Both the position numbers and the translations under genes were made by a program. Shown piece by piece: positions 1 through 55,435 of a stretch of DNA of 55,435 nt. The stretch covers positions 1 through 55,435 of IMG/VR virus record IMGVR_UViG_3300025326_000038; one strand, 5' to 3'. Below the pieces are notes generated by a model. That model made no database searches. It was not told where the DNA came from and was given only the letters and a program-made list of their open reading frames with translations. The DNA is from a virus. Its lineage: Duplodnaviria > Caudoviricetes. Numbering within the stretch: the first letter of the stretch is position 1; each line of letters opens with the position of its first letter.

Positions 1-121
1 CCCGCCGCGCCGACCACCGCCCTCGCCGTGATCCCACACGGCTTGCCGTTCTCCGAAGAGGAGTGGGCGGCGCTCTCACCCACGGAGCAGCAGGAAGCGA
101 TCGCCTTCTTCCGGGAGGAGA
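1..121. repeat. Exact 121-nt copy of 46014-46134 (window start closes onto internal sequence)
   Basis: Base-by-base identity up to position 121; first mismatch at 122/46135. Confidence 0.95.
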
Positions 122-792
122 CGGCGGCGACGACGGAGGGGTTGCAGGTCACCTTCCCCCGTGCGAAGTTTCCCACCTCCGGGTCGTCGTTCTGGGAGCT
201 GCCAAGCGTGACCGGGGAACCCGAGGCGGCGAAGGAGATCGAGGGCGTCGTCGTCTGCAAGCAGAACACGCGAGCCTGGTGGATGGGGGCCGATGGCAAG
301 ACCTCCTTCGAGATCACGAATACCGCGCCGACGTGCTCCTCGCTCGACGGGATCACCCCTGTCGAGAGCGAAGATCGTCAGGCGGAAACATGCGCGAAAT
401 GCCCGCTTGCGAAGTGGGATACCGGCAAAGACGGCCGCGGGCAGGCCTGCAAGTCGCGGCTCAACGTGTTCATCCTCCGTCCGGGCGACGAGATCCCCAC
501 GCTGATCTCCTTGCCCCCGACGGCCATCAAACCCTTCGGCGCCTACGCCGTGGGCCTGCGCCAGAAGAAGTCCGCCCTGATCGCGGTGACGACGATCTTC
601 GGGCTCCAGGATGCGAAGTCCTCCGGCGGCACGGCCTACAAGGGCATCGCGCTCCGGATGGGCAAGCCGCTCACGTTCACCGAGATGAAAGCGGCGCGGA
701 CGATCTCCGACGCCTTCGAGTCGGCGATGCGGTCGCGGGGGATTCAGGTCGACGAAGCGGCGGCGGAGGACCCGGAGCCCGGCGAGGCCTAG
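28..792 (+). CDS. Cys-rich phage ssDNA-binding/recombination-type protein, allele A (5' end cut by the window edge)
   Basis: CSSxDG...CxxCP..W.....GQACK...LPPT pattern and acidic C-tail; homologue of 45999-46787, which has an RBS and ATG upstream. Confidence 0.5.
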   Translation: MIPHGLPFSEEEWAALSPTEQQEAIAFFREETAATTEGLQVTFPRAKFPTSGSSFWELPSVTGEPEAAKEIEGVVVCKQNTRAWWMGADGKTSFEITNTAPTCSSLDGITPVESEDRQAETCAKCPLAKWDTGKDGRGQACKSRLNVFILRPGDEIPTLISLPPTAIKPFGAYAVGLRQKKSALIAVTTIFGLQDAKSSGGTAYKGIALRMGKPLTFTEMKAARTISDAFESAMRSRGIQVDEAAAEDPEPGEA

Positions 793-795
793 CCC

Positions 796-1359
796 GTGTC
801 CTTCTGCCCCGGCTGGTTCCGCCCCTGGTGCGAAGCCCACAGTCTCAACGCTGATCGCCCGGACCGCTGGCCGGACGCGGCGCGCGCGGCGTTCATGGCC
901 GAGAAGCTCCGGCGCTTCCGCCTCCACTGGGCGTGGATGTCCACGCTCGGCCAACCCGCGATCATCCGGCAGCAGTCCGGGCGAGACGAGTTGATCCGGC
1001 AAGTGCGGCGAGACCTCAACGATGCCCTGTCGGAGCCACCCGCCAGCCTCGGGCGGCACGACCACCTGAGCCCGTACCGGAGAGAACCGGCGGGCAATGC
1101 TTCGGAGAGGGAAGCGGACATCCTCGCCAGCTACGAGGTCCGCACGTATCCCGATGGCTCGCGAGAGATCATCCTGCCCCACCGCCCGTCGCTCGCCGAA
1201 CGCCAGCAGGCGAAGCTTGACCCATGGAGACAGATCCCAATTGAGGACGTGTTGGCCTGGGTTTCGGAGACGCCGGACCGGATCAACCTGAGCGAGAGGA
1301 CGGCGCGGTGCCTCTACTGGCTGGAAAAGGAGTTTGGAGGTCCCCATGCTACCGTGTGA
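796..1359 (+). CDS. Hypothetical phage protein, allele A
   Basis: ORF conserved at the protein level with 47242-47793. Confidence 0.75.
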   Translation: MSFCPGWFRPWCEAHSLNADRPDRWPDAARAAFMAEKLRRFRLHWAWMSTLGQPAIIRQQSGRDELIRQVRRDLNDALSEPPASLGRHDHLSPYRREPAGNASEREADILASYEVRTYPDGSREIILPHRPSLAERQQAKLDPWRQIPIEDVLAWVSETPDRINLSERTARCLYWLEKEFGGPHATV

Positions 1360-1621
1360 CGGCTGCGCATATCGTCGATCGATCCCGGGCGGTACCCACA
1401 TCATCTGTACGTATTTCTGGGACCCGGAGAGTACGGAGGCGAGCCCGCTGACTCATCGCGTGTCGCCACGGGTGGCGCAGTGGTACTGCTTCCCGTTCAA
1501 TTACGATCCCCTGTGGGGACCGGACACCTGCGCGGCACGTGCGGAGATCGCTGACCCGGCCACCACGCAGCCTCAGCATCCGCTCTTCGATCTCTTCTCA
1601 ATCCTCGGACGACGCCTCTAG
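1346..1621 (+). CDS. Small Cys-rich phage protein, allele A
   Basis: GGAGG RBS, CDGCxY motif; conserved with 47780-48055. Confidence 0.75.
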   Translation: MLPCDGCAYRRSIPGGTHIICTYFWDPESTEASPLTHRVSPRVAQWYCFPFNYDPLWGPDTCAARAEIADPATTQPQHPLFDLFSILGRRL

Positions 1622-1787
1622 TGCCCACCTCCCCGAAATACTGCGAGTGCGGCCGGAAGATCGTCGTGCCGGTGCGGAAGCGGTGCAGGGGGGCCGCGTG
1701 ATGCCGGGCCGGGCGGCGCGCAAGGGACGGCTGCCGAAGCACGATCTCTGCCGGGCGTGCTGGAAGGCGCTGGGGTTGGGAAGATGA
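1621..1787 (+). pseudogene. Frameshifted allele of a small Zn-finger gene (intact at 48055-48222)
   Basis: 1-nt deletion near 1683 (cgg-tgcagg vs cggatgcagg) separates the CECG and CRAC halves. Confidence 0.65.
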
Positions 1788-1797
1788 AAACTTGGAA

Positions 1798-1977
1798 AGT
1801 GACGACCGCCTGTATGCACAAAACGATGCGACGCGGCTGTCTGTGCGCCCTGGTGGGAGTGACGACCGCCTGTATGCACAAAACGATGCGACGCGGCTGT
1901 CTGTGCGCCCTGGTGGGAGTGACGACCGCCTGTATGCACAAAACGATGCGACGCGGCTGTCTGTGCGCCCTGGTGGG
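1798..1977. repeat. Three perfect tandem copies of a 60-nt unit, inside mini-ORF 1784-1987
   Basis: agtgacgaccgcctgtatgcacaaaacgatgcgacgcggctgtctgtgcgccctggtggg x3; absent from arm B. Confidence 0.97.
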
Positions 1978-1983
1978 GAAGAA

Positions 1984-2358
1984 GTGATCCCCATTCCCAC
2001 GCTCGCCGAGGTCGTCGCCGACGGCGCCAAGCTCGCCGATCTGCCCTTCACGGCGCTCTGGGCCTTGCTCCGTGACGTGGGGCAACTGGAGAAAGAGATC
2101 ATCGCGGCGATGCTGCCGGCGGCCAACAAGACTATGGCATCTACCGCCATACCGGAGGACCGCGCCCTGACAATCGAGGAAGCGGCCCAGCGACTCCGAA
2201 TCGCCCCGGCAACGATGCAGAAGTGGCTGAGAAAACCGCCGTATGATGCCGCCGTCGTGGTGCGCTCACGCACCTGCGTCAGAGTGAGCGCCCAGCGACT
2301 GGACGACATTCTTCTCAACGGCGGGGCGCGGCCTCGCAGGAAGGCGGTGTCGGGATGA
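1984..2358 (+). CDS. Excisionase-like HTH protein, allele A
   Basis: LTIEEAAQRLRIAPATMQKW HTH; stop overlaps the integrase start. Confidence 0.7.
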   Translation: MIPIPTLAEVVADGAKLADLPFTALWALLRDVGQLEKEIIAAMLPAANKTMASTAIPEDRALTIEEAAQRLRIAPATMQKWLRKPPYDAAVVVRSRTCVRVSAQRLDDILLNGGARPRRKAVSG

Positions 2359-3440
2359 GAGGGCAAGGGCGGATCTATCATCGAGGGGACGCACTGTGGA
2401 TTTCCTGGTACGCGAAGGGTGACCGGAGAGAAGCGGTCAGCACACTCGTCGGCAAGCCCGCGGGCAGCGTGACCTATGACGACGCCGTCAAGGCGCTCAA
2501 GCGACGGCTCGAGCAGAAGCGTGAGCAGCTCCTGCGCGGCTCCATCCTGCCGAAGCGCACGGAGCGCTTGACCGTTGCCCAGCTTCTCGCGGAGTACAAG
2601 ACCCACCGCCTGATCCATGGCGTCAAGCGCCCGGTGGACTTCGCCTGCACGATCAAAGCGCTCGGCACCTGGTGGGGGCATCTCGTGCCCGCCAGGCTGA
2701 CGACCGAGGACCTCGAACGGGAGATCCAGGCCAAGCTCGCCAAAGGCTTCGCCCGGGGGACGATCGCCCAGCGCCTCAGCGGGCTCTACGCGGCGCTCCG
2801 GTGGGCCAAGGAGAGGCTGCCGCGCGTCCCGGACAAGCCGCGGATCTCCGTGCCGCTCGGGCCCAAGGCGGTCTGGACGCCGGCCGAGGTTGACGCGCTC
2901 TGTGCCGAGGCCAAGCCCTGGCTCGCGGACATCGTGCGCTTCGGGCAGCTGACCGGGTGGCGGATCTCGGAGGTGCTCGACCTCTCCTGGGACCGCGTGG
3001 ATAGCAAGCGCGGCCTCCTCTTCCTGGACGAGACGAAGACCGACGACCCGCGGGTGCGGCCGATCGAGCCGGCCATGGCGGATCTCCTCGCCAGGCGGAC
3101 CACGGCGCGACGGCTGGGTTGCGCGCTCGTGTTCCACGTGGACGGATTGCCGGTCGGGGACGACCGCTTCCACCGGGCCTTCCGGGCGGCGTGTGGCCGG
3201 GCGAAGCTCGGGGTCAGGCGGTTCCATGCCTTCAGGAACAGCGCCTATGACACCCTGCTCTTGAACGGCGTGGACCTCTTCACGGCCATGGAGCTGATCG
3301 GGCACAAGTCGCTCAGCTCGGCGCGCCGGTACAGCCGGCAGAACGTCGACCGGATGCGAGGCGCGCTCGAGCGGGTGGAGGCAGCACGCTCGGCACAGCC
3401 GAACACTCCCAGCACAGCAGTCCTGCCATTCACCCGCTGA
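2355..3440 (+). CDS. int: Tyrosine recombinase/integrase, allele A
   Basis: TGWRISE (R), HAFR (HxxR) and GHKS...RRY (H, Y) catalytic motifs. Confidence 0.93.
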   Translation: MRGQGRIYHRGDALWISWYAKGDRREAVSTLVGKPAGSVTYDDAVKALKRRLEQKREQLLRGSILPKRTERLTVAQLLAEYKTHRLIHGVKRPVDFACTIKALGTWWGHLVPARLTTEDLEREIQAKLAKGFARGTIAQRLSGLYAALRWAKERLPRVPDKPRISVPLGPKAVWTPAEVDALCAEAKPWLADIVRFGQLTGWRISEVLDLSWDRVDSKRGLLFLDETKTDDPRVRPIEPAMADLLARRTTARRLGCALVFHVDGLPVGDDRFHRAFRAACGRAKLGVRRFHAFRNSAYDTLLLNGVDLFTAMELIGHKSLSSARRYSRQNVDRMRGALERVEAARSAQPNTPSTAVLPFTR

Positions 3441-3485
3441 ATCAGAGGGCTTGATGCCGAACGCGGCAATCTGGGGTAGAAGGAA

Positions 3486-3508
3486 GCGCGCCCTAGCAGG
3501 AGTCCTGC
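3486..3508 (-). other. Candidate attP core resembling a degenerate tRNA 3' end
   Basis: Minus strand gcagg-act-cctgc-tagggcgcgc in the non-coding gap after int; identical at 49721-49743. Confidence 0.4.
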
Positions 3509-3644
3509 CAAGGACACCCCAGCTAGGTAATCAGGTACTTCGGCCAGGGGCCGCCTCTCCCGGGCGGTCTCTGGTCGCCTCTGTCGGACGTAGATTCGCT
3601 GCACATTTGCCTCACAGCGCCCCGTACAGGCTCCTGCACACGGC

Positions 3645-4142
3645 ATGACCCAGCCAGACATCGCCTCCCAGCAGCCCAGGTTGTGCCCCAGGGACGGGTA
3701 CGCGCTGGTCTTGGATGATGTGATCGCCCGGACGGCGATCGACGCGGGCTGGCCCGCGGTGGCGCTCTGGCGGTGCAGAATGGGCCATAGCCACCGCGAC
3801 TGGCCGCCCGAGCAGATGGCCGCCCGCCGGACGGACCCTTCGGTGCGGAAACCGTGTGCTGTGTGCGGCCGACCCCTGCCCAGAAAGCCACGGCTCCACG
3901 GCTCCGGTGGTCGCAAGTATTGCCCCGGTCCCTGCACGGCTTTCGTCAAGCGTGAACGAGGCCTCTGGCTCTGGCATCACGGGCCGCCGTTCGTGATCGA
4001 GGCGCAGCCCTGGTATAAGGGCCCGCTCTACCAGGCGCCGCCGCTGCCCCTGCTCGACCCGCTGGCCGGCCGGATGCCGCGCGACTGGGCGGCGGGGTGG
4101 AGGCGCGTCCACGGCGTCGAGGCACCCGAGATAGCCGCATGA
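3645..4142 (+). CDS. Zn-binding hypothetical protein, allele A
   Basis: CPRDG, CRMGH, CAVCG and YCPGPC motifs; homologue at 49880-50362. Confidence 0.7.
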   Translation: MTQPDIASQQPRLCPRDGYALVLDDVIARTAIDAGWPAVALWRCRMGHSHRDWPPEQMAARRTDPSVRKPCAVCGRPLPRKPRLHGSGGRKYCPGPCTAFVKRERGLWLWHHGPPFVIEAQPWYKGPLYQAPPLPLLDPLAGRMPRDWAAGWRRVHGVEAPEIAA

Positions 4143-4801
4143 TCGACGCCCCGATCGGCGCAACGAACCCCGTCCGGTGGCAGCAGGCCGAGCCCGAGCG
4201 CTTCGGCCTCATGTCTGGCTACGCTTGGCGGCACGATCCGCGGCACGTTCTCTTCACCCTGGCCCGCTACAAGTTCGTCGCGAAGATGCTGGCCGGCAAG
4301 GGGCCCATCCTCGAGATCGGATGCGCGGACGGGTTCGGGACGCGGCTGGTCGCGCAAGGGGGAGATCTCGTCGTCGGGATCGATGCGGATCCCGTGATGC
4401 TGCACTCAGCCGAACGGACGCGCGGAACCTTTCGTATCGCCTTCCGCAGGCATGATCTGCTGGACAGTCCCTTCGGTCAATTCAGGGGCGCCTTTGCGAT
4501 CGACGTTCTCGAGCATATCCCGCCGAGCCGCGAGGAGGACTTCATGCGGCACGCCGCGCGATCCCTTCACCTGGCGGGCATCTTGATCCTCGGCACGCCG
4601 TCACGCGAGTCCCAACCGTACGCCTCCGAGCCGAGCCGTGAGGGCCATGTCAACGTCAAGACGCAGGCTGCACTCCGTGCCTTGTGCGAACGCCATTTCA
4701 CGACAGTCTTCCTCCTCGGCATGAACGATGAGGTCGTGCATACCGGCTTCGGGCCGATGTGCCACTACCTCTGGGCGCTCTGCGTGGGACCCCGGGGATG
4801 A
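4139..4801 (+). CDS. Class I SAM-dependent methyltransferase (arm A only)
   Basis: ILEIGCADGFG motif I, VVGID, DVLEHI. Confidence 0.88.
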   Translation: MIDAPIGATNPVRWQQAEPERFGLMSGYAWRHDPRHVLFTLARYKFVAKMLAGKGPILEIGCADGFGTRLVAQGGDLVVGIDADPVMLHSAERTRGTFRIAFRRHDLLDSPFGQFRGAFAIDVLEHIPPSREEDFMRHAARSLHLAGILILGTPSRESQPYASEPSREGHVNVKTQAALRALCERHFTTVFLLGMNDEVVHTGFGPMCHYLWALCVGPRG

Positions 4802-6267
4802 GCGCGCCTCTGATCGCCTCGACGCGCCGCCCGCAGACGTCCCACGAACGTGCCGTCGCCCTTGCCCTCGCCCGCCGTTGGGAGGACGCCGCGCAGGCGT
4901 TCCGCGCCATCCTCCGGCGCCAGGACACCGGTGAGATCCGCCAGGCGATTGCGACCTGCCTCATGTGCCTGCACCGGACCGAGGAAGCGATCACAGAGTA
5001 TCGGCGGGCCCTCAAGCGCGATCCGACGCTCGTCCGGTCGCGGAACAACCTGATCTTTCTCCTCGATCATCAGCCGTCGACGACGATCGCGGACGCGTGG
5101 CGGGAGCGGCACGCCTGGTGGAAGATCCATGGTGAGCCGCTCGCCCCACAGTGTCTCCCGCACGAGAACCGACCGGACCCTGAACGGCCTCTCCGCGTCG
5201 GCTATGTCTCGGCCGACTTCCGCGGTCACTCAGCGGCCTTCGGGTTCGGGCCCGTGGTGCTGCGCCACACCGACGCGATCGCCGTGTACTGCTACTCGCT
5301 GTCGAACCGGGATGATGCGATGACCGATCTCTTCCGTGCGCGGGCCGCCGGGTGGCGCGATTGCGTGGATTCCACACCCATCGATCTCGTCGACCTGATC
5401 CGTGCCGACGCGATCGACCTGCTCGTCGACCTCTCCGGGTTTTCCGCGGGAAACAGTCTTCAGACCTTCTGCTACAAGCCCGCGCCAGTGCAAATCACAG
5501 CCTGGGGGTACGCCACAGGGACCGGCTGCAAGATCTTCGACGCTTTCTTCGCCGATGCCTACACGGTGCCGCCGCATCTCGAGCGGTACTACACGGAGCC
5601 GGTCATGCGACTGCCCTCCATCGTGCCGTACATGGGCCCGGGGTATGCGCCAGGACCGGCTATCCGTGATCCGGGCGCGCCATTCACGTTCGGCTCGTTC
5701 AGCCGGCCGGAGAAGTGCACGCTGCCGACACTCGCCCTCTGGGCCGATGTCCTCCGCCGCGTGCCCGGATCCCGGCTACTCGTCAAGGACAACGGCTACG
5801 GGCGGGCCGCAACCGCCGAACGCTTCCGCCGGGATCTCGGGCGGCGCGGGATCGATCCGACGCGCGTGGATGTCCGGGGGTTCTCGGAGCACGCCGAGCA
5901 CCTGGGCGCGTATGCCGAGGTGGACTTCGTGCTCGACACGACACCGCACACGGGCGGGATCAGCTCGCTCGAGGCGCTGTGGATGGGCGTGCCGATGGTG
6001 ACACTGCCCGGGGAACGGACCGCCTCGCGACTTTCCGGCTCCTTCCTGGCGACACTCGGGATGCCCGCGCTGATCGGCCATGATGCGAAGGGCTACGTCG
6101 AGATCGCCGTGGCATGGAGCGGGCGGCGGGCCGAGCTCGCGGCACTCCGGAGGACGCTCCGCGAGCGCTTGGTCGCTTCACCCATCAATGCCGGCTACGT
6201 GGTCGCGGTTGAAGCCGCCTATCGCCAACTCTGGCGCGCCTGGTGCGCGCGACAGGCGCCCCGATGA
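4798..6267 (+). CDS. TPR + GT41 O-GlcNAc transferase-like (SPINDLY-type) glycosyltransferase (arm A only)
   Basis: N-terminal TPR; RVGYVSADFRGHS, IDLLVDLSG, PAPVQITAWGY, FGSF..PEK, LDTTPHTGG.SSLEALWMGVPMVTL. Confidence 0.92.
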   Translation: MSAPLIASTRRPQTSHERAVALALARRWEDAAQAFRAILRRQDTGEIRQAIATCLMCLHRTEEAITEYRRALKRDPTLVRSRNNLIFLLDHQPSTTIADAWRERHAWWKIHGEPLAPQCLPHENRPDPERPLRVGYVSADFRGHSAAFGFGPVVLRHTDAIAVYCYSLSNRDDAMTDLFRARAAGWRDCVDSTPIDLVDLIRADAIDLLVDLSGFSAGNSLQTFCYKPAPVQITAWGYATGTGCKIFDAFFADAYTVPPHLERYYTEPVMRLPSIVPYMGPGYAPGPAIRDPGAPFTFGSFSRPEKCTLPTLALWADVLRRVPGSRLLVKDNGYGRAATAERFRRDLGRRGIDPTRVDVRGFSEHAEHLGAYAEVDFVLDTTPHTGGISSLEALWMGVPMVTLPGERTASRLSGSFLATLGMPALIGHDAKGYVEIAVAWSGRRAELAALRRTLRERLVASPINAGYVVAVEAAYRQLWRAWCARQAPR

Positions 6268-6605
6268 GTGATGCCCACGCCGAAGGGCACTGGACCCACG
6301 ACCAGCGCGTGCAGGAGATCGAGCGGCTGGCGAAGGTGCTTGCCGCGCAGATCGGCTGCACGTGCCCCATGATCTACTCCCGCGGCGGGCACCCACACGA
6401 CGCGGACTGCGCCCGCGAGCACGTCCTCCGGCTGCTCATCACGGGTCTCATCTTCTGGGACGGCTACCTGGCGTGGCTCTCGATGTCCCAGGTGGCGCGC
6501 ACGCTCGCCGAGGATGTCGCCGCGCAGTTCCAGCCAGATGATCTCGAAGGGAAGCTCGCGCGGTCCGCAATGGGTTATGCGCGCTGGAAAGCCGGGATGG
6601 CATGA
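6264..6605 (+). CDS. Hypothetical protein
   Basis: ATGA-coupled ORF within the operon. Confidence 0.6.
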   Translation: MSDAHAEGHWTHDQRVQEIERLAKVLAAQIGCTCPMIYSRGGHPHDADCAREHVLRLLITGLIFWDGYLAWLSMSQVARTLAEDVAAQFQPDDLEGKLARSAMGYARWKAGMA

Positions 6606-7114
6606 CCGTCACGTGTCCCCGGCAATGCGGCTCCGAAGGGTTCGAGAATCCCGGCGCGCTCGCGGCCCACCTGATCGACGCCCACGACATGGCCGGGAGC
6701 GCCGCGCTGGCGACGGCGCGGGAGGTCGCCGGGCTGAGCCGCGCGTATCGTCCTCCGAAACCTGTCCTTCCGAACGTATCCACGACAAAGGAGGCTCCCA
6801 TGACCTGCAAGATCTGCGGCGGTGACCATCGCTCCGACAACAAGATCTGCCCGAAGCACGGTGGCACGAAAGATGGGGGGGGCAACATGGCCAGTAAGCC
6901 GCGTGCCGTCGCGAAGAGAAAGCCTATCACGCGACGGCACCCGAAGCCGCCGAAGAAGGCCGCCGCCACTTCGGGCAACGGCCTGCTCTCGGAGCTCGAC
7001 GCGCTCCGGTCCACGGCGGCCGCGCTCGAGCCGCTGGGCCCGGTCGAGCGCCTGCACGTCCTGGCGTGCGTGTGCAAGCTGCTCGCGATCGACACGTCCG
7101 ACCTGGCCTCGTGA
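6602..7114 (+). CDS. C2H2/Cys-finger hypothetical protein
   Basis: CPRQC...LAAHLIDAH and CKICGGDH..C motifs; basic linker. Confidence 0.6.
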   Translation: MTVTCPRQCGSEGFENPGALAAHLIDAHDMAGSAALATAREVAGLSRAYRPPKPVLPNVSTTKEAPMTCKICGGDHRSDNKICPKHGGTKDGGGNMASKPRAVAKRKPITRRHPKPPKKAAATSGNGLLSELDALRSTAAALEPLGPVERLHVLACVCKLLAIDTSDLAS

Positions 7115-7133
7115 CCGCGTGATCGCTTTCATT

Positions 7134-7175
7134 CTCGCCGCGAAGCGGCTCCGGCAGGCGGTGCTGCCGCTATGA
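7134..7175 (+). pseudogene. 3' remnant of the arm B DNA methyltransferase gene
   Basis: 39/42 nt identical to 52066-52107 (LAAKRLRQxVLPL*). Confidence 0.75.
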
Positions 7176-7639
7176 GGAAGCCCCGCGAGCAAGACACGGT
7201 GGCGGCGATCCTCCAGCTCCTCCACGCCCATCGCATTCCAGCATGGCGGATCAACACAGGCGCCACGAAGATCGGCGGACGGTTCATCCGGTTCGGCGCG
7301 GTGGGGATGAGCGACATCCTTGCGCTTCGACCTAGAACAGTTATTGAGCTTTTGCCGCATGACGGGCATGGCGTAAGCCATCCTGCTGGCTGCGGCGGAC
7401 AGTGTAACGGTCCGATGCTCGGGCAGTGGATAAGCATCGAGGTCAAGAGCGCGACAGGAAAGACAACGCCCGCCCAGCAGAGCTTTCTGGATCAGGTGAA
7501 CGCGGCGGGCGGCAGAGCGTTTGTGGCACGGAGCGTGGATGACGTGGCCCGCGAACTCGATTTCCCACCCTCCCCCACCGTCGGCGGCCGGCCGATCTCG
7601 TGGGCGACGGCGCGGCGGATCAGCAAGGATGGGCCATGA
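7172..7639 (+). CDS. VRR-NUC family nuclease (putative Holliday junction resolvase)
   Basis: WRINTG, GMSDI, IEVK..GK.TP.Q..F, GG.A.VARS motifs. Confidence 0.85.
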   Translation: MRKPREQDTVAAILQLLHAHRIPAWRINTGATKIGGRFIRFGAVGMSDILALRPRTVIELLPHDGHGVSHPAGCGGQCNGPMLGQWISIEVKSATGKTTPAQQSFLDQVNAAGGRAFVARSVDDVARELDFPPSPTVGGRPISWATARRISKDGP

Positions 7640-7833
7640 GCGCCTGCCCGAATAATCTGGCGGACGCCACGCGCTACTTCCGGCGGCTGTTCCTCCTACA
7701 CCACCTAGCGGCAGCCGGGACGATCACCGCGACCGCCACGCAACTCGGGACGCAGCGGACGTACATTACCCGCCTCAATCGGCAATTGGACGTCGAAGGC
7801 CCCCGATCTTCGAAGCGCCCGGAACGGACATGA
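7636..7833 (+). CDS. Fis-type HTH protein, allele A
   Basis: L.DA...F.R......GTITATATQLG.QRTYI; homologue at 52810-53007. Confidence 0.65.
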   Translation: MSACPNNLADATRYFRRLFLLHHLAAAGTITATATQLGTQRTYITRLNRQLDVEGPRSSKRPERT

Positions 7834-8115
7834 CGACACCGATGGATGATCTCAGCCCGAAAGCACGCGAACTCAAGCGGTTCCTGGAGCATCTCGTGAC
7901 CGTCCATGTGACGACCGATCTCGCAGGCGTGTCGGGGTGTGGGCAGTGCGACCACTTCAAGGCGGCGCTGGCATGAGCTCTGCTCGCTGCCTCGCCCGCC
8001 TTCTGACCCTCGCGGCGCTCGCCTGTCTCCTGGCCGTCTCCCTCTGGCCCGAGCCGGTCTGCCGGGCGTGCGGGGCGGAGATTTTGCGGGATAGCGTGCT
8101 GCTGAGGGCGCGGTG

Positions 8116-8517
8116 ATGGGATTCAAGTCGGGCCGGAAAGTGACGTTCTGCGCGGAGCGGCTCCAGCAGGCCCGCGAGTGCCGAGGATTGAGTCAGCGAC
8201 AACTCGCCGCAAAAGTCGGCGTGCATGTCGAGTTCGTCAAGGAATGGGAGAAGGGCGGCTCGCTGCCGAAGCGCGGCACGTTTTCAGTAGATCAAGTCGC
8301 CTCGCTGGCTCTCGCGCTCGGCTTTCCCGTCTCATTCTTCTACCAAGAGCCACCGCCTCCGCTCGGTCCTACCTCACTGGACTACCACGGCACCAGACTC
8401 GTCTGTGATGCCTGCGACGAGGATGTGGAGTCGTGGCAAGTCGTCGAAGCGAACGGACAAGACTTCCACCCTGAATGCTCACCGCCCCGTGATAGAGCGG
8501 GAGAGACCAAGCCATGA
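8116..8517 (+). CDS. XRE-family HTH regulator with C-terminal Cys/His finger
   Basis: RLQQARECRGLSQRQLAAKVGV...WEKG...LALALG.PVSFF; CDAC...HPEC. Confidence 0.85.
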   Translation: MGFKSGRKVTFCAERLQQARECRGLSQRQLAAKVGVHVEFVKEWEKGGSLPKRGTFSVDQVASLALALGFPVSFFYQEPPPPLGPTSLDYHGTRLVCDACDEDVESWQVVEANGQDFHPECSPPRDRAGETKP

Positions 8518-8864
8518 CCGCCCTTGATCGGCAGACGGCGCTGGAGCGGCTGTACGTGGCCGCGCTCAACATGTACAAACAGTACCGCGACGCTCCACGG
8601 GATATCGTCATGCAGCTTCGAGATGCTCTCATCGCCGTTGAGGAGGCCGCGCTGGAGGGGGAACTCAAGGAACGAATGGAGTGGTGGCGGGCTCGCTGGG
8701 AGAAGGAATGTGCCGACCTCGCCGACGCCCGCGCGGCGATTCGAGAGGCGGGCATATTGCTCCGCCATGCCTATGGTCCCGTAGAATCTGCGAAGCCGTG
8801 GACCGAATACGATCTATGGCTCGCCCTGCCCGCTGTCGTCGCGGCGTTGGAGGAGAAGAAATGA
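8514..8864 (+). CDS. Hypothetical protein
   Basis: Coupled ORF; C-terminus WLALPAVVAA shared with 53782-54198. Confidence 0.65.
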   Translation: MTALDRQTALERLYVAALNMYKQYRDAPRDIVMQLRDALIAVEEAALEGELKERMEWWRARWEKECADLADARAAIREAGILLRHAYGPVESAKPWTEYDLWLALPAVVAALEEKK

Positions 8865-8886
8865 TGCTCTACCACGGGGACTGCCG

Positions 8887-9747
8887 GTGATACGCCACGA
8901 TCCACAGGAGGTCCGCGAGAAGCTCGCTAGCCGAGTTGTCGTCGCGTCCATTAGCGGCGGCAAAGATAGTGCGGCGATGAGCCTCTATCTTACCGAGCTT
9001 GGCGTCGAACATCGGCGCGTGTTTGCCGACACCGGATGGGAGCACGCACTGACCTACAAGTATCTGCGCGGTCCGTTGACGGCACACATCGGCGCGATCG
9101 ACGAGGTGCGCGGGCCCCGACCAATGGACGATCTTATCCGCCACAAGAAGATGTTCCCGGCGCGGATCAAGAGATTTTGCACAGAGCATCTCAAGGTGAA
9201 GCCGTTACAAGCATACTTCTTGGCGCTGTCAGCCGAGGATGACTATGTAAACGCTATCGGCATCCGGCGCGGCGAATCGGTGGCGCGGGCGGCCGCCGTC
9301 GAGTGGGAATGGAGCGAGTCGTTCGACTGTGAGGTCTGGCGGCCCCTCGTAGAGTGGACCGAAACAGATGTGATCGAGATCCATCGCCGCCATGGCCTGC
9401 CGCCCAACCCGCTCTATCTCATGGGCGCGCGCCGTGTCGGCTGCTGGCCCTGCATCTTTGCCTCGAAAGCAGAAATCTCGTTGGTCGCAGAGCACGATCC
9501 GGCACGAATCGACACGATTCGCGCACTCGAAGCCGAGACCAACGCCAGTCGCATGGCGACGTTTAGCGCCCGTGGCGAGATGATGCGCTACCCGGCCACG
9601 TTCTTCACATTGCGCCCAGATGGCAAAACCCACGTAGCTGCGCCGATCGACGCGGTGGTGGAGTGGGCCCGTGAGAGCGGTCCGGAGCAGCCGACACTCT
9701 TTGACGAAGGCTGCATGCGGTGGGGCTTGTGCGATACGACGGAATGA
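8887..9747 (+). CDS. PAPS-reductase-family (PP-loop) protein (arm A only)
   Basis: SISGGKDS PP-loop, FADTG.E, FCT..LK, GIRRGES..RA, RVGCWPC. Confidence 0.88.
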   Translation: MIRHDPQEVREKLASRVVVASISGGKDSAAMSLYLTELGVEHRRVFADTGWEHALTYKYLRGPLTAHIGAIDEVRGPRPMDDLIRHKKMFPARIKRFCTEHLKVKPLQAYFLALSAEDDYVNAIGIRRGESVARAAAVEWEWSESFDCEVWRPLVEWTETDVIEIHRRHGLPPNPLYLMGARRVGCWPCIFASKAEISLVAEHDPARIDTIRALEAETNASRMATFSARGEMMRYPATFFTLRPDGKTHVAAPIDAVVEWARESGPEQPTLFDEGCMRWGLCDTTE

Positions 9748-9829
9748 GCCGCCGTCGCCGCGGCGGTGAAGGAGGAGGAGTCCATGACCGCAACGGAATT
9801 CTTCGATCCTCAGACGGATAACCCCGCCC

Positions 9830-10195
9830 ATGCCGACTGACGAGACGCCCAGCGCGGCGGCGGTGGAGAAGGCCGAGAGTCTCTGGACTGATCTTGCCAC
9901 CCATAACCGAGATACGTGGGAAAACGTCACGCTGATTGCCCTCGCCGAGCAGGCGCGGGAGATCGCCCAGCTCACGACGATCCTGACCGACGTGACCGCG
10001 GACGCGAACCTGAGCCATCAGCAGATCACGAGACTGGAAGAGGAGGTCGGGCGGGTGCGGGGGGCGCTGGAGAAAGCGAGGGAAACGATCCAGGCACTCC
10101 ATGGTCAAGAGGCATGGGATATCTACGAACAGCACTCACCCGAAATGAAACAGATTGACGCCGCCCTCCGCGTGACGCCAGAGGCGGGGGGATGA
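9830..10195 (+). CDS. Coiled-coil hypothetical protein
   Basis: ORF in the operon; only its first codons remain in arm B near 54334. Confidence 0.6.
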   Translation: MPTDETPSAAAVEKAESLWTDLATHNRDTWENVTLIALAEQAREIAQLTTILTDVTADANLSHQQITRLEEEVGRVRGALEKARETIQALHGQEAWDIYEQHSPEMKQIDAALRVTPEAGG

Positions 10196-10313
10196 TGATC
10201 CGCCTCCTCCGCCACGCCGCCCAGACCCCGCTGATGCTCGGCCTGCTCGATTATCCCGCGCCCGGCCAGGTCGTCGCCTGCCCCGTGCTCTTCCTCGACG
10301 GGCGGTAGTCCTC

Positions 10314-10520
10314 ATGCCAGATGATCCGATCCTCTATCGCTTTCGCGTGACGTTTCTGAACGTGCACAACGGCGTCACGTACGAGGTGCTCGTCTCCACG
10401 CCGATACGGTGGAGAGCGCTCCCCCTTGCGCAGACGGCGCTCAGTGAGCACCTGACGAAGACGGCCGGGCAGGTTCACGACTGGGTGCATTACTCGACGG
10501 CGGAGCTCCCCAAGGCATGA
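10314..10520 (+). CDS. Hypothetical protein, allele A
   Basis: Homologue at 55010-55216. Confidence 0.7.
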   Translation: MPDDPILYRFRVTFLNVHNGVTYEVLVSTPIRWRALPLAQTALSEHLTKTAGQVHDWVHYSTAELPKA

Positions 10521-10578
10521 CCCGAGGCCGACTTGACAACGGGTTCGCTCCCATGATAGCCGCCCTGACGCCTCGCTG

Positions 10579-12051
10579 ATGCCCACGCTCGCCGACTGGC
10601 TCACGTCGCGCATCCCCCCGAACAGCCTTGAGGCCGAGCGCGCGGTCCTGGGCGTCGCCCTCCTCGACCGCGCCGGGCCGGCCGCGCTCTGCCGGACGCT
10701 CCGCGCCGAGGACTTCTACGCCGAGAAGCACCGGCACATCTACGCGGGGATCGCCGCCCTCCTGACCGCCCAGAGCGCCGTGGATCTCCTCACGCTGCCC
10801 GAGACGCTGCGCCAGCAGGGGCACCTCGAGGAGATCGGCGGTCCGGCCTACCTCGGCCAGCTCATCGAGGAAGCGGCCCTCCTGACCGCCATGCCGGACT
10901 ACTGCCGGTTGATCCAGGACAAGGCGGCGCTGCGGGAACTGATCCGGCTCAGTACGGAGACCGTCCAGCGCGCGTATGAGAACGGACAGCCCGCGAGCGA
11001 GATCGCTGGACAGGCGACGACGGCCCTGGCCGCGGTCATGCGGAGCGCCGGGGGGCGACCGAGGCCTGCGATGCGCCCGCTCGCCGACCTCCTCGCCACG
11101 CCACCGGCGCGGCCCGTGTGGCTCGTGGAGTCGCTGATCCTGCAGGGCGCCAACGGCTGGATCGGCGCCGGGGCGAAGGTCGGCAAATCCCTGCTCGCCT
11201 TAGATCTCCTCCTCGCCTGTGCCCTCGGCCAGCCCTGGCTCGATACCTTCGCCGTCGCCCGTCCGCTCACGGTCGCCTTCGTCGAGGAAGAGGATTCCGC
11301 CTGGCGCGTCTACGAGCGGGCCACCCGGCTCCTGGCCGCGCGAGGCGCCCCCATGCCGACCGCGTTCTTTCTCACGGTCCGCACCGGCGTCCAGCTCGAT
11401 CAGGAAGCCTCGCTCGGCCCGCTGCTCGACCTCCTGCGCTCGCGCCCGGTGGATCTCGTGTTCTGGGACGTGTTCAACCGGCTCCACACGCTCGACGAGA
11501 AGCGCCCCGATCAGATGCTCCCGCTCCTCAAGCGCGTGGACCGCCTCCGCGATGAGTACGGGTGCGCCAACCTGATCGCACACCACGCCCGCAAGCCCGG
11601 CGTCTCCGGCCCCGACCTCGCCTCCGGCGGCCAACAGCTCCGGGGGCCGAGCGAGTTCTGGGGCTGGGCCGAGAACAGCCTGTATCTGAAACCGCTCAAA
11701 ACCAAGGGCGCGCTCATCGTCGAACCCGAGAGCAAAGACGCGCTCGTCGCCCCGTTCAAGGTGCACCTCGAGGACCTCGGGCCCGACAGCCGGCGGTGGG
11801 TCTATGACGGGGAGGTCGCGGCCAGGGTCAGTGATGGCGAGGCCACACGGACCCTCATCCTTGATGCCCTGGCACTCAATCCGATGACCGTCGGACAGCT
11901 CGTGGACCACACGAAAAAGACGGATCGGACCCTGAAGAAACATCTCGGCGCGCTCGAAGAAGATGGGGCCGTCGAGGCCACCAAGGAGCCCGGTCGGGCT
12001 GGGCGAAAACTGTGGATGCTGCGCTCTAAGACAGAAGAGCTGCCGTTCTGA
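10579..12051 (+). CDS. Replication helicase: DnaB N-terminal domain + RecA/AAA_25-type ATPase + winged HTH
   Basis: PPNSLEAERAVLG...EDFY...H..IY (DnaB-N); AGAKVGKS Walker A; VFWD; HH.RK; LRGPS. Confidence 0.88.
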   Translation: MPTLADWLTSRIPPNSLEAERAVLGVALLDRAGPAALCRTLRAEDFYAEKHRHIYAGIAALLTAQSAVDLLTLPETLRQQGHLEEIGGPAYLGQLIEEAALLTAMPDYCRLIQDKAALRELIRLSTETVQRAYENGQPASEIAGQATTALAAVMRSAGGRPRPAMRPLADLLATPPARPVWLVESLILQGANGWIGAGAKVGKSLLALDLLLACALGQPWLDTFAVARPLTVAFVEEEDSAWRVYERATRLLAARGAPMPTAFFLTVRTGVQLDQEASLGPLLDLLRSRPVDLVFWDVFNRLHTLDEKRPDQMLPLLKRVDRLRDEYGCANLIAHHARKPGVSGPDLASGGQQLRGPSEFWGWAENSLYLKPLKTKGALIVEPESKDALVAPFKVHLEDLGPDSRRWVYDGEVAARVSDGEATRTLILDALALNPMTVGQLVDHTKKTDRTLKKHLGALEEDGAVEATKEPGRAGRKLWMLRSKTEELPF

Positions 12052-12059
12052 GGAGGCCG

Positions 12060-12240
12060 ACGGTATGACGGTGTGCCACGGTGTGAAGTTCATACGGCTT
12101 CATACCTACAAGTATGTGATTGGAAAGACGTATCGGGCGCCAGTCCGTTACCGTCACGGTGTGAAGGTAGAGCCATCACTGCGACGGTGTGAAGGTATGA
12201 AGCGCACCCTAAAGGGGTGCTTCATGCACTTCATACCGTC
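12060..12240. repeat. Iteron-like direct and inverted repeats; putative replication origin
   Basis: ACGGTGTGAAG at 12078, 12156 and 12184, variants at 12060 and 12068, inverted CTTCATACCGTC at 12229; directly after the helicase gene. Confidence 0.6.
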
Positions 12241-12255
12241 GTGGAGGCGGGAGAC

Positions 12256-12504
12256 GTGAGCGCCCAGCTGAGCAACCTCCCTGGCCTTCAGCAGGCCGCC
12301 TACTGGTTCACCATCGCCGACTGCGCCATGGCCCTGCGCTGTAGCGTGCGCACCGTCCGGCGACACCTGCCATCGGTGCCAAAGGCGGAGCGCGTCAAGG
12401 TCACACGGAAGATCGATGGGGTGCGGACCACGCGCTATTGGCGAGTCTCGCCGGCCGGCCTTCGTGTCTTGGGCCGTCTGACACGGCAGGCGCCGTATCT
12501 CTAG
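12256..12504 (+). CDS. HTH DNA-binding protein (possible late regulator)
   Basis: FTIADCAMALRCSVRTVRRHL. Confidence 0.65.
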   Translation: MSAQLSNLPGLQQAAYWFTIADCAMALRCSVRTVRRHLPSVPKAERVKVTRKIDGVRTTRYWRVSPAGLRVLGRLTRQAPYL

Positions 12505-12935
12505 ACGCGCTGCGTTGCAAAAATCGTCTTTTCGACTGGCCACCTACACCGTGTCACCCTGAGACCTAGCCACCCTAAGGGGTGGCCACTACCGCCTTGC
12601 ATAGGCACGCCGTCGTCAGAGAAAGTGTTGATCGTGAAGGCAAATCTCTGGCCTCTGCGAATGCTGAGTGGCGCGCTGGCGTCGGTAATCTCCCGTACAG
12701 TCCCCGCACGTCGTGATGGAGGAGCGCGAAATGTAGAGAGAAATTCGGCGCAGGATTCTGCGCGAGAACCCGCGGGCCGCTCGCGCGTCGACGTCGAGGC
12801 CCGCCGGTTCATTGCTGGCTCGACTTCCCCAGGCAACACCGCCACACAGACACCACGCGCGGTTTCCGGAAAATCTTTCCACGCAGAGTTGTACGCAGAG
12901 ATTCCACCGCCGCTTCCGGCGCGAGTGAGGACGTG

Positions 12936-13238
12936 ATGGCGCACGAGTTCAGGAAATCGTCCGCGATGCTCTCGTTCCTCGAGGAGCAGGTCTATCTCCC
13001 GTTTCTACGCAAGGCGTATCAACGCATCGACGAGGGCATGGACGCGGTGAAGGTCAAGGTGTTGCAGTATGAGGGGAACGTCGTGCTCGGTCCCGCGCAG
13101 GTGGATTACACCGAGCGGCGCGAAGCCGCGAAGGAAGCGTTGAAGTTGGCGGACCACTACCCCGATCGCCTCGACGTGAACCTGGGCGGCGACGGGTTGA
13201 CGGTGATCTTGCAGGGCCTGGACGAGAGCAGAGTTTGA
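12936..13238 (+). CDS. Putative terminase small subunit
   Basis: Position before TerL; helical DY..R..A...L..LDVNLGG pattern. Confidence 0.5.
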   Translation: MAHEFRKSSAMLSFLEEQVYLPFLRKAYQRIDEGMDAVKVKVLQYEGNVVLGPAQVDYTERREAAKEALKLADHYPDRLDVNLGGDGLTVILQGLDESRV

Positions 13239-13717
13239 GTTTCGTCAAGCGGGGAGATCGTGGACTGCTGACTGAAATTACCTGTCTCGAACGGCTGGTT
13301 ACGCTGGGATACCGCGAGATCTTCAAGCCAGCTCTGTCGGACCGAGGTGTAGACCTCGTCGTGCGGACAGCGACGGGCTACCACGGGGTCCAGGTCAAGA
13401 CAGCGACGCCGAAGAAAACGCGCGGCGGTCGACTCTCATGGACGCTTGACCTCGCCGCCGGCGTCGCTCGCCGCGGGACATTGCGGCACTCGGATCCCGT
13501 AGCGTATTACCGTCAAGCCGGCGTATCGGTGATGGTCGCCCGCGTCGAGGCGGGATTTTACGTGCTGCAGCTCGCCGATTGCGGATCGGTGAATACCTCG
13601 CTAGAGAGCCGGTCGTATTTGTGGGAGGCGTGGGAGCGCGCGCTGGGCGGGCCGCCAGAACTCTCGGACGAAGCCGAAGTTCAGTCTCTTGAACGACAGA
13701 TGAGGTTGCTGAGTTGA
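13235..13717 (+). CDS. Free-standing PD-(D/E)XK endonuclease (I-Ssp6803I-like homing type)
   Basis: G...E...L..LGY....P.....VDLVV......VQVKT motif. Confidence 0.7.
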   Translation: MSFVKRGDRGLLTEITCLERLVTLGYREIFKPALSDRGVDLVVRTATGYHGVQVKTATPKKTRGGRLSWTLDLAAGVARRGTLRHSDPVAYYRQAGVSVMVARVEAGFYVLQLADCGSVNTSLESRSYLWEAWERALGGPPELSDEAEVQSLERQMRLLS

Positions 13718-13747
13718 AGACCGCCACGCAGGGCACAGGAGGCCACG

Positions 13748-14098
13748 ATGAACGAGCGACCGATCGACTGGCTGGTGCTGGCGAACAAGTACGGGATCTG
13801 GTTGGAGCAGGGGCGGAAGCGCCTGGTGGAGTGGCGGGAAGCGAACCGGACCGCGGGCGACGACGAGCAGGGGTGCCGGGCGCGGTGGGACGCGCGGGAC
13901 GCGATGCGGACGTGGTGCGCGGCGTTGAAGCGGGAGCTGGATCTCGACGTGGGCGAGGGCGTCCGCGCGCGGGTGAACTTCGCGGCGACGGGGAGTCCGC
14001 TGGGGACGAACGAGCTCGGGGAGCACGAGGCACGGCTCGCCGCGCTCGACCGGCTGATTGGGCAGTTACTCAGCCAGGCGGGGCCGCTGACGGGGTAG
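13748..14098 (+). CDS. Hypothetical protein
   Basis: AGGAGG RBS; ends 2 nt before the TerL GTG. Confidence 0.6.
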   Translation: MNERPIDWLVLANKYGIWLEQGRKRLVEWREANRTAGDDEQGCRARWDARDAMRTWCAALKRELDLDVGEGVRARVNFAATGSPLGTNELGEHEARLAALDRLIGQLLSQAGPLTG

Positions 14099-14100
14099 TC

Positions 14101-15729
14101 GTGCTCGACCACGATCCGTGGTTCGACACGCCGCCGGTGACGACGGCGCCCACGATCGAGGGACCGGCGCCGGCGGCCGCGCCGGCGCGCTTCGAAGAGG
14201 TCGTGCCGCCGACGGTGGCGGAAGCGCTCCAAGGCCCGGAGCGGATCAAGGGGCTGTGGGGTCCGGTGCGCACGGGCAAGTCGCGCGGGGTCATGCGCTA
14301 CGTCCTCGCGCATTGCCGGAAGTACGCGGCGCAATTCCTCGGCGAGACGATCCGGTGGCTCTTCGTGCGCGATACCTACGAGTCCTTGCGCGCAACCAAT
14401 CTCAAGACGCTCCTCGAGCTGCCGCCGCTCGGGCGCTGGGGGCGGTGGAACGAGCAGAAGAAGACCTTTACCGTCGCGCTGCCGACAGGGCAGCGGGCGG
14501 AGTTGCTCTTCATGGGGCTCGATGACCCGAAGGACGTGTCGAAGCTCCAGTCGCTCGATCTCTCCGGCTTCGTGATCTGCGAGCCGGCAGGCGGCCTCGA
14601 TCCCGACACGGAGCGCGTCGGCCTGGGGATCCCGGAGGACGTGTACTTGATGCTCTGCTCGCGCCTCTCCGTCCCGATTGGCCTGGAGCGCGTGGTCGGC
14701 ATTCTCGAAGGCAACACGCCATCGGCGGGGCACTGGACGGCGCGCATGATCCGCGATGAAGCGTCGGCCGAAGTCCTCTCGGTCTTTTCGGCGGCCGGGT
14801 TGCCGACGGGCGAGGTGCGGCGCCGTGCGATGCCCGGCCGCACGGCCTCGGTCCTCTCGGCGGACGTGCCGGCCTGGGAAGCGCCCATTCTCCACTCGCG
14901 GCCCGGGTACTTCGACGAGCTGGAGCAGTTGTACCGGACCTCGGGTAAGGGGACGGCCTACATCCGGCGCTACCTTCGCGGCGAATGGCTGCCGACGCTC
15001 ACGGGTGCCTTTACGCGCAACCAGGTGCCCACGATCGCCCGCGACGACTGCCCGCCGTTCGACGCGATCGTGGCGACGCTCGATCCCTCGACGGGTGTGG
15101 CCAAGGGCGATCGCTCGGCGCTCGCCGTCTGCGGGATCACGCAGAGCGGCTTTGCGTACCTGCTCGACCTCCACGTCGGGCGTTTTGAATACGCTGAGCT
15201 GATCGAGCGGATCTTCGCCGTCCAGATACGCTGGGCGCCGGGGGTCGTCGGCATCGAGGCGGTCGGCTTCCAGGTCTGGTTGGGCGCCATTCTCGCGGAG
15301 AAGAGCGCCGAGCGGGCGGTGCGCGTGCCGGTCCAGGAACTCAAGCGCGACTCCAAGCAATCGAAAGAGCTGCGCATCGAGGCGACGCTCGGCGTCCGGC
15401 TCAGTGAGCGGCGGCTCGTGGTGGTCGAGGGCTGCCCGAACCTCGACGTGCTCTGGGCGGAGCTCGAGAGTTTCGGGCAGTCCGGGGGCCACGACGACGT
15501 GCTGGACGCCCTCGCGGACCTCGACCAAATCGTCGGGCTCGCGTTCCCCGCGGCCGACGTCGGGATCCCCGACGGCGGAGGGCCTCGCGGCGGGCGTGAG
15601 TCCGGCGTTCGTGCGCCGCTCTTCCCGCAGCTCGCGGCGGTGGAGTCGGCTGCCGCGCGCGGGGAGCCGATCGACATCGATCGCCGCTTCTGGTCGCGGC
15701 AGCCGGCGGGATTCTGGCGTGGGCGATAG
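14101..15729 (+). CDS. terL: Terminase large subunit
   Basis: GPVRTGKS Walker A, FVICE Walker B, GNTP, LDPS..DRSA and HDDVLDAL nuclease motifs; start inferred. Confidence 0.9.
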   Translation: MLDHDPWFDTPPVTTAPTIEGPAPAAAPARFEEVVPPTVAEALQGPERIKGLWGPVRTGKSRGVMRYVLAHCRKYAAQFLGETIRWLFVRDTYESLRATNLKTLLELPPLGRWGRWNEQKKTFTVALPTGQRAELLFMGLDDPKDVSKLQSLDLSGFVICEPAGGLDPDTERVGLGIPEDVYLMLCSRLSVPIGLERVVGILEGNTPSAGHWTARMIRDEASAEVLSVFSAAGLPTGEVRRRAMPGRTASVLSADVPAWEAPILHSRPGYFDELEQLYRTSGKGTAYIRRYLRGEWLPTLTGAFTRNQVPTIARDDCPPFDAIVATLDPSTGVAKGDRSALAVCGITQSGFAYLLDLHVGRFEYAELIERIFAVQIRWAPGVVGIEAVGFQVWLGAILAEKSAERAVRVPVQELKRDSKQSKELRIEATLGVRLSERRLVVVEGCPNLDVLWAELESFGQSGGHDDVLDALADLDQIVGLAFPAADVGIPDGGGPRGGRESGVRAPLFPQLAAVESAAARGEPIDIDRRFWSRQPAGFWRGR

Positions 15730-16048
15730 CCGGCCTCCCTTGGGCCCCCGTCTCGGTCGCGTGCATGCCTTGCGCAACCGCGGCGCTGTCTACACGGAAG
15801 GGCTCCGGACCTCGCTCCAGGCGGGTTTGCTCGGCGCGGGCGTGGCGAAGGGCGCGGGGTTCACCGATACGGCCTGGGCAACCTACTTCGGGCTGGCGAT
15901 CCTGCTTGGGATCGAGCTGGCCAAGGTGCTCCTCGGCTGGCTCGATTATCGCTTCCACGTGATCCAGACGGAGCAGCGGATTGCGGCGGAAGCGAGTCCC
16001 GTCACGATGCGGATGGTCCACGCGCTCGAAGCATTGGTGCCGAAATGA
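15719..16048 (+). CDS. Small membrane protein
   Basis: Hydrophobic segment YFGLAILLGIELAKVLLGWL; overlaps both neighbours. Confidence 0.55.
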   Translation: MGDSRPPLGPRLGRVHALRNRGAVYTEGLRTSLQAGLLGAGVAKGAGFTDTAWATYFGLAILLGIELAKVLLGWLDYRFHVIQTEQRIAAEASPVTMRMVHALEALVPK

Positions 16049-17625
16049 AGTACGGCGTCCGCGCCCCGAAGACGAAGCCGGTCGTGCGGGCCGCCGAAGC
16101 GGTGGGGGCGTTCGCGGGCGGCCTGGTGGACAAAGACGATTACCTTTTCCGGCGCCTCTCCACGGGCCAATCCGGCGCCTCGACGCGACGCGATCTCTCC
16201 CCGATGGCGCAGGACCGGATGCTCGAGCTGGTGTTTTTCCTCTGGGAGTCGAATGCGATCGCGCAGTGGATCATCGAGACGACGATCGACTTCACCGTGG
16301 GTGAGGGGGTAACCATCGAGCCGCTCAACGACGACGTCGGCGCGGTGCTCACCGCCTTCGAGGATGATCCGGTCAATCAGCTGCTGGCGCGTCTCGAGGG
16401 CTTCGCGCGGGACTTCGGCCTCTACGGCGAGCTCTGCCTGCCCGCCTTCGTGAATCAGGTCGACGGCCACGTGCGCCTGGGCTATCTCGACCCGCTCGAG
16501 ATCAAGGAAGTCCTGACCGATCCCGACAACGCGCTCGTACAGACGGCCGTGGTGCGCAAACCGCCGAGCGGGGATCGTGGTCCCGGGGAGCTCTACAAGA
16601 TCATCCGCGGGGAAGCAGATCGGGCGAATCCTGCCTATGGGCAACTGGTCGGCGCGGAACCCGGTGAGACCGAGCCCCGCACGGGGCGCGTGTACAAGGG
16701 CCAGTGTTTCCTCTTCCAGACCAATCGCGTCAGTAACGCCCGCCGGGGTCGGTCGGATCTGCTCTCGCTGATCGACTGGGTCGACGGGTACGATGCGTTT
16801 CTCTATGACTCCATGCAGGCCGCGCAGCAGTTCAATTCGTATATCTGGGACGTGACGCTCGACGGCGCTGATGAAGCCACACTCAAAAAGTGGCTCGCCG
16901 CGAATCAGACCGTCAAGCGCGGCATGATCCGGGCCCATAACGAAAAGGTGAAGTGGGCAGAGCTCTCGCCGGATCTGAAAGCGCAGGAAAAAGATACGTT
17001 CCTCCATTTCCTTCGTGGGCAGATCCTCGGCTCGAAGAGCTTCCCGGAGCACTGGTATGGGCAGGGGTCGGATGTCAACTTCGCCTCGGCGAAGGAAATG
17101 GCGGCCCCGCCGGGCAAGCGGTTGGGACGCCGGCAGCAGGAGATCAAGCGGATTGTCCAGACGCTCTGCCGCTTTCAGATCCATTCTGCGCAGCGTGCCG
17201 GCACCCTGAAAGCCACGGTGTTGAGCGGCTCGACAGTCTCTGCCGACGGCGCAAGCGCCGCGCTGGCAGTGCCAGCAGATCAGGCCTACCGGATCGTGCT
17301 CCCAGAGATCTCGACGAAGGACACCGCACAGACCGTTGCCGCCGCGGCGTCGCTGAGTGCGGCCCTGACGCAAGCCGTCGCGCAGGGCTGGCTCCGGAAC
17401 GAAACCGCGGGGAAGATCTTCGCCCATCTCGTGAGCCAACTCGGCATCGAGATCGACGCTGCGGCGGAACTCCAGCCGGGCGCGGGCCCGCGCGGCGCGG
17501 CGCTCACAGACTATTCCCCGGCGAATCTCCAGCGGCTCCTGGCCCAGCTCCAGCGCGCCGGGAACGGCAACGGCGACAACATGAACATGCCGAAGATGCC
17601 GGCGCCGGGTGGGGCCGTGGCATGA
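16045..17625 (+). CDS. Portal protein
   Basis: 526 aa after TerL; LYGE.C, RGRSDL, N.ASA motifs. Confidence 0.85.
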   Translation: MKYGVRAPKTKPVVRAAEAVGAFAGGLVDKDDYLFRRLSTGQSGASTRRDLSPMAQDRMLELVFFLWESNAIAQWIIETTIDFTVGEGVTIEPLNDDVGAVLTAFEDDPVNQLLARLEGFARDFGLYGELCLPAFVNQVDGHVRLGYLDPLEIKEVLTDPDNALVQTAVVRKPPSGDRGPGELYKIIRGEADRANPAYGQLVGAEPGETEPRTGRVYKGQCFLFQTNRVSNARRGRSDLLSLIDWVDGYDAFLYDSMQAAQQFNSYIWDVTLDGADEATLKKWLAANQTVKRGMIRAHNEKVKWAELSPDLKAQEKDTFLHFLRGQILGSKSFPEHWYGQGSDVNFASAKEMAAPPGKRLGRRQQEIKRIVQTLCRFQIHSAQRAGTLKATVLSGSTVSADGASAALAVPADQAYRIVLPEISTKDTAQTVAAAASLSAALTQAVAQGWLRNETAGKIFAHLVSQLGIEIDAAAELQPGAGPRGAALTDYSPANLQRLLAQLQRAGNGNGDNMNMPKMPAPGGAVA

Positions 17626-18518
17626 TCGGCCGCGCCCGCTTCGCCGACGTGCCGGTCGAGCGTTTCACAGCGCAGCTCGCCGAGATCCTCCTTCGCCTCG
17701 ATGCGCTCCCCACCGCTGCCGTCCAAGCCATGCTAAGCGATCTGGAAACCGCACGGCAGCAGGTCGTCCGCGAAATTCTTGTGATGGGCGCCGCTGCGAG
17801 TCCGCGTGAGCTCATCGAACTCCAGGCGCGCATCAGCGATGTCATGTACCGCTTCGCGGACAAGTACGGCCTCATGCTCTCGCCGATCCAGGGGGCCGTG
17901 GCGCAACTCGGCAGTGCGCTAGCCGCCGAGCCCTTGGTCGCCAGCGGCCTCGCCCTCTGGGTGCCGCAGATCTCGCGGCGGCAGCTCGAAGTCGCGCGGA
18001 CCTTTCAAGCGCTCCTGATCTCGAATCTCGCCGACGACGCGACGAACCAGATCAGTCAGGATCTCGGGCTGGCGATCCTCCGGGGGCAGAGTGTCTACGA
18101 AGCCTCGCAGGCGGTCGCCGGATCGCTCACGGGCACGGCGACCTTCGGCTCCATCGCCGCGCGCGCGGAAGCGATCACCCGGACAGAACTCGGCCGGATT
18201 CAGAGCGTGGCCACGCAGGGGAGCCTCCGAGATCTCCAGCAGCAGGTGCCGGATCTCCAGAAGCAATGGATGCACTCCGGGAATGCAGGGCCGTATCGCC
18301 GCACTGGGCACATCGTGGCCAACGGGCAGGTGCGTGACGTCGACGAGACGTTTCAAGTGGCCGAGATTGCGGGCGGGGAGCAGGAAGCGCTGCTCTATCC
18401 CCGCGATCCCTCGGCGAGTCCCCGGAACACGATCAACTGCGGGTGTGTCTCCGTTCCCTTCCGGGCCGCATGGGCGGCTGACCTCGAAGCGTCGCGTCAA
18501 GAGATCGCGGCGGCATAG
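17622..18518 (+). CDS. Head morphogenesis/minor capsid protein (Mu gpF / SPP1 gp7-like)
   Basis: RAEAITRTE, KQW, R..H...GQ, YPRDP, INCGC motifs. Confidence 0.88.
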   Translation: MIGRARFADVPVERFTAQLAEILLRLDALPTAAVQAMLSDLETARQQVVREILVMGAAASPRELIELQARISDVMYRFADKYGLMLSPIQGAVAQLGSALAAEPLVASGLALWVPQISRRQLEVARTFQALLISNLADDATNQISQDLGLAILRGQSVYEASQAVAGSLTGTATFGSIAARAEAITRTELGRIQSVATQGSLRDLQQQVPDLQKQWMHSGNAGPYRRTGHIVANGQVRDVDETFQVAEIAGGEQEALLYPRDPSASPRNTINCGCVSVPFRAAWAADLEASRQEIAAA

Positions 18519-18526
18519 GAGCGCGC

Positions 18527-21001
18527 ATGCATCGATTCCGGAAAGTCAAAGCGGCGTGGGAGTGGGTGAAGGAGCAGCTCGCCTCGGATTCGCTCGACGC
18601 CAAGGTGATGCAAGTGCAGGCCGCGTGGGCCGCGCAGTACGGGGCTGGTTACGACGCGGGTATGGTCTGCGACGTCTATGAAGACCGCGTCATCGTCCGG
18701 AAGATGGACGGCGGCTTTGAAGCCTACCCGTACACGATGGCGGCCGACGGGACGATCACCTTTCAGGCGCCCGTCGACGTCGAGGTCGTCTACAACGAGA
18801 TTTCCGAGGCGAGTGAGCTGGATGCCGTCACGCCGCGGGGGAAGAGTGGAACCATCTGGGAAGTCCGCGTGCTCAAGTTCGGCCGATCGCGCAATGGCTT
18901 TCTCTGGAGCCGCGAGGCCGGCGAGAAGCTCGCCCCCTTGCTCGCCTCGGCCCCCGTCGGCTGTTTCATGGACCCGGCCGGGGCGATGGGCCATGCCGAC
19001 GCGCGCAGCGTGGCCATCGGCAACGGCCCGCTGATCCGCAACATCGTCGGCGATCTCCAGGCGCCGCGGGTCGAGGATGATGGCGTCTATGCCTCCCTGC
19101 ACGTCCACGAGGACGCCGGGTGGCTGAAGCAGAAGCTCCTCGGGCTGGCCAACCGGGGCGTGGTGGATAAGGTGCTCGGGTTGTCAGTGGACACGCTGGC
19201 GGGGTACGTCCCGGTCCAGCTGCGGGAAGGCGCTGCGAAGGCGATCACCGAGATCAAGCGGCTCTTTTCCGTGGACATCGTCACGCGCCCGTCAGCCGAT
19301 GGGCGCTTCATCCGGGCGACGGCGGGGCCGTTGCTCACCGAGGGAGACCAGGTCATGAATCGAGCGCAGCTCATTGCCCTGATTCAGGAGCACCGGCCCA
19401 AGCTGCTCGAGGGCCGCGTGGTGGAATCGCTGACCGACGACCAGCTCGCGGCACTCGTCAAGGAGGCGCTGCGGGAGCCGGTCGAACCGCCCAAGCCCGG
19501 GCCGGACCCCGAGCTCGACGTCAAGCTGAAGAAGCTGACGGCGCTCGAGCAGCGCCTGGCCATCCGCGAGAGCCAGGAGCGCGTCGCGGAGGCCGTCGAC
19601 GCCACGGAGCTGCCCGATCCGGTCAAGGCGAAGCTCAAGAAGTCCTTCGCCGGCAAGGTGACCGAGCAGGCGGAGATCGACCTGGCGGTCAAGGACGAGA
19701 TCGAGACCTGGGGGAAGCTCACGGAGTCCGGGAAGGTGGTAGGCCTCGGCGGGGTGAAGGTCGGCAGCATGATCGACCGGAAGGACAAGATCCAGGCTGG
19801 CCTGGATATGCTCTTCGGTGTGAGCCGGGAGTCGCTCGCCGAGAATCTCAAGAGTTCGCCGTTCAATCCCGAGGCCGTCTCGCGGATCATGGAGAGCTTC
19901 AAACCTCATGCGGACGCGGCCAAGGACCCGGGGTTGCGGTTCCGGGGACTCAAGGATTTCTACATCGAGGCCACCGGCGACAAGGATGTCACCGGCCGCC
20001 GTCCCGAACGCGTCTCGGAAGCCACGGTCGTGACGACGGACTGGGCTGACGCGCTCGGCAATACGCTCTACCGCCGACTGCTGGCGACCTACGCGGAGCA
20101 GAACTACAACGAGCGCTCGATCGCGCGCTTCGGCAACGCGCCGGACTTCCGGACGCGGGAAGTGGTGCACCTGGGGTACTTCGGGGATCTGTCGACCGTG
20201 GCGCAGGACGGGTCCTACACGGCCATCACGAACCCCACCGATGACAAGGTCAGCTACGCCGTGGCGAAGCGCGGGAATCTTTTCACGGTCTCCCTCGAGA
20301 CGATCAAGAACGACGACCTCCGCGCGGTCCAGGAATCCATCTCGCGCCTCGGCCGGGCGGCCCGCCGGACGCTGGCGGCATTCATCTGGAACTTCTGGCT
20401 GTCGATCCCGAACGGCTCCGGCGGCGGATTCGGGGCCCTCTTCGACATCGATTCCGCGGCCTGGTTCGACTCCACGGATGGCAACGGGCGAGGCCTGCAC
20501 TCCAACTACGGGACGACGGCGCTCACCTCGGACTCCACTGGCGCCGCCGAAGTCATGACGCTGATTACGCGACTCGGCAAGATGAAGGAGAAGGATTCCC
20601 TGAAGGTCCTCGGCCTGCCGGCCATGACCGATCTCTGGCTGGATGTGCCGCTGGATCTCTGGAGCGTCGCAAACCTGCTGAACCGGACGCCGTCCTTCTC
20701 AACGACGGTGGCCAACCCGATCTACCAGATGTTCGGTCTGAACAATGAACGCATCAACGTCAACCCGCTCTTCACGGATCTGACTGACTGGGGCGTCCAT
20801 GTGGATCCCAGCCGTGGGGACCGGGAGTCTATCTGGGTCGACTTCCTGGATGGGCGTGAGGAGCCGGAGATGTTCGTGGCGGATCTGCCCACGCAGGGCT
20901 CGCTATTCACGAACGACCGCATTGACTGGAAGATCCGGCACATCTACGGCGGTGATCTCTTGGATGTCAAGGGCGCCGCGAAGAACATCGTCGCCGGGTA
21001 A
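18527..21001 (+). CDS. Fused prohead protease-scaffold-major capsid protein
   Basis: GLSVD...SVDIVTRPSADG protease; helical scaffold from internal ATG 19355 with RBS; capsid region with I.NDDL motif. Confidence 0.85.
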   Translation: MHRFRKVKAAWEWVKEQLASDSLDAKVMQVQAAWAAQYGAGYDAGMVCDVYEDRVIVRKMDGGFEAYPYTMAADGTITFQAPVDVEVVYNEISEASELDAVTPRGKSGTIWEVRVLKFGRSRNGFLWSREAGEKLAPLLASAPVGCFMDPAGAMGHADARSVAIGNGPLIRNIVGDLQAPRVEDDGVYASLHVHEDAGWLKQKLLGLANRGVVDKVLGLSVDTLAGYVPVQLREGAAKAITEIKRLFSVDIVTRPSADGRFIRATAGPLLTEGDQVMNRAQLIALIQEHRPKLLEGRVVESLTDDQLAALVKEALREPVEPPKPGPDPELDVKLKKLTALEQRLAIRESQERVAEAVDATELPDPVKAKLKKSFAGKVTEQAEIDLAVKDEIETWGKLTESGKVVGLGGVKVGSMIDRKDKIQAGLDMLFGVSRESLAENLKSSPFNPEAVSRIMESFKPHADAAKDPGLRFRGLKDFYIEATGDKDVTGRRPERVSEATVVTTDWADALGNTLYRRLLATYAEQNYNERSIARFGNAPDFRTREVVHLGYFGDLSTVAQDGSYTAITNPTDDKVSYAVAKRGNLFTVSLETIKNDDLRAVQESISRLGRAARRTLAAFIWNFWLSIPNGSGGGFGALFDIDSAAWFDSTDGNGRGLHSNYGTTALTSDSTGAAEVMTLITRLGKMKEKDSLKVLGLPAMTDLWLDVPLDLWSVANLLNRTPSFSTTVANPIYQMFGLNNERINVNPLFTDLTDWGVHVDPSRGDRESIWVDFLDGREEPEMFVADLPTQGSLFTNDRIDWKIRHIYGGDLLDVKGAAKNIVAG

Positions 21002-21011
21002 GAGAGAAGAT

Positions 21012-21047
21012 GAGCGGAGCGGCCGAGCGCATCCGGTCGCTCCGCTC
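21012..21047. terminator. 14-bp GC hairpin after the capsid gene (terminator/attenuator-like)
   Basis: gagcggagcggccg-N8-cggtcgctccgctc; no clear U-tract on the + strand. Confidence 0.55.
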
Positions 21048-21053
21048 CTCACC

Positions 21054-22148
21054 ATGACCATCGTCATCGTCGGCGCGATGTTGGCGCCCTGGTTATTCCT
21101 GCTCACGGCGCGCCGCGGTTGGCACGTCTGGGCGCGCAACGCCTTTGTCCGCGGCGCCGCCGTCATGGGCGCCGGCGCCGCGGTCAGTGTGGAGCCCTTC
21201 ATGGCCCCGCTGGCTCTCTCCGTCCTGCTGCGCTGGACGGATGTCAGTCGTCTCGTGCCCGTGATGATCTGGGCGGCGATCTTCGGTGTCTGGTTCCTCG
21301 GCCTCGCCCTGGGGCCTTCAGGGCTCGTTGCAGCGGCCTGGCTGACCCTTGCTCTCGTGAATGTGGGCTTCGTGGTTCTCCAGTGTCTCGGGCAGCGGGT
21401 CGCGGTCCCGGCCTGGCTGGCAGACGGCGTTGACAAGATGGGCGAGGGGGTCGGCACGTTCGGCCATCGGACGATGTGCGCGGGCTTCCTGGCCCTGGTG
21501 CTGCCCCTCTGCTGGCTCATCCCAGCCCCTTGGCGGTGGCTCCTGGTAGCGCTTCTGGGACTCGGCCTGTGGTTGACCTCCTCCTGGTTGGCCTGGCTGG
21601 CCACGCTGGGGGCCCTTCCCGCGCTGATCCCAGCCCTCTGGCTACCTTTCCTTGGTTTGGCGCTGCTCGCTGTCCTGGGGGGCTGTGCGGCCCTCTGGGC
21701 ATGGTCTCGGGCCCCCGGTTGGTATCACCTCCTGATGCGGCCCATCGAGCGCTGGACTCTTCGGGGGGCCTCGCTGGACAGCGTCGTCCAGCGCCTGGAG
21801 GTCTGGCGGGCCTACGGCCGCGTGTGGCGGCGCTGGCCGAACTGGTTGCTTGGCCGCGGGGATGGGTCGTCCCACGAGGAAGCCGTCCAGGTGCAAGCGG
21901 GGGTACAGCATCGGATGGTCGGCTATCCCCACAACGAGATCGTGAGCCTCGCCTACGAACACGGGCTCTTCGGCCTCGCGGCCCTCGGGCTCTTCGCGTG
22001 GCGAGTGGTGCCGGCGCTCCACGCCGGCGATCCCTGGAGCGCGATGGTGATTGCTGGGGGCGTCCTCATGCTCGGGATGCACACCGCGCACATCGCACCA
22101 CTCGGCGGAACCTGGTGGCTGGCCGCGGCGATGGTGGCGGGGCGATGA
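21054..22148 (+). CDS. O-antigen ligase / O-oligosaccharyltransferase-like (Wzy_C) polytopic membrane protein
   Basis: Many TM helices; GTFGH, LT.S...WLA, R..VW...WLLG.G.GS and HNEIVSLAYEHGLFG motifs. Confidence 0.82.
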   Translation: MTIVIVGAMLAPWLFLLTARRGWHVWARNAFVRGAAVMGAGAAVSVEPFMAPLALSVLLRWTDVSRLVPVMIWAAIFGVWFLGLALGPSGLVAAAWLTLALVNVGFVVLQCLGQRVAVPAWLADGVDKMGEGVGTFGHRTMCAGFLALVLPLCWLIPAPWRWLLVALLGLGLWLTSSWLAWLATLGALPALIPALWLPFLGLALLAVLGGCAALWAWSRAPGWYHLLMRPIERWTLRGASLDSVVQRLEVWRAYGRVWRRWPNWLLGRGDGSSHEEAVQVQAGVQHRMVGYPHNEIVSLAYEHGLFGLAALGLFAWRVVPALHAGDPWSAMVIAGGVLMLGMHTAHIAPLGGTWWLAAAMVAGR

Positions 22149-22327
22149 AGCTGACGCCAGGTAGAGTGCTTGGCATTCTTCACGGCTCTGCTTGGTTCCT
22201 GGTTCTCGTGTACCTGGCGAGGCTGGAGGGCTGGCGACTCTGGGTAACATTTGCGGCGCTGATAGTTTTCGGTGCATCTGTAGACTGTGTAGCTCACAGG
22301 TACGTCGGGCTACGGAACGGCCGATGA
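22145..22327 (+). CDS. Small two-TM protein
   Basis: ATGA-coupled, hydrophobic, AT-richer. Confidence 0.55.
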   Translation: MKLTPGRVLGILHGSAWFLVLVYLARLEGWRLWVTFAALIVFGASVDCVAHRYVGLRNGR

Positions 22328-22623
22328 ACTGGCTCGCGCGCCTCATGATGCACATCCGCCGGCCGAAACCCCTCCTCCCTCCGGAGCTGGCGTGGCGAGT
22401 GGAGATTATCTGCTCCCATGGCGGGATGATGGATGTGTTCCCGTCCAATTACGACGGCCTCAAGCCCGATGCCGAGCTCTATGTCGCCTGCGCGCAACTC
22501 TGCGTTGAGGCGGCGAAACGGAACGGCATCATGCCGGACATCCTGCTGAGCGCGCTCGCGCATAAGTACCTGAAGCCCACGGTCGGCCATCTCTCAGGGA
22601 AGAAGCTCATTGTCGCTCGCTGA
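22324..22623 (+). CDS. Hypothetical protein
   Basis: ATGA-coupled ORF. Confidence 0.55.
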   Translation: MNWLARLMMHIRRPKPLLPPELAWRVEIICSHGGMMDVFPSNYDGLKPDAELYVACAQLCVEAAKRNGIMPDILLSALAHKYLKPTVGHLSGKKLIVAR

Positions 22624-23299
22624 CGTGCAGCTCCAGGTCGCCACGTGGATTCAGGACACGGCGGGGAAGCTCTCGTCGACGGACCGGGATCGCGCGATCG
22701 CCGGGGCCGTCGACATGTATTCCCGCCACCGGCCGCGGCTGAAGCAGGCCACCCTCACCGGCGATGGCGCGGCCTTCGACTTCTCGGTGCCAAGCGATTG
22801 GATGGACGGCATCTCCTCGATCATCGCGATTGAGAACCCGGTGGACCAACAGCGGCCGGAGTTCCTGGACGAGAGCGAGTACACCGTGCGCCTCGATCCG
22901 GCGACGGGACTCTCGAAGATCCGCTTTCTTGCCGACGTCCTGGACACCGGGGAGAAGGCCTATGTGACCTACGGGATCGGCCACGTCTTGACGACGGCGC
23001 TCGATACGATCCCAAGCGGCGATCGGGTGGCGGTGGTCAAGCTCGCTGCCGCGGGCTGCGCGACCCAGCTCGCCGCCCTGTACGCCCAGACCAGCGATCC
23101 GACGTTCGGCGCGGACACGGTCAACTACCGGACGAAGAGCCAGGACTACCTCGCGCTCGCCAAGGCGCTCGAGACGGCGTACCGCGAGCACGTGGGCGCC
23201 CTGGCTGGTGTCGCCGCGGCGAGTGTCAGTAGTGACCTGGACGTTGCGCTCCAGAACAACGCCGGTCTGCCCTTCTACCACGACGACCTCTCGCGATGA
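22610..23299 (+). CDS. Head-tail adaptor (putative)
   Basis: Position after capsid; size and pattern typical of connectors. Confidence 0.6.
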   Translation: MSLADVQLQVATWIQDTAGKLSSTDRDRAIAGAVDMYSRHRPRLKQATLTGDGAAFDFSVPSDWMDGISSIIAIENPVDQQRPEFLDESEYTVRLDPATGLSKIRFLADVLDTGEKAYVTYGIGHVLTTALDTIPSGDRVAVVKLAAAGCATQLAALYAQTSDPTFGADTVNYRTKSQDYLALAKALETAYREHVGALAGVAAASVSSDLDVALQNNAGLPFYHDDLSR

Positions 23300-23799
23300 T
23301 TAGCTACCAGATCACCGTCGAGGCGAAGGGTGGCCTGCTGACCGATCCGGCTATCGGGCAGCGGTTCGACCGCGAGATCATGGCGACGCTGGCGGAACTG
23401 GGCGTGCTCGGGCAGAACCTGGTCGTCCGTCGCACGCCACACGGCGTCAGCTCGGGTGGCGGTGGGCTCCGCGGGTCCATCTTCACGGAGGCGCACGGGA
23501 CGCCACTCGGGCGTGGGCAGCGCATCGCCTCAAGCGTTTACTACGCTCCGATCGTCGAGCGCGGGCGGCGCCCGGGTGGGCGTCATCCGCCGCCCGGGCC
23601 GATTCTGCTCTGGGTCGTGCGCAAGCTCGGCAAACGCGGAGCCGAGGCCCAGCACGTGGCCTTCCTGATCGGGCGGAAGATCGCCCGGCGTGGGACCGTC
23701 GGCGCGGGCATGTTCGCGCATGCTCTCGTGGATCTCCGCCCGCTCGTCCAGTCGCGGTTTCAGGCGCTCGTGAACCGGATCGGGGAGATCCTCAAGTGA
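23296..23799 (+). CDS. HK97 gp10-like neck/tail completion protein
   Basis: TP..GGLRGSI, YAPIVE.GRRPG, I..WV..K, IGRKIARRGT. Confidence 0.78.
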   Translation: MISYQITVEAKGGLLTDPAIGQRFDREIMATLAELGVLGQNLVVRRTPHGVSSGGGGLRGSIFTEAHGTPLGRGQRIASSVYYAPIVERGRRPGGRHPPPGPILLWVVRKLGKRGAEAQHVAFLIGRKIARRGTVGAGMFAHALVDLRPLVQSRFQALVNRIGEILK

Positions 23800-24254
23800 G
23801 CCTCTCGGCCATCCGGGCCTCCCTCAAGGCGACGATCCAGACCGTTCCGAACGTCGGCGTCGTCAACGACTTTGAGCCGGCGATCACGCGGGATGAGGAT
23901 CTGACGACCTACTTCGTCGATCCGGCGCTCGACTACATCCTCGGTTGGAGTATGACCCGCGAGACGACCGGCGAGCGGGACGCCTCCTATGCCAGCGATT
24001 TCGAGGATCATCTCTTCGTCCTCCGTGCCTATCGCGCGGTCAAGAACGCGGACGCGTCGGAAGCAGAACTTCAGGATCTCGTCGAACTGGTGCGGACGGC
24101 CATCCGCGCAGAGGAAGGGCCGTGCTGGAACGGCTCGGTGCAGTTCGTGGGCCACCCGCAGGTCCGGATCTTCGAGGCCCGCATGTTTGGTGCGGTCCTC
24201 GTCCACTACTGCGAAGTCACGGTGCTCGTGACGGAGCACGTCACCGTCCCCTAG
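23796..24254 (+). CDS. Tail terminator (putative)
   Basis: Position before the tail tube; acidic; VLVHYCEV C-terminus. Confidence 0.6.
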   Translation: MSLSAIRASLKATIQTVPNVGVVNDFEPAITRDEDLTTYFVDPALDYILGWSMTRETTGERDASYASDFEDHLFVLRAYRAVKNADASEAELQDLVELVRTAIRAEEGPCWNGSVQFVGHPQVRIFEARMFGAVLVHYCEVTVLVTEHVTVP

Positions 24255-24272
24255 CGGGACACGGAGGGCATC

Positions 24273-25259
24273 ATGGCGAACCTGACAGTGCCGCGCAGCC
24301 GGCGGATGGTGGTCGCGATGAAGGTCGAGTCGACCTATGGCACCGACGCCTTCGGCGGCTCCTATCTCGCGGCCAACATCGTGCCTGCCTTCAACATCAG
24401 CCCGGCGATCACGCTCGAGGAGATCGAGAACCTGGCGCTCTCCGGCGACATCGGGCGGCTCCCCAGCGGGATCGGCCGCGAACTGGCCGGGGTCACCTTC
24501 GAAATGTTCATCCGTGGGGCCGGCGCTGCATACTCGGCCAGCGTCAAGCCGGAGGCGGACAGCGCGTTGCAGGCCTGCGGCCTGAGTTCCACATTCAGCG
24601 GCGGCGCCGGCGCGGAGATCGTCACTGTCGACCCGGTGGCCACTCCCTCTTCCTACACGATCTACATCGTGCAGGAGAATGGCTCCACGCTGAAGATGGG
24701 CGGCTGCTTCGGCGACGTGGACTTCACCATGCGGGCGGGTGGGATCATCACCGCGCGCTTCAGCTTCCAGGGGATGCTCCTCGGCGAATCGGACGTGGCC
24801 TTCGTGGCGGGCACGATTGCCGGGACGCCGGCCTATCCGACGGTCAAGTCCGCGGCCTTCCAGATCGATACCGACAACTATGCGCCGCGAATCGGGACGA
24901 TCGGCTTCCGGATGGGTAATGTGCTCCAGGCCGTGCCGTCGGTCAACGCCGTGGGTGGTGTGGCCGGGTTCTTCATCGCGGATCGCCGGCCGCTGTTCAC
25001 GATCGATCCAGAGGCGAATTCGATCGCGACGCACGACTGGTTCACCGACCACAAGGCCGGCACGCTCATGGATGCCAGCTTCCTCATCGGGAGCGTGCAA
25101 TACAACAAGCTCCAGTTCAAGTTCAACGCCTCCCTGGCGGCGGGCTTGCAGATCGTCCAGCGGTCCTGGGGCTCGCGCGATGGGCTCACGTCGTTCCCGA
25201 CGACCCTGCTCGCGACGATCAGTGCAGGCCAAGATGACTTCAGCCTGATCTTCAGCTGA
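24273..25259 (+). CDS. Major tail tube protein
   Basis: K.ESTYG.D N-terminus, LQACG, beta-rich; no sheath gene seen. Confidence 0.8.
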   Translation: MANLTVPRSRRMVVAMKVESTYGTDAFGGSYLAANIVPAFNISPAITLEEIENLALSGDIGRLPSGIGRELAGVTFEMFIRGAGAAYSASVKPEADSALQACGLSSTFSGGAGAEIVTVDPVATPSSYTIYIVQENGSTLKMGGCFGDVDFTMRAGGIITARFSFQGMLLGESDVAFVAGTIAGTPAYPTVKSAAFQIDTDNYAPRIGTIGFRMGNVLQAVPSVNAVGGVAGFFIADRRPLFTIDPEANSIATHDWFTDHKAGTLMDASFLIGSVQYNKLQFKFNASLAAGLQIVQRSWGSRDGLTSFPTTLLATISAGQDDFSLIFS

Positions 25260-25268
25260 GAGAGGCGC

Positions 25269-25943
25269 ATGGAAATAAAGCGCTGCAAGAAGTGCGGCGA
25301 AGAGAAGCCCCTGACCGAGTTTTATAAGGGGCGTCTGAATCGCGGTGGCTACATTCCTCGATGCAAGTCCTGCATCAAGGCGGTGATGGCGGCGTTCTAT
25401 CTAAAAAACAAAGACCGGATTCTATCTAGAAGCATGGCCTGGGCGAAGACAAATCATGTCCACGTTGCTGCATTGGCGATGGTTCGTAACCGTCGCCGTG
25501 GTGTGAAACCGAAGCGCGTGTTTGCCTCCGAAGAGGACAGGATGGCGGCTCGTGGTGATTACAAGCGGGTCTACGTAGAACGATACCCGGATCGTGTCAA
25601 TGCCGCGAAGGCCAGCTATGCGGCGAGGTTCCCTGAACGGATCAAGGCTTTTCTTGCTACCGCGACGGCTCGCCGCAGGGCCGCTCCTGGTGTCGTGACT
25701 GGAGCGGAATGGAAATCGCTCCTCATATTCTATGAACATCGATGCGGCCAATGTGGAGCGTCGGGCGAGAAACTGACCGTCGACCACTTCATCCCGATCA
25801 TCAAGGGTGGTCATCATTCGTGGGACAATGTCTGGCCACTCTGTCTCAAGTGCAATCTTCGGAAGGGTACCCGTATGCCGCTAGAAGCGCACCCGCCGCA
25901 CGTCACCGAACGACAGGAGGCCGCATGTCAGGCCCAAGCGTAA
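25269..25943 (+). CDS. HNH homing endonuclease
   Basis: CKKCGEEKPLTEFY...CKSC and CGQCG...LTVDHFIP...GG.H...N..PLC.KCN..KG; AT-richer. Confidence 0.9.
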   Translation: MEIKRCKKCGEEKPLTEFYKGRLNRGGYIPRCKSCIKAVMAAFYLKNKDRILSRSMAWAKTNHVHVAALAMVRNRRRGVKPKRVFASEEDRMAARGDYKRVYVERYPDRVNAAKASYAARFPERIKAFLATATARRRAAPGVVTGAEWKSLLIFYEHRCGQCGASGEKLTVDHFIPIIKGGHHSWDNVWPLCLKCNLRKGTRMPLEAHPPHVTERQEAACQAQA

Positions 25944-26416
25944 CCAGTCACTCCAACGGGGGGCCCCCAGCCCGCCTCGCGACCATCGCGGAGATCCTCG
26001 CCGCCTCCGAGACACACATCACGCTCCCTGGCCTCTCGGCCACGGTAGGCGAAGCCTGTTCGCTCAAGGTTCGGAAGCTCGCCCGTGCGGAGTTCTTGCT
26101 GTGCCTCCCGCCGAATCCTCCCGGCTCCGAGTCCTGGGACCGGGAGGACTGGGCGGCGAAGGAGGCGGCCTGGCTCGAAACGCTGCCGCCCGAGATCATC
26201 GAGGCCCGTCGGCGCACGCTGGCGGAGCTCAATGTCAAGGTGGTGGCGATGGCTTCGCTCGATCCTGCGCTGACCATGGAGCAAGCATTGCGCTTGGGTG
26301 ACGATGCCCTTGTGGCGGCAGCGGCGATTTTGCGATTCTCTGGAATCACGTCAGAGGCAAAACATGGAATCACGTCAGAAGTAAAGGAAGAGGAGTCCGC
26401 GGCCGGTGTTGCCTGA
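25925..26416 (+). CDS. Tail assembly chaperone (putative)
   Basis: AGGAGG RBS; between tail tube and tape measure. Confidence 0.55.
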   Translation: MSGPSVTSHSNGGPPARLATIAEILAASETHITLPGLSATVGEACSLKVRKLARAEFLLCLPPNPPGSESWDREDWAAKEAAWLETLPPEIIEARRRTLAELNVKVVAMASLDPALTMEQALRLGDDALVAAAAILRFSGITSEAKHGITSEVKEEESAAGVA

Positions 26417-27032
26417 TTTCCTCCTGCCTATCACCCTGCCCACCGGGGCGGTTTCGCTCCTCGCCCGGGATGTGACCGTGGCCGAGTTCTTTCACGGCTT
26501 TCCGAATTCGGCGCCGGCCATGCCCTGCTATGCGAAAGAGACGCCGGAGGGCCAGCAGGCGATTACGGCGGCCCTCGAGGGGTGGGCGGATGCCCTGCTC
26601 ACGCGCGTCGTGCTGGCTCCTTCACTGCCGCTCTGGGTGGTTCAGCGGATGGGCCGCGCGCGCGATGACGCGCTGATGCCCTACCTCCGGACCGTGGGAT
26701 GGATCCCCGGGGGCGCCTCGGCGGACCCTGCGCGCGCCCTCGACCCGTCATCTCCGCCAGCGGACACGCACACGTGGGCTCGCATGGAGGCGGCCTGGAT
26801 CGTGAGCCTCCCGCCCTTTACGACGGTCCCCGCCGAGAACATCAAGGCGGCGATCAAGCTCCTGGCGAGCAAGTGCCGGACGGCGCCGCACGTCGTGTGG
26901 ACCGGGTGGCGGATTTCTGAGTTCTTGTTCGACTGGCGCATCCTGCTCCAGGACGATCTGCTCAAGCGGGGCGGGGCCGCGGCATCGGATGGCGATGAGT
27001 TCCTTCGGGCTTCGGGGATCGAGGACGAGTGA
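26406..27032 (+). CDS. Second tail assembly chaperone-like protein
   Basis: Own AAGGAG RBS; directly before the tape measure gene. Confidence 0.5.
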   Translation: MLPDFLLPITLPTGAVSLLARDVTVAEFFHGFPNSAPAMPCYAKETPEGQQAITAALEGWADALLTRVVLAPSLPLWVVQRMGRARDDALMPYLRTVGWIPGGASADPARALDPSSPPADTHTWARMEAAWIVSLPPFTTVPAENIKAAIKLLASKCRTAPHVVWTGWRISEFLFDWRILLQDDLLKRGGAAASDGDEFLRASGIEDE

Positions 27033-29878
27033 TGGCTGACAACACCATCGGTATCAACATTACCGCGACGAACACGACCGGTCCCGAGTTCGAGAAGATC
27101 CGCGCGCTCACGAAGATGATGGGTGAGACGGTTGCATCGGCGTCGAAGAGCATGGGCGAGGGCTTCGGCCAGGTCTCGCGGGTGACGCGCGCGCTCGCCG
27201 CCGATGTCGGCTCGTCACTGAACCCGACGCTGGGTGCGATGGTCGGGAATCTCGGTCTCGTGGCGCGCGGCGCGGGCTCGATGGGTGCGGCACTCGCGGG
27301 CGTAACGGCGGTCGCCGTCGTGGGCGCGGTCGCGCTCAAGGGCTATTTCGATTCGGTGCTCAATGCGGCGGAGGCGCAAGCCAAGCTCAACATCGCAGTC
27401 CAGAGCTTCGACATCGCCTCGACACAGCAGGCGATGCTGGCCGCCTCGATCGAGCTGGAAGCCTATGCCGAGCGCGCGAAGACCTTCGGCGGGCGGCTCC
27501 GGAATGCGTTCGGCGACCTCTCGGATGCGCTCGGGATCACGCGCTCCGCGATGCAGGATCTCCAGGCGGCGGCCGCCGCCACGGCGCTGAATCTCCCGCT
27601 GGCCCAGGCGAAGAGCACGACAGAGGCGCTCCTCCAGCAGGTGCAGGCCACGATTCAGTTGCGCGGGATGCAGCTGGGTAAGGCTGAGGTCCTCCAGGAT
27701 GAGGAGGAATACCTCCGGCTCGTCAAGGCGATCAACCAGGAGTTGAGCGCCCAGTTCAGCCTGGAAGAGCGGAATCTCCGGATCAAGGCGCAGCAGGCCA
27801 TCGGCGCCGCCGGCGCCCGCAACGCCTCGCCCGCTGAGATCGGCATGATCGAGGGGCGCCTGGACAAGGACATCAGTACCCTGGCCACGCGCGCCCGCGT
27901 GGCGTTCGAGGGCCTCGAGGAGCAGCGGCGCCGGGTCAGGATGGGGCGTTTCGCCGCCGAGCTTCAGACGGCCGTCGCCGGTGCGAATCAGGCAGAAATG
28001 GGATTCACCGGCGTCAGCCCGGAGGATGCGGCGCTCGGGGTGCGGCGCGCCGCGGCCGGCGCCGAGCGGCTGCTCGCGATCGACCAGGCGCGCGTGAATG
28101 TCCTCCGCGAGCAGGGGGCGCTCACGGACGCCCAGCGGCTCTCGCTCGAGATGGCGGCGGTCGAGGCGGAGCGCCAGCTCAAGGTGCAGCAGGCCGGGTT
28201 CGATCTGGACAAGCAGGCGCTCGCCAACATGGAGGCCAGCGTACGCACGGCGGAGATCGTGCGGGCGGGACGCGAGCAGAACGAGCCACTCGCGGGCCTG
28301 GCAGCGGGCTTCCGCCTCGCGGCCGACGAAGCCGAACGCTCGGGCGCGATCATGACGACGTTCGCGCAGCAGACGGCCAGTAACATGCAGCGGGAGTTTT
28401 CGGACGGGTTCTTCAGCGTCATCACCGGCGAGTTCAAGAAGCTCCCGGACATCGGGCGACAGTTCGGCCTGGCCATGGTCCGGAGCCTCACGGATGCCTT
28501 AGCGACGATGGCGACGGCGCCCCTCTTGCGCTCGCTCCAGCAAGGGCTCGGTTTCGGCGGCGGTCAGACCTTCGTCCGCGGCCTGGGCCTCCTCGGCGCG
28601 GGCATGAGCCCGGGCGGTCTGGTCGAGGTCGGTGGGCAGCTCTTCCAGTCCGTCGCCGCGGGCGGTGGGCAGACGGTGCTCGTGCCGATGGCGGCGGGTT
28701 CTGCGGGTGGCGCCAGCGTCGCCGCCTCCATGGCGGGCATCGGGGGCCGAGCGGCAGGCGGCGGCACGGGCGGCACCGGTGGTTTCCTGAGTCTCTTCAG
28801 CGATGCGGGCTCCGCGCTCCGGGCGTTCCTCAACACGCCGCTCTCCTCGGTCGCGCCCTCGCTCTTCGGGGCCAGCACAGTCTCGGCCGGGGCCGCGTCC
28901 GCAGAGATGGCCACCGTGTCGGCGACCAGTGCCGAGATTCAGGCGATGGCGGGAGGCTCCGGTGCGACGATCGGGACCGCGCTCGGTGCGACGGCTGCCC
29001 TAGCGGGGCTAGCTTTCACGATCTACGGCGGGCTGTCAAATCCGCCCACGGCGACCAATATCGCCACGAGCGCCGTCTCGGGCGCCATCAGCGGCGCGAT
29101 CCTTGGATCATATTTCGGGCCCTACGGCACGGTGATCGGCGCCGTCGCCGGCGCGGCCCTCGGTGGCGGCGCCGCTGCCCTGGGCAAACCCGACCCGGCT
29201 GCGAAGAAAGCCCGCCAGCAGGCGGAGGTCAACCGGGCGGTGGGGGCGGCGCAGGCGCTCGGGGGCGCCGTGCAGGCGACGAACAGTGTGCAGGAACTCT
29301 TCGATCTACTCGCGGCCAATGGCTCGGGGACGAGCGGGGGCACCTCCGCGGTGGCGATCGGGACGCTCGTCTATCCCAGCGGCATGCCGGACGTCGGGCC
29401 GGGGCTCGCGATCGGTTATCCGAACGCTGCCTTTGCCGTGGCCACGGTGGACGAGTTCCGCCGCTACGGCCCCACGAGCTTCCGCGCGGTGATCCAGGCC
29501 GGCGTCAACCCCAGCTTCCTGAGTGGGCCGAATGCCGATCTCGAGACGGCGGTGAAGAGTAAGTTGCGGCAACTGATCCAGATGGAATCCCAAATCGAGC
29601 TGTCGACCTCCGATCTCCTCGCCAGCCCCTTCGGCGGCACCGTCCAGCGGACGACGACCTTCCGCGCGGATCAAGCCGGGGCCTTCGCCGGGCAGCAGCT
29701 CCGCGTCGAAGGGCCGTCCTTGAACGGGCTCACGCCGGAACAGCGGGTGGCGTTCCTGAAGGACCTCGCCAAGCTCGACCAGGACCTGAACCTCAACATC
29801 CTCTACCGCGATCCCGCCACGGACGAGATCGTGAGCATCTCGGCGACGCCGTTCTCGGGCGACGTCGTGCGGGTCTGA
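27032..29878 (+). CDS. Tape measure protein
   Basis: About 950 aa, Ala/Gly-rich helical, with a Gly-zipper hydrophobic region. Confidence 0.88.
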   Translation: MADNTIGINITATNTTGPEFEKIRALTKMMGETVASASKSMGEGFGQVSRVTRALAADVGSSLNPTLGAMVGNLGLVARGAGSMGAALAGVTAVAVVGAVALKGYFDSVLNAAEAQAKLNIAVQSFDIASTQQAMLAASIELEAYAERAKTFGGRLRNAFGDLSDALGITRSAMQDLQAAAAATALNLPLAQAKSTTEALLQQVQATIQLRGMQLGKAEVLQDEEEYLRLVKAINQELSAQFSLEERNLRIKAQQAIGAAGARNASPAEIGMIEGRLDKDISTLATRARVAFEGLEEQRRRVRMGRFAAELQTAVAGANQAEMGFTGVSPEDAALGVRRAAAGAERLLAIDQARVNVLREQGALTDAQRLSLEMAAVEAERQLKVQQAGFDLDKQALANMEASVRTAEIVRAGREQNEPLAGLAAGFRLAADEAERSGAIMTTFAQQTASNMQREFSDGFFSVITGEFKKLPDIGRQFGLAMVRSLTDALATMATAPLLRSLQQGLGFGGGQTFVRGLGLLGAGMSPGGLVEVGGQLFQSVAAGGGQTVLVPMAAGSAGGASVAASMAGIGGRAAGGGTGGTGGFLSLFSDAGSALRAFLNTPLSSVAPSLFGASTVSAGAASAEMATVSATSAEIQAMAGGSGATIGTALGATAALAGLAFTIYGGLSNPPTATNIATSAVSGAISGAILGSYFGPYGTVIGAVAGAALGGGAAALGKPDPAAKKARQQAEVNRAVGAAQALGGAVQATNSVQELFDLLAANGSGTSGGTSAVAIGTLVYPSGMPDVGPGLAIGYPNAAFAVATVDEFRRYGPTSFRAVIQAGVNPSFLSGPNADLETAVKSKLRQLIQMESQIELSTSDLLASPFGGTVQRTTTFRADQAGAFAGQQLRVEGPSLNGLTPEQRVAFLKDLAKLDQDLNLNILYRDPATDEIVSISATPFSGDVVRV

Positions 29879-29879
29879 G

Positions 29880-30455
29880 ATGGCCACCGCCACCGCGTTC
29901 TACCCGAGCCTGAGTTACGGTGTGACGCCGACGGTCATCAATTTCGGGGCCAGTGAGCCGCGCGAAGTGGCCTCGCTGATCGAGATCAACGAGGCGGCCA
30001 TCCGCAAGCAGAACGTCGCCGAAGACGGGACGACGGAGACGCTCTTTCTCCGGATCGAGACACAAGTGCGGCTGTCCTTTCAGTTTCTGACGAAGGCCAC
30101 GATCGACGCCATTCGCACCTGGTGGCGGACCCATGCCGCGCTGGGCTTGGCGTCCGGACTCAAGCTCGATCGCTTGGAGACGGCGGCGGGGCAACTGGAA
30201 TACGACACCTATAACACGTTCTTCACGACGGCCGAGCTGGTGGACGTGCAGTGGCAGCCCCGCCGAACGACCCCGCGAGGCATTCACTACGCGCTCTCGC
30301 TGACCTTCCGCCAAGGGACGCCGCCGTCCTTCACGCCGCGGGTCGGGAGCCTCTGGCTGACCGGCTATGCGCCGACCGTGCGACAGGCCTCGCTCCTGAC
30401 GCCGACAACGGGCGCGCTCGTGCTGACCGGGGTTGCGCCCACGCGGACGCCATGA
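29880..30455 (+). CDS. Distal tail-like protein with two C-terminal TPxxGxLxLTGxAP modules
   Basis: Position after tape measure; C-terminus FTPRVGSLWLTGYAPT...LTPTTGALVLTGVAPT. Confidence 0.6.
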   Translation: MATATAFYPSLSYGVTPTVINFGASEPREVASLIEINEAAIRKQNVAEDGTTETLFLRIETQVRLSFQFLTKATIDAIRTWWRTHAALGLASGLKLDRLETAAGQLEYDTYNTFFTTAELVDVQWQPRRTTPRGIHYALSLTFRQGTPPSFTPRVGSLWLTGYAPTVRQASLLTPTTGALVLTGVAPTRTP

Positions 30456-32740
30456 AAACCGCCACGGCGCCCTATCTCGTCCAGCAGAATCAGCTCCAAA
30501 CCCAGCCGCGTCTCTTCGTGCGCTTTTATGCCATTCCGTCCTTCGCCTCGGCGGTCGACTACGCCTTCTCCAGGGATTTCTCGACCGGCGAGATTCTGCA
30601 ACCGACGACAGAGAAGCTCACGATGCTGATGAAGGTGGCCGGCGTCGCGCAATCGATCAGCCCGGAGCTGGGGCAGTCGACGATCGGGCAGTTCACGCTG
30701 ACCTTCCAGGATCGAGCTGGTGAGATCCTCCGCCATATGGGGCAGCGCGTGCTACGGCTGAACGCGACCATGACGGCCACGGACCCGCCCTCAGGCGGCG
30801 CGCTCATGGTGATTGAAGATCCGTCTGGATTTCCGACCACCGGCACGCTCGACGTGTTTACCGGCGGCGTTGCCGAACGCATCCGGTATCAGGCCTACGA
30901 TGCCGTGACGCGGCGCTTTCTCGACATCACGCGTGCGGTCGATGGGACGGTCGCGGCGGGGCATGCGATCGGCGATCTCGTGCAGAACGGGGAGCAGATC
31001 CGCCCCGGGACCCGCGTGCAGATCTACGCCGGCTATGCGGGGTTGGCGGAATCCGCGTATATGCCGTATATCAAGATGCTCGTGACCTCCCGCGAAGTGG
31101 CCACGGATGGGATCACGGTGACGATCCGCGTAGCCGACATGCAGCGCACCACGCGACAGACCATTTTCCTCCAGGCGAGCCAGGACACGCCGACGCTTAT
31201 CACGGGGAATCCGCTGACGATTCTCCTGCGCGTCCTGCTCTCAACCGGCCTGGGTACGAACGGGCCGTATGACGTGCTCTCGGCTGCCGACGGGCTCAAG
31301 GTGCCCGAGAGCTTCGTGGATGTCGCCGCGATCGAAACACTGCGGGCCCTCGAGTTCCCCACCGAGACCTACGCCTATTCCCTCGTCGGACCGCAAGAGG
31401 GCAAGCGGTTTCTGGAGAAGGACATTCTGCAATCGCTCAACTGCTATCCCTTCGTGACACAGGAGGGGAAGCTCACCGTCAAGCGGTATAAGACCTTTGT
31501 CCCGCCCGGGACCATTGCGGCCCTCTTCACCCAGCAGGACATCATCAGCTGGGGATGGAACGCCGGCGACGGCAACATCATCAACATCGTGCAGTTCGAG
31601 TACGAGTTCAATCAGAGCGCCGGGGCGCCGGGCGAGTACGGGCTCCGGCAGGTGTACACGAAGACGGCGTCGTTCGATCGCTATGGGGCTAAGCCGCGCT
31701 TGCTCATTCAGTCGATGGGCATTCAGAAGAGCGAGGACGCGCAGACGATCCTCGATGATCGCGCCTTCGAGGTCTTTCGCCGATTCTCGGAGCCCCCGGC
31801 CCAGCTCACTGTGCAATGCTTCTACCGCAATCATCTGCTCGAGCCCGGGGATCTGGTGCAGGTCACCCACCCGAACATCCTCAACATCAATACCGGGCTG
31901 CGCGGGCTGGAGGACGAAGTCTTCGAGGTCGTCAACATGAGTCCCGGCTTCGATGCCGGGATGGTCACGTTGCAGCTCCTCTGGGTGGCCTCGATTGCGC
32001 CGATTACGCCACCGACCTCCGGGGGCGAGATTCCCCTTGTGCCGCCGTTCGGGCCAGGGAACTTCCCCGAGGTGGATGTCATCGGCTGGTGGGAAGACTT
32101 CTTTACGATCCTCGATCCCTCTCCAGCTGTGGGCGGCAAAGTCATGCCCAGTGGGAACTGGAACGGAACGAGCCCGTTCACCTTGTCGGGGAAGTCGATC
32201 GGCACGGTCATTGTAGCGGGCGCGGGAACGACCTTCGCGCAGATGACCCTCGCGAAAGACAATGGGGCTTTTGCGCGTGGACTCTGGATCGCCTCCAGCA
32301 ATCAAGCGCTCTGGGTGCGCTGGGCGCAGTACGGAACTGGCGCTGGGATACGATTCCTTGGGCTGGCCGGTAACACTGAAGTCGGTAATTCATTCGGCCC
32401 ATCCGACGCCCTCATCTACGATGGCGTCTACTTTACCCACACCGCTGGGGGGTTTATCGAATGTGTCTGCTGTAAGCTGACGAATCCGGCGCAACCTGCC
32501 ACGCGGGTGGAGACGCGCATCACGACCGCAATCAGCGCGGCGGATGGGGTCTACCACATCGGGAAAGCGCGCAGCAGCGGCAACGGCGCCTCGGTCGAGT
32601 TCTTCATCGACGGCGTCAGCGTGGGCGTCATCACGACGACCATTCCGACCGTCAACCTGGGTCCCGGGGCGAGCGGGAGTTCTTTCAGCGGCGCGGTCGG
32701 TCTGGAAATCGATTACTTCGGCGTGTCGGTGCCGCGATGA
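30452..32740 (+). CDS. Tail tip/baseplate hub protein with C-terminal beta-sandwich domain
   Basis: S..RYG, LEPGDLVQVTH hub-like motifs; VEFFIDG lectin-like C-terminus. Confidence 0.75.
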   Translation: MKTATAPYLVQQNQLQTQPRLFVRFYAIPSFASAVDYAFSRDFSTGEILQPTTEKLTMLMKVAGVAQSISPELGQSTIGQFTLTFQDRAGEILRHMGQRVLRLNATMTATDPPSGGALMVIEDPSGFPTTGTLDVFTGGVAERIRYQAYDAVTRRFLDITRAVDGTVAAGHAIGDLVQNGEQIRPGTRVQIYAGYAGLAESAYMPYIKMLVTSREVATDGITVTIRVADMQRTTRQTIFLQASQDTPTLITGNPLTILLRVLLSTGLGTNGPYDVLSAADGLKVPESFVDVAAIETLRALEFPTETYAYSLVGPQEGKRFLEKDILQSLNCYPFVTQEGKLTVKRYKTFVPPGTIAALFTQQDIISWGWNAGDGNIINIVQFEYEFNQSAGAPGEYGLRQVYTKTASFDRYGAKPRLLIQSMGIQKSEDAQTILDDRAFEVFRRFSEPPAQLTVQCFYRNHLLEPGDLVQVTHPNILNINTGLRGLEDEVFEVVNMSPGFDAGMVTLQLLWVASIAPITPPTSGGEIPLVPPFGPGNFPEVDVIGWWEDFFTILDPSPAVGGKVMPSGNWNGTSPFTLSGKSIGTVIVAGAGTTFAQMTLAKDNGAFARGLWIASSNQALWVRWAQYGTGAGIRFLGLAGNTEVGNSFGPSDALIYDGVYFTHTAGGFIECVCCKLTNPAQPATRVETRITTAISAADGVYHIGKARSSGNGASVEFFIDGVSVGVITTTIPTVNLGPGASGSSFSGAVGLEIDYFGVSVPR

Positions 32741-33159
32741 CGCCACTCCTCGAGCAGACGGCGGCCAAGCTCAAGCGCGACGAGGGCCGGCGGCCGAAGC
32801 CCTATCAAGATACGCGCGGGATCTGGACGGTGGGCTACGGGACAAATCTGACCAGCGGATGGTTGTCTGAGGCGGCGATGACGCAGATGTTGATGGACCG
32901 ACTCCAGGAGGTGGAGACGGCCTGCCTCGCGCTGCCGATCTGGAAGGATCTCTCGGAGCCCCGTAAGGGCGTGTTGCTGAACATCGGCTATCACGTGGGC
33001 TTCGAGGGGCTCATGCGCTTTCGGCTCATGTACCAGGCGCTCGAAGCGCGGGACTATCCACGCGCGGCGGCGGAAATTCTTGACAGCGACGCGGCGCGAG
33101 AGGTTGGCGCCCGCTACGACCGCCTCGCCAAGGCGATGCGCGAGGACGCCTGGGTATGA
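32737..33159 (+). CDS. Endolysin, phage lysozyme (GH24-like)
   Basis: DEG...PYQDTRGIWTVGYG containing the E-x8-D-x5-T triad. Confidence 0.9.
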   Translation: MTPLLEQTAAKLKRDEGRRPKPYQDTRGIWTVGYGTNLTSGWLSEAAMTQMLMDRLQEVETACLALPIWKDLSEPRKGVLLNIGYHVGFEGLMRFRLMYQALEARDYPRAAAEILDSDAAREVGARYDRLAKAMREDAWV

Positions 33160-33506
33160 CCGCCACGCTCCCGGATGAGCCACCGACCTCCGCCCGTGTC
33201 AATGGGCACCTGCGGTTGCTCGAGTACGTCGTCAAAGGGGGCCCATGGGCGCTCATCGTCGTCATTGTGCTTACGAGCCTCGCGGGCGAGTACGGCATCC
33301 TCGACAGCCAGACGCGGCGGAATGCCGATGGCATCACGTTTCACGTCGAACAATCGAAGCGGCAACAGGAGAGCCTGGAGAAGATCCTGACTGTCCTCGA
33401 AGATCAGCGCCGCATCCAGACACAGGCCGCCCTGATCGCGTGCTTCAAAGAGGCGAAAACCGATGCCGACCGATCGGACTGCATCCGAAAGTTTTCGAGC
33501 AAATAG
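33156..33506 (+). CDS. Single-TM lysis protein (holin or i-spanin-like)
   Basis: One TM helix plus coiled coil, next to the endolysin. Confidence 0.45.
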   Translation: MTATLPDEPPTSARVNGHLRLLEYVVKGGPWALIVVIVLTSLAGEYGILDSQTRRNADGITFHVEQSKRQQESLEKILTVLEDQRRIQTQAALIACFKEAKTDADRSDCIRKFSSK

Positions 33507-33514
33507 GAGCCACG

Positions 33515-33796
33515 ATGCGCTACCTCCTCTGGCTGTCCGTGGTCGCCCTGACCGGCTGCTCCCTCGCCCCCTCCGACAAGGTGCTGGAGCAGCTCGGCAA
33601 GAGCGAGCGGTCGTGGTGTGTGTCCATCACGAGCGTCTACGGCACGATGCGGGCTGGTGGGACGGGCGTCCAGGGCGGGACGATGACCTGTACGCAGGAG
33701 GGGTTAGCTGTGACGGATACTGCGTCGAAAATCGGCGTGCCGATTCTGGTGGTGCCGGAAGTGTCGATCGGCGCTCCGAAGAGGCTGGACAAGTAA
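33515..33796 (+). CDS. Lipoprotein (o-spanin candidate)
   Basis: MRYLLWLSVVALTG-C lipobox; AGGAG RBS. Confidence 0.65.
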   Translation: MRYLLWLSVVALTGCSLAPSDKVLEQLGKSERSWCVSITSVYGTMRAGGTGVQGGTMTCTQEGLAVTDTASKIGVPILVVPEVSIGAPKRLDK

Positions 33797-33936
33797 TGGA
33801 CTTCGCCGTCAGCGTCTTCGTCACCCTCGGCCTTCTCGTGGCGCTGTGGCCCTGGCTCCTCCTGGCTGCCGTCGTCGCGGTCGTGGGCTATCTCCTCTGG
33901 TCGGCGATCCGACGCCGCCGCGGGCACCTCGACTGA
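33796..33936 (+). CDS. Small two-TM holin-like peptide
   Basis: Hydrophobic 46 aa with RRRR C-tail; coupled on both sides. Confidence 0.5.
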   Translation: MDFAVSVFVTLGLLVALWPWLLLAAVVAVVGYLLWSAIRRRRGHLD

Positions 33937-34241
33937 TGGGGAGCTTCTTCAAGCAACCGTTCGAGCAGTTCCCCGTGGCAATCGACTTTGCCCCCGCGCT
34001 CCCCGCGGGCACGACCGTAAGCTCGGCCGTCTGCGCGGTGCAGGATCTGAACGACGGCACGGATCAGACGACGGCGATCCTCGTGAGCGCGAGCGCCAGT
34101 ATCTCCGGTGCGATCGCCACGGTCACGATCAAGGCCGGCACGGCGGGCCATCTTTACAACCTCCGGTTCCGGGCCACGCTCAATACGGGCTCATTGCTCG
34201 AAGAAGACGCGACGCTGTCGTGCCAACAGGAGGGCCACTAA
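33936..34241 (+). CDS. Fibre-tail adaptor-like protein
   Basis: KQP.E....IDF...L....TV.S...GTAG..Y pattern, ~100 aa. Confidence 0.6.
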   Translation: MGSFFKQPFEQFPVAIDFAPALPAGTTVSSAVCAVQDLNDGTDQTTAILVSASASISGAIATVTIKAGTAGHLYNLRFRATLNTGSLLEEDATLSCQQEGH

Positions 34242-34242
34242 G

Positions 34243-34551
34243 GTGTCGGCCATCGCCCAGCACGCTGTGGATGAGGCGATCTTTGAGCGGCAGTTCGCCT
34301 GGACGATGCTCGCGCTCACAGATCTCAGCGAGGGCGGATACGTGCAGATCCGGTGGCACGGGCGGCTCACGCCGACAAACGCGATGACGCAGTGGCGGGT
34401 GCGGGTGCGCTGGCGGGGCCAGCAGCATACCGCGATCGGTCCCGTGGACACGGGTACCCGCGCGGACGCGCTGCTCCTCGCGTGTCAGCAGGCGCTCCGG
34501 TGGCTGCAACATGAAGCCGCTACGGTTCGCATGACCGTGGTAGGAGGGTAA
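34243..34551 (+). CDS. Hypothetical protein
   Basis: ORF fills the gap in the late operon. Confidence 0.45.
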   Translation: MSAIAQHAVDEAIFERQFAWTMLALTDLSEGGYVQIRWHGRLTPTNAMTQWRVRVRWRGQQHTAIGPVDTGTRADALLLACQQALRWLQHEAATVRMTVVGG

Positions 34552-34557
34552 CTCCCC

Positions 34558-35247
34558 ATGCTGCTCTTTCCGTCACTCCACTTACGAACTGGACGACGAC
34601 TGTTCCACCTTCGTGGGAAGGGGTCTCCGCGCTCGGTTGGCCTCTCAGGTAGGCTTTACCTGACATGGGGAGTGTTGTTGCTGCTCGCCGCGCTGGCGAT
34701 CCCGGCCTCCGCGCAGACGCCCGCGGGCGTGTCCTGTCCTGTGTCGTGGTCGCTCAAGGAGTACAACGTCTACCTGGCGACCAGTCCCACCGATCCTGGG
34801 GTGAAGGTGGCCACGGTGCCCTCGGGCTTCGGACCCGCCGCGAGCTGGTCGTGGCCGTGTCCCACGGCAGCCGGGCAATACTATGTCCGCCTTGTCGCCG
34901 TCAATCTCTCGGGCGTGGAAGGCACGTCGTCTCCCGTCGTCGCCGTCGTCATTCTGCCGCCCGCGCCGCCCCCACCTCCACCCCCACCCCCGCCTCCTCC
35001 ACCTCCTCCACCTCCGCCGACAACCTCACTGCCCTCAGTCTGGACGCGGTGCGCGGACGAAAACGGCGTGTGCGCGTTTCAGGGGACGGCGGTCGTGCGC
35101 TACGGGGCCAACAGTGTCTACGTGCAGAAGACGCTGACCGATGGCACCCCGTGTACGAATGCCGTGTTTGGCGATCCGATTTTCGGAGTGTTCAAGCGCT
35201 GCGAGTACATTGATCCCGCCGCGCTCGTGGGGAGCCCGGGTCGGTGA
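34558..35247 (+). CDS. Secreted-type protein: signal peptide, FN3-like part, Pro18 linker, Cys lectin-like domain
   Basis: LLLLAALAIPASA-Q; YNVY...YYVRLVAVN; 18 prolines at 34966-35019; CADE..C...VRYG...C.N..FGDP..G..K.C. Confidence 0.65.
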   Translation: MLLFPSLHLRTGRRLFHLRGKGSPRSVGLSGRLYLTWGVLLLLAALAIPASAQTPAGVSCPVSWSLKEYNVYLATSPTDPGVKVATVPSGFGPAASWSWPCPTAAGQYYVRLVAVNLSGVEGTSSPVVAVVILPPAPPPPPPPPPPPPPPPPPPTTSLPSVWTRCADENGVCAFQGTAVVRYGANSVYVQKTLTDGTPCTNAVFGDPIFGVFKRCEYIDPAALVGSPGR

Positions 35248-35276
35248 CGCGCGCGATGCCTCCCGGTGGCGCGTAA

Positions 35277-36647
35277 ATGGCCCTCTCCCTCGGCGTCACC
35301 GCCGTTGCCTCCACCACGAGTGGCACCACAGTCACAACCCCCGCGAGGACGACGACCCCTGGGAGCACGATCGTTCTGTGCGGCGACTGGAACACGGGTG
35401 ATCCTTTTGTCTCCTTTACGGACTCCAAAGGGAATACGTGGACGCAGATCCAAACGGAGTTGGGTGCGAGTCCGAGGACCCGCATGTACTATGCGGAGAA
35501 CATTCTAGGCGGCACCAATCATACCTTCACGTTGACGATTACCAGTGCGGGCCAGCCGTCTATCTGGATGGTCGAGATTCGAGACGCCAAACTTGTCGGG
35601 GCCTTCGACCTCGGGGCCCGACAAGCGGATGCGGCCTCCCCCTTCACCTCGCCGGGGATCGCGACGACCGACGCGGACGAGTTTCTGGTCGGCTTCATGG
35701 GCGGCGATTCGGTGAGTAATCCGGCCACGCATACGGCGGGCGCGTCGATGACGCTCTTGGACCAAGTGACCAATGGCGCCTCCTTTTGGCCCGGCGCCAC
35801 GGCCTACCGCATTGTGACGGCAACGGGCACCTACAACAGTAGCTTTACCGAAGTCGGTGCCGGGAACGGTCGCGTGTGGATCGCGGCGTTCAAGGCGCCG
35901 CCCATTCAGTTCGTCAACGGCGGGAGCAACAAGACCACCGACAGTGCCCACTCGTCTCCCGTCGTCGTGACGATCCCGGCGACCGTCGCGGGCAACGATT
36001 TGGTCGTGATGGTGGAGAACGGGGAAGACCCGGCCGCGCTGCCGACGGTCTCCTCGGTCACCGCGACGGGTGCGACCTTCGTCCGTCAGGGCGGCGTGCA
36101 GAACACGAGTGGGACGGATGGGGTCAATGCGGAGTGTTGGGTGGCACGCAACGTTGCGGCCGGCATCACGTCGGTGTCCGTGGCATGGACCGCGGCCGCC
36201 GTGGGCACGGTCAGCGTGGCGGAATACTCCGGCGTCCAGGCGCTCGGGCCGGTGGTGACGGCGACGGGGAACGGGACCAGCGCGACGATCGCGCTGACCA
36301 CGCAGGATGCCGAAAACGTCGTGGTGGCCGGGCTGGGCGATGAAGACACCGCCCAGCCCGCCTTTTCCGCTGCGTCCAGCGGGACGTTCCGATCGACGCA
36401 GTATGCGCTCGGCGACGGCTCGCCTGATGTCAACGGCTGCCTGATCGACAAGGGCTCCGCGACCCCCGCGTCGGTCGTCTGTACGGTCGGGACCCCGGCC
36501 ACCGCCTCGCTGTGGGCGGCGGTGGCGCTGGAGCTGCGGAGCGTGGCGGGGGGGGCGTCGCTCACGCCGAACGCCGGCGCTACGGTGCTGGCTGGTGTCG
36601 CCCCGACCCGCGTCATCGGCACGATCCTCACCCCCACGACACCATGA
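35277..36647 (+). CDS. Two-domain beta-rich virion/adhesin protein with C-terminal TPxxG tag
   Basis: Thr/Ser/Ala-rich; TDSKGNTW, VAEYSGV; ends LTPNAGATVLAGVAPTRVIGTILTP. Confidence 0.7.
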   Translation: MALSLGVTAVASTTSGTTVTTPARTTTPGSTIVLCGDWNTGDPFVSFTDSKGNTWTQIQTELGASPRTRMYYAENILGGTNHTFTLTITSAGQPSIWMVEIRDAKLVGAFDLGARQADAASPFTSPGIATTDADEFLVGFMGGDSVSNPATHTAGASMTLLDQVTNGASFWPGATAYRIVTATGTYNSSFTEVGAGNGRVWIAAFKAPPIQFVNGGSNKTTDSAHSSPVVVTIPATVAGNDLVVMVENGEDPAALPTVSSVTATGATFVRQGGVQNTSGTDGVNAECWVARNVAAGITSVSVAWTAAAVGTVSVAEYSGVQALGPVVTATGNGTSATIALTTQDAENVVVAGLGDEDTAQPAFSAASSGTFRSTQYALGDGSPDVNGCLIDKGSATPASVVCTVGTPATASLWAAVALELRSVAGGASLTPNAGATVLAGVAPTRVIGTILTPTTP

Positions 36648-36659
36648 AAGGCTGAGCAG

Positions 36660-38099
36660 ATGACCGAGACCGGGCACGCGGGCTTCGAAGGCGCCGCCCC
36701 AGTTGTCACGATCGGCGCGGGCAATCCGGAGGCGCTCAAATATGGCAGGCTCTGGGCGCACCCTGAGTACCGCACGGTTGCGCCCGGGGAGCAGCTCGCC
36801 CAAGTGTTCCTCGCCCAGGCGCATCCGAAGCCCGGGGCGGAAGTCCTCGACTTCGGCTGCGGCACCGGCCGCGGCGCGCTCATGCTGGCGCTCCTCGGCG
36901 GGCTCAGGGTCACCATGCTCGATTTCGTGAACAACTGCCTCGACGAGGAGGTGCGCGCCATGCTGACGACGCAGGCGCACGCGCTCCGCTTCCTCAAGGC
37001 GGACCTCGAGCAGAAGCTCCCCGTCGCCGCGCCCTATGGATTCTGCACAGACGTCCTCGAACACATCCCGCCCGCCAAGGTGGACGCCGTCCTCAACAAC
37101 ATCCTGCTGGCCGCGCAACACGTCTTCTTCTCCATCTCCACGGTCGAGGACTCCTGCGGCGCATTGATCGGCGAGCCGCTCCATCTGAGCCTCCATCCCT
37201 TCGCGTGGTGGATGGAGCAATTCCGCAAGCGCGACTGCGTCGTCCACTGGTCGCAGGAGGTGGACGGCGCCTGCCTCTTCTACGTGTCGGCGTGGACCGC
37301 CGGGCCTGCGATCGTCGAGGCGGGGATTCTCAATGTGACCGATGAGCAGATCCGGGCGAACGTCCAGCACAACATCGCGCAGGGCTGGACGCAGGTGCAG
37401 CCGCATCCGACCAATGACATCGAAGTCATGATCCTCGGCGGTGGGCCGTCCATGCCGGCCTTCGAGGAAGAGATCAAGCAGCATCGCGCGCACGGCGTCA
37501 AGCTCATCACGCTCAACGGGGCGTACAATTGGGCGCTGGAGCACGGGCTCACCCCCTCCGCGCAGATCATCGTGGACGCGCGGGCGTTCAATGCGCGGTT
37601 CACCAAGCCGGTCATCGCCGGCTGCAAGTACCTCATCGCCTCCCAGTGCGATCCGGGTGTGTTCGAGGGACTGCCGATCGACCGCACGCTCATCTGGCAC
37701 ACGAGCACGGACCTCATCACGGATCTGCTCAACGCGCAGTACGAGAAGTGGTGGTACGTGCCCGGCGGGTCGACGGTGCTCCTCCGCGCGATCCCGCTGC
37801 TCCGTATGCTCGGGTTCACGCGGTTTCACCTGTACGGCTGCGATAGCTGTCTCGCGGCTGATGACGCGCATCATGCCTACGCACAACCCGAAAACGATGC
37901 AGCGGTTGTCGTGCCGCTCTCCGTCCAGGGCGACCGGATCTTCTACTGCCACCCGTGGATGATCGCGCAGGCAACCGAGCTACAAGATTTACTAAAAGTT
38001 TTGGGGGATGAGATAGAGATCAAGATTCGTGGCGATGGGCTCTTGGCGCATATACTCAATGTAGCCGCAGAGCTAGAGGACAATAAAGCAAATGCGTAA
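36660..38099 (+). CDS. SAM methyltransferase fused to a DUF115/MptE/Maf-like domain
   Basis: VLDFGCGTG and CTDVLEHIP; ILGGGPS, ITLNG, IVD, GGSTV..RA..L...LGF..FHLYG.D. Confidence 0.8.
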   Translation: MTETGHAGFEGAAPVVTIGAGNPEALKYGRLWAHPEYRTVAPGEQLAQVFLAQAHPKPGAEVLDFGCGTGRGALMLALLGGLRVTMLDFVNNCLDEEVRAMLTTQAHALRFLKADLEQKLPVAAPYGFCTDVLEHIPPAKVDAVLNNILLAAQHVFFSISTVEDSCGALIGEPLHLSLHPFAWWMEQFRKRDCVVHWSQEVDGACLFYVSAWTAGPAIVEAGILNVTDEQIRANVQHNIAQGWTQVQPHPTNDIEVMILGGGPSMPAFEEEIKQHRAHGVKLITLNGAYNWALEHGLTPSAQIIVDARAFNARFTKPVIAGCKYLIASQCDPGVFEGLPIDRTLIWHTSTDLITDLLNAQYEKWWYVPGGSTVLLRAIPLLRMLGFTRFHLYGCDSCLAADDAHHAYAQPENDAAVVVPLSVQGDRIFYCHPWMIAQATELQDLLKVLGDEIEIKIRGDGLLAHILNVAAELEDNKANA

Positions 38100-38871
38100 G
38101 GGGTCGTGTCATTCAGAGGAAGCGCGGGCGAAGAACGCCGCAGCCCACCATGGCCGCGTCCCCTGGAACAAAGGCATCAAAATGAATGCTGATCAATGTG
38201 TGAACTTTGGAAAACGCCGTGGTTTCGCTCCCTGGAACAAGGGGCTATCTATGGCGTCTCCATCGGCCGAGACATTGGCAAAGAGAAGTGCAGCGCTTCG
38301 TGGAAAACCAAAGAGCATCGAATGGCGTGCGAAGATCGCCGCAGCTCTTTTAGGGAAAGCAAAATCGTTCGAGGCTCGGATTAGGATGAGTACCGCAAAA
38401 AAGGGGAGACCCGCGCACAACAAAGGGAAAATGATGTCCCCGGAGCAGAGGGCAAATAGCGGCAGGCGCCCAGGCTCCATTCCTTGGAACAAGGGCATTC
38501 CGACAGGGATAAGCCCGATGCGCGGCCCGCGGCCAGAATACAACGGCGTGCGCTTTCGTTCGTCCTATGAAGTGCGATTTGCCAAGGCGTTGGATGCCAG
38601 AGGAATCGGATGGCAATACGAGCCAAAGCGATTTGTCTTAGGCTCATGTTCATACCTTCCTGATTTTTTCGTACCCGAGACTGGAGCATTCTGGGAGATC
38701 AAGGGGTGGCATAACGCCAGCTCGCAAATGAAGGCGAGGCTCTTCCGGGAGTTGTATCCGGAACACCCCTTGATCATTGCAACACACGACGTCATCACCA
38801 TGATGGAGGGATCGACAAATGGCAGTCGGCACGTGGAAGATCTACGCTCGCCTGGGCTAGTCGCGCAGTAA
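38092..38871 (+). CDS. Free-standing endonuclease: PWNKG/NUMOD3-like repeats + PD-(D/E)XK domain
   Basis: (P/A)(W/H)NKG x4; FRS.YE.RFA..LD..W.YEP...YLPDF.....EIKG; AT-richer. Confidence 0.8.
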   Translation: MRKGSCHSEEARAKNAAAHHGRVPWNKGIKMNADQCVNFGKRRGFAPWNKGLSMASPSAETLAKRSAALRGKPKSIEWRAKIAAALLGKAKSFEARIRMSTAKKGRPAHNKGKMMSPEQRANSGRRPGSIPWNKGIPTGISPMRGPRPEYNGVRFRSSYEVRFAKALDARGIGWQYEPKRFVLGSCSYLPDFFVPETGAFWEIKGWHNASSQMKARLFRELYPEHPLIIATHDVITMMEGSTNGSRHVEDLRSPGLVAQ

Positions 38872-39542
38872 TGCGCGATGGTAACGGCGTGAATTGTCGG
38901 GAACCCTACACGCGCAAGCGCAGGGGAATCCGCAGCCAAGCCGAGTAGGAATACTCGGAAGGTTCAGAGACTAGAGGGAGTAGGCCAGACCGGTCGAAAC
39001 CTCCACGAGCGCGCCGCATCCCGAGAGGGATGAAGAGATAGTCCCAGCCTCCGTGGAAACGCGGAGTGGCCGGATAAAGAGCCGGCTGAAGGCAAGGTCA
39101 TTTGAAGGCGAAGAAGTACCTCGGCGCGGGGACGATCACGCTCGGGGCTGGGGTGTTCAAGATGTCGCTCCACAAGACGAGCGCGAGCGCGGCGATCATC
39201 GTCCTCTCGACGCGCTCGACGTTCGCCTCGATCGGCTCGGAGATCTCGGCGCGCGGCGGCTATGTCGCGGGTGGGCGGAACATCGGCCCGGCGACGGGGC
39301 AGTGGACGGTCGGCGCGTCGGCGAAGCAGTACAAGTTCACCTACACGACGGCGGGGCTCGTGTTCACGGCCTCCGGCTCCTCGCTCATCAACATCCGGTT
39401 CGCGCTGATCCGGAATTCGACGGGCGCGGGCGCGGGCAAGGTGCTCTGCTTTGCCTCGCTGTCCTCAGCGCAGTTCACGATCGCTTCGCCAAACACGCTC
39501 TCCATTCTGCCGGCTGCGACGGGCGTCTTTACGCTGGCGTGA
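38819..39542 (+). CDS. Intron-split putative fibre subunit (exons 38819-38848 and 39105-39542; 155 aa)
   Basis: GGAGGG RBS; splicing gives MAVGTWKIYA|KAKKYLGAGTITLG..FKMSL...EIS..GGY.AGG. Confidence 0.82.
38849..39104 (+). ncRNA. ORF-less group I self-splicing intron (256 nt)
   Basis: P (aattgtcgggaa, 38892), Q (aatccgcagc, 38927), R (gttcagagacta, 38962), S (aagagatagtcc, 39033); hairpins P2, P6, P8, P9; exon ends in U, intron ends in G; P10 cgcct/aggcg. Confidence 0.92.
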
Positions 39543-39681
39543 CGTCCGACGCGCGTCGGCGGCCGCATGATGCGGGGCAGCGTCCGTCTCGACGGCGTCG
39601 GGGTCGTCCCGCGCGCCGATTGCCCGGCACCCCCATCCGCATCCGGCGCGCGGGCGCGTATGCCTAACAAAGGAGCCTCTC

Positions 39682-39999
39682 ATGCCTGACATCACGAATC
39701 CTCAAGTGGTCCGCTTCGCCAACGAACACGCCCGCGTCCTGTGCGACGCCTGGGCGACGTTCTACAACACCGCCAAAACGGCGACAACTGTCTGGGCCGG
39801 CCAGGGGCTCGGCGCGCTGGTGCCGAACACGGCCGACCTGATCGCCGACGGCTCCGACGTGGACGGCCGTGGGCGCATCACCGGCGCGGCGTTGACCTCG
39901 CTCAAGGCGTTGCTGGACGCCTTCATCGCGGATGCCGAAGCGGGAGGCAACGCCAAGCGGAACGCCTTCTTCGCGGCGGCGGTGAACCCGAGAGGCTAG
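39682..39999 (+). CDS. Hypothetical late protein
   Basis: AAGGAG RBS; helical. Confidence 0.7.
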   Translation: MPDITNPQVVRFANEHARVLCDAWATFYNTAKTATTVWAGQGLGALVPNTADLIADGSDVDGRGRITGAALTSLKALLDAFIADAEAGGNAKRNAFFAAAVNPRG

Positions 40000-40002
40000 A
40001 CG

Positions 40003-41250
40003 ATGGCACTTCCAGCTACAACCGTCTGGGAAGTCCGCACCGATGGCAACGATGCCAATGGCGGCGGGTTCGTCACCGGTGCGTCCGGCACGGATCGGTC
40101 GCAGCAGGCCGCGGCGCAGATCGCCTACACGGACCTCGTGATCGGCGGGACGACCACCGAGTTGACGAGCGCGGCGTTTCCCTTCTCAGCGGCGGAAGTC
40201 GGCAACATTCTGAACGTCACGGGCGGGACGGGGTTCACGACGGGGTGGTATCAGGTGGTCTCCGTTGCGGCGGGTGTCGCCACGATGGATCGGTCGGTCG
40301 GGACCGGCGGGAGCACGGGCGGGACGGGCAACCTCGGCGGGGCGTTTTTGACGATTGCCCAAGGGCTCACGCTCTCCACGGTCGCTGGGATGATGGTGTA
40401 TGTACGGGGAGGGACGTACAACATTACGACGGCGTTGTCGCCAGCAAGCCTTGGCGGGGCCTACCGCACACGCCTTGTGGGCTATGCGACGACGCGGGGC
40501 GATCTCGGACAACCGATCATTTCGGTTACGGCAGCCATAGATGGCTTGACTCCAGGACTTGGGTGGACGTTTGAGAATCTTGAATTGGACGGCACTTCGG
40601 TGGGTCTTAGAGGGGTGAACCCGACCACCGTACATGGAACACTGGTCAACTGTCACATTCACCATTTTGTGCAGTACGGTCTGTCGGCCTCTTACGAGTA
40701 TTGGTCATTGATACGCTGCGAAGTCGATCATAACAACAACGGGATATGGTCGAATGCCGTCGGTGGCGTCATGGATTGCTGGGTGCATGACAACACCAGC
40801 GACGGTGTTGCTGTGTTCACCACGGGTCGTGTCACGGGCAATGTGATCGCGAACAACGGCGGTCACGGCCTAATTTACAACTACGGCGGTCTGATCCTCA
40901 ATAACATCCTCTATGGTAATGGTGGGGATGGCATTCGCGCTACACAGTCCTACTCTTTCAACATCGGCGCGGGCGTTTGCGAGAATAATATCCTCGTCAA
41001 CAATGGCGGCTACGGGATCAATCAGCCGACCGCCCAGACCCACGCCGATTACCCATGGATCGACTACAACGCCTTCTACAACAACACGAGCGGGGCGCGG
41101 CAGAACGTCAACGCCTCGCCGCACGATGTGACGCTCACGGGCGATCCCTTCACAAACGCGGCGGGGGATGACTTCACTTTGAATAATACGGCTGGGGCAG
41201 GAGCCGCCTGTCGCGGTGCAGGTTTCCCCGGCACTCTACCGGGACTCTAG
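40003..41250 (+). CDS. Right-handed parallel beta-helix protein (receptor-binding/depolymerase-like)
   Basis: VYVRGGTY; repeated N.I..NG..GI rungs; DP.F......DF.L near the C-terminus. Confidence 0.85.
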   Translation: MALPATTVWEVRTDGNDANGGGFVTGASGTDRSQQAAAQIAYTDLVIGGTTTELTSAAFPFSAAEVGNILNVTGGTGFTTGWYQVVSVAAGVATMDRSVGTGGSTGGTGNLGGAFLTIAQGLTLSTVAGMMVYVRGGTYNITTALSPASLGGAYRTRLVGYATTRGDLGQPIISVTAAIDGLTPGLGWTFENLELDGTSVGLRGVNPTTVHGTLVNCHIHHFVQYGLSASYEYWSLIRCEVDHNNNGIWSNAVGGVMDCWVHDNTSDGVAVFTTGRVTGNVIANNGGHGLIYNYGGLILNNILYGNGGDGIRATQSYSFNIGAGVCENNILVNNGGYGINQPTAQTHADYPWIDYNAFYNNTSGARQNVNASPHDVTLTGDPFTNAAGDDFTLNNTAGAGAACRGAGFPGTLPGL

Positions 41251-41253
41251 ACC

Positions 41254-41466
41254 ATGCCTACAGGATATCGAGACATAGGAGTTTATCAGCACAAATCCAC
41301 AGGCGGCGATGCTGCCAAGACGGGCTACGTGTCCATTGGCGTGTATCAGGAGCAGGACGCGGCGGCGATCACACCGGCCGCCGGGGCCGCGGTGCTCACC
41401 GGCGCGGCCCCGAGCCGTGTCATCGGGACGGTTCTGACGCCAGCAGGGATGCGTAAGGGCACATAG
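41254..41466 (+). CDS. 70-aa peptide with two GYxxIGVYQ motifs and a TPxxG tag, in frame with 40003-41250
   Basis: Separated from the upstream ORF by TAG-ACC only, same frame. Confidence 0.65.
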   Translation: MPTGYRDIGVYQHKSTGGDAAKTGYVSIGVYQEQDAAAITPAAGAAVLTGAAPSRVIGTVLTPAGMRKGT

Positions 41467-41468
41467 GC

Positions 41469-42416
41469 ATGGCCGACACCTCAATTCAGCCCAACACCGG
41501 CCAGTTGGTGCTGGCTCGAGGCCATGCCATTCCGACCCCGCTTCGGGCCAGCCTTGAGATCACCGGCGCGGCCCCCTCGCTAATCCAGGGGACGGTGATC
41601 ATCCCGGGCACCGGCTCGCTGGAGTTCGGAGAGCTCGGAGGCCCAACACCTGGCACCGGGGCACTCGCGCTGATTGGCCAAACGCCGACGGTTCTCGTCG
41701 CCACCTTCCTGACGCCGGCCGCGGGCGCCGTGACCGTGGACGGGCTGGCGCCGGGCCGGGTAGTCGGCTCTCTGTTCGTCCCGGGGGTCGGGAGCCTGGT
41801 GCTCGCGGAGGGCAGCCCGAGCCCCGTCAGCGGCACGCTCCGAACCCCGGCTGCCGGAAGCCTGATCGTCTCCGGCGTCGCCCCCATCCTGGAAGTCGAT
41901 ACCCGCCTCATGGTGGCCTCTGGGAGCCTCCTGCTGACCGGGGAGGCTCCGACCATCGGCGGGGCGGTCCAGATTACCCCTGGGGCCGGTGCGCTCGTCC
42001 TGGCAGGGCAGACAGCCATCCTGGGCGGAGCGGTCCAGATCGTCCCTGGCACCGGGTTGCTGACCCTGGCGGGCCTCGAGCCGCGGCAGGACCGGGGGCT
42101 CTTCCCGGGGACGGGAGCGCTCGCGCTGGACGGGCTCGCTCCATCCCTGCGCACCGATCTCCGCCTGACGCCCGCAGCTGGCGGCTTGCTCCTGACCGGG
42201 CAAACGCTCCAGATCGGCGGGGCCGTCCAGATCGTGCCGGGGACGGGGCTTCTCACCCTCACGGGGCTGAGCCCGCTCCTGGCCATCCCATCGCCCCGGT
42301 TCATTGTCCCGGCCCGGGGGCGGGTCTACACGCTGACGGCCCGGGGGCGGGTCTACACGCTGACGGCCCGGGGGCGGGTCTACACCTTGACGGCGGAGCA
42401 CGAGGCGACGGATTGA
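41469..42416 (+). CDS. Repeat scaffold protein built of ~22-aa PxxGxLxLxGxxP units
   Basis: About 13 units; ends in (ARGRVYTLT)x3. Confidence 0.8.
   Translation: MADTSIQPNTGQLVLARGHAIPTPLRASLEITGAAPSLIQGTVIIPGTGSLEFGELGGPTPGTGALALIGQTPTVLVATFLTPAAGAVTVDGLAPGRVVGSLFVPGVGSLVLAEGSPSPVSGTLRTPAAGSLIVSGVAPILEVDTRLMVASGSLLLTGEAPTIGGAVQITPGAGALVLAGQTAILGGAVQIVPGTGLLTLAGLEPRQDRGLFPGTGALALDGLAPSLRTDLRLTPAAGGLLLTGQTLQIGGAVQIVPGTGLLTLTGLSPLLAIPSPRFIVPARGRVYTLTARGRVYTLTARGRVYTLTAEHEATD
42310..42394. repeat. 27-nt tandem repeat x3
   Basis: cggcccgggggcgggtctacacgctga; third copy has 2 substitutions. Confidence 0.93.
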
Positions 42417-42428
42417 GTGGGCGGGCTA

Positions 42429-42718
42429 TTAGCCCTTTCGCCATTTGTACTCAGGAACCTCCTCAGCCTCCGACGGTTCGACCGTCACGACGATCGGCCC
42501 GAGCTTGTCGGGGAGCGCGGCGAGGGCGATGAGAGCGAGCAGGGGTGTGAAGAAAAGCGCGACGAATCCCCAAGCCACACCAGAGCGCCCCTTCTCTTCG
42601 GTAACATAGAAGGCCAACGCGATGAACGCCAGGAGCCAGGCGAGCAGGAAAAAAGAAGTCCGATAGAGAACCAGTCCTGATAATCGAGCGGCACAGGTAG
42701 TTTCCGTATTGCCGTCAT
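42429..42718 (-). pseudogene. Small membrane protein gene frameshifted in a T6 run (42649-42654)
   Basis: Strong RBS + ATG at 42718; adding one T joins MTAIRK..IGLLF to FLLAWLLAF..KGRSG..WGF. Confidence 0.55.
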
Positions 42719-42785
42719 CGGTCGGTCCCTCCCCTCCGTCGCCGCAGAATCAGCGCTCGGGCGATAGGGTAGCAGATCAGGAGGC

Positions 42786-43145
42786 CTATCCCTTGTCGCG
42801 GCTTGGGTTCGGCCGCCCTTTGGCGTTGCCCCCTAGGGCCCTCAACCGGGGGACGCCTTTTGGTTTCGGGGGCGGGAGAATGGGGCGGCCTTTCTCTATC
42901 CAATTGACCACGGCCTGCAATCCCGCTTCATCAACGAAAAGCCACGCGGTGGGTACACCCAGCGCTGCCGCCCAGCGCTCACAGACCGTAAAACTCTCGG
43001 GCAACGTCTTCAGCCATCTCCCCACCTCGTAACCCTTGACGCCGCGCTCTTCGGCGAATTTACTCTTGTTATCTTCAGGACTTAGAAGTCTGTAGCGCTG
43101 TTCTGCGCGTTCTTCATAGCCCGGAAACTTTACTCGCTTAGGCAC
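42786..43145 (-). CDS. CI-like repressor (HTH)
   Basis: NKSKFAEERGVKGYEVGRW...WAAALGVPTAWLF; divergent from the cro-like gene. Confidence 0.72.
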   Translation of the reverse strand: MPKRVKFPGYEERAEQRYRLLSPEDNKSKFAEERGVKGYEVGRWLKTLPESFTVCERWAAALGVPTAWLFVDEAGLQAVVNWIEKGRPILPPPKPKGVPRLRALGGNAKGRPNPSRDKG

Positions 43146-43161
43146 GGCCGAAAATCTCCCC

Positions 43162-43191
43162 TTGACAGCGCTGAGCGCTGTGCGCTATATG
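43162..43191 (+). promoter_or_regulatory. Sigma70-type promoter with overlapping palindromic operator
   Basis: TTGACA at 43162, TATATG at 43186; ACAGCGCT-G-AGCGCTGT at 43165-43181. Confidence 0.72.
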
Positions 43192-43200
43192 TGTACCGCG

Positions 43201-43461
43201 ATGCCCAACCCAACCCAATCCAATGGGAGCCTAGCACGCCTGAAACGGCGACTCCAGAAGGCGGGGATCCGCCAGCAGACGGTCGCGGAGGCGGCTGGGG
43301 TGACGAAGGTCCACGTCTGCAACGTGCTGGCGGGCCGCGATCAGAGCCAGAAGGTCGTCGAGACCGCTAAACGGCTGCTGGCCGACCACCAAAACGGGGC
43401 CCAGGAGCCCGGGGAAGGCCGCCCTACACGAGGAATTCTCCAAAACGCCGGGGCTTCCTAG
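43201..43461 (+). CDS. Cro-like HTH protein
   Basis: GIRQQTVAEAAGVTKVHVCNVLAG. Confidence 0.8.
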   Translation: MPNPTQSNGSLARLKRRLQKAGIRQQTVAEAAGVTKVHVCNVLAGRDQSQKVVETAKRLLADHQNGAQEPGEGRPTRGILQNAGAS

Positions 43462-43516
43462 CCCTCCATAGCCATCCGGGGGTGTGGCCCCGGAGAAAGG
43501 CCGGTACATGGGCCTG

Positions 43517-43768
43517 ATGCGCGCTGAGCAGGAAACGACGATCCGGTGGGACGAAGAGGAGCAGATCGTCCACATCTGGTCAGCCAGCCCAAAGACCTGG
43601 CGCAAGATGGCCCGGCTGGGCGTCCCTCACACCCGAGAAACAACGCAGGGCGGCAAACCGAACGGGCGCTTCTACCAAGTGCCCGAGTCCCAGTTTCGCT
43701 GGCGGTTGAAATCCGCCGCCCGGGTAGCGGCCCGTCAGGGCAAACCCTTCGGACAGTCCCATGCCTGA
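43517..43768 (+). CDS. Hypothetical early protein
   Basis: EQET.I.WD motif; start uncertain (43484/43508/43517). Confidence 0.6.
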   Translation: MRAEQETTIRWDEEEQIVHIWSASPKTWRKMARLGVPHTRETTQGGKPNGRFYQVPESQFRWRLKSAARVAARQGKPFGQSHA

Positions 43769-44000
43769 GCGGAAGCCCCTCGCCCACGCCGAGAGCCGCG
43801 ATCCGAAGAGCGTCCGGTACTCGCCGAGCGAGTGGGCCGCGATCGTCGAGGCCGCCCGGGCCCGCGGGCTGGAGCCCTCTGCCTTCGCCAGGGATCTCTC
43901 CATGATGGCCCTGATGATCGTCTCCACCCCGGCCTTGATGGAAGGCCACATGCGTACTTTGTCCGTCCTACGGCCGAACGGCCTGAGCATCTCGGCGTAA
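43761..44000 (+). CDS. Ribbon-helix-helix-like DNA-binding protein
   Basis: SVRYSPSEWAAI..AA..RGL..SAFAR. Confidence 0.65.
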   Translation: MPERKPLAHAESRDPKSVRYSPSEWAAIVEAARARGLEPSAFARDLSMMALMIVSTPALMEGHMRTLSVLRPNGLSISA

Positions 44001-44294
44001 CACGATGAGCTTACGAACCGGCCGTCTCATGCTCTTCGCCCGCGCCTTCGAATCCCGCCACCGCGCGCTCCTCGACGCACTGACCGCCGGCCTCGTCACG
44101 CTTCTCGCCATCGCGGGCTGGTGCGCGGCGTTTGCGCTGTTCGCTGACTAACCGAAAGGGGATCTAACCATGACAATCGAGACGGCAGAGATCAGCTTCG
44201 CGGACTTGGAGAAGGCCGCGACCGACCACCTGAAGATGTTGGCGCGGATGATCAGGTTGGAGCTGGAGAAGCGCAAGCGGGCGGGGAAGTAGCT

Positions 44295-44612
44295 ATGCCC
44301 GACCGCGAGCACACGGACCCGAAGGCACTGGACCAATTCTACAACCTCCCGTCCGTCCAGGCGCGGCCCTGGTACCGCGTCGTCTGGACCTGGTGCCGGG
44401 AGGAACTGTTCAAGGAGCCGTTCGAGGTGCGCACCGAGGATGATGCCGTCCTCCGGCGCATCCGGGTCCACGAGCGGGCGACCGCCGGGGCGCGTCGCCT
44501 CCGCAAACTCCCGCGGGACGAGGCGGCGGACATCCTCGTGGTCACGGCGATGCTGCTCGGGTTCGAGGACGTCTGGGCGAAGCGGGCGCGGGCTCGCGAG
44601 GTCCGGCGCTGA
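44295..44612 (+). CDS. Hypothetical protein
   Basis: ORF in the early operon. Confidence 0.55.
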   Translation: MPDREHTDPKALDQFYNLPSVQARPWYRVVWTWCREELFKEPFEVRTEDDAVLRRIRVHERATAGARRLRKLPRDEAADILVVTAMLLGFEDVWAKRARAREVRR

Positions 44613-44685
44613 TGGGCTCAGCGATCCTGCTGGCGATCATCGGGGCGATTCTGCTGACCGCTGGGCGGCGGGCGTGGAGGGGCGT

Positions 44686-44850
44686 ATGAACGACACTGAG
44701 TTCGAGATCGACGATGGGCCGTGCCCTGAGTGTGATGGCGATGGCCTGATCCTCGGTGCCTGTTTCGAGGATTCATGCTGTTGCGCGGACCCCCAGACAG
44801 AGCACGAACTGATTCCATGTCCGGTGTGTGTGATGAGGCCAAGACCATGA
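44686..44850 (+). CDS. Small CxxCxGxG zinc-finger protein
   Basis: CPECDGDG...CPVC; GGAGG RBS. Confidence 0.6.
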   Translation: MNDTEFEIDDGPCPECDGDGLILGACFEDSCCCADPQTEHELIPCPVCVMRPRP

Positions 44851-45371
44851 GTTGCCGCGTGGCCACCGGTTTCGTCTCCCACGACCTCGACTTCTCCCAG
44901 CCGACGCCGATGGGCTTCGCGCAGTGCCGCCGGTGCGGGGGATTCTTCACGGTGGAGCAATACCTGGCATGGCGGTGCGAGGGAGCGTCTACCGAGCGAA
45001 AAGACCCAGAATCCCTAGGCCGAGGGGCAACCGCGGATAAGCCCTCTGAGGGTGGAGCGCGGACAGAACAGAGTCCGACAACGGGCGAGGGAGTACTATC
45101 GGCCTCTTCGCCTGCGACTACGAAGGCCCACGAGACGGACAGCGGGACTCGTGCTCACACCACTCCCGCCAAAGAACCGTCAAAGGCGGGTGATGAGCCC
45201 GCCCGTGGGCTCTTCCTGCCCGAGCCTAAGGCGATCCGTATGACGCCGGGCGCGCTCCCGTGTGCCCTCTGCGGCGATCCGGTGTTCGTGGACCCGATGC
45301 ACCGCGCGGTTCTGGAGTGGTTCGGGGGGACGTGTGATGCGTGTTTCAACCTGGAGCCTGCCCATGTCTGA
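44847..45371 (+). CDS. Zn-finger hypothetical protein
   Basis: CRRCG and CALCG...CDAC motifs. Confidence 0.5.
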   Translation: MSCRVATGFVSHDLDFSQPTPMGFAQCRRCGGFFTVEQYLAWRCEGASTERKDPESLGRGATADKPSEGGARTEQSPTTGEGVLSASSPATTKAHETDSGTRAHTTPAKEPSKAGDEPARGLFLPEPKAIRMTPGALPCALCGDPVFVDPMHRAVLEWFGGTCDACFNLEPAHV

Positions 45372-45789
45372 CCTCAAAGCGCCGACCCTCGACCAGATCG
45401 CCTATCTCAAGCTCCGCCTCCGGACGATCCCGGACGAGTTGAACGTGGCCCGCGAGGCCCTCATCCGCCTCAGCGCCGAGGTCCGGGAGCAGAAGACAGG
45501 ACTCGCGGACCTCGAGGCAGAGGCCGCGGCCTTCATGCGCGCGCAGATGCTCGCCGAGGCCAAGAGCAAGAAGCCGACGGAGGCGGCACTCACCGCGGCG
45601 GTCAAGGTGGCGGTGGAGCAGCACGAAGGGTGCCGACGGTTGCGGACGGGGCTGCGCGAGGTCGAACTCCGCCGGGACGGAGCCGAGTTGACGGTCAAGC
45701 ATCTGACGGATCGGTTCTCAGCGCTTCAGTTCTACGCAGATCTCACGACCGCAGAGGTTCGGTTGCTCGTCGGAGGGCTCGGCGCATGA
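45364..45789 (+). CDS. Coiled-coil hypothetical protein
   Basis: GGAG RBS; heptad pattern. Confidence 0.6.
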   Translation: MSDLKAPTLDQIAYLKLRLRTIPDELNVAREALIRLSAEVREQKTGLADLEAEAAAFMRAQMLAEAKSKKPTEAALTAAVKVAVEQHEGCRRLRTGLREVELRRDGAELTVKHLTDRFSALQFYADLTTAEVRLLVGGLGA

Positions 45790-45998
45790 AGAAAGGCCTG
45801 TGTGATTGCGCCTCCCATGCGCCAACCGGCTTTCTGCAAAGCTCCGAGCGTCTGGCGACCGGAGAGCGGCGCTGGCAGTGCCCCCGCTGCCTCCAACCCT
45901 ATATCCTCGTGCGAGATGAATGGATCGCCGTGCGCCCGCATGGCAAACCGAAACCATCACTTCAGGGCCCCGTCTTTTCACCAACACAGGAGGTTCCC

Positions 45999-46787
45999 AT
46001 GGTTCCTTCGACACCCGCCGCGCCGACCACCGCCCTCGCCGTGATCCCACACGGCTTGCCGTTCTCCGAAGAGGAGTGGGCGGCGCTCTCACCCACGGAG
46101 CAGCAGGAAGCGATCGCCTTCTTCCGGGAGGAGAGCGCGGCGACGACGGAGGGAGTACCGATCACATTCAGTCGGGTCAAATACCCCACCTCCGGGGCGT
46201 CCTTCTGGGAAGTGCCGTCTGTGACTGGCGAGGCCGAAGCCGTGAAGGAAGTGGAAGGTGTTGTGGTGTTCAAGCAACTCATGCGCGGCTATTGGGAGAG
46301 TGCCGAGGTCACGAACACGCCGCCGACATGCTCCTCGAATGACGGCGTGGAACCGAAGCCGGGCCCAGGACGGCAGGCCGCAATCTGCACCGCCTGTCCG
46401 CACAGCCAATGGGGGAGTGGGAAAGAAGGCCGAGGGCAGGCGTGCAAGCAACGGCTCGCGGTCTTCTTCCTTCGTGAGAATGAGGAGATCCCGACGCTCC
46501 TTTCGCTTCCGCCAACGGCCATCAAGCCGTTCGGTGCCTATGCCGTGGGCCTTCGGCAGAAGAAGAGTGCGTTGATTGCGGTCACCACGGTTTTCGGATT
46601 GCAGGACGCCACCAACTCAACTGGCATCAAATACAAAGGGCTCGCCCTACGGATGGGCAAACCGCTGAGCTTTGCAGACATGAAGCGGGCTCGGGCAATC
46701 TCGGACGCATTTGAGAGCGCCATGGCCCAGCGCGGGATACAGGTGGACGAGGTCGCGGACGAACATCCCGAGGCCGAGGTTCTCTAA
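45999..46787 (+). CDS. Cys-rich ssDNA-binding/recombination-type protein, allele B
   Basis: AGGAGGT RBS; homologue of 28-792; frame open upstream to ATG 45786. Confidence 0.55.
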   Translation: MVPSTPAAPTTALAVIPHGLPFSEEEWAALSPTEQQEAIAFFREESAATTEGVPITFSRVKYPTSGASFWEVPSVTGEAEAVKEVEGVVVFKQLMRGYWESAEVTNTPPTCSSNDGVEPKPGPGRQAAICTACPHSQWGSGKEGRGQACKQRLAVFFLRENEEIPTLLSLPPTAIKPFGAYAVGLRQKKSALIAVTTVFGLQDATNSTGIKYKGLALRMGKPLSFADMKRARAISDAFESAMAQRGIQVDEVADEHPEAEVL

Positions 46788-46789
46788 CC

Positions 46790-47242
46790 ATGGCAACACG
46801 CTGCGAGTGCGGATGCGGGCAAACTACGAACAAGGCCATCAAGACCTCGACGCGCCAGGGGTACGTCAAGGGGCAACCCATGCGGTTTGTCCATGGGCAT
46901 CACGCACGCGTCGATGCGGTCATGGCAAAGCAGCGACAGATCGCACGGCGTGGAGGGCCCGCATCCCCCGCGTGGCGCGGCGGCCGTTCGGCCTCCCATG
47001 CGGGCGGATATGTCCGCGTGTATACGGGGAAGCGTGGGGCCCGGACGCTTGAACATCGGGCCATCATGGAGAAAACCCTAGGACGACAGCTTTTGGCGGA
47101 TGAAGTCGTCCACCATCGGAACGGGAACAGAAAAGACAACCGATTGGAGAATCTCGAAGTCCTGACGAATGCCGCGCACGTCAAGCGCCATACAGTGGAG
47201 CGCTGGGCGAAGACTCGGGCCGCCGGTAAACGATCGCTCTAA
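46790..47242 (+). CDS. HNH homing endonuclease (arm B only)
   Basis: CECGCG; WRGG...GYV; EHRAIME..LGR.L...EVVHH.NG...DNRLENL. Confidence 0.9.
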   Translation: MATRCECGCGQTTNKAIKTSTRQGYVKGQPMRFVHGHHARVDAVMAKQRQIARRGGPASPAWRGGRSASHAGGYVRVYTGKRGARTLEHRAIMEKTLGRQLLADEVVHHRNGNRKDNRLENLEVLTNAAHVKRHTVERWAKTRAAGKRSL

Positions 47243-47793
47243 TGTCCTACTGCCCCGGCTGGTTCCGCCCCTGGTGCGAGGCGCACAGCCTGAATGCCGA
47301 CCGCCCCGACCGCTGGCCGGATGCGGCGCGCGCGGCGTTCATGGCCGAGAAGCTCCGGCGCTTTCGCCTCCACTGGGCCTGGATGTCCACGCTCGACCAG
47401 CCCGCGATCATCCGGCAGCAGTCCGGGCGTGAGGAACTGATCCGCCAAGTGCGGCGGGATTTGCAGGATGCGCTTTCGGAGCCGCCGGCCGGAATGGGCC
47501 GACACAGTCACCTGAGCCCCTACAGGAAAGCGGTGTCGCAGACCGAGGTGGAAATGCTGGCGGGGCGAGAGGTCCGGACCTATCCCGACGGGTCGCGGGA
47601 GATCGTGCTGCCGCCGCGGCCCTCGGTCGCCGAACGCCAGCAGGCGAGACTCGACCCGTGGAAACAGATCCCGATTGAGGACGTGTTGGCCTGGGTCTCA
47701 GAGAAGCCGGAGCGGATCGGCATGAGCGAGACGACGGCACGGTGCATTTTTTGGTTGGAGAAAGAATTCGGAGGCACCCATGCTGCCGTGTGA
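47242..47793 (+). CDS. Hypothetical protein, allele B
   Basis: Homologue of 796-1359. Confidence 0.75.
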   Translation: MSYCPGWFRPWCEAHSLNADRPDRWPDAARAAFMAEKLRRFRLHWAWMSTLDQPAIIRQQSGREELIRQVRRDLQDALSEPPAGMGRHSHLSPYRKAVSQTEVEMLAGREVRTYPDGSREIVLPPRPSVAERQQARLDPWKQIPIEDVLAWVSEKPERIGMSETTARCIFWLEKEFGGTHAAV

Positions 47794-48055
47794 TGGCTGC
47801 GCATATTGTCGGTCGATCCCTGGCGATAGCCATATCAGCTGCACCTACTTCTGGGACCCGGCGAGTACAGAGGCAAGCCCGCTGACCCATCCCGTCTCCC
47901 CTCGGGTGTCGCAATGGTACGTCTTCCCGTTCAACTACGATCCCGTGTGGGGACCGGACACCTGCGCGGCGCGTGCGGAGATCGCCGATCCGGCCACCAC
48001 GCGCCCGCCGCATCCGCTCTTCGACCTCTTCTCCATCCTCGGCCGCCGCCGCTAA
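47780..48055 (+). CDS. Small Cys-rich protein, allele B
   Basis: Homologue of 1346-1621. Confidence 0.75.
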   Translation: MLPCDGCAYCRSIPGDSHISCTYFWDPASTEASPLTHPVSPRVSQWYVFPFNYDPVWGPDTCAARAEIADPATTRPPHPLFDLFSILGRRR

Positions 48056-48222
48056 TGCCCACCTCCCCGAAATACTGCGAGTGCGGCCGGAAGATCGTCG
48101 TGCCGGTGCGGAAGCGGATGCAGGGGGGCCGCGTGATGGCGGGCCGGGCGGCGCGCAAGGGGCGGCTGCCGAAGCATGATCTCTGCCGGGCGTGCTGGAA
48201 GGCGCTGGGGTTGGGGAAGTGA
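48055..48222 (+). CDS. Small Zn-finger protein (intact allele)
   Basis: YCECG...HDLCRACW; coupled to both neighbours. Confidence 0.65.
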   Translation: MPTSPKYCECGRKIVVPVRKRMQGGRVMAGRAARKGRLPKHDLCRACWKALGLGK

Positions 48223-48590
48223 TCCCCGTCCCCACGCTCGCCGAGGTCGTCGCCGACGGCACCAAGCTCCCCGATCTGCCGTTCACGGCACTCTGGGCGC
48301 TGCTCCGCGAGGTGGGGCACCTGGAGAAGGAGATCATCGCAGCGATGCTCCCGGCTGCCGGACGAGAGGCAGCCCAGATCGCACCTCAGGACCGCGCGCT
48401 GACCATCGGAGAGGCCGCCGAACGCCTCAGGATCTCTCCGGCAGCCATGACGAAGTGGCTTCGCAAACCGCCCTATAATGCCGCCGTCGTGGTCCGAAGC
48501 CGCACGTGCGTGCGTGTCTCCGCCCAGCGACTGGAGCAGATCCTTCTCGATCGCGGGGCGGGGCCCCGGAGAAAGGCGGCGGCGGGATGA
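48219..48590 (+). CDS. Excisionase-like HTH protein, allele B
   Basis: Homologue of 1984-2358. Confidence 0.7.
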   Translation: MIPVPTLAEVVADGTKLPDLPFTALWALLREVGHLEKEIIAAMLPAAGREAAQIAPQDRALTIGEAAERLRISPAAMTKWLRKPPYNAAVVVRSRTCVRVSAQRLEQILLDRGAGPRRKAAAG

Positions 48591-49675
48591 GGGGGCACGG
48601 GCGGATTTACCATCGTGGAGACAGCTTGTGGATTTCCTGGTATGCCAAGGGGGATCGCCGCGAGGCGGTCAGCACGCTGGTCGGCAAGCCCGCCGGCAGC
48701 GTCACCTGGGACGACGCCATCAAGGCGCTCAAGCGCCGGCTCGAGCAGAAGCGGGAGCAGCTCCTGCGCGGCTCCATCCTGCCGAAGCGCACGGAGCGCC
48801 TGACCGTGACGCAGCTCCTCGCGGAGTACAAGACTCACCGCCTAATCCAGGGCGTCAAGCGCCCGGTGGACTTCGCCTGCACGATCAAAGCGCTCGGCGC
48901 CTGGTGGGGGCATCTCGTGCCCGCCCGGCTGACGACGGAGGACCTCGAGCGGGAGATCCAGGGCAAGCTCACCAAGGGCTTCGCCCGGGGGACCATCGCG
49001 CAGCGCCTCAGCGGGCTCTACGCGGCGCTCCGGTGGGCCAAAGACCGGCTGCCGAGGATCCCGGACAAGCCGCGGATCTCCGTGCCACTGGCACCCAAGG
49101 CGGTGTGGACGCCGGCCGAGGTTGACGCGCTCTGCGCCGAGGCCAAGCCCTGGCTCGCGGACATCGTGCGCTTCGGGCAGCTGACCGGGTGGCGGATCTC
49201 GGAGGTCCTCGACCTCTCCTGGGACCGCGTGGACAGCAAGCGCGGCCTCCTCTTCCTGGACGCGACAAAAACCGACGATCCACGGGTGCGGCCGATCGAG
49301 CCGGCCATGGCGGATCTCCTCGCCCGGCGGACGACGGCCCGCCGGCTGGGCTGCGCCCTGGTGTTCCACGTGGATGGGTTGCCGGTGGGGGATGACCGCT
49401 TCCACCGGGCGTTCCGGGCGGCGTGTGGCCGGGCGAAGCTCGGCGTAAGACGCTTCCACGCCTTCAGGAACACCGCCTATGACATCTTGCTCTTGAACGG
49501 CGTCGACCTCTTCACGGCCATGGAGCTGATCGGGCACAAGTCGCTCAGCTCGGCGCGCCGGTACAGTCGGCAGAACGTCGACCGGATGCGCGGGGCGCTT
49601 GAGCGGGTCGAGGCAGCACGGACGGCGGCCAAGCCGAACAATTCCAGCACAGCAGTCCTGCCCTTCACCCGCTGA
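48587..49675 (+). CDS. int: Tyrosine integrase, allele B
   Basis: Near-identical to 2355-3440; catalytic motifs intact. Confidence 0.93.
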   Translation: MRGHGRIYHRGDSLWISWYAKGDRREAVSTLVGKPAGSVTWDDAIKALKRRLEQKREQLLRGSILPKRTERLTVTQLLAEYKTHRLIQGVKRPVDFACTIKALGAWWGHLVPARLTTEDLEREIQGKLTKGFARGTIAQRLSGLYAALRWAKDRLPRIPDKPRISVPLAPKAVWTPAEVDALCAEAKPWLADIVRFGQLTGWRISEVLDLSWDRVDSKRGLLFLDATKTDDPRVRPIEPAMADLLARRTTARRLGCALVFHVDGLPVGDDRFHRAFRAACGRAKLGVRRFHAFRNTAYDILLLNGVDLFTAMELIGHKSLSSARRYSRQNVDRMRGALERVEAARTAAKPNNSSTAVLPFTR

Positions 49676-49720
49676 ATCAGAGGGTTTGATGCCGAACGCG
49701 GCAATCTGGGGTAGAAGGAC

Positions 49721-49743
49721 GCGCGCCCTAGCAGGAGTCCTGC
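49721..49743 (-). other. Candidate attP core, second copy
   Basis: Identical to 3486-3508. Confidence 0.4.
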
Positions 49744-49879
49744 CAAGGACGCCCCAGCTAGGCAATCAGGTACTTAGGCCCTGGGCCGCCCCTCCCGGAC
49801 GGTCTCTGGTCGCCTCTGTCGGAAGTAACTCTGCTGGACATCTGCCTCACAGCGAGCTGCACAGGCTCCGGTACAGGCT

Positions 49880-50362
49880 GTGACCACCCCCGACATCGGC
49901 TCCCAGCGGCCCAGGCTGTGCCGCTACGACGGCTTTGCTCTCGAGCTGGACACAGTGATCGCCCGGACGTCGACCGACGCCGGCTGGCCCGCGGTGGCCC
50001 TGTGGCGGTGTCGTCTGGGCCATAGCCACCGTGAGGGAGAGCCGGCGGTGGCCACCCGCCGCAAGGCCTCGTGGACGCGGAAGCCCTGCGCCGTGTGCGG
50101 TCAATCTTTGCCCAGAGATCCGCGATTCCACGGCTCCGGCGGCCGCAAGTATTGCTCCGGTCCCTGCACGGCCTTCGTGGCTCGTGCGCGCGGGCTGTGG
50201 CTCTGGCACCACGGGCCGCCGTTCGTGATCGAGGCACAGCCCTGGTACAAGGGCCCGCTCTACGCCGCCGCCACCCTCCCGCCCCTCGACCCGCTCGCCG
50301 GGCGGATGCCGAGGGACTGGGCGGCGGGGTGGGCGAGGGTGCATGGCGAGGGGTCGGAGTGA
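49880..50362 (+). CDS. Zn-binding hypothetical protein, allele B
   Basis: Homologue of 3645-4142. Confidence 0.7.
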   Translation: MTTPDIGSQRPRLCRYDGFALELDTVIARTSTDAGWPAVALWRCRLGHSHREGEPAVATRRKASWTRKPCAVCGQSLPRDPRFHGSGGRKYCSGPCTAFVARARGLWLWHHGPPFVIEAQPWYKGPLYAAATLPPLDPLAGRMPRDWAAGWARVHGEGSE

Positions 50363-52107
50363 CGCCGTATTACCAGGACGCCGCGGTCACGCTCTACCGC
50401 GGGGATGCGCTCGCCATCCTGCGCGAACTGCCCGACGCTGTCGCGCAGACCTGCGTCACCAGTCCACCGTACTGGGGCTTGCGCGACTACGGGACAGTGA
50501 CGTGGGAGGGAGGAGAGGCGGAGTGCGGACATACGAAGGGGAGCGAGCAGAAGCGCACATGGGGACCCGGTAGCACCGGCTCTTCCACGCTGAACGGGCG
50601 ACCCGGCAACGACTCCCATGAGCGAGAAGGGTGGAAGGGTGGCGTATGCGGGAACTGCGGCGCCCGCCGCATCGACACCCAGCTCGGCCTCGAACCCACG
50701 CCAGAAGCCTACGTCGCCGACCTCGTCGCCGTGTTCCGCGAGGTCTGGCGCGTGCTTCGGGATGACGGGACGCTCTGGCTGAATTTAGGGGATAGCTATG
50801 CAGCGGATCGCGGTGGAACGTGTATGCCATCCGAAACTCTCGCGGGAGGCGTGAATGGACAGGGAGAGGCCACAGCCTATTCCGACCCAAAACGCGGGCG
50901 GGTGAGGCATGGAGGTAGACAGGCGCACCGGGACGCGCCGTCCATAGGTCTGAAACATAAAGACCTCGTCGGCATCCCCTGGCGCGTCGCCTTCGCGCTC
51001 CAGCAGCCGTACTACACCGGCAGCATCAAGTGCGTCGAGGATCGGATCTGGCTCGCGGCTATGCTGGACGCCGAGGGATGCCTGTTCATCCACAAGCGCA
51101 AGGCGGGGCAGCACAACGGCCAGGGCTACTACCGGACGAACGACAACTTCGGGCCGGGCGTCGAGATCAGCAACACGTCGCTTGCCTTGGTCGAGCGGAT
51201 CATGGCGCTCGTGGGGAAAGGCTCCATCTGCTCGCAAGGCCCAGACGAGAACCAGCGTAGGAAGCAGCGCATCTATCGCTGGAACCTCCGCACCATCGAG
51301 TGCCGTGACTTTGTCCGCGAGCTGTACCCATACCTCGTCGCCAAGCAACAGCAGGCTCGTATCCTGATCGGTTGCCCATCATCGGGAGAACGAGCCGAGG
51401 CTGCCCACGCTGCGCTGATCGCGCTCCATCGCACCGGGCAGTCAGACGTGGATTTCCCTGCGCCCGCGTCGATGCTAGAGCCTGGGTGGTATCTAAGGTC
51501 GGACATCATATGGGCAAAATGCAACCCGATGCCGGAGAGCGTGACGGATCGGCCGACGAAGGCGCATGAATACCTCTTCCTGCTGGCGAAGCGGGAGCGG
51601 TACTACTACGACGCGGAGGCGATCGCGGAGCGTGTCACGGCATCCACGGTCGAGCGGTTGTCACAGTCAACCCTTGACAAGCAGGCAGGATCCTACCGCG
51701 TGCCGGGCAAGACGAATGGGCCGATGAAGGCAGTAGGGAAAGGCGGCGTCAATGCCTTCCGGGGGCAAGGCCATTTCCGAGACGGCGACAATGGGCCAGC
51801 GAACAGGGAGGGCAGAAACATGAAAGACATCGGCACAGGAGCGACCCGCAACCGCCGCACGGTCTGGGAGATCGCCACGCAGCCATATCCCGAGGCGCAC
51901 TTCGCCACGTTCCCGGTGGACCTCGTCAAGCCGTGCGTGCTCGCGGGGTCGAAGGTCGGCGACACCGTGCTCGACCCCTTCGCCGGGAGCGGGACGACCT
52001 GCTACGTCGCCAAGGAACTCGGGCGCCGGGCCATCGGCATCGACCTCAAGGCGGAGTATCTCGACCTCGCGGCGAAGCGGCTCCGGCAGGAGGTGTTGCC
52101 GCTATGA
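50359..52107 (+). CDS. Beta-class N4-C/N6-A DNA methyltransferase with in-frame LAGLIDADG insertion
   Basis: VTSPPYW (motif IV), WYLRSDIIW, HEYLFLL, HFATFP, VLDPFAGSGTT (motif I). Confidence 0.92.
   Translation: MTPYYQDAAVTLYRGDALAILRELPDAVAQTCVTSPPYWGLRDYGTVTWEGGEAECGHTKGSEQKRTWGPGSTGSSTLNGRPGNDSHEREGWKGGVCGNCGARRIDTQLGLEPTPEAYVADLVAVFREVWRVLRDDGTLWLNLGDSYAADRGGTCMPSETLAGGVNGQGEATAYSDPKRGRVRHGGRQAHRDAPSIGLKHKDLVGIPWRVAFALQQPYYTGSIKCVEDRIWLAAMLDAEGCLFIHKRKAGQHNGQGYYRTNDNFGPGVEISNTSLALVERIMALVGKGSICSQGPDENQRRKQRIYRWNLRTIECRDFVRELYPYLVAKQQQARILIGCPSSGERAEAAHAALIALHRTGQSDVDFPAPASMLEPGWYLRSDIIWAKCNPMPESVTDRPTKAHEYLFLLAKRERYYYDAEAIAERVTASTVERLSQSTLDKQAGSYRVPGKTNGPMKAVGKGGVNAFRGQGHFRDGDNGPANREGRNMKDIGTGATRNRRTVWEIATQPYPEAHFATFPVDLVKPCVLAGSKVGDTVLDPFAGSGTTCYVAKELGRRAIGIDLKAEYLDLAAKRLRQEVLPL
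51007..51480 (+). mobile_element. Single-motif LAGLIDADG endonuclease domain lacking intein motifs
   Basis: WLAAMLDAEGC, VEISNT, YRW, LYPYLVAK..QA; splits VAFALQ / GWYLRSD; boundaries approximate. Confidence 0.82.
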
Positions 52108-52529
52108 CCGTCTTCATCCCCGGCAAGCTCCGCAATCCCCTCAACGGCTCCTGGGGCGGGTGGCGGAAGCACGCGCGACTGGCGAAGGACTGGCGGGAGC
52201 GGACGGCGATGCGGATCTTCCTAGAGAGTCGGACAGCATGTCGAGGCCCAATCTGCCGCGAGACGCCGAAGACGATCACCTTCACCGCGCACGTCGGCGC
52301 CGGCTGGGACGATGACAACCTGCCCGCGGCCATCAAGCCGATTCGGGACGCACTGGTGGGCACCGTCATCCACTCAGACGCGCCGAACAGCGGGCACACC
52401 TTCGTCTATCGGCAAGTCATCGACCGCAAACACCGCGGCGTCGAGATCGCCAGCGTCCCCTCCCCGACCGTCGGCGGCCACCCGATCTCGTGGGCGACGG
52501 CGCGGCGGATCAGCGAGGATGGGCCGTGA
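52104..52529 (+). CDS. RusA-like resolvase
   Basis: DDDNL...IKPIRDAL (DxDN..K..D) motif. Confidence 0.65.
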   Translation: MTVFIPGKLRNPLNGSWGGWRKHARLAKDWRERTAMRIFLESRTACRGPICRETPKTITFTAHVGAGWDDDNLPAAIKPIRDALVGTVIHSDAPNSGHTFVYRQVIDRKHRGVEIASVPSPTVGGHPISWATARRISEDGP

Positions 52530-52582
52530 GCAGCTATGCATCGCTAGGGAAGACGTCACGACGTCGGAGTGAAGGCAGTCCG

Positions 52583-52813
52583 ATGAAATGCCCCTATTGC
52601 AAACAGAGAGGGCTACGAGTAATGGATGTTCGCTTGACCGTCGCTGGTTATCGTCGGCGACGTCGGGAATGCAGCCATTGCGGCCGACGGGTCACGACAC
52701 GAGAAAGCATCAGCTTGGTTATCCCTTGTGAGCATTTCCGACAATCGCTGATGAGGCACCGGTGCTGCTTGGATTGCAAAGCATCGCTCGGTTTCGAGTT
52801 TATTAAGCCGTGA
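52583..52813 (+). CDS. NrdR N-terminal-like Zn-ribbon protein
   Basis: MKCPYC....V.D.R.....RRRRECSHCG.R.TT.E. Confidence 0.75.
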   Translation: MKCPYCKQRGLRVMDVRLTVAGYRRRRRECSHCGRRVTTRESISLVIPCEHFRQSLMRHRCCLDCKASLGFEFIKP

Positions 52814-53007
52814 CCGTCTGCCCGAATAATCTGTCGGACGCCACGCGCTATTTCCGGCGCCTATTCCTCATGCGCCATCTGGCGGCGGCCAAGACGATCA
52901 CCGCGACCGCCACGCAACTCGGGACGCAGCGCTCCTACATAAGCCGACTCAACCGGCAACTGGGCGTCGAAGGCCCCCGATCTTCGAAGCGCCCAAAACG
53001 GACATGA
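52810..53007 (+). CDS. Fis-type HTH protein, allele B
   Basis: Homologue of 7636-7833. Confidence 0.65.
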   Translation: MTVCPNNLSDATRYFRRLFLMRHLAAAKTITATATQLGTQRSYISRLNRQLGVEGPRSSKRPKRT

Positions 53008-53289
53008 CGACACCGATGGACGATCTCAGCCCGAAAGCACGCGACCTCAAGCGGTTCCTGGAGCATCTCGTGACCGTCCATGCGACGACCGATCTCGCAG
53101 GCGTGTCGGGGTGTGGGCAGTGTGACGACTTCAAGGCGGCGCTGGCATGACCTCTGCTCGTCGCCTCGCCCGCGTCCTCACCCTTGCGGCCCTCGCCTGT
53201 CTCCTGGCCGTCTCCCTCTGGCCCGAGCCGGTCTGCCGGGCGTGCGGGGCGGAGATTCTTAGGGAACGCATGACGAACGGAGGGAGACG

Positions 53290-53484
53290 ATGAGCAAGGC
53301 GAGTGAATTTTCAAAAGAGTTCGCGAAATCCCCGAAGCCACCAGCATTCAATGTTGGAAGCGTTATGGACCCAATCGCGGTTGTGGACAAGGCTGGCGGC
53401 CTTGCTCTCAATGGGCACTGTTCGGCAGAACAGGCGCTCGTCCTCGCCCGCTGGATTCTCGATACCTTCGGGGAGGCGCCATGA
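53290..53484 (+). CDS. Hypothetical protein
   Basis: GGAG RBS. Confidence 0.5.
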   Translation: MSKASEFSKEFAKSPKPPAFNVGSVMDPIAVVDKAGGLALNGHCSAEQALVLARWILDTFGEAP

Positions 53485-53593
53485 GCAAGGAGCCGGACGC
53501 CCCAGCCTGCCCGCGCCATGCGCGGCACCTGTGCGAGGCATGGACGACGACGCCCCGGCGCCTAGGCGGGCTGGCGGCGAGGGAGGAGGAGGG

Positions 53594-53785
53594 ATGATGG
53601 ACGGATGGCGATGCCCCGGCTGTGGCCGGTGTTGGGCTCCGTGGGTGAGTGTCTGTGGCTTCTGCCCAGCATTCGCCACGATCACGACAGGCGGCGTCAA
53701 TACCTGTCCGGGCTGTGGGAAGTCTCCGTGCGAGCACTCTTCGACGGGGTGCCCCATCCCTCCCAAGTTTCCGGTGATTTCGTGA
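53594..53785 (+). CDS. Small Cys-rich protein
   Basis: GWRCPGCGR.WAPWV..C..C; strong RBS. Confidence 0.6.
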   Translation: MMDGWRCPGCGRCWAPWVSVCGFCPAFATITTGGVNTCPGCGKSPCEHSSTGCPIPPKFPVIS

Positions 53786-54198
53786 GCGCCCCCACATCTC
53801 GGCAGGCGGCGCTGGAGGCCATTGGCGAGATTCTTCACGCGACTCAGACGAAGAACTGCCTAACTTCGCATGCGCTCGAGGATTGCGTCCATCGCGATCC
53901 GATTCGCCAATGGGCGAAGGCAATTCTCGCCGCCGTCGAGCACGCCGCGCCGGAGGGAGAGCGCCTGGAAGAATGCCCACGGAACTGCACGACCTTCCAG
54001 CAATATGGCGACTGTGACCACCGAAATCCGAGTGAGCTTGCAGCGGCGAAGATTGCCCTGTGCAAGGCCCGCGCGGCGATCCGGGAGGCGGCAGCAATGC
54101 TCATGGCCGATCCAACAGGCGATGACCTTGGTCTGCAACTAGAACACCCGTGGCTCGCCCTGCCCGCGGTCGTCGCGGCGATGAAGGAGGAGAAGTGA
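53782..54198 (+). CDS. Hypothetical protein
   Basis: N- and C-terminal similarity to 8514-8864. Confidence 0.55.
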   Translation: MSAPTSRQAALEAIGEILHATQTKNCLTSHALEDCVHRDPIRQWAKAILAAVEHAAPEGERLEECPRNCTTFQQYGDCDHRNPSELAAAKIALCKARAAIREAAAMLMADPTGDDLGLQLEHPWLALPAVVAAMKEEK

Positions 54199-54460
54199 AC
54201 TGTGGACGTTCGATCTGCGATGAATGTCGGAAGGCTCAGCACGATTGCGAATGGCGCGAAGGACGTTGGCTCTGTCCCGGTTGCTACTACCATCTCGCCT
54301 TTACAAAGGCTCAACATAAGGATGACCCCGCCCATGCCGACTAACGAGACGCCCAGCGCGGGGGCGGTGCTGTGAATTCATCGGTTGCGATCTTTTTCGG
54401 TCTTCTTGGACTCTGGATAGCCAGCATCGTCGTCGGGCTCATGCTGAGAGGGGTGCTGTG

Positions 54461-54778
54461 ATGGTCGGAGAGGCGTGCGCACACAACCGAGTGGTATACA
54501 CGACTACACGCAACGAAGAAGGCCACACAACAGGATGGTGGCAATGCGACATCTGCTCCGAGAGATTCATACCGGCCCTCGCCCTCGACGCCTTCGCCTG
54601 CGAGCGCGAGGCGGCTGTGTGGGAGGAGGCGGCGGCGATCTTGGAGCGAGGGGCCGATGAACCAGCGACGGCGATAGATTCCGATGTTCTCCTCGCCCAA
54701 AACGGGATCAAGCTGGCATTGCGTCTGCTTGCTCGTGAGTTCCGTGCCCGCGCCGCCGAGGCGAGGAGGAAGGGATGA
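54461..54778 (+). CDS. Hypothetical protein
   Basis: CAH...WQCDIC motif; operon context. Confidence 0.5.
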   Translation: MVGEACAHNRVVYTTTRNEEGHTTGWWQCDICSERFIPALALDAFACEREAAVWEEAAAILERGADEPATAIDSDVLLAQNGIKLALRLLAREFRARAAEARRKG

Positions 54779-55009
54779 ATCCGTGGGTCTGGCTACTCCT
54801 GGCGCTCGCGTGTTTGCCAATCCCAGAACTACTCGCTCTTTGGCTCAGACCATGACCGACATCGAGGCGGCGTTGCGGGCGGTGCCGCTGCGGATGTGTG
54901 CCATGTGCCAGGCTCGTGGCATGCGATGTGAGGAACCTGTGCTCGACTACCCCGCGCCCGGCCAGGTCGTCGCCTGCCCCGTGCTGTTCCTCGACGGGCG
55001 GTAGGGCCG

Positions 55010-55216
55010 ATGGCTGACGACTCGCGCGTCCGGTCGTACTGCGTGACGTTCCTCAACCTCGTCAATCGCACGAAGCACGAGGTCCTCGTCTCAACATGGC
55101 GGGAAGCGAGCGCGCACCGAGTCGCGCAGATTGGGCTCGCCGCGCACCTCACGAAGACCGCCGGCCAGATCCAGCACTGGGTTCACGACTCGACGGCGGA
55201 GATTGGACCCTCTTGA
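55010..55216 (+). CDS. Hypothetical protein, allele B
   Basis: Homologue of 10314-10520. Confidence 0.7.
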   Translation: MADDSRVRSYCVTFLNLVNRTKHEVLVSTWREASAHRVAQIGLAAHLTKTAGQIQHWVHDSTAEIGPS

Positions 55217-55308
55217 CAATGGACAGGCTGCTATGAATCGAGGACATTCCTCCCTCGTGACGAACGGGGATCTCGGATGATCGTGCGGAACTCCCCGCCC
55301 TGATGCCG

Positions 55309-55435
55309 ACGCTCGCCGACTGGCTCACGTCGCGCATCCCCCCGAACAGCCTTGAGGCCGAGCGCGCGGTCCTGGGCGTCGCCCTCCTCGACCGCGCCGG
55401 GCCGGCCGCGCTCTGCCGGACGCTCCGCGCCGAGG
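55309..55435. repeat. Exact 127-nt copy of 10585-10711 (helicase gene start; partial CDS from 55303)
   Basis: Identity from 55309 to the window end; mismatch at 55308/10584. Confidence 0.95.

Follow-up and report, generated by a model that had tools for sequence, protein, structure and literature searches.

The stretch of viral DNA analysed here (the window, 55,435 nucleotides) encodes a 315-aa protein made up almost entirely of a 22-aa module, which recurs at the C-termini of three other proteins. We conclude that the module is probably a docking site for pairs of a small, strongly conserved protein of 155 aa (p155), and that the repeat protein would serve as the rope of a beads-on-a-string tail fibre. 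This reading is supported by synteny of p155 and module arrays in related viral loci, by a predicted complex that passes its controls, and by solved precedents in other phages. The virus encodes a 949-aa tape measure and is thus siphovirus-like.

The repeat module and its carriers

The module-bearing proteins and associated features are:

29880–30455, + strand: Dit-like protein, 191 aa, the next gene after the tape measure, with two C-terminal modules (30333–30398 and 30399–30446)
35277–36647, + strand: beta-rich minor-tail-like protein, 456 aa (phrog_553, E 1.8e-12), with one terminal module (36564–36623) and then ILTPTTP
40003–41250, + strand: candidate head or tailspike-like protein, 415 aa, between p155 and the 70-aa peptide (sub-threshold DUF5123 match)
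41254–41466, + strand: 70-aa peptide with an internal GYxxIGVYQ duplication and a terminal module (41371–41430), immediately upstream of the rope gene
41469–42416, + strand: rope protein, 315 aa, recognized by repeat register, HMM matches, homologues and synteny
42310–42394, + strand: 27-nt tandem repeat, 3.1 copies, encoding (ARGRVYTLT)x3 (Tandem Repeats Finder, 96% matches)

An earlier note on this DNA had reported about 13 module copies in 41469–42416 and the same module at the ends of three otherwise unrelated proteins, which the repeat register, a profile search and family searches bear out. Thirteen units, 10 clear and 3 degenerate ones at the N-terminus, occupy residues 7 to 275 of the rope protein in a 22-residue register, followed by PRFIVP(ARGRVYTLT)x3AEHEATD. 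A strict regular expression applied to six frames of the 55-kb window recovered eight rope units and the two copies on the Dit-like protein, with no further match. A seed HMM, built from eight rope-protein units only and run on all six-frame ORFs of the window, identified just four module proteins: the rope (E 1e-61), the Dit-like protein (E 1.6e-8), the 70-aa peptide (E 5.1e-5) and the 456-aa protein (E 3.9e-4). No other ORF scored better than E 0.16. With a broader HMM (16 positions, built from 178 units of 23 proteins) the rope again gave 10 clear and 3 weak units, the Dit-like protein E 1.1e-9 and the 70-aa peptide E 0.0011. The tag of the 456-aa protein is the weakest of the four, because the broader HMM misses it at E ≤ 1. 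The module core, TPxxGxL-x-LxGxxPT, is quasi-palindromic: it is mirror-symmetric around position 8, with a mean mirrored-column cosine of 0.78 versus at most 0.53 at every other centre.

Family searches detected no family common to the carrier proteins; the 456-aa protein matches phrog_553, and the 191-aa and 70-aa proteins have no match. The 191-aa protein is termed Dit-like on gene order and a weak Atlas lead to PF05939 (0.81). Both of its modules are kept in relatives L004 and L005, and Dit tags were found in three of three related phages. The single tags of the 456-aa and 70-aa proteins are identical at 18 of 25 residues, as previously noted. In DNA they agree at 54 of 75 positions, and of the codon differences 10 are synonymous and 7 are not; thus their likeness is kept at the protein level and does not reflect a recent DNA copy. 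Both belong to a head-proximal subtype, APxRVIGTxLTP, that also occurs at junctions in homologue P0001 and relative L006. In L006 the position of the 456-aa protein is taken by a LamG-like protein, which carries the same tag on a different head. Further tagged proteins are present in 9 of 80 other p155 loci (the best 80 of 182 relatives).

We identified 22 rope homologues, and the large uncultured module/rope family comprises 2060 clusters. P0001, the closest homologue at 75% identity, is chimeric: the rope N-terminus is followed by the C-terminal half of the domain of the 456-aa protein and then by the array. An N-terminal head of at least 100 aa is present on 120 of the top 147 module proteins. 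In L006 a head region of 650 aa is fused to the rope, and genes for the 415-aa and 70-aa proteins are absent; in a 46-kb relative, head domains fused to the rope replace the 415-aa protein. The position of the latter suggests that it belongs to the fibre system. Head domains in relatives are covalently fused at the N-terminal end of the array, which is consistent with heads lying at that end of the rope. Such fusions do not reveal by what means a tagged head with a gene of its own would attach to this end.

The chimeric P0001, the L006 fusion with its missing genes, the prevalence of N-terminal heads and the junction-type subtype of the tags could also indicate that the C-terminal tags are recombination linkers, which shuffle heads onto ropes and mark split or swapped head-rope fusions, with no binding role. 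We consider this unlikely. Of the 75 nucleotides of the tags, 21 differ (10 synonymous changes), and yet the core is kept, so the tags are old and under protein-level constraint; moreover, Dit tags persist in three phages, and other loci encode more tagged proteins. The explanation is also compatible with docking, as a functional site can double as a recombination joint.

At the other end of the rope, (ARGRVYTLT)x3 is a candidate anchor. Relatives also have short C-terminal motifs repeated two or three times, although their sequence differs (AARVYxL twice in L006, NPNWxxIN twice in a low-GC group).

The p155 gene and its neighbours

The genes for p155 and the proteins encoded near it are arranged as follows:

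33936–34241, + strand: Gp77-like fibre-tail adaptor, an Ig-like collar of the GP4 type (Pfam PF23148, E 1.4e-11, 45.1 bits versus a cut-off of 27)
36660–38099, + strand: methyltransferase + MptE-like protein, 479 aa (Pfam; C-terminal half PF01973 MptE-like, E 1e-12)
38092–38871, + strand: NUMOD3/endonuclease-I-like homing endonuclease ORF that overlaps exon 1 of p155 as well as the intron's 5' end
38819–38848, + strand: p155 exon 1, encoding MAVGTWKIYA and ending in T (exon products compared with uninterrupted homologues)
38849–39104, + strand: group I intron within the p155 gene, ending in G (Rfam RF00028)
39105–39542, + strand: p155 exon 2, 145 aa (homologues, complex prediction, synteny)

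The p155 gene is split by an intron, as had been proposed from the sequence. Rfam RF00028 matches at 38834–39066 with 68.6 bits (gathering score 50), and the products of exons 1 and 2 joined end to end match uninterrupted 155-aa homologues. The 46-kb relative shares the intron, and indels are confined to it. A homologue of the homing endonuclease occupies the same place in 3 of 80 p155 loci (the best 80 of 182 relatives). There are 1930 homologues of p155, the best 120 of which share 77–97% identity and are mostly 155 aa long; the protein also has a weak match to phrog_644.

Using p155 alone, 80 viral loci were retrieved (the best 80 of 182 relatives). A module array lies near p155 in 64 of these at E ≤ 1e-3 and in 72 at E ≤ 0.1, in all cases on the p155 strand, and in 55 the array frame opens −50 to +150 nt from the p155 stop. 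The module profile matched 68 ORFs among the 15,223 ORFs of these loci versus none in shuffled copies. Thus, the co-occurrence of module and subunit that the earlier note had proposed to look for is found. Of the 16 loci without an array hit at E ≤ 1e-3, 3 contain hardly any DNA downstream, and arrays are visible by eye in at least 7 (L015, L017, L020, L022, L036, L038 and L040).

A homologue of the 479-aa enzyme is encoded in all 80 loci (again the best 80 of 182 relatives), immediately upstream of p155, its ORF ending at the p155 start. In one relative (L044), two phrog_644 genes flank the enzyme gene. This enzyme may modify the bead or the rope. The MptE-like domain also occurs in Maf flagellin glycosyltransferases, and threonine occupies module position 1 in 81% of the 178 units. 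Together with the invariable linkage and the PF01973 match, these features could mean that the module serves mainly as the enzyme's recognition or acceptor site (e.g., for glycosylation or methylation at the conserved threonine), with p155 as substrate or cofactor and no bead. We regard this as improbable, as it leaves unexplained both the confident predicted interface between the p155 dimer and the module (below) and the agreement of the repeat period with solved ropes. Modification could also coexist with docking as an added layer.

The Gp77-like adaptor is also present in L004 and L005. It was identified in 2 of 5 near-complete p155-bearing phage records (94–100% by CheckV) and, using phmmer with the window's protein, in 1 of the 80 p155 loci (the best 80 of 182 relatives). 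Thus, an anchor of the Gp77 type is not general. By analogy with GP4 (below), the Gp77-like protein is a candidate dock for the rope in this virus, as the earlier note had suggested for the (ARGRVYTLT)x3 tail.

Predicted complex and proposed mechanism

The complex was modelled with two copies of the p155 homologue P0025, which is identical to exon 2 of the window's p155 at 135 of 145 residues (93%), and a 44-aa rope segment of two modules. The prediction gave ipSAE values of 0.82, 0.85 and 0.84 for the interface of dimer and segment, whereas the best of 3 controls scored 0.00. In calibration, 116 of 157 solved complexes reached the mark, as did 2 of 215 mismatched pairs; this calibration is only roughly valid here because a 93%-identical homologue and shallow custom alignments were used. 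The score could stem from the model's memory of solved rope-bead complexes.

The runs have at least 92% of contacts in common, with a partner pLDDT of 66–69; the pLDDT of p155 is 92–94 in the complex versus 59.8 when folded alone. Contacted partner residues 16–42 correspond to one module and its 7-residue lead-in. Both p155 copies contact the rope with the same residues, residue 152 touching module G5 in one copy and G11 in the other, and residues 3–8 (encoded by exon 1) are part of the predicted interface. The model therefore predicts that one p155 dimer covers one module, a 2:1 ratio. The earlier proposal that the module docks a small fibre subunit, p155, is supported by synteny, the predicted complex and precedents; its more specific version, one strand per subunit, would need refining, as the dimer is predicted to span one whole module of about 27 residues.

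The array could instead be a self-folding shaft, either a three-sided beta-solenoid formed by a monomer, in which each module makes a rung of 22 residues, or a trimeric beta-spiral, with single modules as extra end-stacking rungs and p155 uninvolved. When the rope alone is modelled with AlphaFold2, it has three strands per repeat in a solenoid (pLDDT 62, 70–84 over residues 130–260; pTM 0.61), the neighbours that Foldseek gives for it, though weak, are without exception beta-helix or solenoid proteins, and right-handed beta-helices typically have 22 residues per turn. However, Foldseek returned no structural match to this model at E ≤ 0.001 (best 0.27). A shaft of this kind would leave unexplained the p155 gene directly before the array in 55 of 80 loci, the palindromic core, and the confident p155-module interface with its zero-scoring controls, and we give it little credence.

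We thus favour docking, by the following mechanism. The rope would be an extended chain that offers about 13 docking sites, each 22 residues long. A p155 homodimer would clamp each module, the core lying across the dimer's two-fold axis, while the N-terminal strand (residues 3–8) and C-terminal strands (about 140–155) of p155 close around it; the rope would thereby complete a fold that p155 misses alone. Since the number of modules would set the number of beads, the rope would act as a ruler, as the earlier note had suggested for a beads-on-a-string fibre, and synteny, the predicted complex and the GP4, Bas63 and A1002 precedents support this. The C-terminal modules would likewise recruit p155 dimers, at two sites on the Dit-like protein and one each on the 456-aa and 70-aa proteins. 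On the earlier note's proposal, the tagged 456-aa and 70-aa proteins might then be interchangeable fibre tips, and the copies on the Dit-like protein might anchor the fibre. The repeated C-terminal strand motif of the rope is probably an anchor, possibly in the Gp77-like collar, and in most relatives the N-terminal end of the rope bears head domains. The beads may have a role on the cell surface.

Structural neighbours of the p155 model include GP4 fibre I (8jou_a, Z 4.5, 117 of 136 residues aligned), the Sf14 neck (9c39_K, Z 5.7) and 9rkv_A, a 139-residue chain of a 7-7-1 tail-fibre entry (Z 4.3), although fold matches of Z 4.3–5.8 are below the 7–8 typical for unrelated models. The GP4 fibre I complex is reportedly that of Zheng et al. 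(J Mol Biol, 2023). Foldseek gave no match to the p155 model, Pfam gave nothing relevant for p155 at E ≤ 10, and at the same threshold Gp80 (PF23140) has no match in the record. No PDB chain was matched by p155 or by the module profile. Judged by sequence, the bead and rope lie outside the solved bead and rope families.

Comparison with known chain-like fibres

Chain-like fibres in which bead dimers are threaded on a rope have recently been solved in the cultured phages GP4, Bas63 and A1002, according to the passages cited here (PMC13730344, PMC12609058). GP4 fibre I is described there as having a separately encoded rope, five dimers of gp80 (140 aa) and gp77 as fibre-tail adaptor or collar (PDB 8JOU; PMC13730344, PMC12609058), and the Bas63 paper states that the rope interlocks with the gp77 collar (PMC12609058). 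As in GP4 so described, the present virus has a separate rope gene, a small bead predicted to be a dimer (155 aa) and a Gp77-family adaptor. Unlike in GP4, with its five dimers and podovirus tail, there are about 13 sites and a siphovirus-like tape measure; bead and rope are unrelated in sequence, and docking modules also occur on other proteins.

In the Bas63/Sf14 myophages, the cited passages place whisker gp5 dimers on an N-terminal rope domain of the collar protein, which in Bas63 completes the dimers' incomplete sandwiches (PMC12609058). There, as on the Dit-like protein, the rope segment is an extension of a structural protein, with two dimers there and two modules here, and the completed sandwich has a possible parallel in the model, where the pLDDT of p155 rises from 60 to 92–94 with the module. 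Differences are that the Bas63 rope is N-terminal on a neck collar, whereas the modules here are C-terminal on a tail-tip (Dit-like) protein, and that the sequences are unrelated, the match to 9c39_K reaching only Z 5.7.

The description of A1002 comprises nozzle-rope gp39 and fibre dimers gp40/gp41, with 11 dimers on a 268-residue fibre-dock, i.e., about 24 residues per dimer (PMC13730344). This resembles the many consecutive sites and 22-residue period found here, and the two bead paralogues recall the two phrog_644 genes of L044. The A1002 rope is said there to beta-augment each dimer, and the same would be expected here from the model. However, it is a domain of a split nozzle protein, whereas the rope here is free or fused to receptor-binding-like heads. 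For the ropes of solved chain-like fibres, the cited passages describe no repeated sequence motif (PMC13730344, PMC12609058).

Small dimers strung on another protein's extended chain are also described, in the passages cited, for the wedge 3-tail fibre network connectors T4 gp8 and A511 gp105 and the garland proteins of Milano and 7-7-1 (PMC10811340, PMC12796354). The bead arrangement is similar, and 9rkv_A is near the p155 model (Z 4.3), but those connectors are baseplate-internal, of myophages and with few beads, and any fold relation to p155 is tentative.

The beads-on-a-string architecture has thus already been described, because the GP4, Bas63/Sf14 and A1002 fibres are solved. New here are the quasi-palindromic docking code, the large uncultured family that carries it, the predicted docking tags that Dit-like and receptor-binding-like proteins carry, and the invariably linked methyltransferase/MptE-like gene.

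Late genes and a mirror-symmetric repeat module

The window is a complete IMG/VR virus record (55,435 bases, 65% G+C, completeness estimate 73%) and its late genes are all encoded on the + strand. No sheath-like protein occurs among the ORFs scanned in the window; thus, we infer that the virus is siphovirus-like. The late genes are, in order:

+ strand, first in the list: terminase, portal and a protease-capsid fusion
27029-29878, + strand: tape measure protein, 949 aa
29880-30455, + strand: 191-aa protein in the distal-tail (Dit) position, by gene order
+ strand, after the 191-aa protein: hub-like protein, 762 aa
+ strand, after the hub-like protein: lysozyme
about 33936-34241, + strand: Gp77-like protein (Pfam PF23148)
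34558-35247, + strand: proline-rich 229-aa protein, no family match
+ strand, between the 229-aa protein and the enzyme: 456-aa minor-tail-like protein
36660-38099, + strand: methyltransferase plus MptE-like (PF01973) protein, 479 aa, by Pfam (the enzyme)
from 38092, + strand: NUMOD3 homing-endonuclease ORF, before the intron-interrupted gene
38819-39542, + strand: gene for p155 (the predicted bead, 155 aa), interrupted by a group I intron
within 39682-41471, + strand: 105-aa and 415-aa proteins, then a 70-aa peptide, between p155 and the rope
41469-42416, + strand: 315-aa all-repeat protein (the rope), last in the list

The 191-aa protein has no match in Pfam or PHROG. Encoded immediately behind the tape measure and ahead of the hub, it has a position that suits a Dit protein of the lambda gpM type, and the Atlas gives a lead to PF05939 (score 0.81, a lead only). 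The 229-aa protein, encoded between the Gp77-like and 456-aa genes, has an N-terminal hydrophobic stretch and an unbroken run of about 27 prolines. The late region has another mobile-endonuclease-like gene besides the NUMOD3 ORF: an HNH / endonuclease VII-like ORF (25269-25943) within the tail genes that precede the tape measure.

The genes for the 105-aa, 415-aa and 70-aa products are consecutive and in one frame, with TAG, one sense codon and ATG between each pair; the 70-aa gene also terminates in TAG, two bases ahead of the rope ATG. This spacing may reflect tight translational coupling. Nothing was found in favour of amber read-through joining the three genes, and stop codon usage (17 TGA, 6 TAA and 5 TAG in the 28 ORFs checked) indicates that TAG is not generally reassigned. 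A programmed -1 frameshift fusing the 70-aa peptide to the rope was dropped as an explanation: just four open rope-frame codons precede the ATG, and no slippery site was seen in the sequence.

The rope consists of 13 units in a 22-residue register, followed by PRFIVP(ARGRVYTLT)x3AEHEATD. An HMM seeded with eight rope units and run over every six-frame ORF of the window matches four proteins: the rope, the 191-aa protein (two units, at its C-terminus), the 456-aa protein and the 70-aa peptide; beyond these there is no match below E 0.16. A broader HMM (16 positions, 178 units, consensus TPGAGSLxLTGxAPTV) recovers the rope, the 191-aa protein and the 70-aa peptide and misses the C-terminal module copy, or tag, of the 456-aa protein at E <= 1, which is therefore the weakest of the tags. 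The single tags of the 456-aa protein and the 70-aa peptide are identical at 18/25 residues and 54/75 nucleotides, with 10 synonymous codon differences, and their likeness thus appears to be maintained at the protein level. The description of repeat and tags in the earlier note was correct in its register, in the proteins concerned and in the 18/25 tag identity.

The column profile of the module is mirror-symmetric about position 8 (cosine 0.78, against <= 0.53 at any other centre), and the 15-residue core TPxxGxL-x-LxGxxPT is near-identical when read backwards, both in the window (41646-42278) and in the family. Because the motif is palindromic, reversed sequences fail as a control for the module HMM (36 matches, against 0 in shuffled ORFs) and shuffling was used instead.

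At the C-terminus, ropes repeat a short, group-dependent motif two to three times (ARGRVYTLT x3, AARVYxL x2, NPNWxxIN x2, GRIFRVP/TRVFAVP; compared at window 42292-42416, at 10650-10740 of L006, a 46-kb whole-phage relative, and in the p155 loci L036, L044 and L059). The 70-aa peptide has an internal duplication, GYxxIGVYQ x2, similar to these rope-end repeats.

p155, its intron and its conserved neighbours

A group I intron (Rfam RF00028) was identified at 38834-39066, with 68.6 bits against a gathering cut-off of 50 and the full model (1-253) covered. By comparison with the 46-kb relative and with intron-less homologues, the p155 gene was divided into exon 1 (38819-38848, encoding MAVGTWKIYA), the intron (38849-39104) and exon 2 (39105-39542). 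The last base of exon 1 is T and the last base of the intron is G. When joined, as in a predicted spliced product, the exon products match intron-less 155-aa homologues. The NUMOD3/endonuclease-I-like ORF (38092 onward) overlaps p155 exon 1 and ends within the intron; endonuclease homologues occur at the same spot in only 3/80 viral loci fetched with p155.

We identified 1930 homologues of p155 at E <= 0.001, the best 120 of which are 77-97% identical and mostly exactly 155 aa long. Among 50,697 cultured-phage records there is one weak, distant match, EBPR siphovirus 2 gp76 (34% identity). A search of genome contigs with p155 gave 6 loci; all except one belong to MAG-titled records, and they say little about hosts.

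The relationship between p155 and the module was evaluated in 80 viral loci fetched through p155 alone (the best 80 of 182 relatives, 66-100% identity). At E <= 1e-3 the module HMM matches 68 ORFs in 64/80 loci, and at E <= 0.1 an array is found in 72/80; none of 15,223 shuffled ORFs is matched at either threshold. This bears out, in the direction from p155 to module, the co-occurrence of module and bead family for which the earlier note had proposed a check. Among the 16 loci missed at 1e-3, three are nearly without downstream DNA and at least seven have arrays that are obvious by eye; L009, L018, L021, L023, L029 and L030 show by eye at most isolated module-like stretches. The array frame opens between -50 and +150 nt from the p155 stop in 55/80 loci. 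Without exception, module matches in the 80 loci lie on the p155 strand. Judged by strand alone, a diversity-generating or invertible cassette appears an unlikely reading of the tags; all copies are on one strand.

In the low-GC group, a typical rope begins with GWGRGTWSSxEWG, continues with 6-25 modules and ends in a duplicated NPNWxxIN. Additional short-tagged proteins are encoded in 9/80 loci, including a 258-aa protein ending ...LTLAGYAPTVTIA and a 141-aa protein that has three modules at its C-terminus.

A homologue of the enzyme is encoded in all 80 loci (L007-L086), always ending at the p155 start. This invariant placement immediately upstream of the bead gene indicates, at the level of gene order, that enzyme, bead and rope form a conserved cassette. 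That the enzyme modifies the bead or the rope is a reasonable guess.

A predicted bead-rope complex and its solved counterparts

The earlier note had proposed that each module is a strand bound by a small fibre subunit, with p155 as the best candidate. A complex was predicted for two p155 copies and a 44-residue, two-module segment of the window's rope, using as p155 the homologue P0025, which matches window exon 2 at 135/145 residues. The ipSAE values are 0.82, 0.85 and 0.84; the best of 3 controls gives 0.00. In calibration, the mark was reached by 116/157 solved complexes and 2/215 mismatched pairs, counts that hold only roughly for this complex because alignments prepared for this analysis were used. 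The runs share at least 92% of contacts, with partner pLDDT 66-69, and p155 rises from pLDDT 59.8 when folded alone to 92-94 in the complex. The pass may stem from the model's memory of solved look-alikes; neither partner resembles PDB chains by sequence, and PDB sequence searches with p155, a p155 profile, a rope profile and a double-module profile returned chance-level rows only.

In the model, residues 16-42 of the rope segment are contacted, a 27-residue footprint made up of one module and a seven-residue lead-in. Both p155 copies make contact through the same residues (3-8, 13, 87, 110, 125-130, 136-147 and 149-155), so that N-terminal strand 3-8 and C-terminal strands 136-155 form the predicted interface. 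Through residue 152, the two copies contact different glycines of the module, Gly5 in one case and Gly11 in the other. Together, the symmetric contacts and the mirror-symmetric column profile suggest a simple picture in which one two-fold-symmetric p155 dimer would bind each quasi-palindromic module, the rope being predicted to complete or augment the p155 beta-sandwich. As exon 1 encodes predicted interface residues, splicing would be required for a working bead.

A self-folding shaft (a beta-solenoid or beta-helix) is a minor rival reading of the rope. AlphaFold2 folds the rope alone into a solenoid with three strands per repeat (pLDDT 62, pTM 0.61); this model has no Foldseek neighbour at E <= 0.001 (best E 0.27). 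The bead-binding rope, the central mechanism of the earlier note, is well supported by the shared occurrence of p155 and arrays and by the predicted complex (ipSAE 0.84 against 0.00).

Two observations point to solved phage fibres: the Pfam match named 'Podophage GP4 fibre-tail adaptor gp77' and, as no more than a lead, an Atlas score of 0.87 between p155 and gp80 of GP4 fibre I. To our knowledge, a handful of cryo-EM structures, dating from 2023-2026, show rope-and-bead fibres. Chain-like fibres are built from dimeric bead proteins of 140-171 aa (GP4 gp80, VP1 gp11, A1002 gp40/gp41), each dimer forming an augmented beta-sheet with an extended 'rope'; the GP4 rope is a separate protein holding five dimers, and that of A1002 is the 268-residue fibre-dock of a nozzle-rope protein, holding eleven dimers at about 24 residues per dimer (PMC13730344). 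A second paper describes two whisker dimers per collar protein in the myophage Bas63, threaded 'like beads on a string', where the collar's rope extension completes the whiskers' incomplete sandwiches, and a GP4 rope that interlocks with an Ig-like gp77 collar (PMC12609058). The same principle is noted for connector dimers (A511 gp105, T4 gp8) and for the garland of Milano (PMC10811340). Thus, the architecture guessed in the earlier note is of an already existing, solved kind.

The window's system resembles these fibres in bead size (p155, with 155 aa and a predicted dimer, falls within about 140-170 aa) and in docking period (22 aa over 13 units, and modal in 147 family proteins, against about 24 per dimer in A1002). 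Matches of fold are weak. With VIA-align, the low-confidence p155 model aligns to GP4 fibre I (8jou_a) at Z 4.5 (117 aligned, rmsd 4.2), where noise reaches Z 7-8; also below that usual noise are other rows among the first eight, including the Sf14 neck (9c39_K, Z 5.7), 9rkv_A, a chain of a 7-7-1 tail-fibre entry (Z 4.3), and a phi812 baseplate chain (Z 3.9). Foldseek returned nothing for the p155 model at E <= 0.001. Pfam PF23140 (Gp80) matches nothing anywhere in the record at E <= 10, nor does hmmscan of p155 at E <= 10 find it. We therefore propose that the system works like those of GP4, Bas63 and A1002, and do not claim p155 as a Gp80 member. In one low-GC relative (L044), two phrog_644 paralogues (6073-6528 and 7955-8413) flank the enzyme gene; the pair recalls the two bead proteins gp40/gp41 of A1002.

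The Gp77-like protein of the window matches PF23148 over positions 1-83 of the 84-position profile, with E 1.4e-11 and 45.1 bits (cut-off 27). On the GP4 precedent, it is plausible that the (ARGRVYTLT)x3 rope end docks on it. The domain is present in the window and two close relatives and in 2/5 near-complete (94-100% by CheckV) p155-bearing phage records; used as a query, the window's protein was found in just 1/80 p155 loci, and tblastn against cultured phages gave nothing. Given this patchy distribution and rope C-termini that vary between groups, the rope anchor is probably group-specific.

Overall, we judge the window's system to be a large, sequence-defined variant of a known architecture, with putative portable docking tags and a linked enzyme. 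Word searches of the literature, which are blind to motifs, yielded no description of the motif, the p155 family or a siphovirus rope.

Head shuffling at modules and possible roles of the tags

A search with the hub protein found two whole-phage relatives, at 97% and 82% identity. In each, the Dit-like protein retains its two modules, with core positions conserved and linkers variable. In the 46-kb relative (L006), a different, LamG-like protein ending in the same tag takes the place of the 456-aa protein; next come counterparts of the enzyme (87%), the endonuclease, the intron and p155 (97%). The rope of this relative makes up the last third of a 1004-aa protein, which begins with 650 residues of head domains and ends in AARVYTLQAAARVYRLS. 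The closest database homologue of the window's rope, P0001, is a 543-aa chimera, 75% identical over the array, in which half of the domain of the 456-aa protein, the C-terminal one, lies between rope N-terminal modules and the array. The LamG-like swap, the 1004-aa fusion and P0001 indicate that heads are shuffled at modules, p155 and the enzyme remaining constant, and P0001 provides what we regard as direct sequence evidence of this. The LamG-like tagged gene of L006 (3893-4807) appears to be broken just 5' of the tag: RRRYFVPAA can be read in two frames, once in each, a pattern that a short frame-shifting duplication would produce. The break may be real or an assembly artefact.

Searches of cultured phages with the rope (tblastn) and with the whole region (megablast) found nothing. 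When 1.84 billion representatives were searched with a double-module profile, 2060 clusters matched at E <= 0.001, 971 of them at <= 1e-10 and 170 at <= 1e-30. The HMM re-detects 147 of the best 150 module proteins. These comprise 74 with an N-terminal head of at least 100 aa and a short C-terminal tail, 46 with a head and a C-terminal domain, 16 bare ropes like that of the window and 11 with a C-terminal domain only; modal spacing is 22 residues, with a median of 12 modules and a maximum of 32. Pfam named a domain in only seven of 40 of the best 150, and five of these domains are meaningful (Laminin_G_3 twice, SPRY, F5/8 type C and Rcc01698_C). The two other matches were taken as spurious, covering stretches of only 20-28 residues, none of which passes the threshold alone. 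The domains named fit with carbohydrate-binding heads carried at the far end of the rope.

The tags belong to a head-proximal subtype of the module (APxRVIGTxLTP). One tentative reading, to which we give rather less than even credence, is that the module is a portable bead-docking tag that can be appended to any virion protein, giving a modular plug-in fibre with enzyme-modified beads or docking sites. Its carriers would be the tail-tip Dit protein, receptor-binding heads and ropes of any length; one universal, highly conserved bead dimer would coat or couple each tagged protein, and beads or docking sites would be additionally modified by the methyltransferase/MptE-like protein. Because one dimer spans one contiguous module, it is not obvious that a bead would bridge a tagged head to the rope. 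If they bind beads, the tags may instead give the tail tip and receptor-binding protein ends a coat of one common bead, in which case each Dit-like subunit would hold two dimers, like the Bas63 collar. Coupling through contacts between beads is another possible role. The tags may also serve as joints for head shuffling.

The rope-and-bead papers, in the parts consulted (PMC13730344, PMC12609058), give no sequence rule for docking sites. The module family would supply one in the form of a short, mirror-symmetric motif with a fixed 22-residue period, by which ropes, bead number and isolated docking tags could be read directly from sequence. The rope-bead design appears to be widespread among uncultured phages (2060 clusters and 1930 bead homologues, against one distant match in a cultured phage) and would extend to the siphovirus-like tail tip and to receptor-binding-like proteins. 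The finding also points to an obligate enzyme partner. If the tags bind beads, they would constitute, for laboratory systems, a natural minimal handle by which cargo or binding domains could be attached to phage fibres.

What the first reader, a model, noticed from the sequence alone, without database searches (positions are those of the whole stretch)
38092..39107. The intron sits inside the stop codon of an overlapping upstream endonuclease gene
Seen: the endonuclease ORF overlaps exon 1 in another frame. Unspliced, it runs into the intron and stops at TAA 38869-38871, inside the GTAA loop of P2. Spliced, T38848 + AA39105-06 forms TAA in the nuclease frame, so one splice edits two genes. Inference: the nuclease ended there before the intron arrived; its target may span this junction so that it mobilises the ORF-less intron (collaborative homing); ribosomes crossing P1/P2 could also gate splicing and fibre expression. 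The junction stop codon could be chance.
Basis: partly seen in the sequence, partly recalled or inferred. Interest (0 to 1): 0.72.

Follow-up and report, generated by a model that had tools for sequence, protein, structure and literature searches.

The report
Homing nuclease beside ORF-less phage intron
A selfish nuclease gene sits directly upstream of a self-splicing intron in a phage tail-region gene, and the stop codon that splicing creates for the nuclease is a side effect of where the intron sits, not a designed feature.

Summary
A group I intron (38849-39104, Rfam 68.6 bits) interrupts a conserved 155-aa tail-module gene after codon 10. The upstream ORF (38092-38871) overlaps exon 1 in another frame. 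Unspliced, it stops at TAA 38869-71 in the P2 GUAA loop. Spliced, it would read T38848+AA39105-6 = TAA.

The junction stop is not special. An intron at this site needs U at -1, and exon 2 begins with a conserved Lys codon (AAR), so U|AA follows automatically. L005 has the intron at the same site and no nuclease, yet also carries T|AA. Of five related loci where the nuclease frame runs into the intron, only the window has a junction stop. In six distinct nuclease-plus/intron-minus relatives the nuclease stops before the fibre ATG.

The ORF is a free-standing homing endonuclease: NUMOD3 repeats plus a T7-endonuclease-I-like domain with an intact catalytic tetrad. Seven of eight intron-bearing loci have a nuclease gene immediately upstream, against 1 of 26 intron-less loci found through the fibre gene. 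The window carries a foreign low-GC tract from the upstream gene's 3' end to the intron's 3' end. This fits collaborative or trans homing, a known arrangement. The cleavage site is unknown.

The parts
36660..38099 (+). Upstream gene: SAM-methyltransferase domain plus MptE-like domain. It lies immediately upstream of the fibre-like gene in all 30 related viral loci.
   Evidence: Pfam PF13649 1.2e-8 and PF01973 1e-12. tblastn found it upstream in 30 of 30 loci.
37972..39104 (.). Tract of foreign (lower G+C) composition: the 3' end of the upstream gene, the nuclease gene, exon 1 and the intron.
   Evidence: GC falls from about 0.65-0.70 to 0.52-0.55. GC3 of the upstream gene is 0.88-0.96 but 0.52 in its last 150 nt. 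Nuclease GC3 is 0.60 and exon 2 GC3 is 0.92. Contigs of related strains in 3 runs stop matching at 37972, and one contig in a fourth run joins 37972 to 39144.
38092..38871 (+). Free-standing homing endonuclease ORF, 259 aa. Residues 1 to about 145 carry NUMOD3-type repeats. Residues about 150-240 form a T7-endonuclease-I-like PD-(D/E)XK domain.
   Evidence: Pfam NUMOD3 8.5e-7 and Phage_endo_I 5.8e-6. PDB 1m0d/2pfj, T7 endo I, 1.7e-6. E160, D191, E202 and K204 are invariant in 32 family members. AF2 domain pLDDT 93-98. Top Foldseek hits are T7 endo I.
38819..38871 (+). Non-conserved tail of the nuclease ORF. It overlaps the fibre start codon, exon 1 and the first 23 nt of the intron.
   Evidence: The nuclease alignment loses conservation after E239. 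Residues 245-259 have pLDDT below 50.
38805..38810 (+). GGAGGG, a likely ribosome-binding site of the fibre-like gene, lying inside the nuclease ORF.
   Evidence: Read from the sequence, 8 nt upstream of ATG38819. This is inference.
38819..38848 (+). Exon 1 of the fibre-like gene (MAVGTWKIYA). It ends in U38848, the 5' splice site.
   Evidence: Contiguous N-termini in intron-less relatives. P1 pairs G38846-C38857, C38847-G38856, U38848.G38855 and C38849-G38854.
38849..39104 (+). ORF-less group I intron, 256 nt. Features: internal guide GGGC at 38854-57; host-frame stop TAG at 38858-60; P2 at 38862-77 with the nuclease-frame TAA at 38869-71 in its loop; a second nuclease-frame stop, TGA, at 38890-92; terminal G at 39104.
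   Evidence: Rfam RF00028 68.6 bits. 22 of 71 consensus pairs show compensatory changes in 6 introns. The guide covaries with the exon across 8 introns.
39105..39542 (+). Exon 2 of the fibre-like gene (KAKKYLGAG...). Bases 39106-39110 (AGGCG) can pair with intron 38849-53 (CGCCU) as P10.
   Evidence: 30 relatives at 64-97% identity. P10 covaries in L005, CGCUU with AAGCG. PHROG 644, function unknown.

Best explanation
The window is a metagenomic phage contig.

The intron. A self-splicing, ORF-less group I intron sits 30 nt into a conserved 155-aa tail-module gene.

The nuclease. Immediately upstream, wedged between that gene and a conserved methyltransferase/MptE-like gene, lies a free-standing homing endonuclease. 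It has NUMOD3 DNA-binding repeats and a T7-endonuclease-I-like catalytic domain. Its conserved domain ends before the fibre start codon. Its reading frame has no stop of its own, so it drifts through exon 1 and is closed by the first stop the intron offers.

The junction stop. The TAA formed at the ligated junction is a by-product of three things: the obligatory U at the 5' splice site, the Lys codon that opens exon 2, and the frame the nuclease happens to use. It is not a conserved or selected device.

Mobility (inferred, not shown). The nuclease cuts nuclease-less relatives somewhere in this short interval. Repair from the nuclease-bearing genome then copies the nuclease gene, exon 1 and the intron as one tract. 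The intron, which has no mobility gene, therefore rides along by collaborative or trans homing. Once the intron is present, its early stops make the nuclease's own stop dispensable. That would explain why the overlap is seen only in intron-bearing loci.
For: Intron:
- Rfam 68.6 bits.
- The junction matches intron-less homologues exactly.
- 22 of 71 pairs are compensatory.
- Guide and exon covary in 8 introns. GGUC pairs with GAU in L003, L006, L010, L103 and L193. GGGC pairs with GCU in the window, L005 and L199.

Nuclease:
- NUMOD3 plus an endo-I-like domain.
- The catalytic tetrad is invariant in 32 of 32 aligned family members.
- It is sporadic at a fixed locus, present in 4 of the 31 loci found through the fibre gene (the window plus 3 of the 30 viral loci) and in 0 of 9 MAG loci.

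Forced stop:
- L005 has T|AA without any nuclease.
- Only 1 of 5 overlapping nuclease frames has a junction stop.

Co-mobility:
- 7 of the 8 intron-plus loci seen have a nuclease gene directly upstream: 6 of the endo-I type and 1 HNH_3, in L006.
- Among loci found through the fibre gene the split is 4 of 5 against 1 of 26 (p=0.0008).
- The low-GC tract covers exactly the interval from the upstream gene's 3' end to the intron's 3' end.
- Related strains diverge at 37972.
- The window and L003 are sisters on the upstream-gene tree (support 100/100). Yet their nucleases are only 44% identical (tblastn, residues 93-259) and their introns sit 7 nt apart.

Overlap only where the intron is present:
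- 5 of 6 intron-plus loci against 0 of 6 distinct intron-minus loci (p=0.015).
Against: - No cleavage, splicing or expression data exist.
- Six distinct nuclease-plus/intron-minus loci (L031, L194, L195, L196, L197=L198, L201) show that the nuclease persists without the intron. The intron is therefore not required for self-immunity, and the target need not be the insertion site.
- L005 keeps the intron with no nuclease gene.
- The nuclease-domain tree is unresolved (1 of 20 inner branches well supported). The window's nearest nuclease domain, L194 at 68% identity, comes from an intron-less locus. Co-inheritance of nuclease and intron is therefore not demonstrated.
- The association counts are not phylogenetically independent, and part of the sample was found through the nuclease itself.
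- The sequence at the insertion site does not visibly distinguish nuclease-plus/intron-minus alleles from the others.
Confidence: 0.6

Rival explanations
1. The nuclease homes on its own ('intron-less homing'). Its target lies in the conserved 3' end of the upstream methyltransferase/MptE gene or in the intergenic spot it occupies. The intron is then an unrelated neighbour, at most dragged along occasionally by co-conversion.
For: - Six distinct nuclease-plus/intron-minus loci exist.
- In the window the last ~150 nt of the upstream gene are recoded, with GC3 0.52 against about 0.9, while still encoding the conserved GDGLLAHIL motif. The drop is smaller in L003 and L010.
- Related strains diverge exactly at 37972.
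- T4 MobE acts this way, nicking near but not at the intron site (PMC2790892, passages read).
Against: - It does not by itself explain why 7 of 8 intron-bearing loci carry a nuclease gene, including an unrelated HNH type.
- A cut anywhere in this interval lies within about 1.1 kb of the intron, so the intron would still be co-converted. In practice this rival merges with trans homing.
Confidence: 0.28
2. The junction stop is adaptive. By ending the nuclease frame exactly at the ligated junction, splicing keeps ribosomes that translate the nuclease from running out of frame across the fibre message. One splice thus tidies two genes.
For: - In L003, L010 and L193 the spliced message would extend the nuclease frame by 170, 105 and 166 codons across exon 2.
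- The window avoids this.
Against: - It is seen in 1 of 5 overlapping loci.
- It is fully explained by U(-1) plus the Lys AAR codon.
- It is also present in nuclease-less L005.
- The 7-residue difference lies in a non-conserved, disordered tail.
Confidence: 0.05
3. Nuclease turnover. The intron once carried its own endonuclease gene and lost it. The upstream free-standing nucleases are later, independent arrivals at a recombination hot spot. Barth et al. 2023 proposed this as an alternative origin of such loci.
For: - Two unrelated nuclease types, endo-I-like and HNH_3, occupy the same spot.
- Nucleases of sister phages are only 44% identical (tblastn, residues 93-259).
- The hypothesis is stated in PMC10448857 (passages read).
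Against: - All 8 introns seen are short (233-266 nt) and ORF-less, with no remnant of an internal ORF.
- The metagenome pattern scan turned up no ORF-bearing intron in this gene. Among its hits only L103 lies in this gene, and its intron is ORF-less.
Confidence: 0.07

Closest known systems
Collaborative homing: cyanophage S-PM2 F-CphI with the psbA intron, and T3/T7-like phages (Zeng, Bonocora & Shub 2009; Bonocora & Shub 2009). Known to me here only through passages in PMC6083498 and PMC3984707.
   Same: [quoted passage not shown] In both cases the nuclease is derived from a Holliday-junction-resolvase type of enzyme: Endo VII motif there, T7 endo I-like here.
   Different: - No cleavage data here.
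- The nuclease lies upstream, only 30 nt of exon from the intron, and its ORF runs into the ribozyme.
- The catalytic domain is PD-(D/E)XK/endo-I-like with NUMOD3 repeats.
- Many relatives carry the nuclease without the intron.
Vibrio phage ICP1 large terminase: a T5orf172 nuclease gene adjacent to a short N-terminal exon, with an empty intron (PMC10448857, passages read).
   Same: A structural or packaging gene split after a very short first exon, an empty intron, and a free-standing nuclease gene directly beside the short exon.
   Different: - A different nuclease family and a different host gene.
- Splicing was shown there by RNA-seq and RT-PCR. Here there is none.
[quoted passage not shown]
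   Same: A neighbouring free-standing nuclease can carry a non-mobile intron by co-conversion because the two lie within recombination distance.
   Different: - MobE is an HNH enzyme and nicks away from the insertion site.
- The T4 intron holds a defunct endonuclease ORF, whereas the intron here is ORF-less.
T7 endonuclease I (gene 3 resolvase; PDB 1m0d, 1fzr, 2pfj).
   Same: The catalytic domain aligns over about 80 residues at E 1.7e-6, with E, D and ExK at the positions of Glu20, Asp55, Glu65 and Lys67. The residue numbers are partly recalled and are consistent with the E65K mutant chain 1fzr. T7 endo I gives the top structural matches.
   Different: - About 150 residues of NUMOD3 repeats at the N-terminus.
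- Sporadic presence among close relatives.
- Foreign base composition.
- The window's protein scores below Pfam's cut-off (26.4 against 29.1 bits).

Membership tests
Group I intron (Rfam RF00028) | Covariance-model score at or above the curated gathering score | tested here: met
   68.6 bits against 50, model positions 1-253 of 253. Homologous introns in L193 and L199 each score 66.1 bits.
Group I intron (Rfam RF00028) | U at the 5' splice site forming a U.G wobble with an internal guide (P1), and a terminal G | tested here: met
   U38848.G38855 lies within a 4-bp P1, and G39104 is the last intron base. The pair next to the wobble covaries, C-G against A-U, in 6 aligned introns. The same holds in L193 and L199 by inspection.
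Group I intron (Rfam RF00028) | Exon ligation restores the host reading frame | tested here: met
   The ligated product MAVGTWKIYA|KAKKYLG equals the uninterrupted N-terminus of L004 and matches the 25 intron-less relatives.
Group I intron (Rfam RF00028) | Self-splicing activity | not testable with these tools
   No RNA run was listed. Splicing rests on sequence and covariation only.
Free-standing homing endonuclease | Intact nuclease active site plus a sequence-reading DNA-binding module | tested here: met
   E160, D191, E202 and K204 are invariant in 32 of 32 family members. NUMOD3 at 8.5e-7, above its cut-off.
Free-standing homing endonuclease | Sporadic presence at one locus among close relatives, with a foreign-looking flanking tract | tested here: met
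   Endo-I-type nuclease in 4 of the 31 loci found through the fibre gene (the window plus 3 of the 30 viral loci) and in 0 of 9 MAG loci. Low-GC tract 37972-39104.
Free-standing homing endonuclease | Site-specific cleavage of alleles that lack it | not testable with these tools
   Needs a cleavage assay.
Collaborative homing pair (sensu Zeng/Bonocora/Shub) | [quoted passage not shown] | not testable with these tools
   Indirect evidence only. For: 7 of 8 intron loci have an adjacent nuclease gene. Against: 6 distinct nuclease-plus/intron-minus loci exist.
Phage_endo_I (Pfam PF05367) / T7 endonuclease I | Pfam score at or above the gathering score | tested here: not met
   The window's protein scores 26.4 bits against a cut-off of 29.1. 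Its homologues in L003 and L010 pass, at 32.8 and 32.6 bits. I therefore describe it as 'endo-I-like' and do not file it as a member.
Phage_endo_I (Pfam PF05367) / T7 endonuclease I | Same fold and same catalytic residues | tested here: inconclusive
   Residues align. T7 endo I chains are the top Foldseek hits with probability 1.00, but at E 1.8e-3 and high rmsd. The crystal form is domain-swapped whereas the model is a monomer.
   Seen in 1 of 5 loci where the nuclease frame enters the intron. T|AA is also present in nuclease-less L005.

The most novel reading that the evidence does not exclude
Nuclease gene, 23-30-nt exon 1 and intron form one mobile cassette, caught between 'free-standing' and 'intron-encoded'. 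In 5 of 6 such loci the nuclease ORF is terminated only by stops inside the ribozyme. A correctly ended nuclease is then made only from unspliced RNA, which ties nuclease output to splicing state. The same intron lineage has also moved its insertion site by 7 nt. The move rests on a one-base change in its internal guide (GGUC to GGGC), which retargets P1 from GAU| to GCU|. This may have happened on entering an allele whose best guide match lay downstream. NUMOD3 plus endo-I-like proteins would then be an undescribed homing-endonuclease family derived from a second type of junction resolvase.
Probability: 0.15. Interest if true: 0.65.

Novelty: new member of a known kind. Interest (0 to 1): 0.38.

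Why it matters
The headline claim, an intron sitting inside a stop codon so that one splice edits two genes, is explained away as a positional by-product.

What remains is a useful natural series for studying how ORF-less introns spread. Related uncultured phages show all four states at one locus:
- nuclease and intron together;
- nuclease alone;
- intron alone;
- neither.

The series also contains two unrelated nuclease types at the same spot and two intron sites 7 nt apart, with matching guide changes. It offers direct substrates for testing collaborative against trans homing. It also points to a NUMOD3 plus T7-endo-I-like protein family that has no functional name in any source searched here. 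Where the 72 relatives carry a source name it is almost always 'hypothetical protein', with two generic exceptions. No cultured-phage record covers 80% or more of the protein (0 of 58).

Tried and rejected
- **RNA evidence.** No RNA holder was listed, so splicing and expression could not be examined. The four DNA runs laid are contigs only.
- **Host-gene function.** No Pfam family for exon 2 or for the full-length L004 homologue. PHROG 644, 'unknown function', at 5e-4. No PDB sequence match for the profile. The AF2 model has pLDDT 64. Foldseek found nothing in the PDB at E<=0.001. BFVD gave only weak hits to uncharacterised proteins and 'tail collar fibre' entries. There was no homologue in 50,697 cultured-phage records. 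'Fibre' therefore remains a guess from gene neighbourhood.
- **Nuclease-domain tree.** Built to test whether intron-linked nucleases form one clade. It is unresolved: 1 of 20 inner branches is well supported.
- **Target-site differences.** I looked by eye for differences at the insertion site between nuclease-plus/intron-minus alleles and the others. Nothing diagnostic emerged.
- **Promoter and terminator scan of 36400-40100.** It found 0 promoter-like sites and no plus-strand terminator. This is consistent with co-transcription but is not evidence for it.
- **Strict intron-core pattern in viral contigs.** It returned only the 4 contigs already known.
- **Looser pattern in metagenomes.** It hit at least 118 stretches, mostly other introns of the same broad type in other genes. 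Only L103 is this locus.
- **Calls that gave nothing.** One locus, L033, was dropped from the nuclease alignment because my coordinates included stops.
- **Not consulted.** Supplementary files of the papers cited, which may list further collaborative-homing loci.
- **L014.** The 86-aa ORF between the two genes was not scanned against Pfam.
Full report
**What the window is.** The window is a whole IMG/VR virus record of 55,435 bp, estimated 73% complete. It carries integrases, a large terminase, a portal, a head protease/capsid protein and minor tail proteins. The finding lies in the tail region, downstream of a minor-tail-like gene (35277-36647; PHROG 553). No related gene was found in 50,697 cultured-phage records. 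Nine relatives lie on MAG contigs binned to Nitrospirae, Gammaproteobacteria and others, so the host is not established.

**The observation.**
- Rfam finds one group I intron in the window, at 38834-39066 (68.6 bits, gathering score 50, full model).
- Reading the sequence: ATG38819...GCT38848 encodes MAVGTWKIYA. The intron runs 38849-39104 and ends in G. AAG39105 opens KAKKYLGAG..., which runs to the stop at 39540-42.
- Thirty related viral loci were fetched with exon 2. In 25 of them the gene is uninterrupted. The closest intron-less one, L004, reads MAVGTWKIYA|KAKKYLGAG, which fixes the junction.
- The upstream ORF 38092-38871 is in the frame that starts a codon at T38848.
- Unspliced, that frame stops at TAA 38869-71.
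- A script reading the frame across the exon join gives the junction codon TAA and no further codons, so 252 aa instead of 259.
- The TAA at 38869-71 lies in the GUAA loop of a hairpin, 38862-67 paired with 38872-77. Four of its six pairs show compensatory changes among six homologous introns.

**Is the intron real and functional-looking?**
- Six homologous introns give a consensus fold in which 22 of 71 pairs carry compensatory changes.
- P1 contains the U.G wobble at the splice site.
- The neighbouring pair covaries with the exon. Guide GGUC pairs with exon GAU| in L003, L006, L010, L103 and L193. Guide GGGC pairs with exon GCU| in the window, L005 and L199.
- P10 also covaries: window CGCCU with AGGCG, L005 CGCUU with AAGCG.
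- In all 8 introns the host-gene frame meets a stop within four codons of the splice site.
- No RNA data were available, so splicing itself is inferred.

**What the upstream ORF is.**
- Pfam gives NUMOD3 (8.5e-7) and Phage_endo_I (5.8e-6; 26.4 bits, just under the 29.1 cut-off).
- PHROGs gives 'Holliday junction resolvase', 'endonuclease' and 'homing endonuclease' families.
- Residues 155-231 align to T7 endonuclease I structures (1m0d at 1.7e-6, also 2pfj and 1fzr). E160, D191, E202 and K204 fall on the enzyme's acidic/lysine active-site positions. The 1fzr chain is the form with K at the position of E202.
- These four residues are invariant in 32 of 32 aligned family members.
- An AlphaFold model built on that alignment has pLDDT 93-98 over residues 150-240. 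T7 endo I chains are its best PDB matches, followed by Bax1 and the I-Bth0305I homing-endonuclease domain.
- A database search found 72 relatives, many with NUMOD3 plus Phage_endo_I. Where a source gives a name it is almost always 'hypothetical protein', with two generic exceptions.
- In cultured phages only the nuclease domain is matched. It is annotated as resolvase or T7-like endonuclease, and 0 of 58 records cover 80% of the protein.

NUMOD3 repeats, an intact active site, foreign base composition and sporadic distribution together make this a free-standing homing endonuclease rather than the phage's housekeeping resolvase.

**Why the junction stop is not special.**
1. At this insertion site the three bases are fixed for other reasons. 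The 5' splice site needs U. Exon 2 opens with Lys11, which is K in 22 of the 27 relatives aligned there. L005 has its intron at the same site and no nuclease gene, yet also reads GCT|AAA.
2. The nuclease's conserved domain ends near residue 239, upstream of the fibre ATG. The remaining ~20 residues are not conserved and are modelled as disordered.
3. The feature does not recur. Six loci have an endo-I-type nuclease next to the intron (window, L003, L010, L103, L193, L199). In five of them the nuclease frame runs through exon 1 into the intron, stopping 23, 45, 167, 48 and 195 nt inside it. Only the window has a junction stop. Splicing would extend the frame by 170, 105, 166 and 4 codons in L003, L010, L193 and L199.
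4. In the six distinct nuclease-plus/intron-minus loci the nuclease has its own stop upstream of the fibre gene. In L194, L195 and L196 that stop lies 1-2 nt before the ATG. In L201 and L031 it lies 24 and 74 nt before it. In L197=L198 it lies about 245 nt upstream of the conserved start of the fibre sequence, which there carries an N-terminal extension.

So there is no sign that the nuclease 'ended there before the intron arrived'. The contrast of 5 of 6 overlapping with the intron against 0 of 6 without it (p=0.015) suggests the reverse order. Once the intron supplies early stops, the nuclease's own stop can be lost. In the window these are TAA 38869-71 and an in-frame TGA 38890-92 in the invariant GUGAAUUG. 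This is an inference, and the loci are not independent.

- All 30 viral relatives have the methyltransferase/MptE-like gene directly upstream of the fibre-like gene.
- Among the 31 loci found through the fibre gene, 5 carry the intron: the window, L003, L005, L006 and L010.
- Four of these five also have a nuclease gene between the two genes. It is endo-I type in the window, L003 and L010. In L006 it is an unrelated HNH_3 enzyme (1.9e-12). L005 has none.
- Of the 26 intron-less loci only L031 has a nuclease. This gives Fisher p=0.0008, or 0.0003 when the 9 MAG loci (all negative) are added.
- Searching with the nuclease family found further copies in the same context. L193 and L199 have the intron (Rfam 66.1 bits each). 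L194-L198 and L201 lack it.
- One metagenome contig, L103, also has both nuclease and intron.
- Overall, 7 of the 8 intron-bearing loci have an adjacent nuclease gene.
- On a tree of the upstream gene the intron is patchy. L006 groups (97/94) with the intron-less L007-L009. The window and L003 are sisters (100/100), yet their nucleases are 44% identical by tblastn over residues 93-259, or 58% over MAFFT-aligned columns, and their introns sit at different sites.

**A foreign tract.**
- G+C drops from about 0.65-0.70 to 0.52-0.55 between about 37950 and 38850, and is 0.60 in the intron.
- GC3 of the upstream gene is 0.88-0.96 along its length, 0.72 in the block before last and 0.52 in the last 150 nt.
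- Nuclease GC3 is 0.60. Exon 2 returns to 0.92 from its first codons.
- High-GC relatives without the nuclease keep 0.84-0.90 to the end of the upstream gene.
- In public DNA runs that hold this phage, contigs of related strains match up to 37972 and then diverge in three runs. In a fourth run one contig joins 37972 to 39144.

So the 3' end of the upstream gene, the nuclease, exon 1 and the intron look like one imported block. This is what nuclease-initiated gene conversion would leave. It does not say where the cut was.

**How it most likely works.**
- Shown: a complete, covarying ribozyme at a junction that restores the host gene; an intact nuclease of a homing type; co-occurrence; and a foreign tract.
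- Inferred: in mixed infections the nuclease cuts relatives that lack it. Repair then copies the block, and the intron is carried along because it lies 30 nt beyond the nuclease ORF's conserved end.
- Two published variants fit. One is collaborative homing, where the cut is at the insertion site and the intron protects its carrier (passages in PMC6083498 and PMC3984707). The other is trans homing as with T4 MobE, where the cut is nearby (PMC2790892).
- The many nuclease-plus/intron-minus loci favour a target that does not depend on the intron for immunity. I therefore put the exact-junction target at about 0.3, and co-mobility of some kind at about 0.6.
- ICP1's terminase, with a nuclease gene beside a short first exon and an empty intron, is a close published parallel (PMC10448857).

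**Ribosome gating.** Both frames that enter the intron are closed within 23 nt: TAG 38858-60 for the fibre frame and TAA 38869-71 for the nuclease frame. Both lie before the catalytic core. This matches the general rule, recalled from work on T4 introns and listed in the references of PMC3984707, that early stops keep ribosomes out of the core. Nothing here tests a regulatory role.

**Verdict.** Its striking reading is not supported. The locus is a new example of a known arrangement, with some features worth a bench test.

Noticed in passing
window 38839-38860 and 39095-39112; L003 3725-4003; L005 3736-4008; L006, L010, L103, L193, L199: The same intron lineage (84-89% identical) occupies two sites 7 nt apart in the same gene. 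In the window and L005 it follows TAC GCT. In L003, L006, L010, L103, L193 and L199 it follows AAG AT or AAG CT. The guide differs by one base (GGGC against GGUC), matching exon GCU| against GAU|. L199 has GGGC with GCU at the upstream site, so a guide of that kind entering an AAGAUCUACGCU allele would find its match 7 nt downstream.
   Followed up: partly
window 25269-25943: An ORF inside the tail module matches PHROG 'endonuclease VII' (4e-34) and many HNH families. Its GC3 is 0.62, against 0.85-0.89 in its neighbours. It is probably a second free-standing homing endonuclease.
   Followed up: no
window 46790-47242, 7172-7639 and 50071-52107: Further nuclease-type genes: an HNH endonuclease (PHROG 20891, 9e-20), an endonuclease/resolvase-like ORF, and a DNA methyltransferase with an HNH-like segment.
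   Followed up: no
window 28-792 and 45630-46787; 2355-3440 and 48506-49675: Two copies each of a PHROG 23155 protein and of a tyrosine integrase lie about 45 kb apart. The record may hold a repeated end or two adjacent elements.
   Followed up: no
window 36660-38099: The gene conserved upstream of the fibre-like gene in every relative fuses a SAM-methyltransferase domain to an MptE-like domain (PF01973). From memory, that domain also occurs in flagellin-glycosylating Maf proteins, which would suggest a virion-protein-modifying enzyme. This was not tested.
   Followed up: no
L016 3500-3706; L022 3703-3900; L031 2878-3120; L010 2232-2387; L005 within 3106-3642: A small conserved ORF of about 65 aa (motif PPTGKVVI...YQGGVTKxEIGG) lies between the upstream gene and the fibre-like gene in several relatives. 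It is absent from the window and from L003, where the nuclease abuts the upstream gene. It has no Pfam family.
   Followed up: partly
L197 / L198 (identical), about 245 nt before the conserved fibre start: The nuclease is followed by a terminator-like hairpin. The fibre-like gene has lost its usual ATG and is fused to an N-terminal extension of about 45 aa.
   Followed up: no
L176 216-436 and 1059-1284: A 1.7-kb metagenome contig carries two introns related to the window's (78% and 68% identity) in a different, unidentified gene.
   Followed up: no
window 34558-35247 and 41469-42416: One ORF contains a run of about 20 prolines. Another, a repeat-rich tail-type ORF, ends in three tandem copies of ARGRVYTLT.
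   Followed up: no

Follow-up and report, generated by a model that had tools for sequence, protein, structure and literature searches.

A conserved I-CreI-type LAGLIDADG domain carried in frame inside phage DNA methyltransferases: a candidate non-splicing homing element

When a homing endonuclease gene lies within a protein-coding gene, survival of the host protein is usually taken to depend on an intron or an intein. The phage DNA analyzed here, a stretch of 55,435 nucleotides (the window; IMG/VR record IMGVR_UViG_3300025326_000038, Caudoviricetes), holds a DNA methyltransferase gene in which the first-pass annotation saw a LAGLIDADG domain inserted in frame with no hallmarks of either. The locus raises the question of what the domain is, whether it stays in the methylase and whether it moves. 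Its features, with positions counted in the window, are:

49880..50362, plus strand: upstream ORF, 160 aa, no Pfam family; context only
50359..52107, plus strand: whole gene (P0001; GTG start, 582 aa), beta-class N4/N6 DNA methyltransferase with internal LAGLIDADG domain
50359..51003, plus strand: N-terminal methyltransferase part, ending in IPWRVAFALQ and containing motif IV SPPY
50461-50472 (residues 35-38), plus strand: motif IV SPPY; S35, P36, P37 and Y38 near-invariant in 108 aligned homologues
51004..51483, plus strand: in-frame insert, single-motif I-CreI-type LAGLIDADG endonuclease domain, 160 codons in place of AD
51049..51078 (residues 231-240), plus strand: LAGLIDADG motif WLAAMLDAEG
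51073-51075, plus strand: codon of E239, aligned with catalytic Asp20 of I-CreI (HMMER alignment, I-CreI chains)
51343..51345, plus strand: codon of K329, aligned with Lys98 of I-CreI
51484..52107, plus strand: C-terminal methyltransferase part, with GWYLRSDIIW..NPMPESVTDRP, the TRD-like stretch and motif I
Residues 426-495, plus strand: variable TRD-like stretch within the C-terminal methyltransferase part
51973-51993 (residues 539-545), plus strand: motif I DPFAGSG, near-invariant in homologues

The Pfam family PF01555 (N6_N4_Mtase) matches the methylase in two separate stretches (E 1.5e-43), and the protein has the features of the beta class: motif IV, (S/D)PPY, precedes motif I, FxGxG, and the fold is Rossmann-like. 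The Foldseek matches of the full-length model include CcrM (6pbd), N4CMT (8s9m), M.PvuII (1boo), M.RsrI and MboIIA. The start of the gene overlaps the stop of the upstream ORF within GTGA, and methylase homologues share the start peptide M-x-PYYQD. The SPPY motif presumably indicates N4-cytosine specificity.

We delimited the insert by aligning nucleotides and protein with L088/P0075, a relative that lacks it. The insert runs from QPYYTG to SMLEP (51004-51483), within a codon of the approximate limits first proposed (51007-51480, ~158 aa). In P0075 the segment reads ALQ-AD-GWYLR; the element replaces AD with 160 codons, a net gain of 158 aa, and is thus not a clean insertion. Of the 154 insert-less loci, 153 carry exactly two residues at this point, within a strongly conserved peptide that takes the form WRVAFALQADGWYLRQDII in 52 of the 153. 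The codons just downstream had been described as AT-richer, which is weakly real (GC3 0.71 in codons 376-392 against 0.80 in the whole gene and 0.82 in the insert), but the gene dips lower elsewhere, for example, to 0.40 at codons 141-160.

One way for a methylase to survive such an interruption would be removal of the segment by an unrecognized intein-like or RNA mechanism. The insert opens with Q216/P217 and closes with E374-P375, ahead of G376, so neither junction offers a Cys, Ser or Thr nucleophile and there is no His-Asn. P217 is conserved in 116 and P375 in 101 of the 119 insert-bearing rows, and G376 in 120 of 120 rows; the residues expected of an intein (a first Cys/Ser/Thr, and a terminal His-Asn followed by Cys/Ser/Thr) are absent from the junctions here and in all 119 relatives. 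No Hint or intein Pfam family matched the methylase protein at E<=1, and since I-CreI-type chains cover residues 4-146 of the 160, a single LAGLIDADG domain occupies the insert and leaves no space for a Hint fold, as the first-pass annotation had judged. Inteins enter the list of fold matches of the insert solely via their endonuclease domains. In line with the annotation, which saw no group I core, Rfam with permissive filters gave 0 matches to any family, group I and II ribozyme cores included, at E<=1 across 49500-53000; an RNA of an undescribed kind might escape these models. The insert has no start or stop codon of its own, the methylase frame passes through it, and all 474 nt evolve as constrained in-frame coding sequence. 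No observation was found in favor of cryptic splicing, which is, on this evidence, a most improbable explanation, and we infer that the insert is never spliced out and remains in the mature methylase.

A profile built from 18 inserted and free-standing copies of the insert was searched against the PDB and matched single-chain I-CreI (E 4e-15), I-MsoI (5.6e-13), I-CvuI (6e-9) and I-CreI (2.5e-7). The profile alignment pairs E239 with D20 and K329 with K98 of I-CreI, and YPYLVAKQQQAR of the insert is aligned with PFLKLKQKQAN of I-CreI. PHROG 5046 matches the insert at E 1.5e-18, whereas the Pfam family LAGLIDADG_3 stays below threshold (E 0.19; 12.5 bits against a cutoff of 22.5) and no NCBIfam family matched the insert. 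A single-sequence phmmer search of the insert against the PDB, superseded by the profile search, gave sub-significant matches to I-OnuI alone (E 0.07-1.6). The AF2 model of the insert domain (pLDDT 94.5) has the order alpha-beta-beta-alpha-beta-beta-alpha plus two helices, the core order being confirmed by DSSP on both the domain and the full-length models. Within the model of the full-length protein, the insert reaches pLDDT 91-98. Its modeled ends pair with each other, in the manner of a plug-in domain. VIA-align superposed the insert model on an I-CreI variant with Z 14.3 and rmsd 2.3 A over 125 residues; I-CvuI and I-MsoI scored 14.1 and 13.8, and unrelated rows <4.5, while Foldseek with the full model found LAGLIDADG matches at E about 3e-7. 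The profile match and the fold match at Z 14.3 together make the LAGLIDADG identity no chance result. As judged from profiles and predicted structure, the insert is a complete single-motif I-CreI-type domain with its catalytic Glu and Lys in place.

Both residues persist throughout the family. The acid (E or D) is found in 184/185 copies at the site of the window (site A), in 31/31 variant copies, in 6/6 copies at a second methylase site (site B) and in 20/20 free-standing copies; the Gly after it is present in 185/185 site-A copies. The catalytic Lys is kept in all members of six groups of copies (185/185, 31/31, 6/6, 20/20, 15/15 and 17/17), and about 60 further positions are near-invariant. 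When the window was compared with L083-L085, pN came to 0.08-0.13 for the insert, 0.24-0.36 for the N core and 0.30-0.32 for the C3 part, at a pS that was similar throughout (0.40-0.75). The insert is thus under stronger purifying selection than the methylase that surrounds it. These figures bear on the possibility that the insert is an inert passenger, a dead endonuclease remnant kept open solely because a frameshift would destroy the methylase. Such a remnant would fit the lack of an own start or stop codon in a frame that runs through, but it would drift at the protein level, whereas the insert has a third to half of the pN of the methylase core at equal pS and the near-invariant positions just described. 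We consider this reading very unlikely.

Some of the conserved residues lie where the protein probably meets DNA. The polar residues R259, N272, T273, R301, Q303, R307, N309 and R311 on the beta-strands, for which we infer a role in DNA contact from the predicted fold, are kept in 71-100% of site-A copies and differ in the groups of copies outside site A. The TRD-like regions of the methylases are on average only 17% identical to that of the window. As the former are constant where the latter diverge, the surface that likely contacts DNA follows the insertion site instead of the specificity of the methylase. This pattern speaks against another reading, that of a two-activity weapon, in which a single-chain methylase-nuclease acts on competing phages or host DNA by marker exclusion or in a restriction-like way and the methylase part protects or guides it. 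Nuclease residues and methylase motifs are indeed both conserved in one polypeptide. On the other hand, no conserved partner gene adjoins the methylase, and the related phage L165 has other genes throughout the locus from the integrase to the next shared gene. To our knowledge, LAGLIDADG enzymes recognize long sites and none is known from restriction-modification systems. The idea of such a system in one peptide was raised for the phage protein Taj_79 by Gosselin et al., who judged it unlikely and themselves argued from the long recognition sites and the lack of known examples (PMC9957025). We regard it as quite unlikely here as well, if less so than the passenger.

The insert is no singular oddity. 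In a 50%-identity library, 917 proteins match it at E<=1e-3. Among the best 149 representatives (P0005 not counted), 103 have the domain at the methylase site of the window (fragments included) and 6 at the second methylase site, which lies about 38 aa further downstream. A further 21 are free-standing and 18 have two domains in about 300 aa, while 1 is unmatched. In 118 of the 119 best homologues the insert is at the site of the window, with near-constant length. In cultured phages, the insert matches 8 records, all of them free-standing ORFs with 23-31% identity, and the inserted form was not found, 0 of the 244 methylase-matching records covering >=80% of the methylase. Among GTDB genomes, in scans resting on few exact peptide patterns, the single insert sequence gave no match and the alignment gave 1 locus, in a Neomarinimicrobiota MAG. 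In IMG/VR the insert alone as query returned 4 loci, and among the loci fetched by two methylases only L073 has the insert, in variant form. Among the papers listed from the open full-text literature, none described this insertion site or family. The family is large, belongs to uncultured phages and represents a kind of element described only recently.

Empty alleles occur in the same soil metagenomes as the insert-bearing form. Contigs from four sequencing runs cover the insert-bearing form of the window, no RNA run being among the listed runs that contain the stretch, and in two metagenome runs the match to contigs of other methylases breaks off exactly after 51003. The loose ends at that point and the joint 51003>51523 were considered as an empty allele of the window phage and rejected, as they derive from other methylase genes that are 90-95% alike over short conserved stretches. 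Dyad symmetry at the empty site peaks at 5.2 of 11 pairs, centered in the Asp codon, with an equal peak 7.5 nt upstream (background 2.8, 95th percentile 5).

The presence of the insert is patchy across homologues: among the 335 complete methylases of the tree set, 175 carry it, 155 lack it and 5 have a domain at site B. On the core tree this distribution needs at least 51 state changes, 36 with forks of <90 support collapsed and 17 at threshold 95, compared with averages of 108, 72 and 40 for shuffled labels at the same three thresholds. The numbers are 65, 24 and 10 on the N-only tree and 61, 28 and 9 on the C-only tree, and 15 clades of <=10 tips with support >=95 contain both insert states. 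The window itself is a case in point. In its C half it joins P0075, L088 and L095, none of which has the insert, at support 99, and its C-terminal part is 86% identical to that of P0075 over conserved columns; its insert shares 88% identity with the P0008 insert, with just 55% between the C3 parts. Forcing the window core together with the seven genes of the nearest inserts costs 85.5 lnL (p-AU 0.0014; the group was named with the trees already in view, and the 33 rows of the subset were hand-chosen to include mixed clades). Both the presence or absence of the insert and the insert tree disagree with the methylase tree, and on these alignments the domain seems to move between methylase genes.

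A clean transfer of the insert alone into a P0075-like gene finds no support for the window, as the N-only tree does not place the window with P0075 (69% identity) and its nearest sequence there is P0121 (73%, weak support). With the N half not grouping with P0075 the gene is a mosaic, so ordinary recombination between the conserved motifs on either side might account for the window itself with no nuclease involved. Much of the inheritance appears vertical, as insert and core identities correlate (r 0.55 over 11,781 pairs). No co-conversion footprint, in the form of shared synonymous codons beside the junction, was evident in the 3 alleles examined. As pS is saturated in both insert and flanks, recent transfer is not indicated and no near-identical insert was found in divergent genes, a test that is uninformative on age.

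The best reading of these observations, to which we give about an even chance of being right, is that of a non-splicing homing endonuclease domain acting from inside the fusion protein. The LAGLIDADG domain sits in a phage SPPY methylase, in the loop that links the WRVAFALQ helix to the GWYLRxDIIW strand, where the extra domain is presumably tolerated, given that the catalytic motifs of the methylase are kept. Two fusion proteins would pair via their LAGLIDADG helices to form the nuclease, which would cut the uninterrupted allele (AFALQ-AD-GWYLR) in co-infecting phages, and repair from the insert-bearing copy would spread the element, giving homing without splicing. This is close to what the first-pass annotation had proposed, a splicing-free homing element tolerated as a surface-loop fusion, and the fold, the missing splice signals, the conserved catalytic residues, the purifying selection and the conflict between trees support it, with activity, homing and retention of the segment as its putative parts. 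For homing into an empty allele, the indirect signs are the patchy distribution, the tree conflict and the conserved empty site. For the annotation's second proposal, a methylase-nuclease chimera with a new function, these data speak neither for nor against.

The pairing step was examined by structure prediction. Two copies of the insert domain gave a dimer score of 0.74, the best control scoring 0.01, though the predictor may echo the solved I-CreI dimers that the insert resembles. A score of 0.74 was reached by 20 of 30 proteins solved as one-chain pairs and by 1 of 23 solved as single chains. Three runs shared 100% of contacts, with partner pLDDT >=85, and the predicted interface is the LAGLIDADG helix (insert residues 11-24) with WLAAMLDAEG at its center.

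The same predicted homodimer would also fit the main rival, in which the domain is a former endonuclease domesticated as a part of the methylase, a dimerization module or DNA clamp, kept by selection on the phage, with patchiness arising from mosaicism and occasional loss instead of homing. Several DNA-bound structures of beta-class methylases are multi-chain (6pbd, chains A/B; 8urk, chains A/D), and LAGLIDADG folds do get co-opted, WhiA being among the fold matches of the insert (Z 8.5). The single site and near-fixed length in 118/119 of the best homologues, a pN below that of the methylase core, the GC3 equal to that of the gene and the correlated identities of insert and core also favor domestication. 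So does the near-absence of decayed copies (1/185 without the catalytic acid), which argues against a selfish cycle of gain, decay and loss, where more decay is expected, and fits a host-useful domain. Yet 155 of the 335 methylases, including the nearest relatives of the window's C half, do without the insert and have the two-residue loop intact, and the trees require at least 9-17 well-supported state changes. Pure binding or dimerization needs no catalytic Glu or Lys, and both are invariant here, as they are in the free-standing and two-domain endonucleases; co-opted LAGLIDADG proteins such as WhiA are described as having lost their catalytic residues. The likely DNA-contact residues stay constant while TRD-like regions differ, and related domains occupy the second site in the same enzyme family. 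Domestication is hence a serious rival that we nevertheless consider unlikely. The two ideas could also be joined: a permanent, splice-free internal nuclease may dimerize the methylases and be kept active in every lineage because the fusion also serves the phage, for example, through marker exclusion by cutting the uninterrupted allele of competitors, so that selfish spread and host benefit coincide. We hold this combination to be somewhat less probable than domestication itself.

The closest known counterpart is Taj_79 of a cluster-F mycobacteriophage, a methylase with a "second homing endonuclease" domain (Gosselin et al. 2023, Genes 14:288, PMC9957025), so that a comparable case at another site is already in print. 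It too carries a non-intein LAGLIDADG domain, about 140-160 aa long, in frame and on the sense strand of a phage N6_N4-type orphan methylase; this domain, of putative function, is predicted to be separate and to leave the methylase fold intact (PMC9957025). The Taj_79 motif, however, is at residues 62-71, directly after the DPPY motif IV, and that of the window at 231-240, after AFALQ. The methylase subfamilies differ as well, BLASTP between the two finding alignable sequence solely around motifs IV and I and along 22 residues of the LAGLIDADG helix, and the Taj domain is absent from the 8 phage records matched by the window insert. For the nine Taj-type copies the paper describes a single clan that lacks strong signs of transfer (PMC9957025), whereas the family of the window is patchy and far larger.

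The ShiLan domain and the Pacc40 insertion are HNH endonucleases "hidden" out of frame within methylases of actinophages (Arsenault et al. 2025, Genes 16:178, PMC11855218). They resemble the window in having a homing-type endonuclease gene inside a phage methylase ORF, with no stops, no intron or intein features and a disjoint distribution; as their endonuclease is read in another frame, the methylase carries a meaningless loop (PMC11855218). In the window, by contrast, the methylase frame itself encodes a folded LAGLIDADG endonuclease domain. A ShiLan-like case is found in P0075, a relative of the window methylase that is read through an HNH gene on the opposite strand (L088 7001-7504), a second unspliced endonuclease in the same methylase family.

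With I-CreI, I-MsoI and I-CvuI the insert shares a length of about 160 aa, the fold (Z 13.4-14.3), the aligned catalytic Asp/Glu and Lys and, by prediction, the LAGLIDADG-helix dimer. Those enzymes are free-standing homodimers encoded in self-splicing group I introns, whereas the domain of the window is internal, with no intron and no start or stop of its own, and the sequence identity is 12-16%. In the rps3-LAGLIDADG fusions the end of the host gene is duplicated, hence they are no true insertions into an internal loop. The fusions, from fungal mitochondria and of I-OnuI/I-LtrI type (Gibb and Hausner 2005, as cited in PMC7902536), are alike in joining a LAGLIDADG coding sequence in frame to a host protein gene with no intein. 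They differ in being two-domain monomeric enzymes, fused to rps3 in an organelle; one PDB title among the profile matches reads "Ribosomal protein 3/homing endonuclease-like protein fusion".

The family described here comprises hundreds of 50%-identity clusters of uniform length and high conservation, and its empty and filled alleles share soils, which makes it a good bench system for cleavage, homing and the effect on the methylase. If active, its members would offer a new source of compact I-CreI-type nucleases in which fusion at both ends is tolerated. Alongside Taj_79 and the ShiLan domain, the family suggests a third way besides the intron and the intein, with the element placed in a permissive loop and staying in the protein.

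The window record is a linear IMG/VR virus sequence of 55,435 bases, about 73% complete, with phage genes for terminase, capsid and a DnaB-type helicase. The start codon of its methylase gene and the stop codon of the ORF before it share bases (GTGA), and the product matches PF01555 (N6_N4 DNA methylase; Pfam, E 1.5e-43) over two separated stretches. Motifs IV (SPPY) and I (DPFAGSG) are both present and nearly invariant across 108 aligned homologues.

Features of the window around and upstream of the methylase gene
36660 to 38099, + strand: SAM-methyltransferase fused to an MptE-like domain
38092 to 38871, + strand: ORF with a NUMOD3 motif and a weak phage endonuclease I match
46790 to 47242, + strand: HNH_3 endonuclease ORF
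48506 to 49675: integrase
50359 (GTG start) to 52107: methylase, 582 aa
52580 to 52813, + strand: small ORF, two genes beyond the methylase; its N-terminal domain is an NrdR-like zinc ribbon (PF22811, E 5e-11)

When a locus from a related phage (L165) was compared with window 48989-52463, the integrase showed 80-85% amino acid identity and the gene 3' of the methylase 61-85%. The roughly 2.9 kb between the integrase and the shared downstream gene in L165 contains no methylase homologue, and the methylase thus occupies a variable accessory slot. The part of the methylase that runs from motif IV to the LGLEPTPE helix includes a Cys/His-bearing stretch (ECGH...CGNCG; window 50524-50661, residues 56-101) that may be a zinc ribbon; it is shared with the relative P0075 (CDH...CGKCG), and residues 72-90 are modelled with pLDDT under 50.

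We set the boundaries of the insert by alignment with P0075, an insert-less methylase (gene L088:6001-7725). Window 51004-51483 (160 codons, QPYYTG...SMLEP), flanked by ...WRVAFALQ and GWYLRSDIIW..., stands where P0075 has Ala-Asp only, which agrees to within one codon with the position in the first-pass annotation. The LAGLIDADG identity proposed there was likewise confirmed, by profile matches to solved enzymes and a fold match at Z 14.3. Pfam LAGLIDADG models miss the insert (best E 0.19) and a single-sequence PDB search was suggestive only, while PHROG 5046, a family of small phage proteins whose model has 161 positions, matches it at E 1.5e-18. We combined the insert with five inserted and twelve small free-standing relatives into a profile that, run against solved structures, matched single-chain I-CreI (4e-15), I-MsoI (5.6e-13), I-CvuI (6e-9) and I-CreI (2.5e-7), and the alignments placed methylase residues E239 and K329 on I-CreI Asp20 and Lys98. 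AlphaFold modelled the insert with pLDDT 91-98 within the full protein and 94.5 alone, as a helix, two strands, a helix, two strands and three helices. The top structure-search matches were homodimeric single-motif enzymes, namely an I-CreI variant (Z 14.3, rmsd 2.3 Å over 125 residues), I-CvuI (Z 14.1) and I-MsoI (Z 13.8), with unrelated rows below Z 4.5 in this all-against-representatives search. The two terminal residues of the insert are joined by a small bridge in both the full-length and the isolated-domain model, as would be expected of a domain plugged into a loop.

The insert is predicted to dimerise through its LAGLIDADG helix: two copies of the isolated domain paired via insert residues 11-24 with a score of 0.74 (best of three controls, 0.01), and three runs gave 100% contact agreement with partner pLDDT of at least 85. 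A score this high was attained by 20 of 30 proteins whose solved structures are same-chain pairs and by 1 of 23 with single-chain structures. As I-CreI dimers have already been solved, the prediction is a likeness and not proof.

The lack of intein and intron hallmarks reported in the first-pass annotation held up in the junction residues and in Pfam and Rfam scans. The junctions carry neither Cys/Ser/Thr nor His-Asn, in the window gene and in its family; no Hint or intein family was found with Pfam even at E<=1, and no Rfam family, introns included, at E<=1 in window 49500-53000. In the structure search, the LAGLIDADG fold takes up the entire segment, and the insert itself supplies neither a usable start codon nor a usable stop codon. 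The AT-richer codons noted downstream of the insert do show a slight fall in GC3 (0.71, with 0.80 for the whole gene), but other dips in the gene are larger; the deepest (0.40), at window 50779-50838 (codons 141-160), spans LNLGDSYAADRGG and the beginning of a low-confidence variable loop. GC3 of the insert itself is 0.82. The most likely account, to which we give about an even chance, is that the insert is a homing-endonuclease domain able to do without splicing. The domain would sit in a permissive methylase loop, be translated together with the methylase as one protein and dimerise; the nuclease would cut uninterrupted methylase alleles, and the element would be copied into the cut alleles.

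The empty site has exactly two residues in 153 of 154 insert-less loci, within a strongly conserved peptide, and reads WRVAFALQADGWYLRQDII in 52 of the 153. A conserved empty site is the kind of target favoured by homing endonucleases. In two soil metagenomes with the window phage, contigs of other methylases match through 51003 and then continue GCG GAC GGC TGG..., the empty allele. A dyad-symmetry test gave a local peak of 5.2 of 11 pairs at the empty site, matched by an equal peak 7.5 nt upstream.

Among the best database homologues of the whole methylase, 118 of 119 have the insert at the same place, in a list biased by the higher scores of insert-bearing proteins against the query; the anchors lie 169-183 residues apart in nearly all of them, compared with 15 in P0075. 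The insert used alone as query matched 917 of 1.84 billion representatives clustered at 50% identity (E<=1e-3), and we sorted the best 149 (P0005 aside) by architecture, using local HMMs for the insert and for each half of the methylase.

Context of the insert in the best 149 of 917 relatives
Same methylase site, fragments included (site A, between ALQ and GWYLR): 103
Second site, ~38 residues downstream, after ...HEQIFLFSK (site B): 6
Free-standing proteins of ~110-245 aa: 21
Two-domain proteins of ~300-500 aa, like monomeric LAGLIDADG enzymes: 18
Unmatched: 1

The site-B carriers (P0208, P0210, P0224, P0228, P0230 and P0238) hold a related LAGLIDADG domain (WLALLIDxEGC) between ...HEQIFLF(S/A)K and (R/P)YFFDA, e.g., at residues ~190-291 of P0224, and their first site is empty (AFALRA(N/D)GWVLRQE). 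A site-A subgroup with a longer, different tail comprises 33 representative proteins (e.g., P0199, P0221 and P0226) and a 598-aa ORF from L073:5854 onward; it matches the profile over the first ~125 insert positions only, continues with a tail ~50 aa longer and forms a separate cluster in the domain tree. The fused form was absent from the cultured phages of the INPHARED set and, in a pattern-limited scan, occurred in only one of the GTDB species genomes scanned. Contigs that contain the window stretch come from 20 soil, groundwater or sediment metagenome runs (17 studies), and many of these may be its own source. The main rival explanation, that the LAGLIDADG domain has been domesticated and is now useful to the methylase, seems to us rather unlikely; the many insert-less relatives and the existence of a second insertion site speak against it.

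The trees cover 335 complete methylases, of which 175 carry the insert, 155 lack it and 5 have a second-site insert; they were computed from conserved columns outside the insert and the TRD-like stretch.

Minimum gains/losses of the insert (all forks; forks below 90 collapsed; forks below 95 collapsed)
Core (N + C) tree: 51; 36; 17
Core tree, shuffled labels (mean): 108; 72; 40
N-half tree: 65; 24; 10
C-half tree: 61; 28; 9

Fifteen small, well-supported clades have mixed insert states. Insert and core identities are nevertheless correlated (r 0.55, 11,781 pairs), and their partial co-inheritance counts in favour of domestication. The clearest case of conflict between insert and methylase histories is the window gene itself. 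Its C half, at 86% identity to that of P0075 (insert-less), falls in a group with P0075, L088 and L095 (support 99), and its TRD-like stretch is 81% identical to that of P0075. The insert shares 88% identity with the one in P0008, while the C-terminal cores of the two proteins share only 55%. When 33 genes, picked to include mixed clades, were analysed with IQ-TREE, the window gene stood beside two insert-less genes (support 98). Forcing it together with the seven genes of most similar inserts, a group named after the trees were seen, cost 85.5 log-likelihood units (p-AU 0.0014). The N half does not group with P0075 (69% identity), its nearest relative being 73% identical with weak support. 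As the N half, C half and insert have different nearest relatives, the gene is a mosaic of at least three histories, and recombination at the highly conserved flanking motifs, with no nuclease, could suffice to build it.

Selection was assessed by codon comparisons of the window with the IMG/VR genes L083, L084 and L085.

Substitution proportions
Insert: pS 0.53-0.63, pN 0.08-0.13
N core: pS 0.56-0.75, pN 0.24-0.36
C3 (C-terminal core): pS 0.40-0.48, pN 0.30-0.32

With pN below that of the methylase, the in-frame LAGLIDADG reading is more constrained than the carrier enzyme, and the pattern of pS and pN indicates that the higher protein identity of the insert does not come from recent transfer among these four genes. 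Position 239 is acidic in 184 of 185 site-A copies and all copies of other groups, and Lys329 is found in every copy of every group. This invariant catalytic pair argues against domestication, which the near absence of decayed copies in turn favours; the homing and domestication readings are compatible with each other. The polar residues of the beta strands are 71-100% conserved within site-A copies and different in other groups, and the TRD-like regions of the methylases have a mean identity of only 17% to that of the window. We read the DNA target of the insert as probably constant and independent of methylase recognition, with the DNA-touching residues being those we infer from the fold. 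A homing element that needs no splicing, the first interpretation offered in the first-pass annotation, is supported by the fold, the absence of splicing signals, the constraint and the tree conflict, but unproven.

The chief value of the insert family is that experiments on it could show cleanly whether a homing endonuclease is able to function, and to spread, while housed in its host protein. In-frame rps3-LAGLIDADG fusions of fungal mitochondria provide a precedent (PMC7902536). A 139-aa non-intein LAGLIDADG domain is described in nine cluster-F mycobacteriophage methylases, including Taj_79 (Gosselin et al. 2023, PMC9957025). In Taj_79, the LAGLIDADG motif directly follows motif IV in a distantly related methylase, whereas the window insert follows AFALQ, and the differing site and distant methylase make the two parallel cases and not the same insertion. 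The ShiLan domain conceals an out-of-frame HNH gene (Arsenault et al. 2025, PMC11855218). P0075, the closest methylase relative, has a second in-frame insertion, 169 aa long and flanked by ...WEIATTPF and HFAVFP, which is low-complexity sequence in the methylase frame and contains an HNH gene:

L088 7001 to 7504, - strand: HNH endonuclease, 167 aa (Pfam HNH, E 1.6e-6), inside the methylase ORF L088:6001-7725 (+ strand)

This resembles the "hidden" endonuclease of ShiLan, although that of P0075 is antisense. Set beside these systems, the insert of the window methylase is a large, well-behaved addition to a recently recognised kind rather than a new kind.
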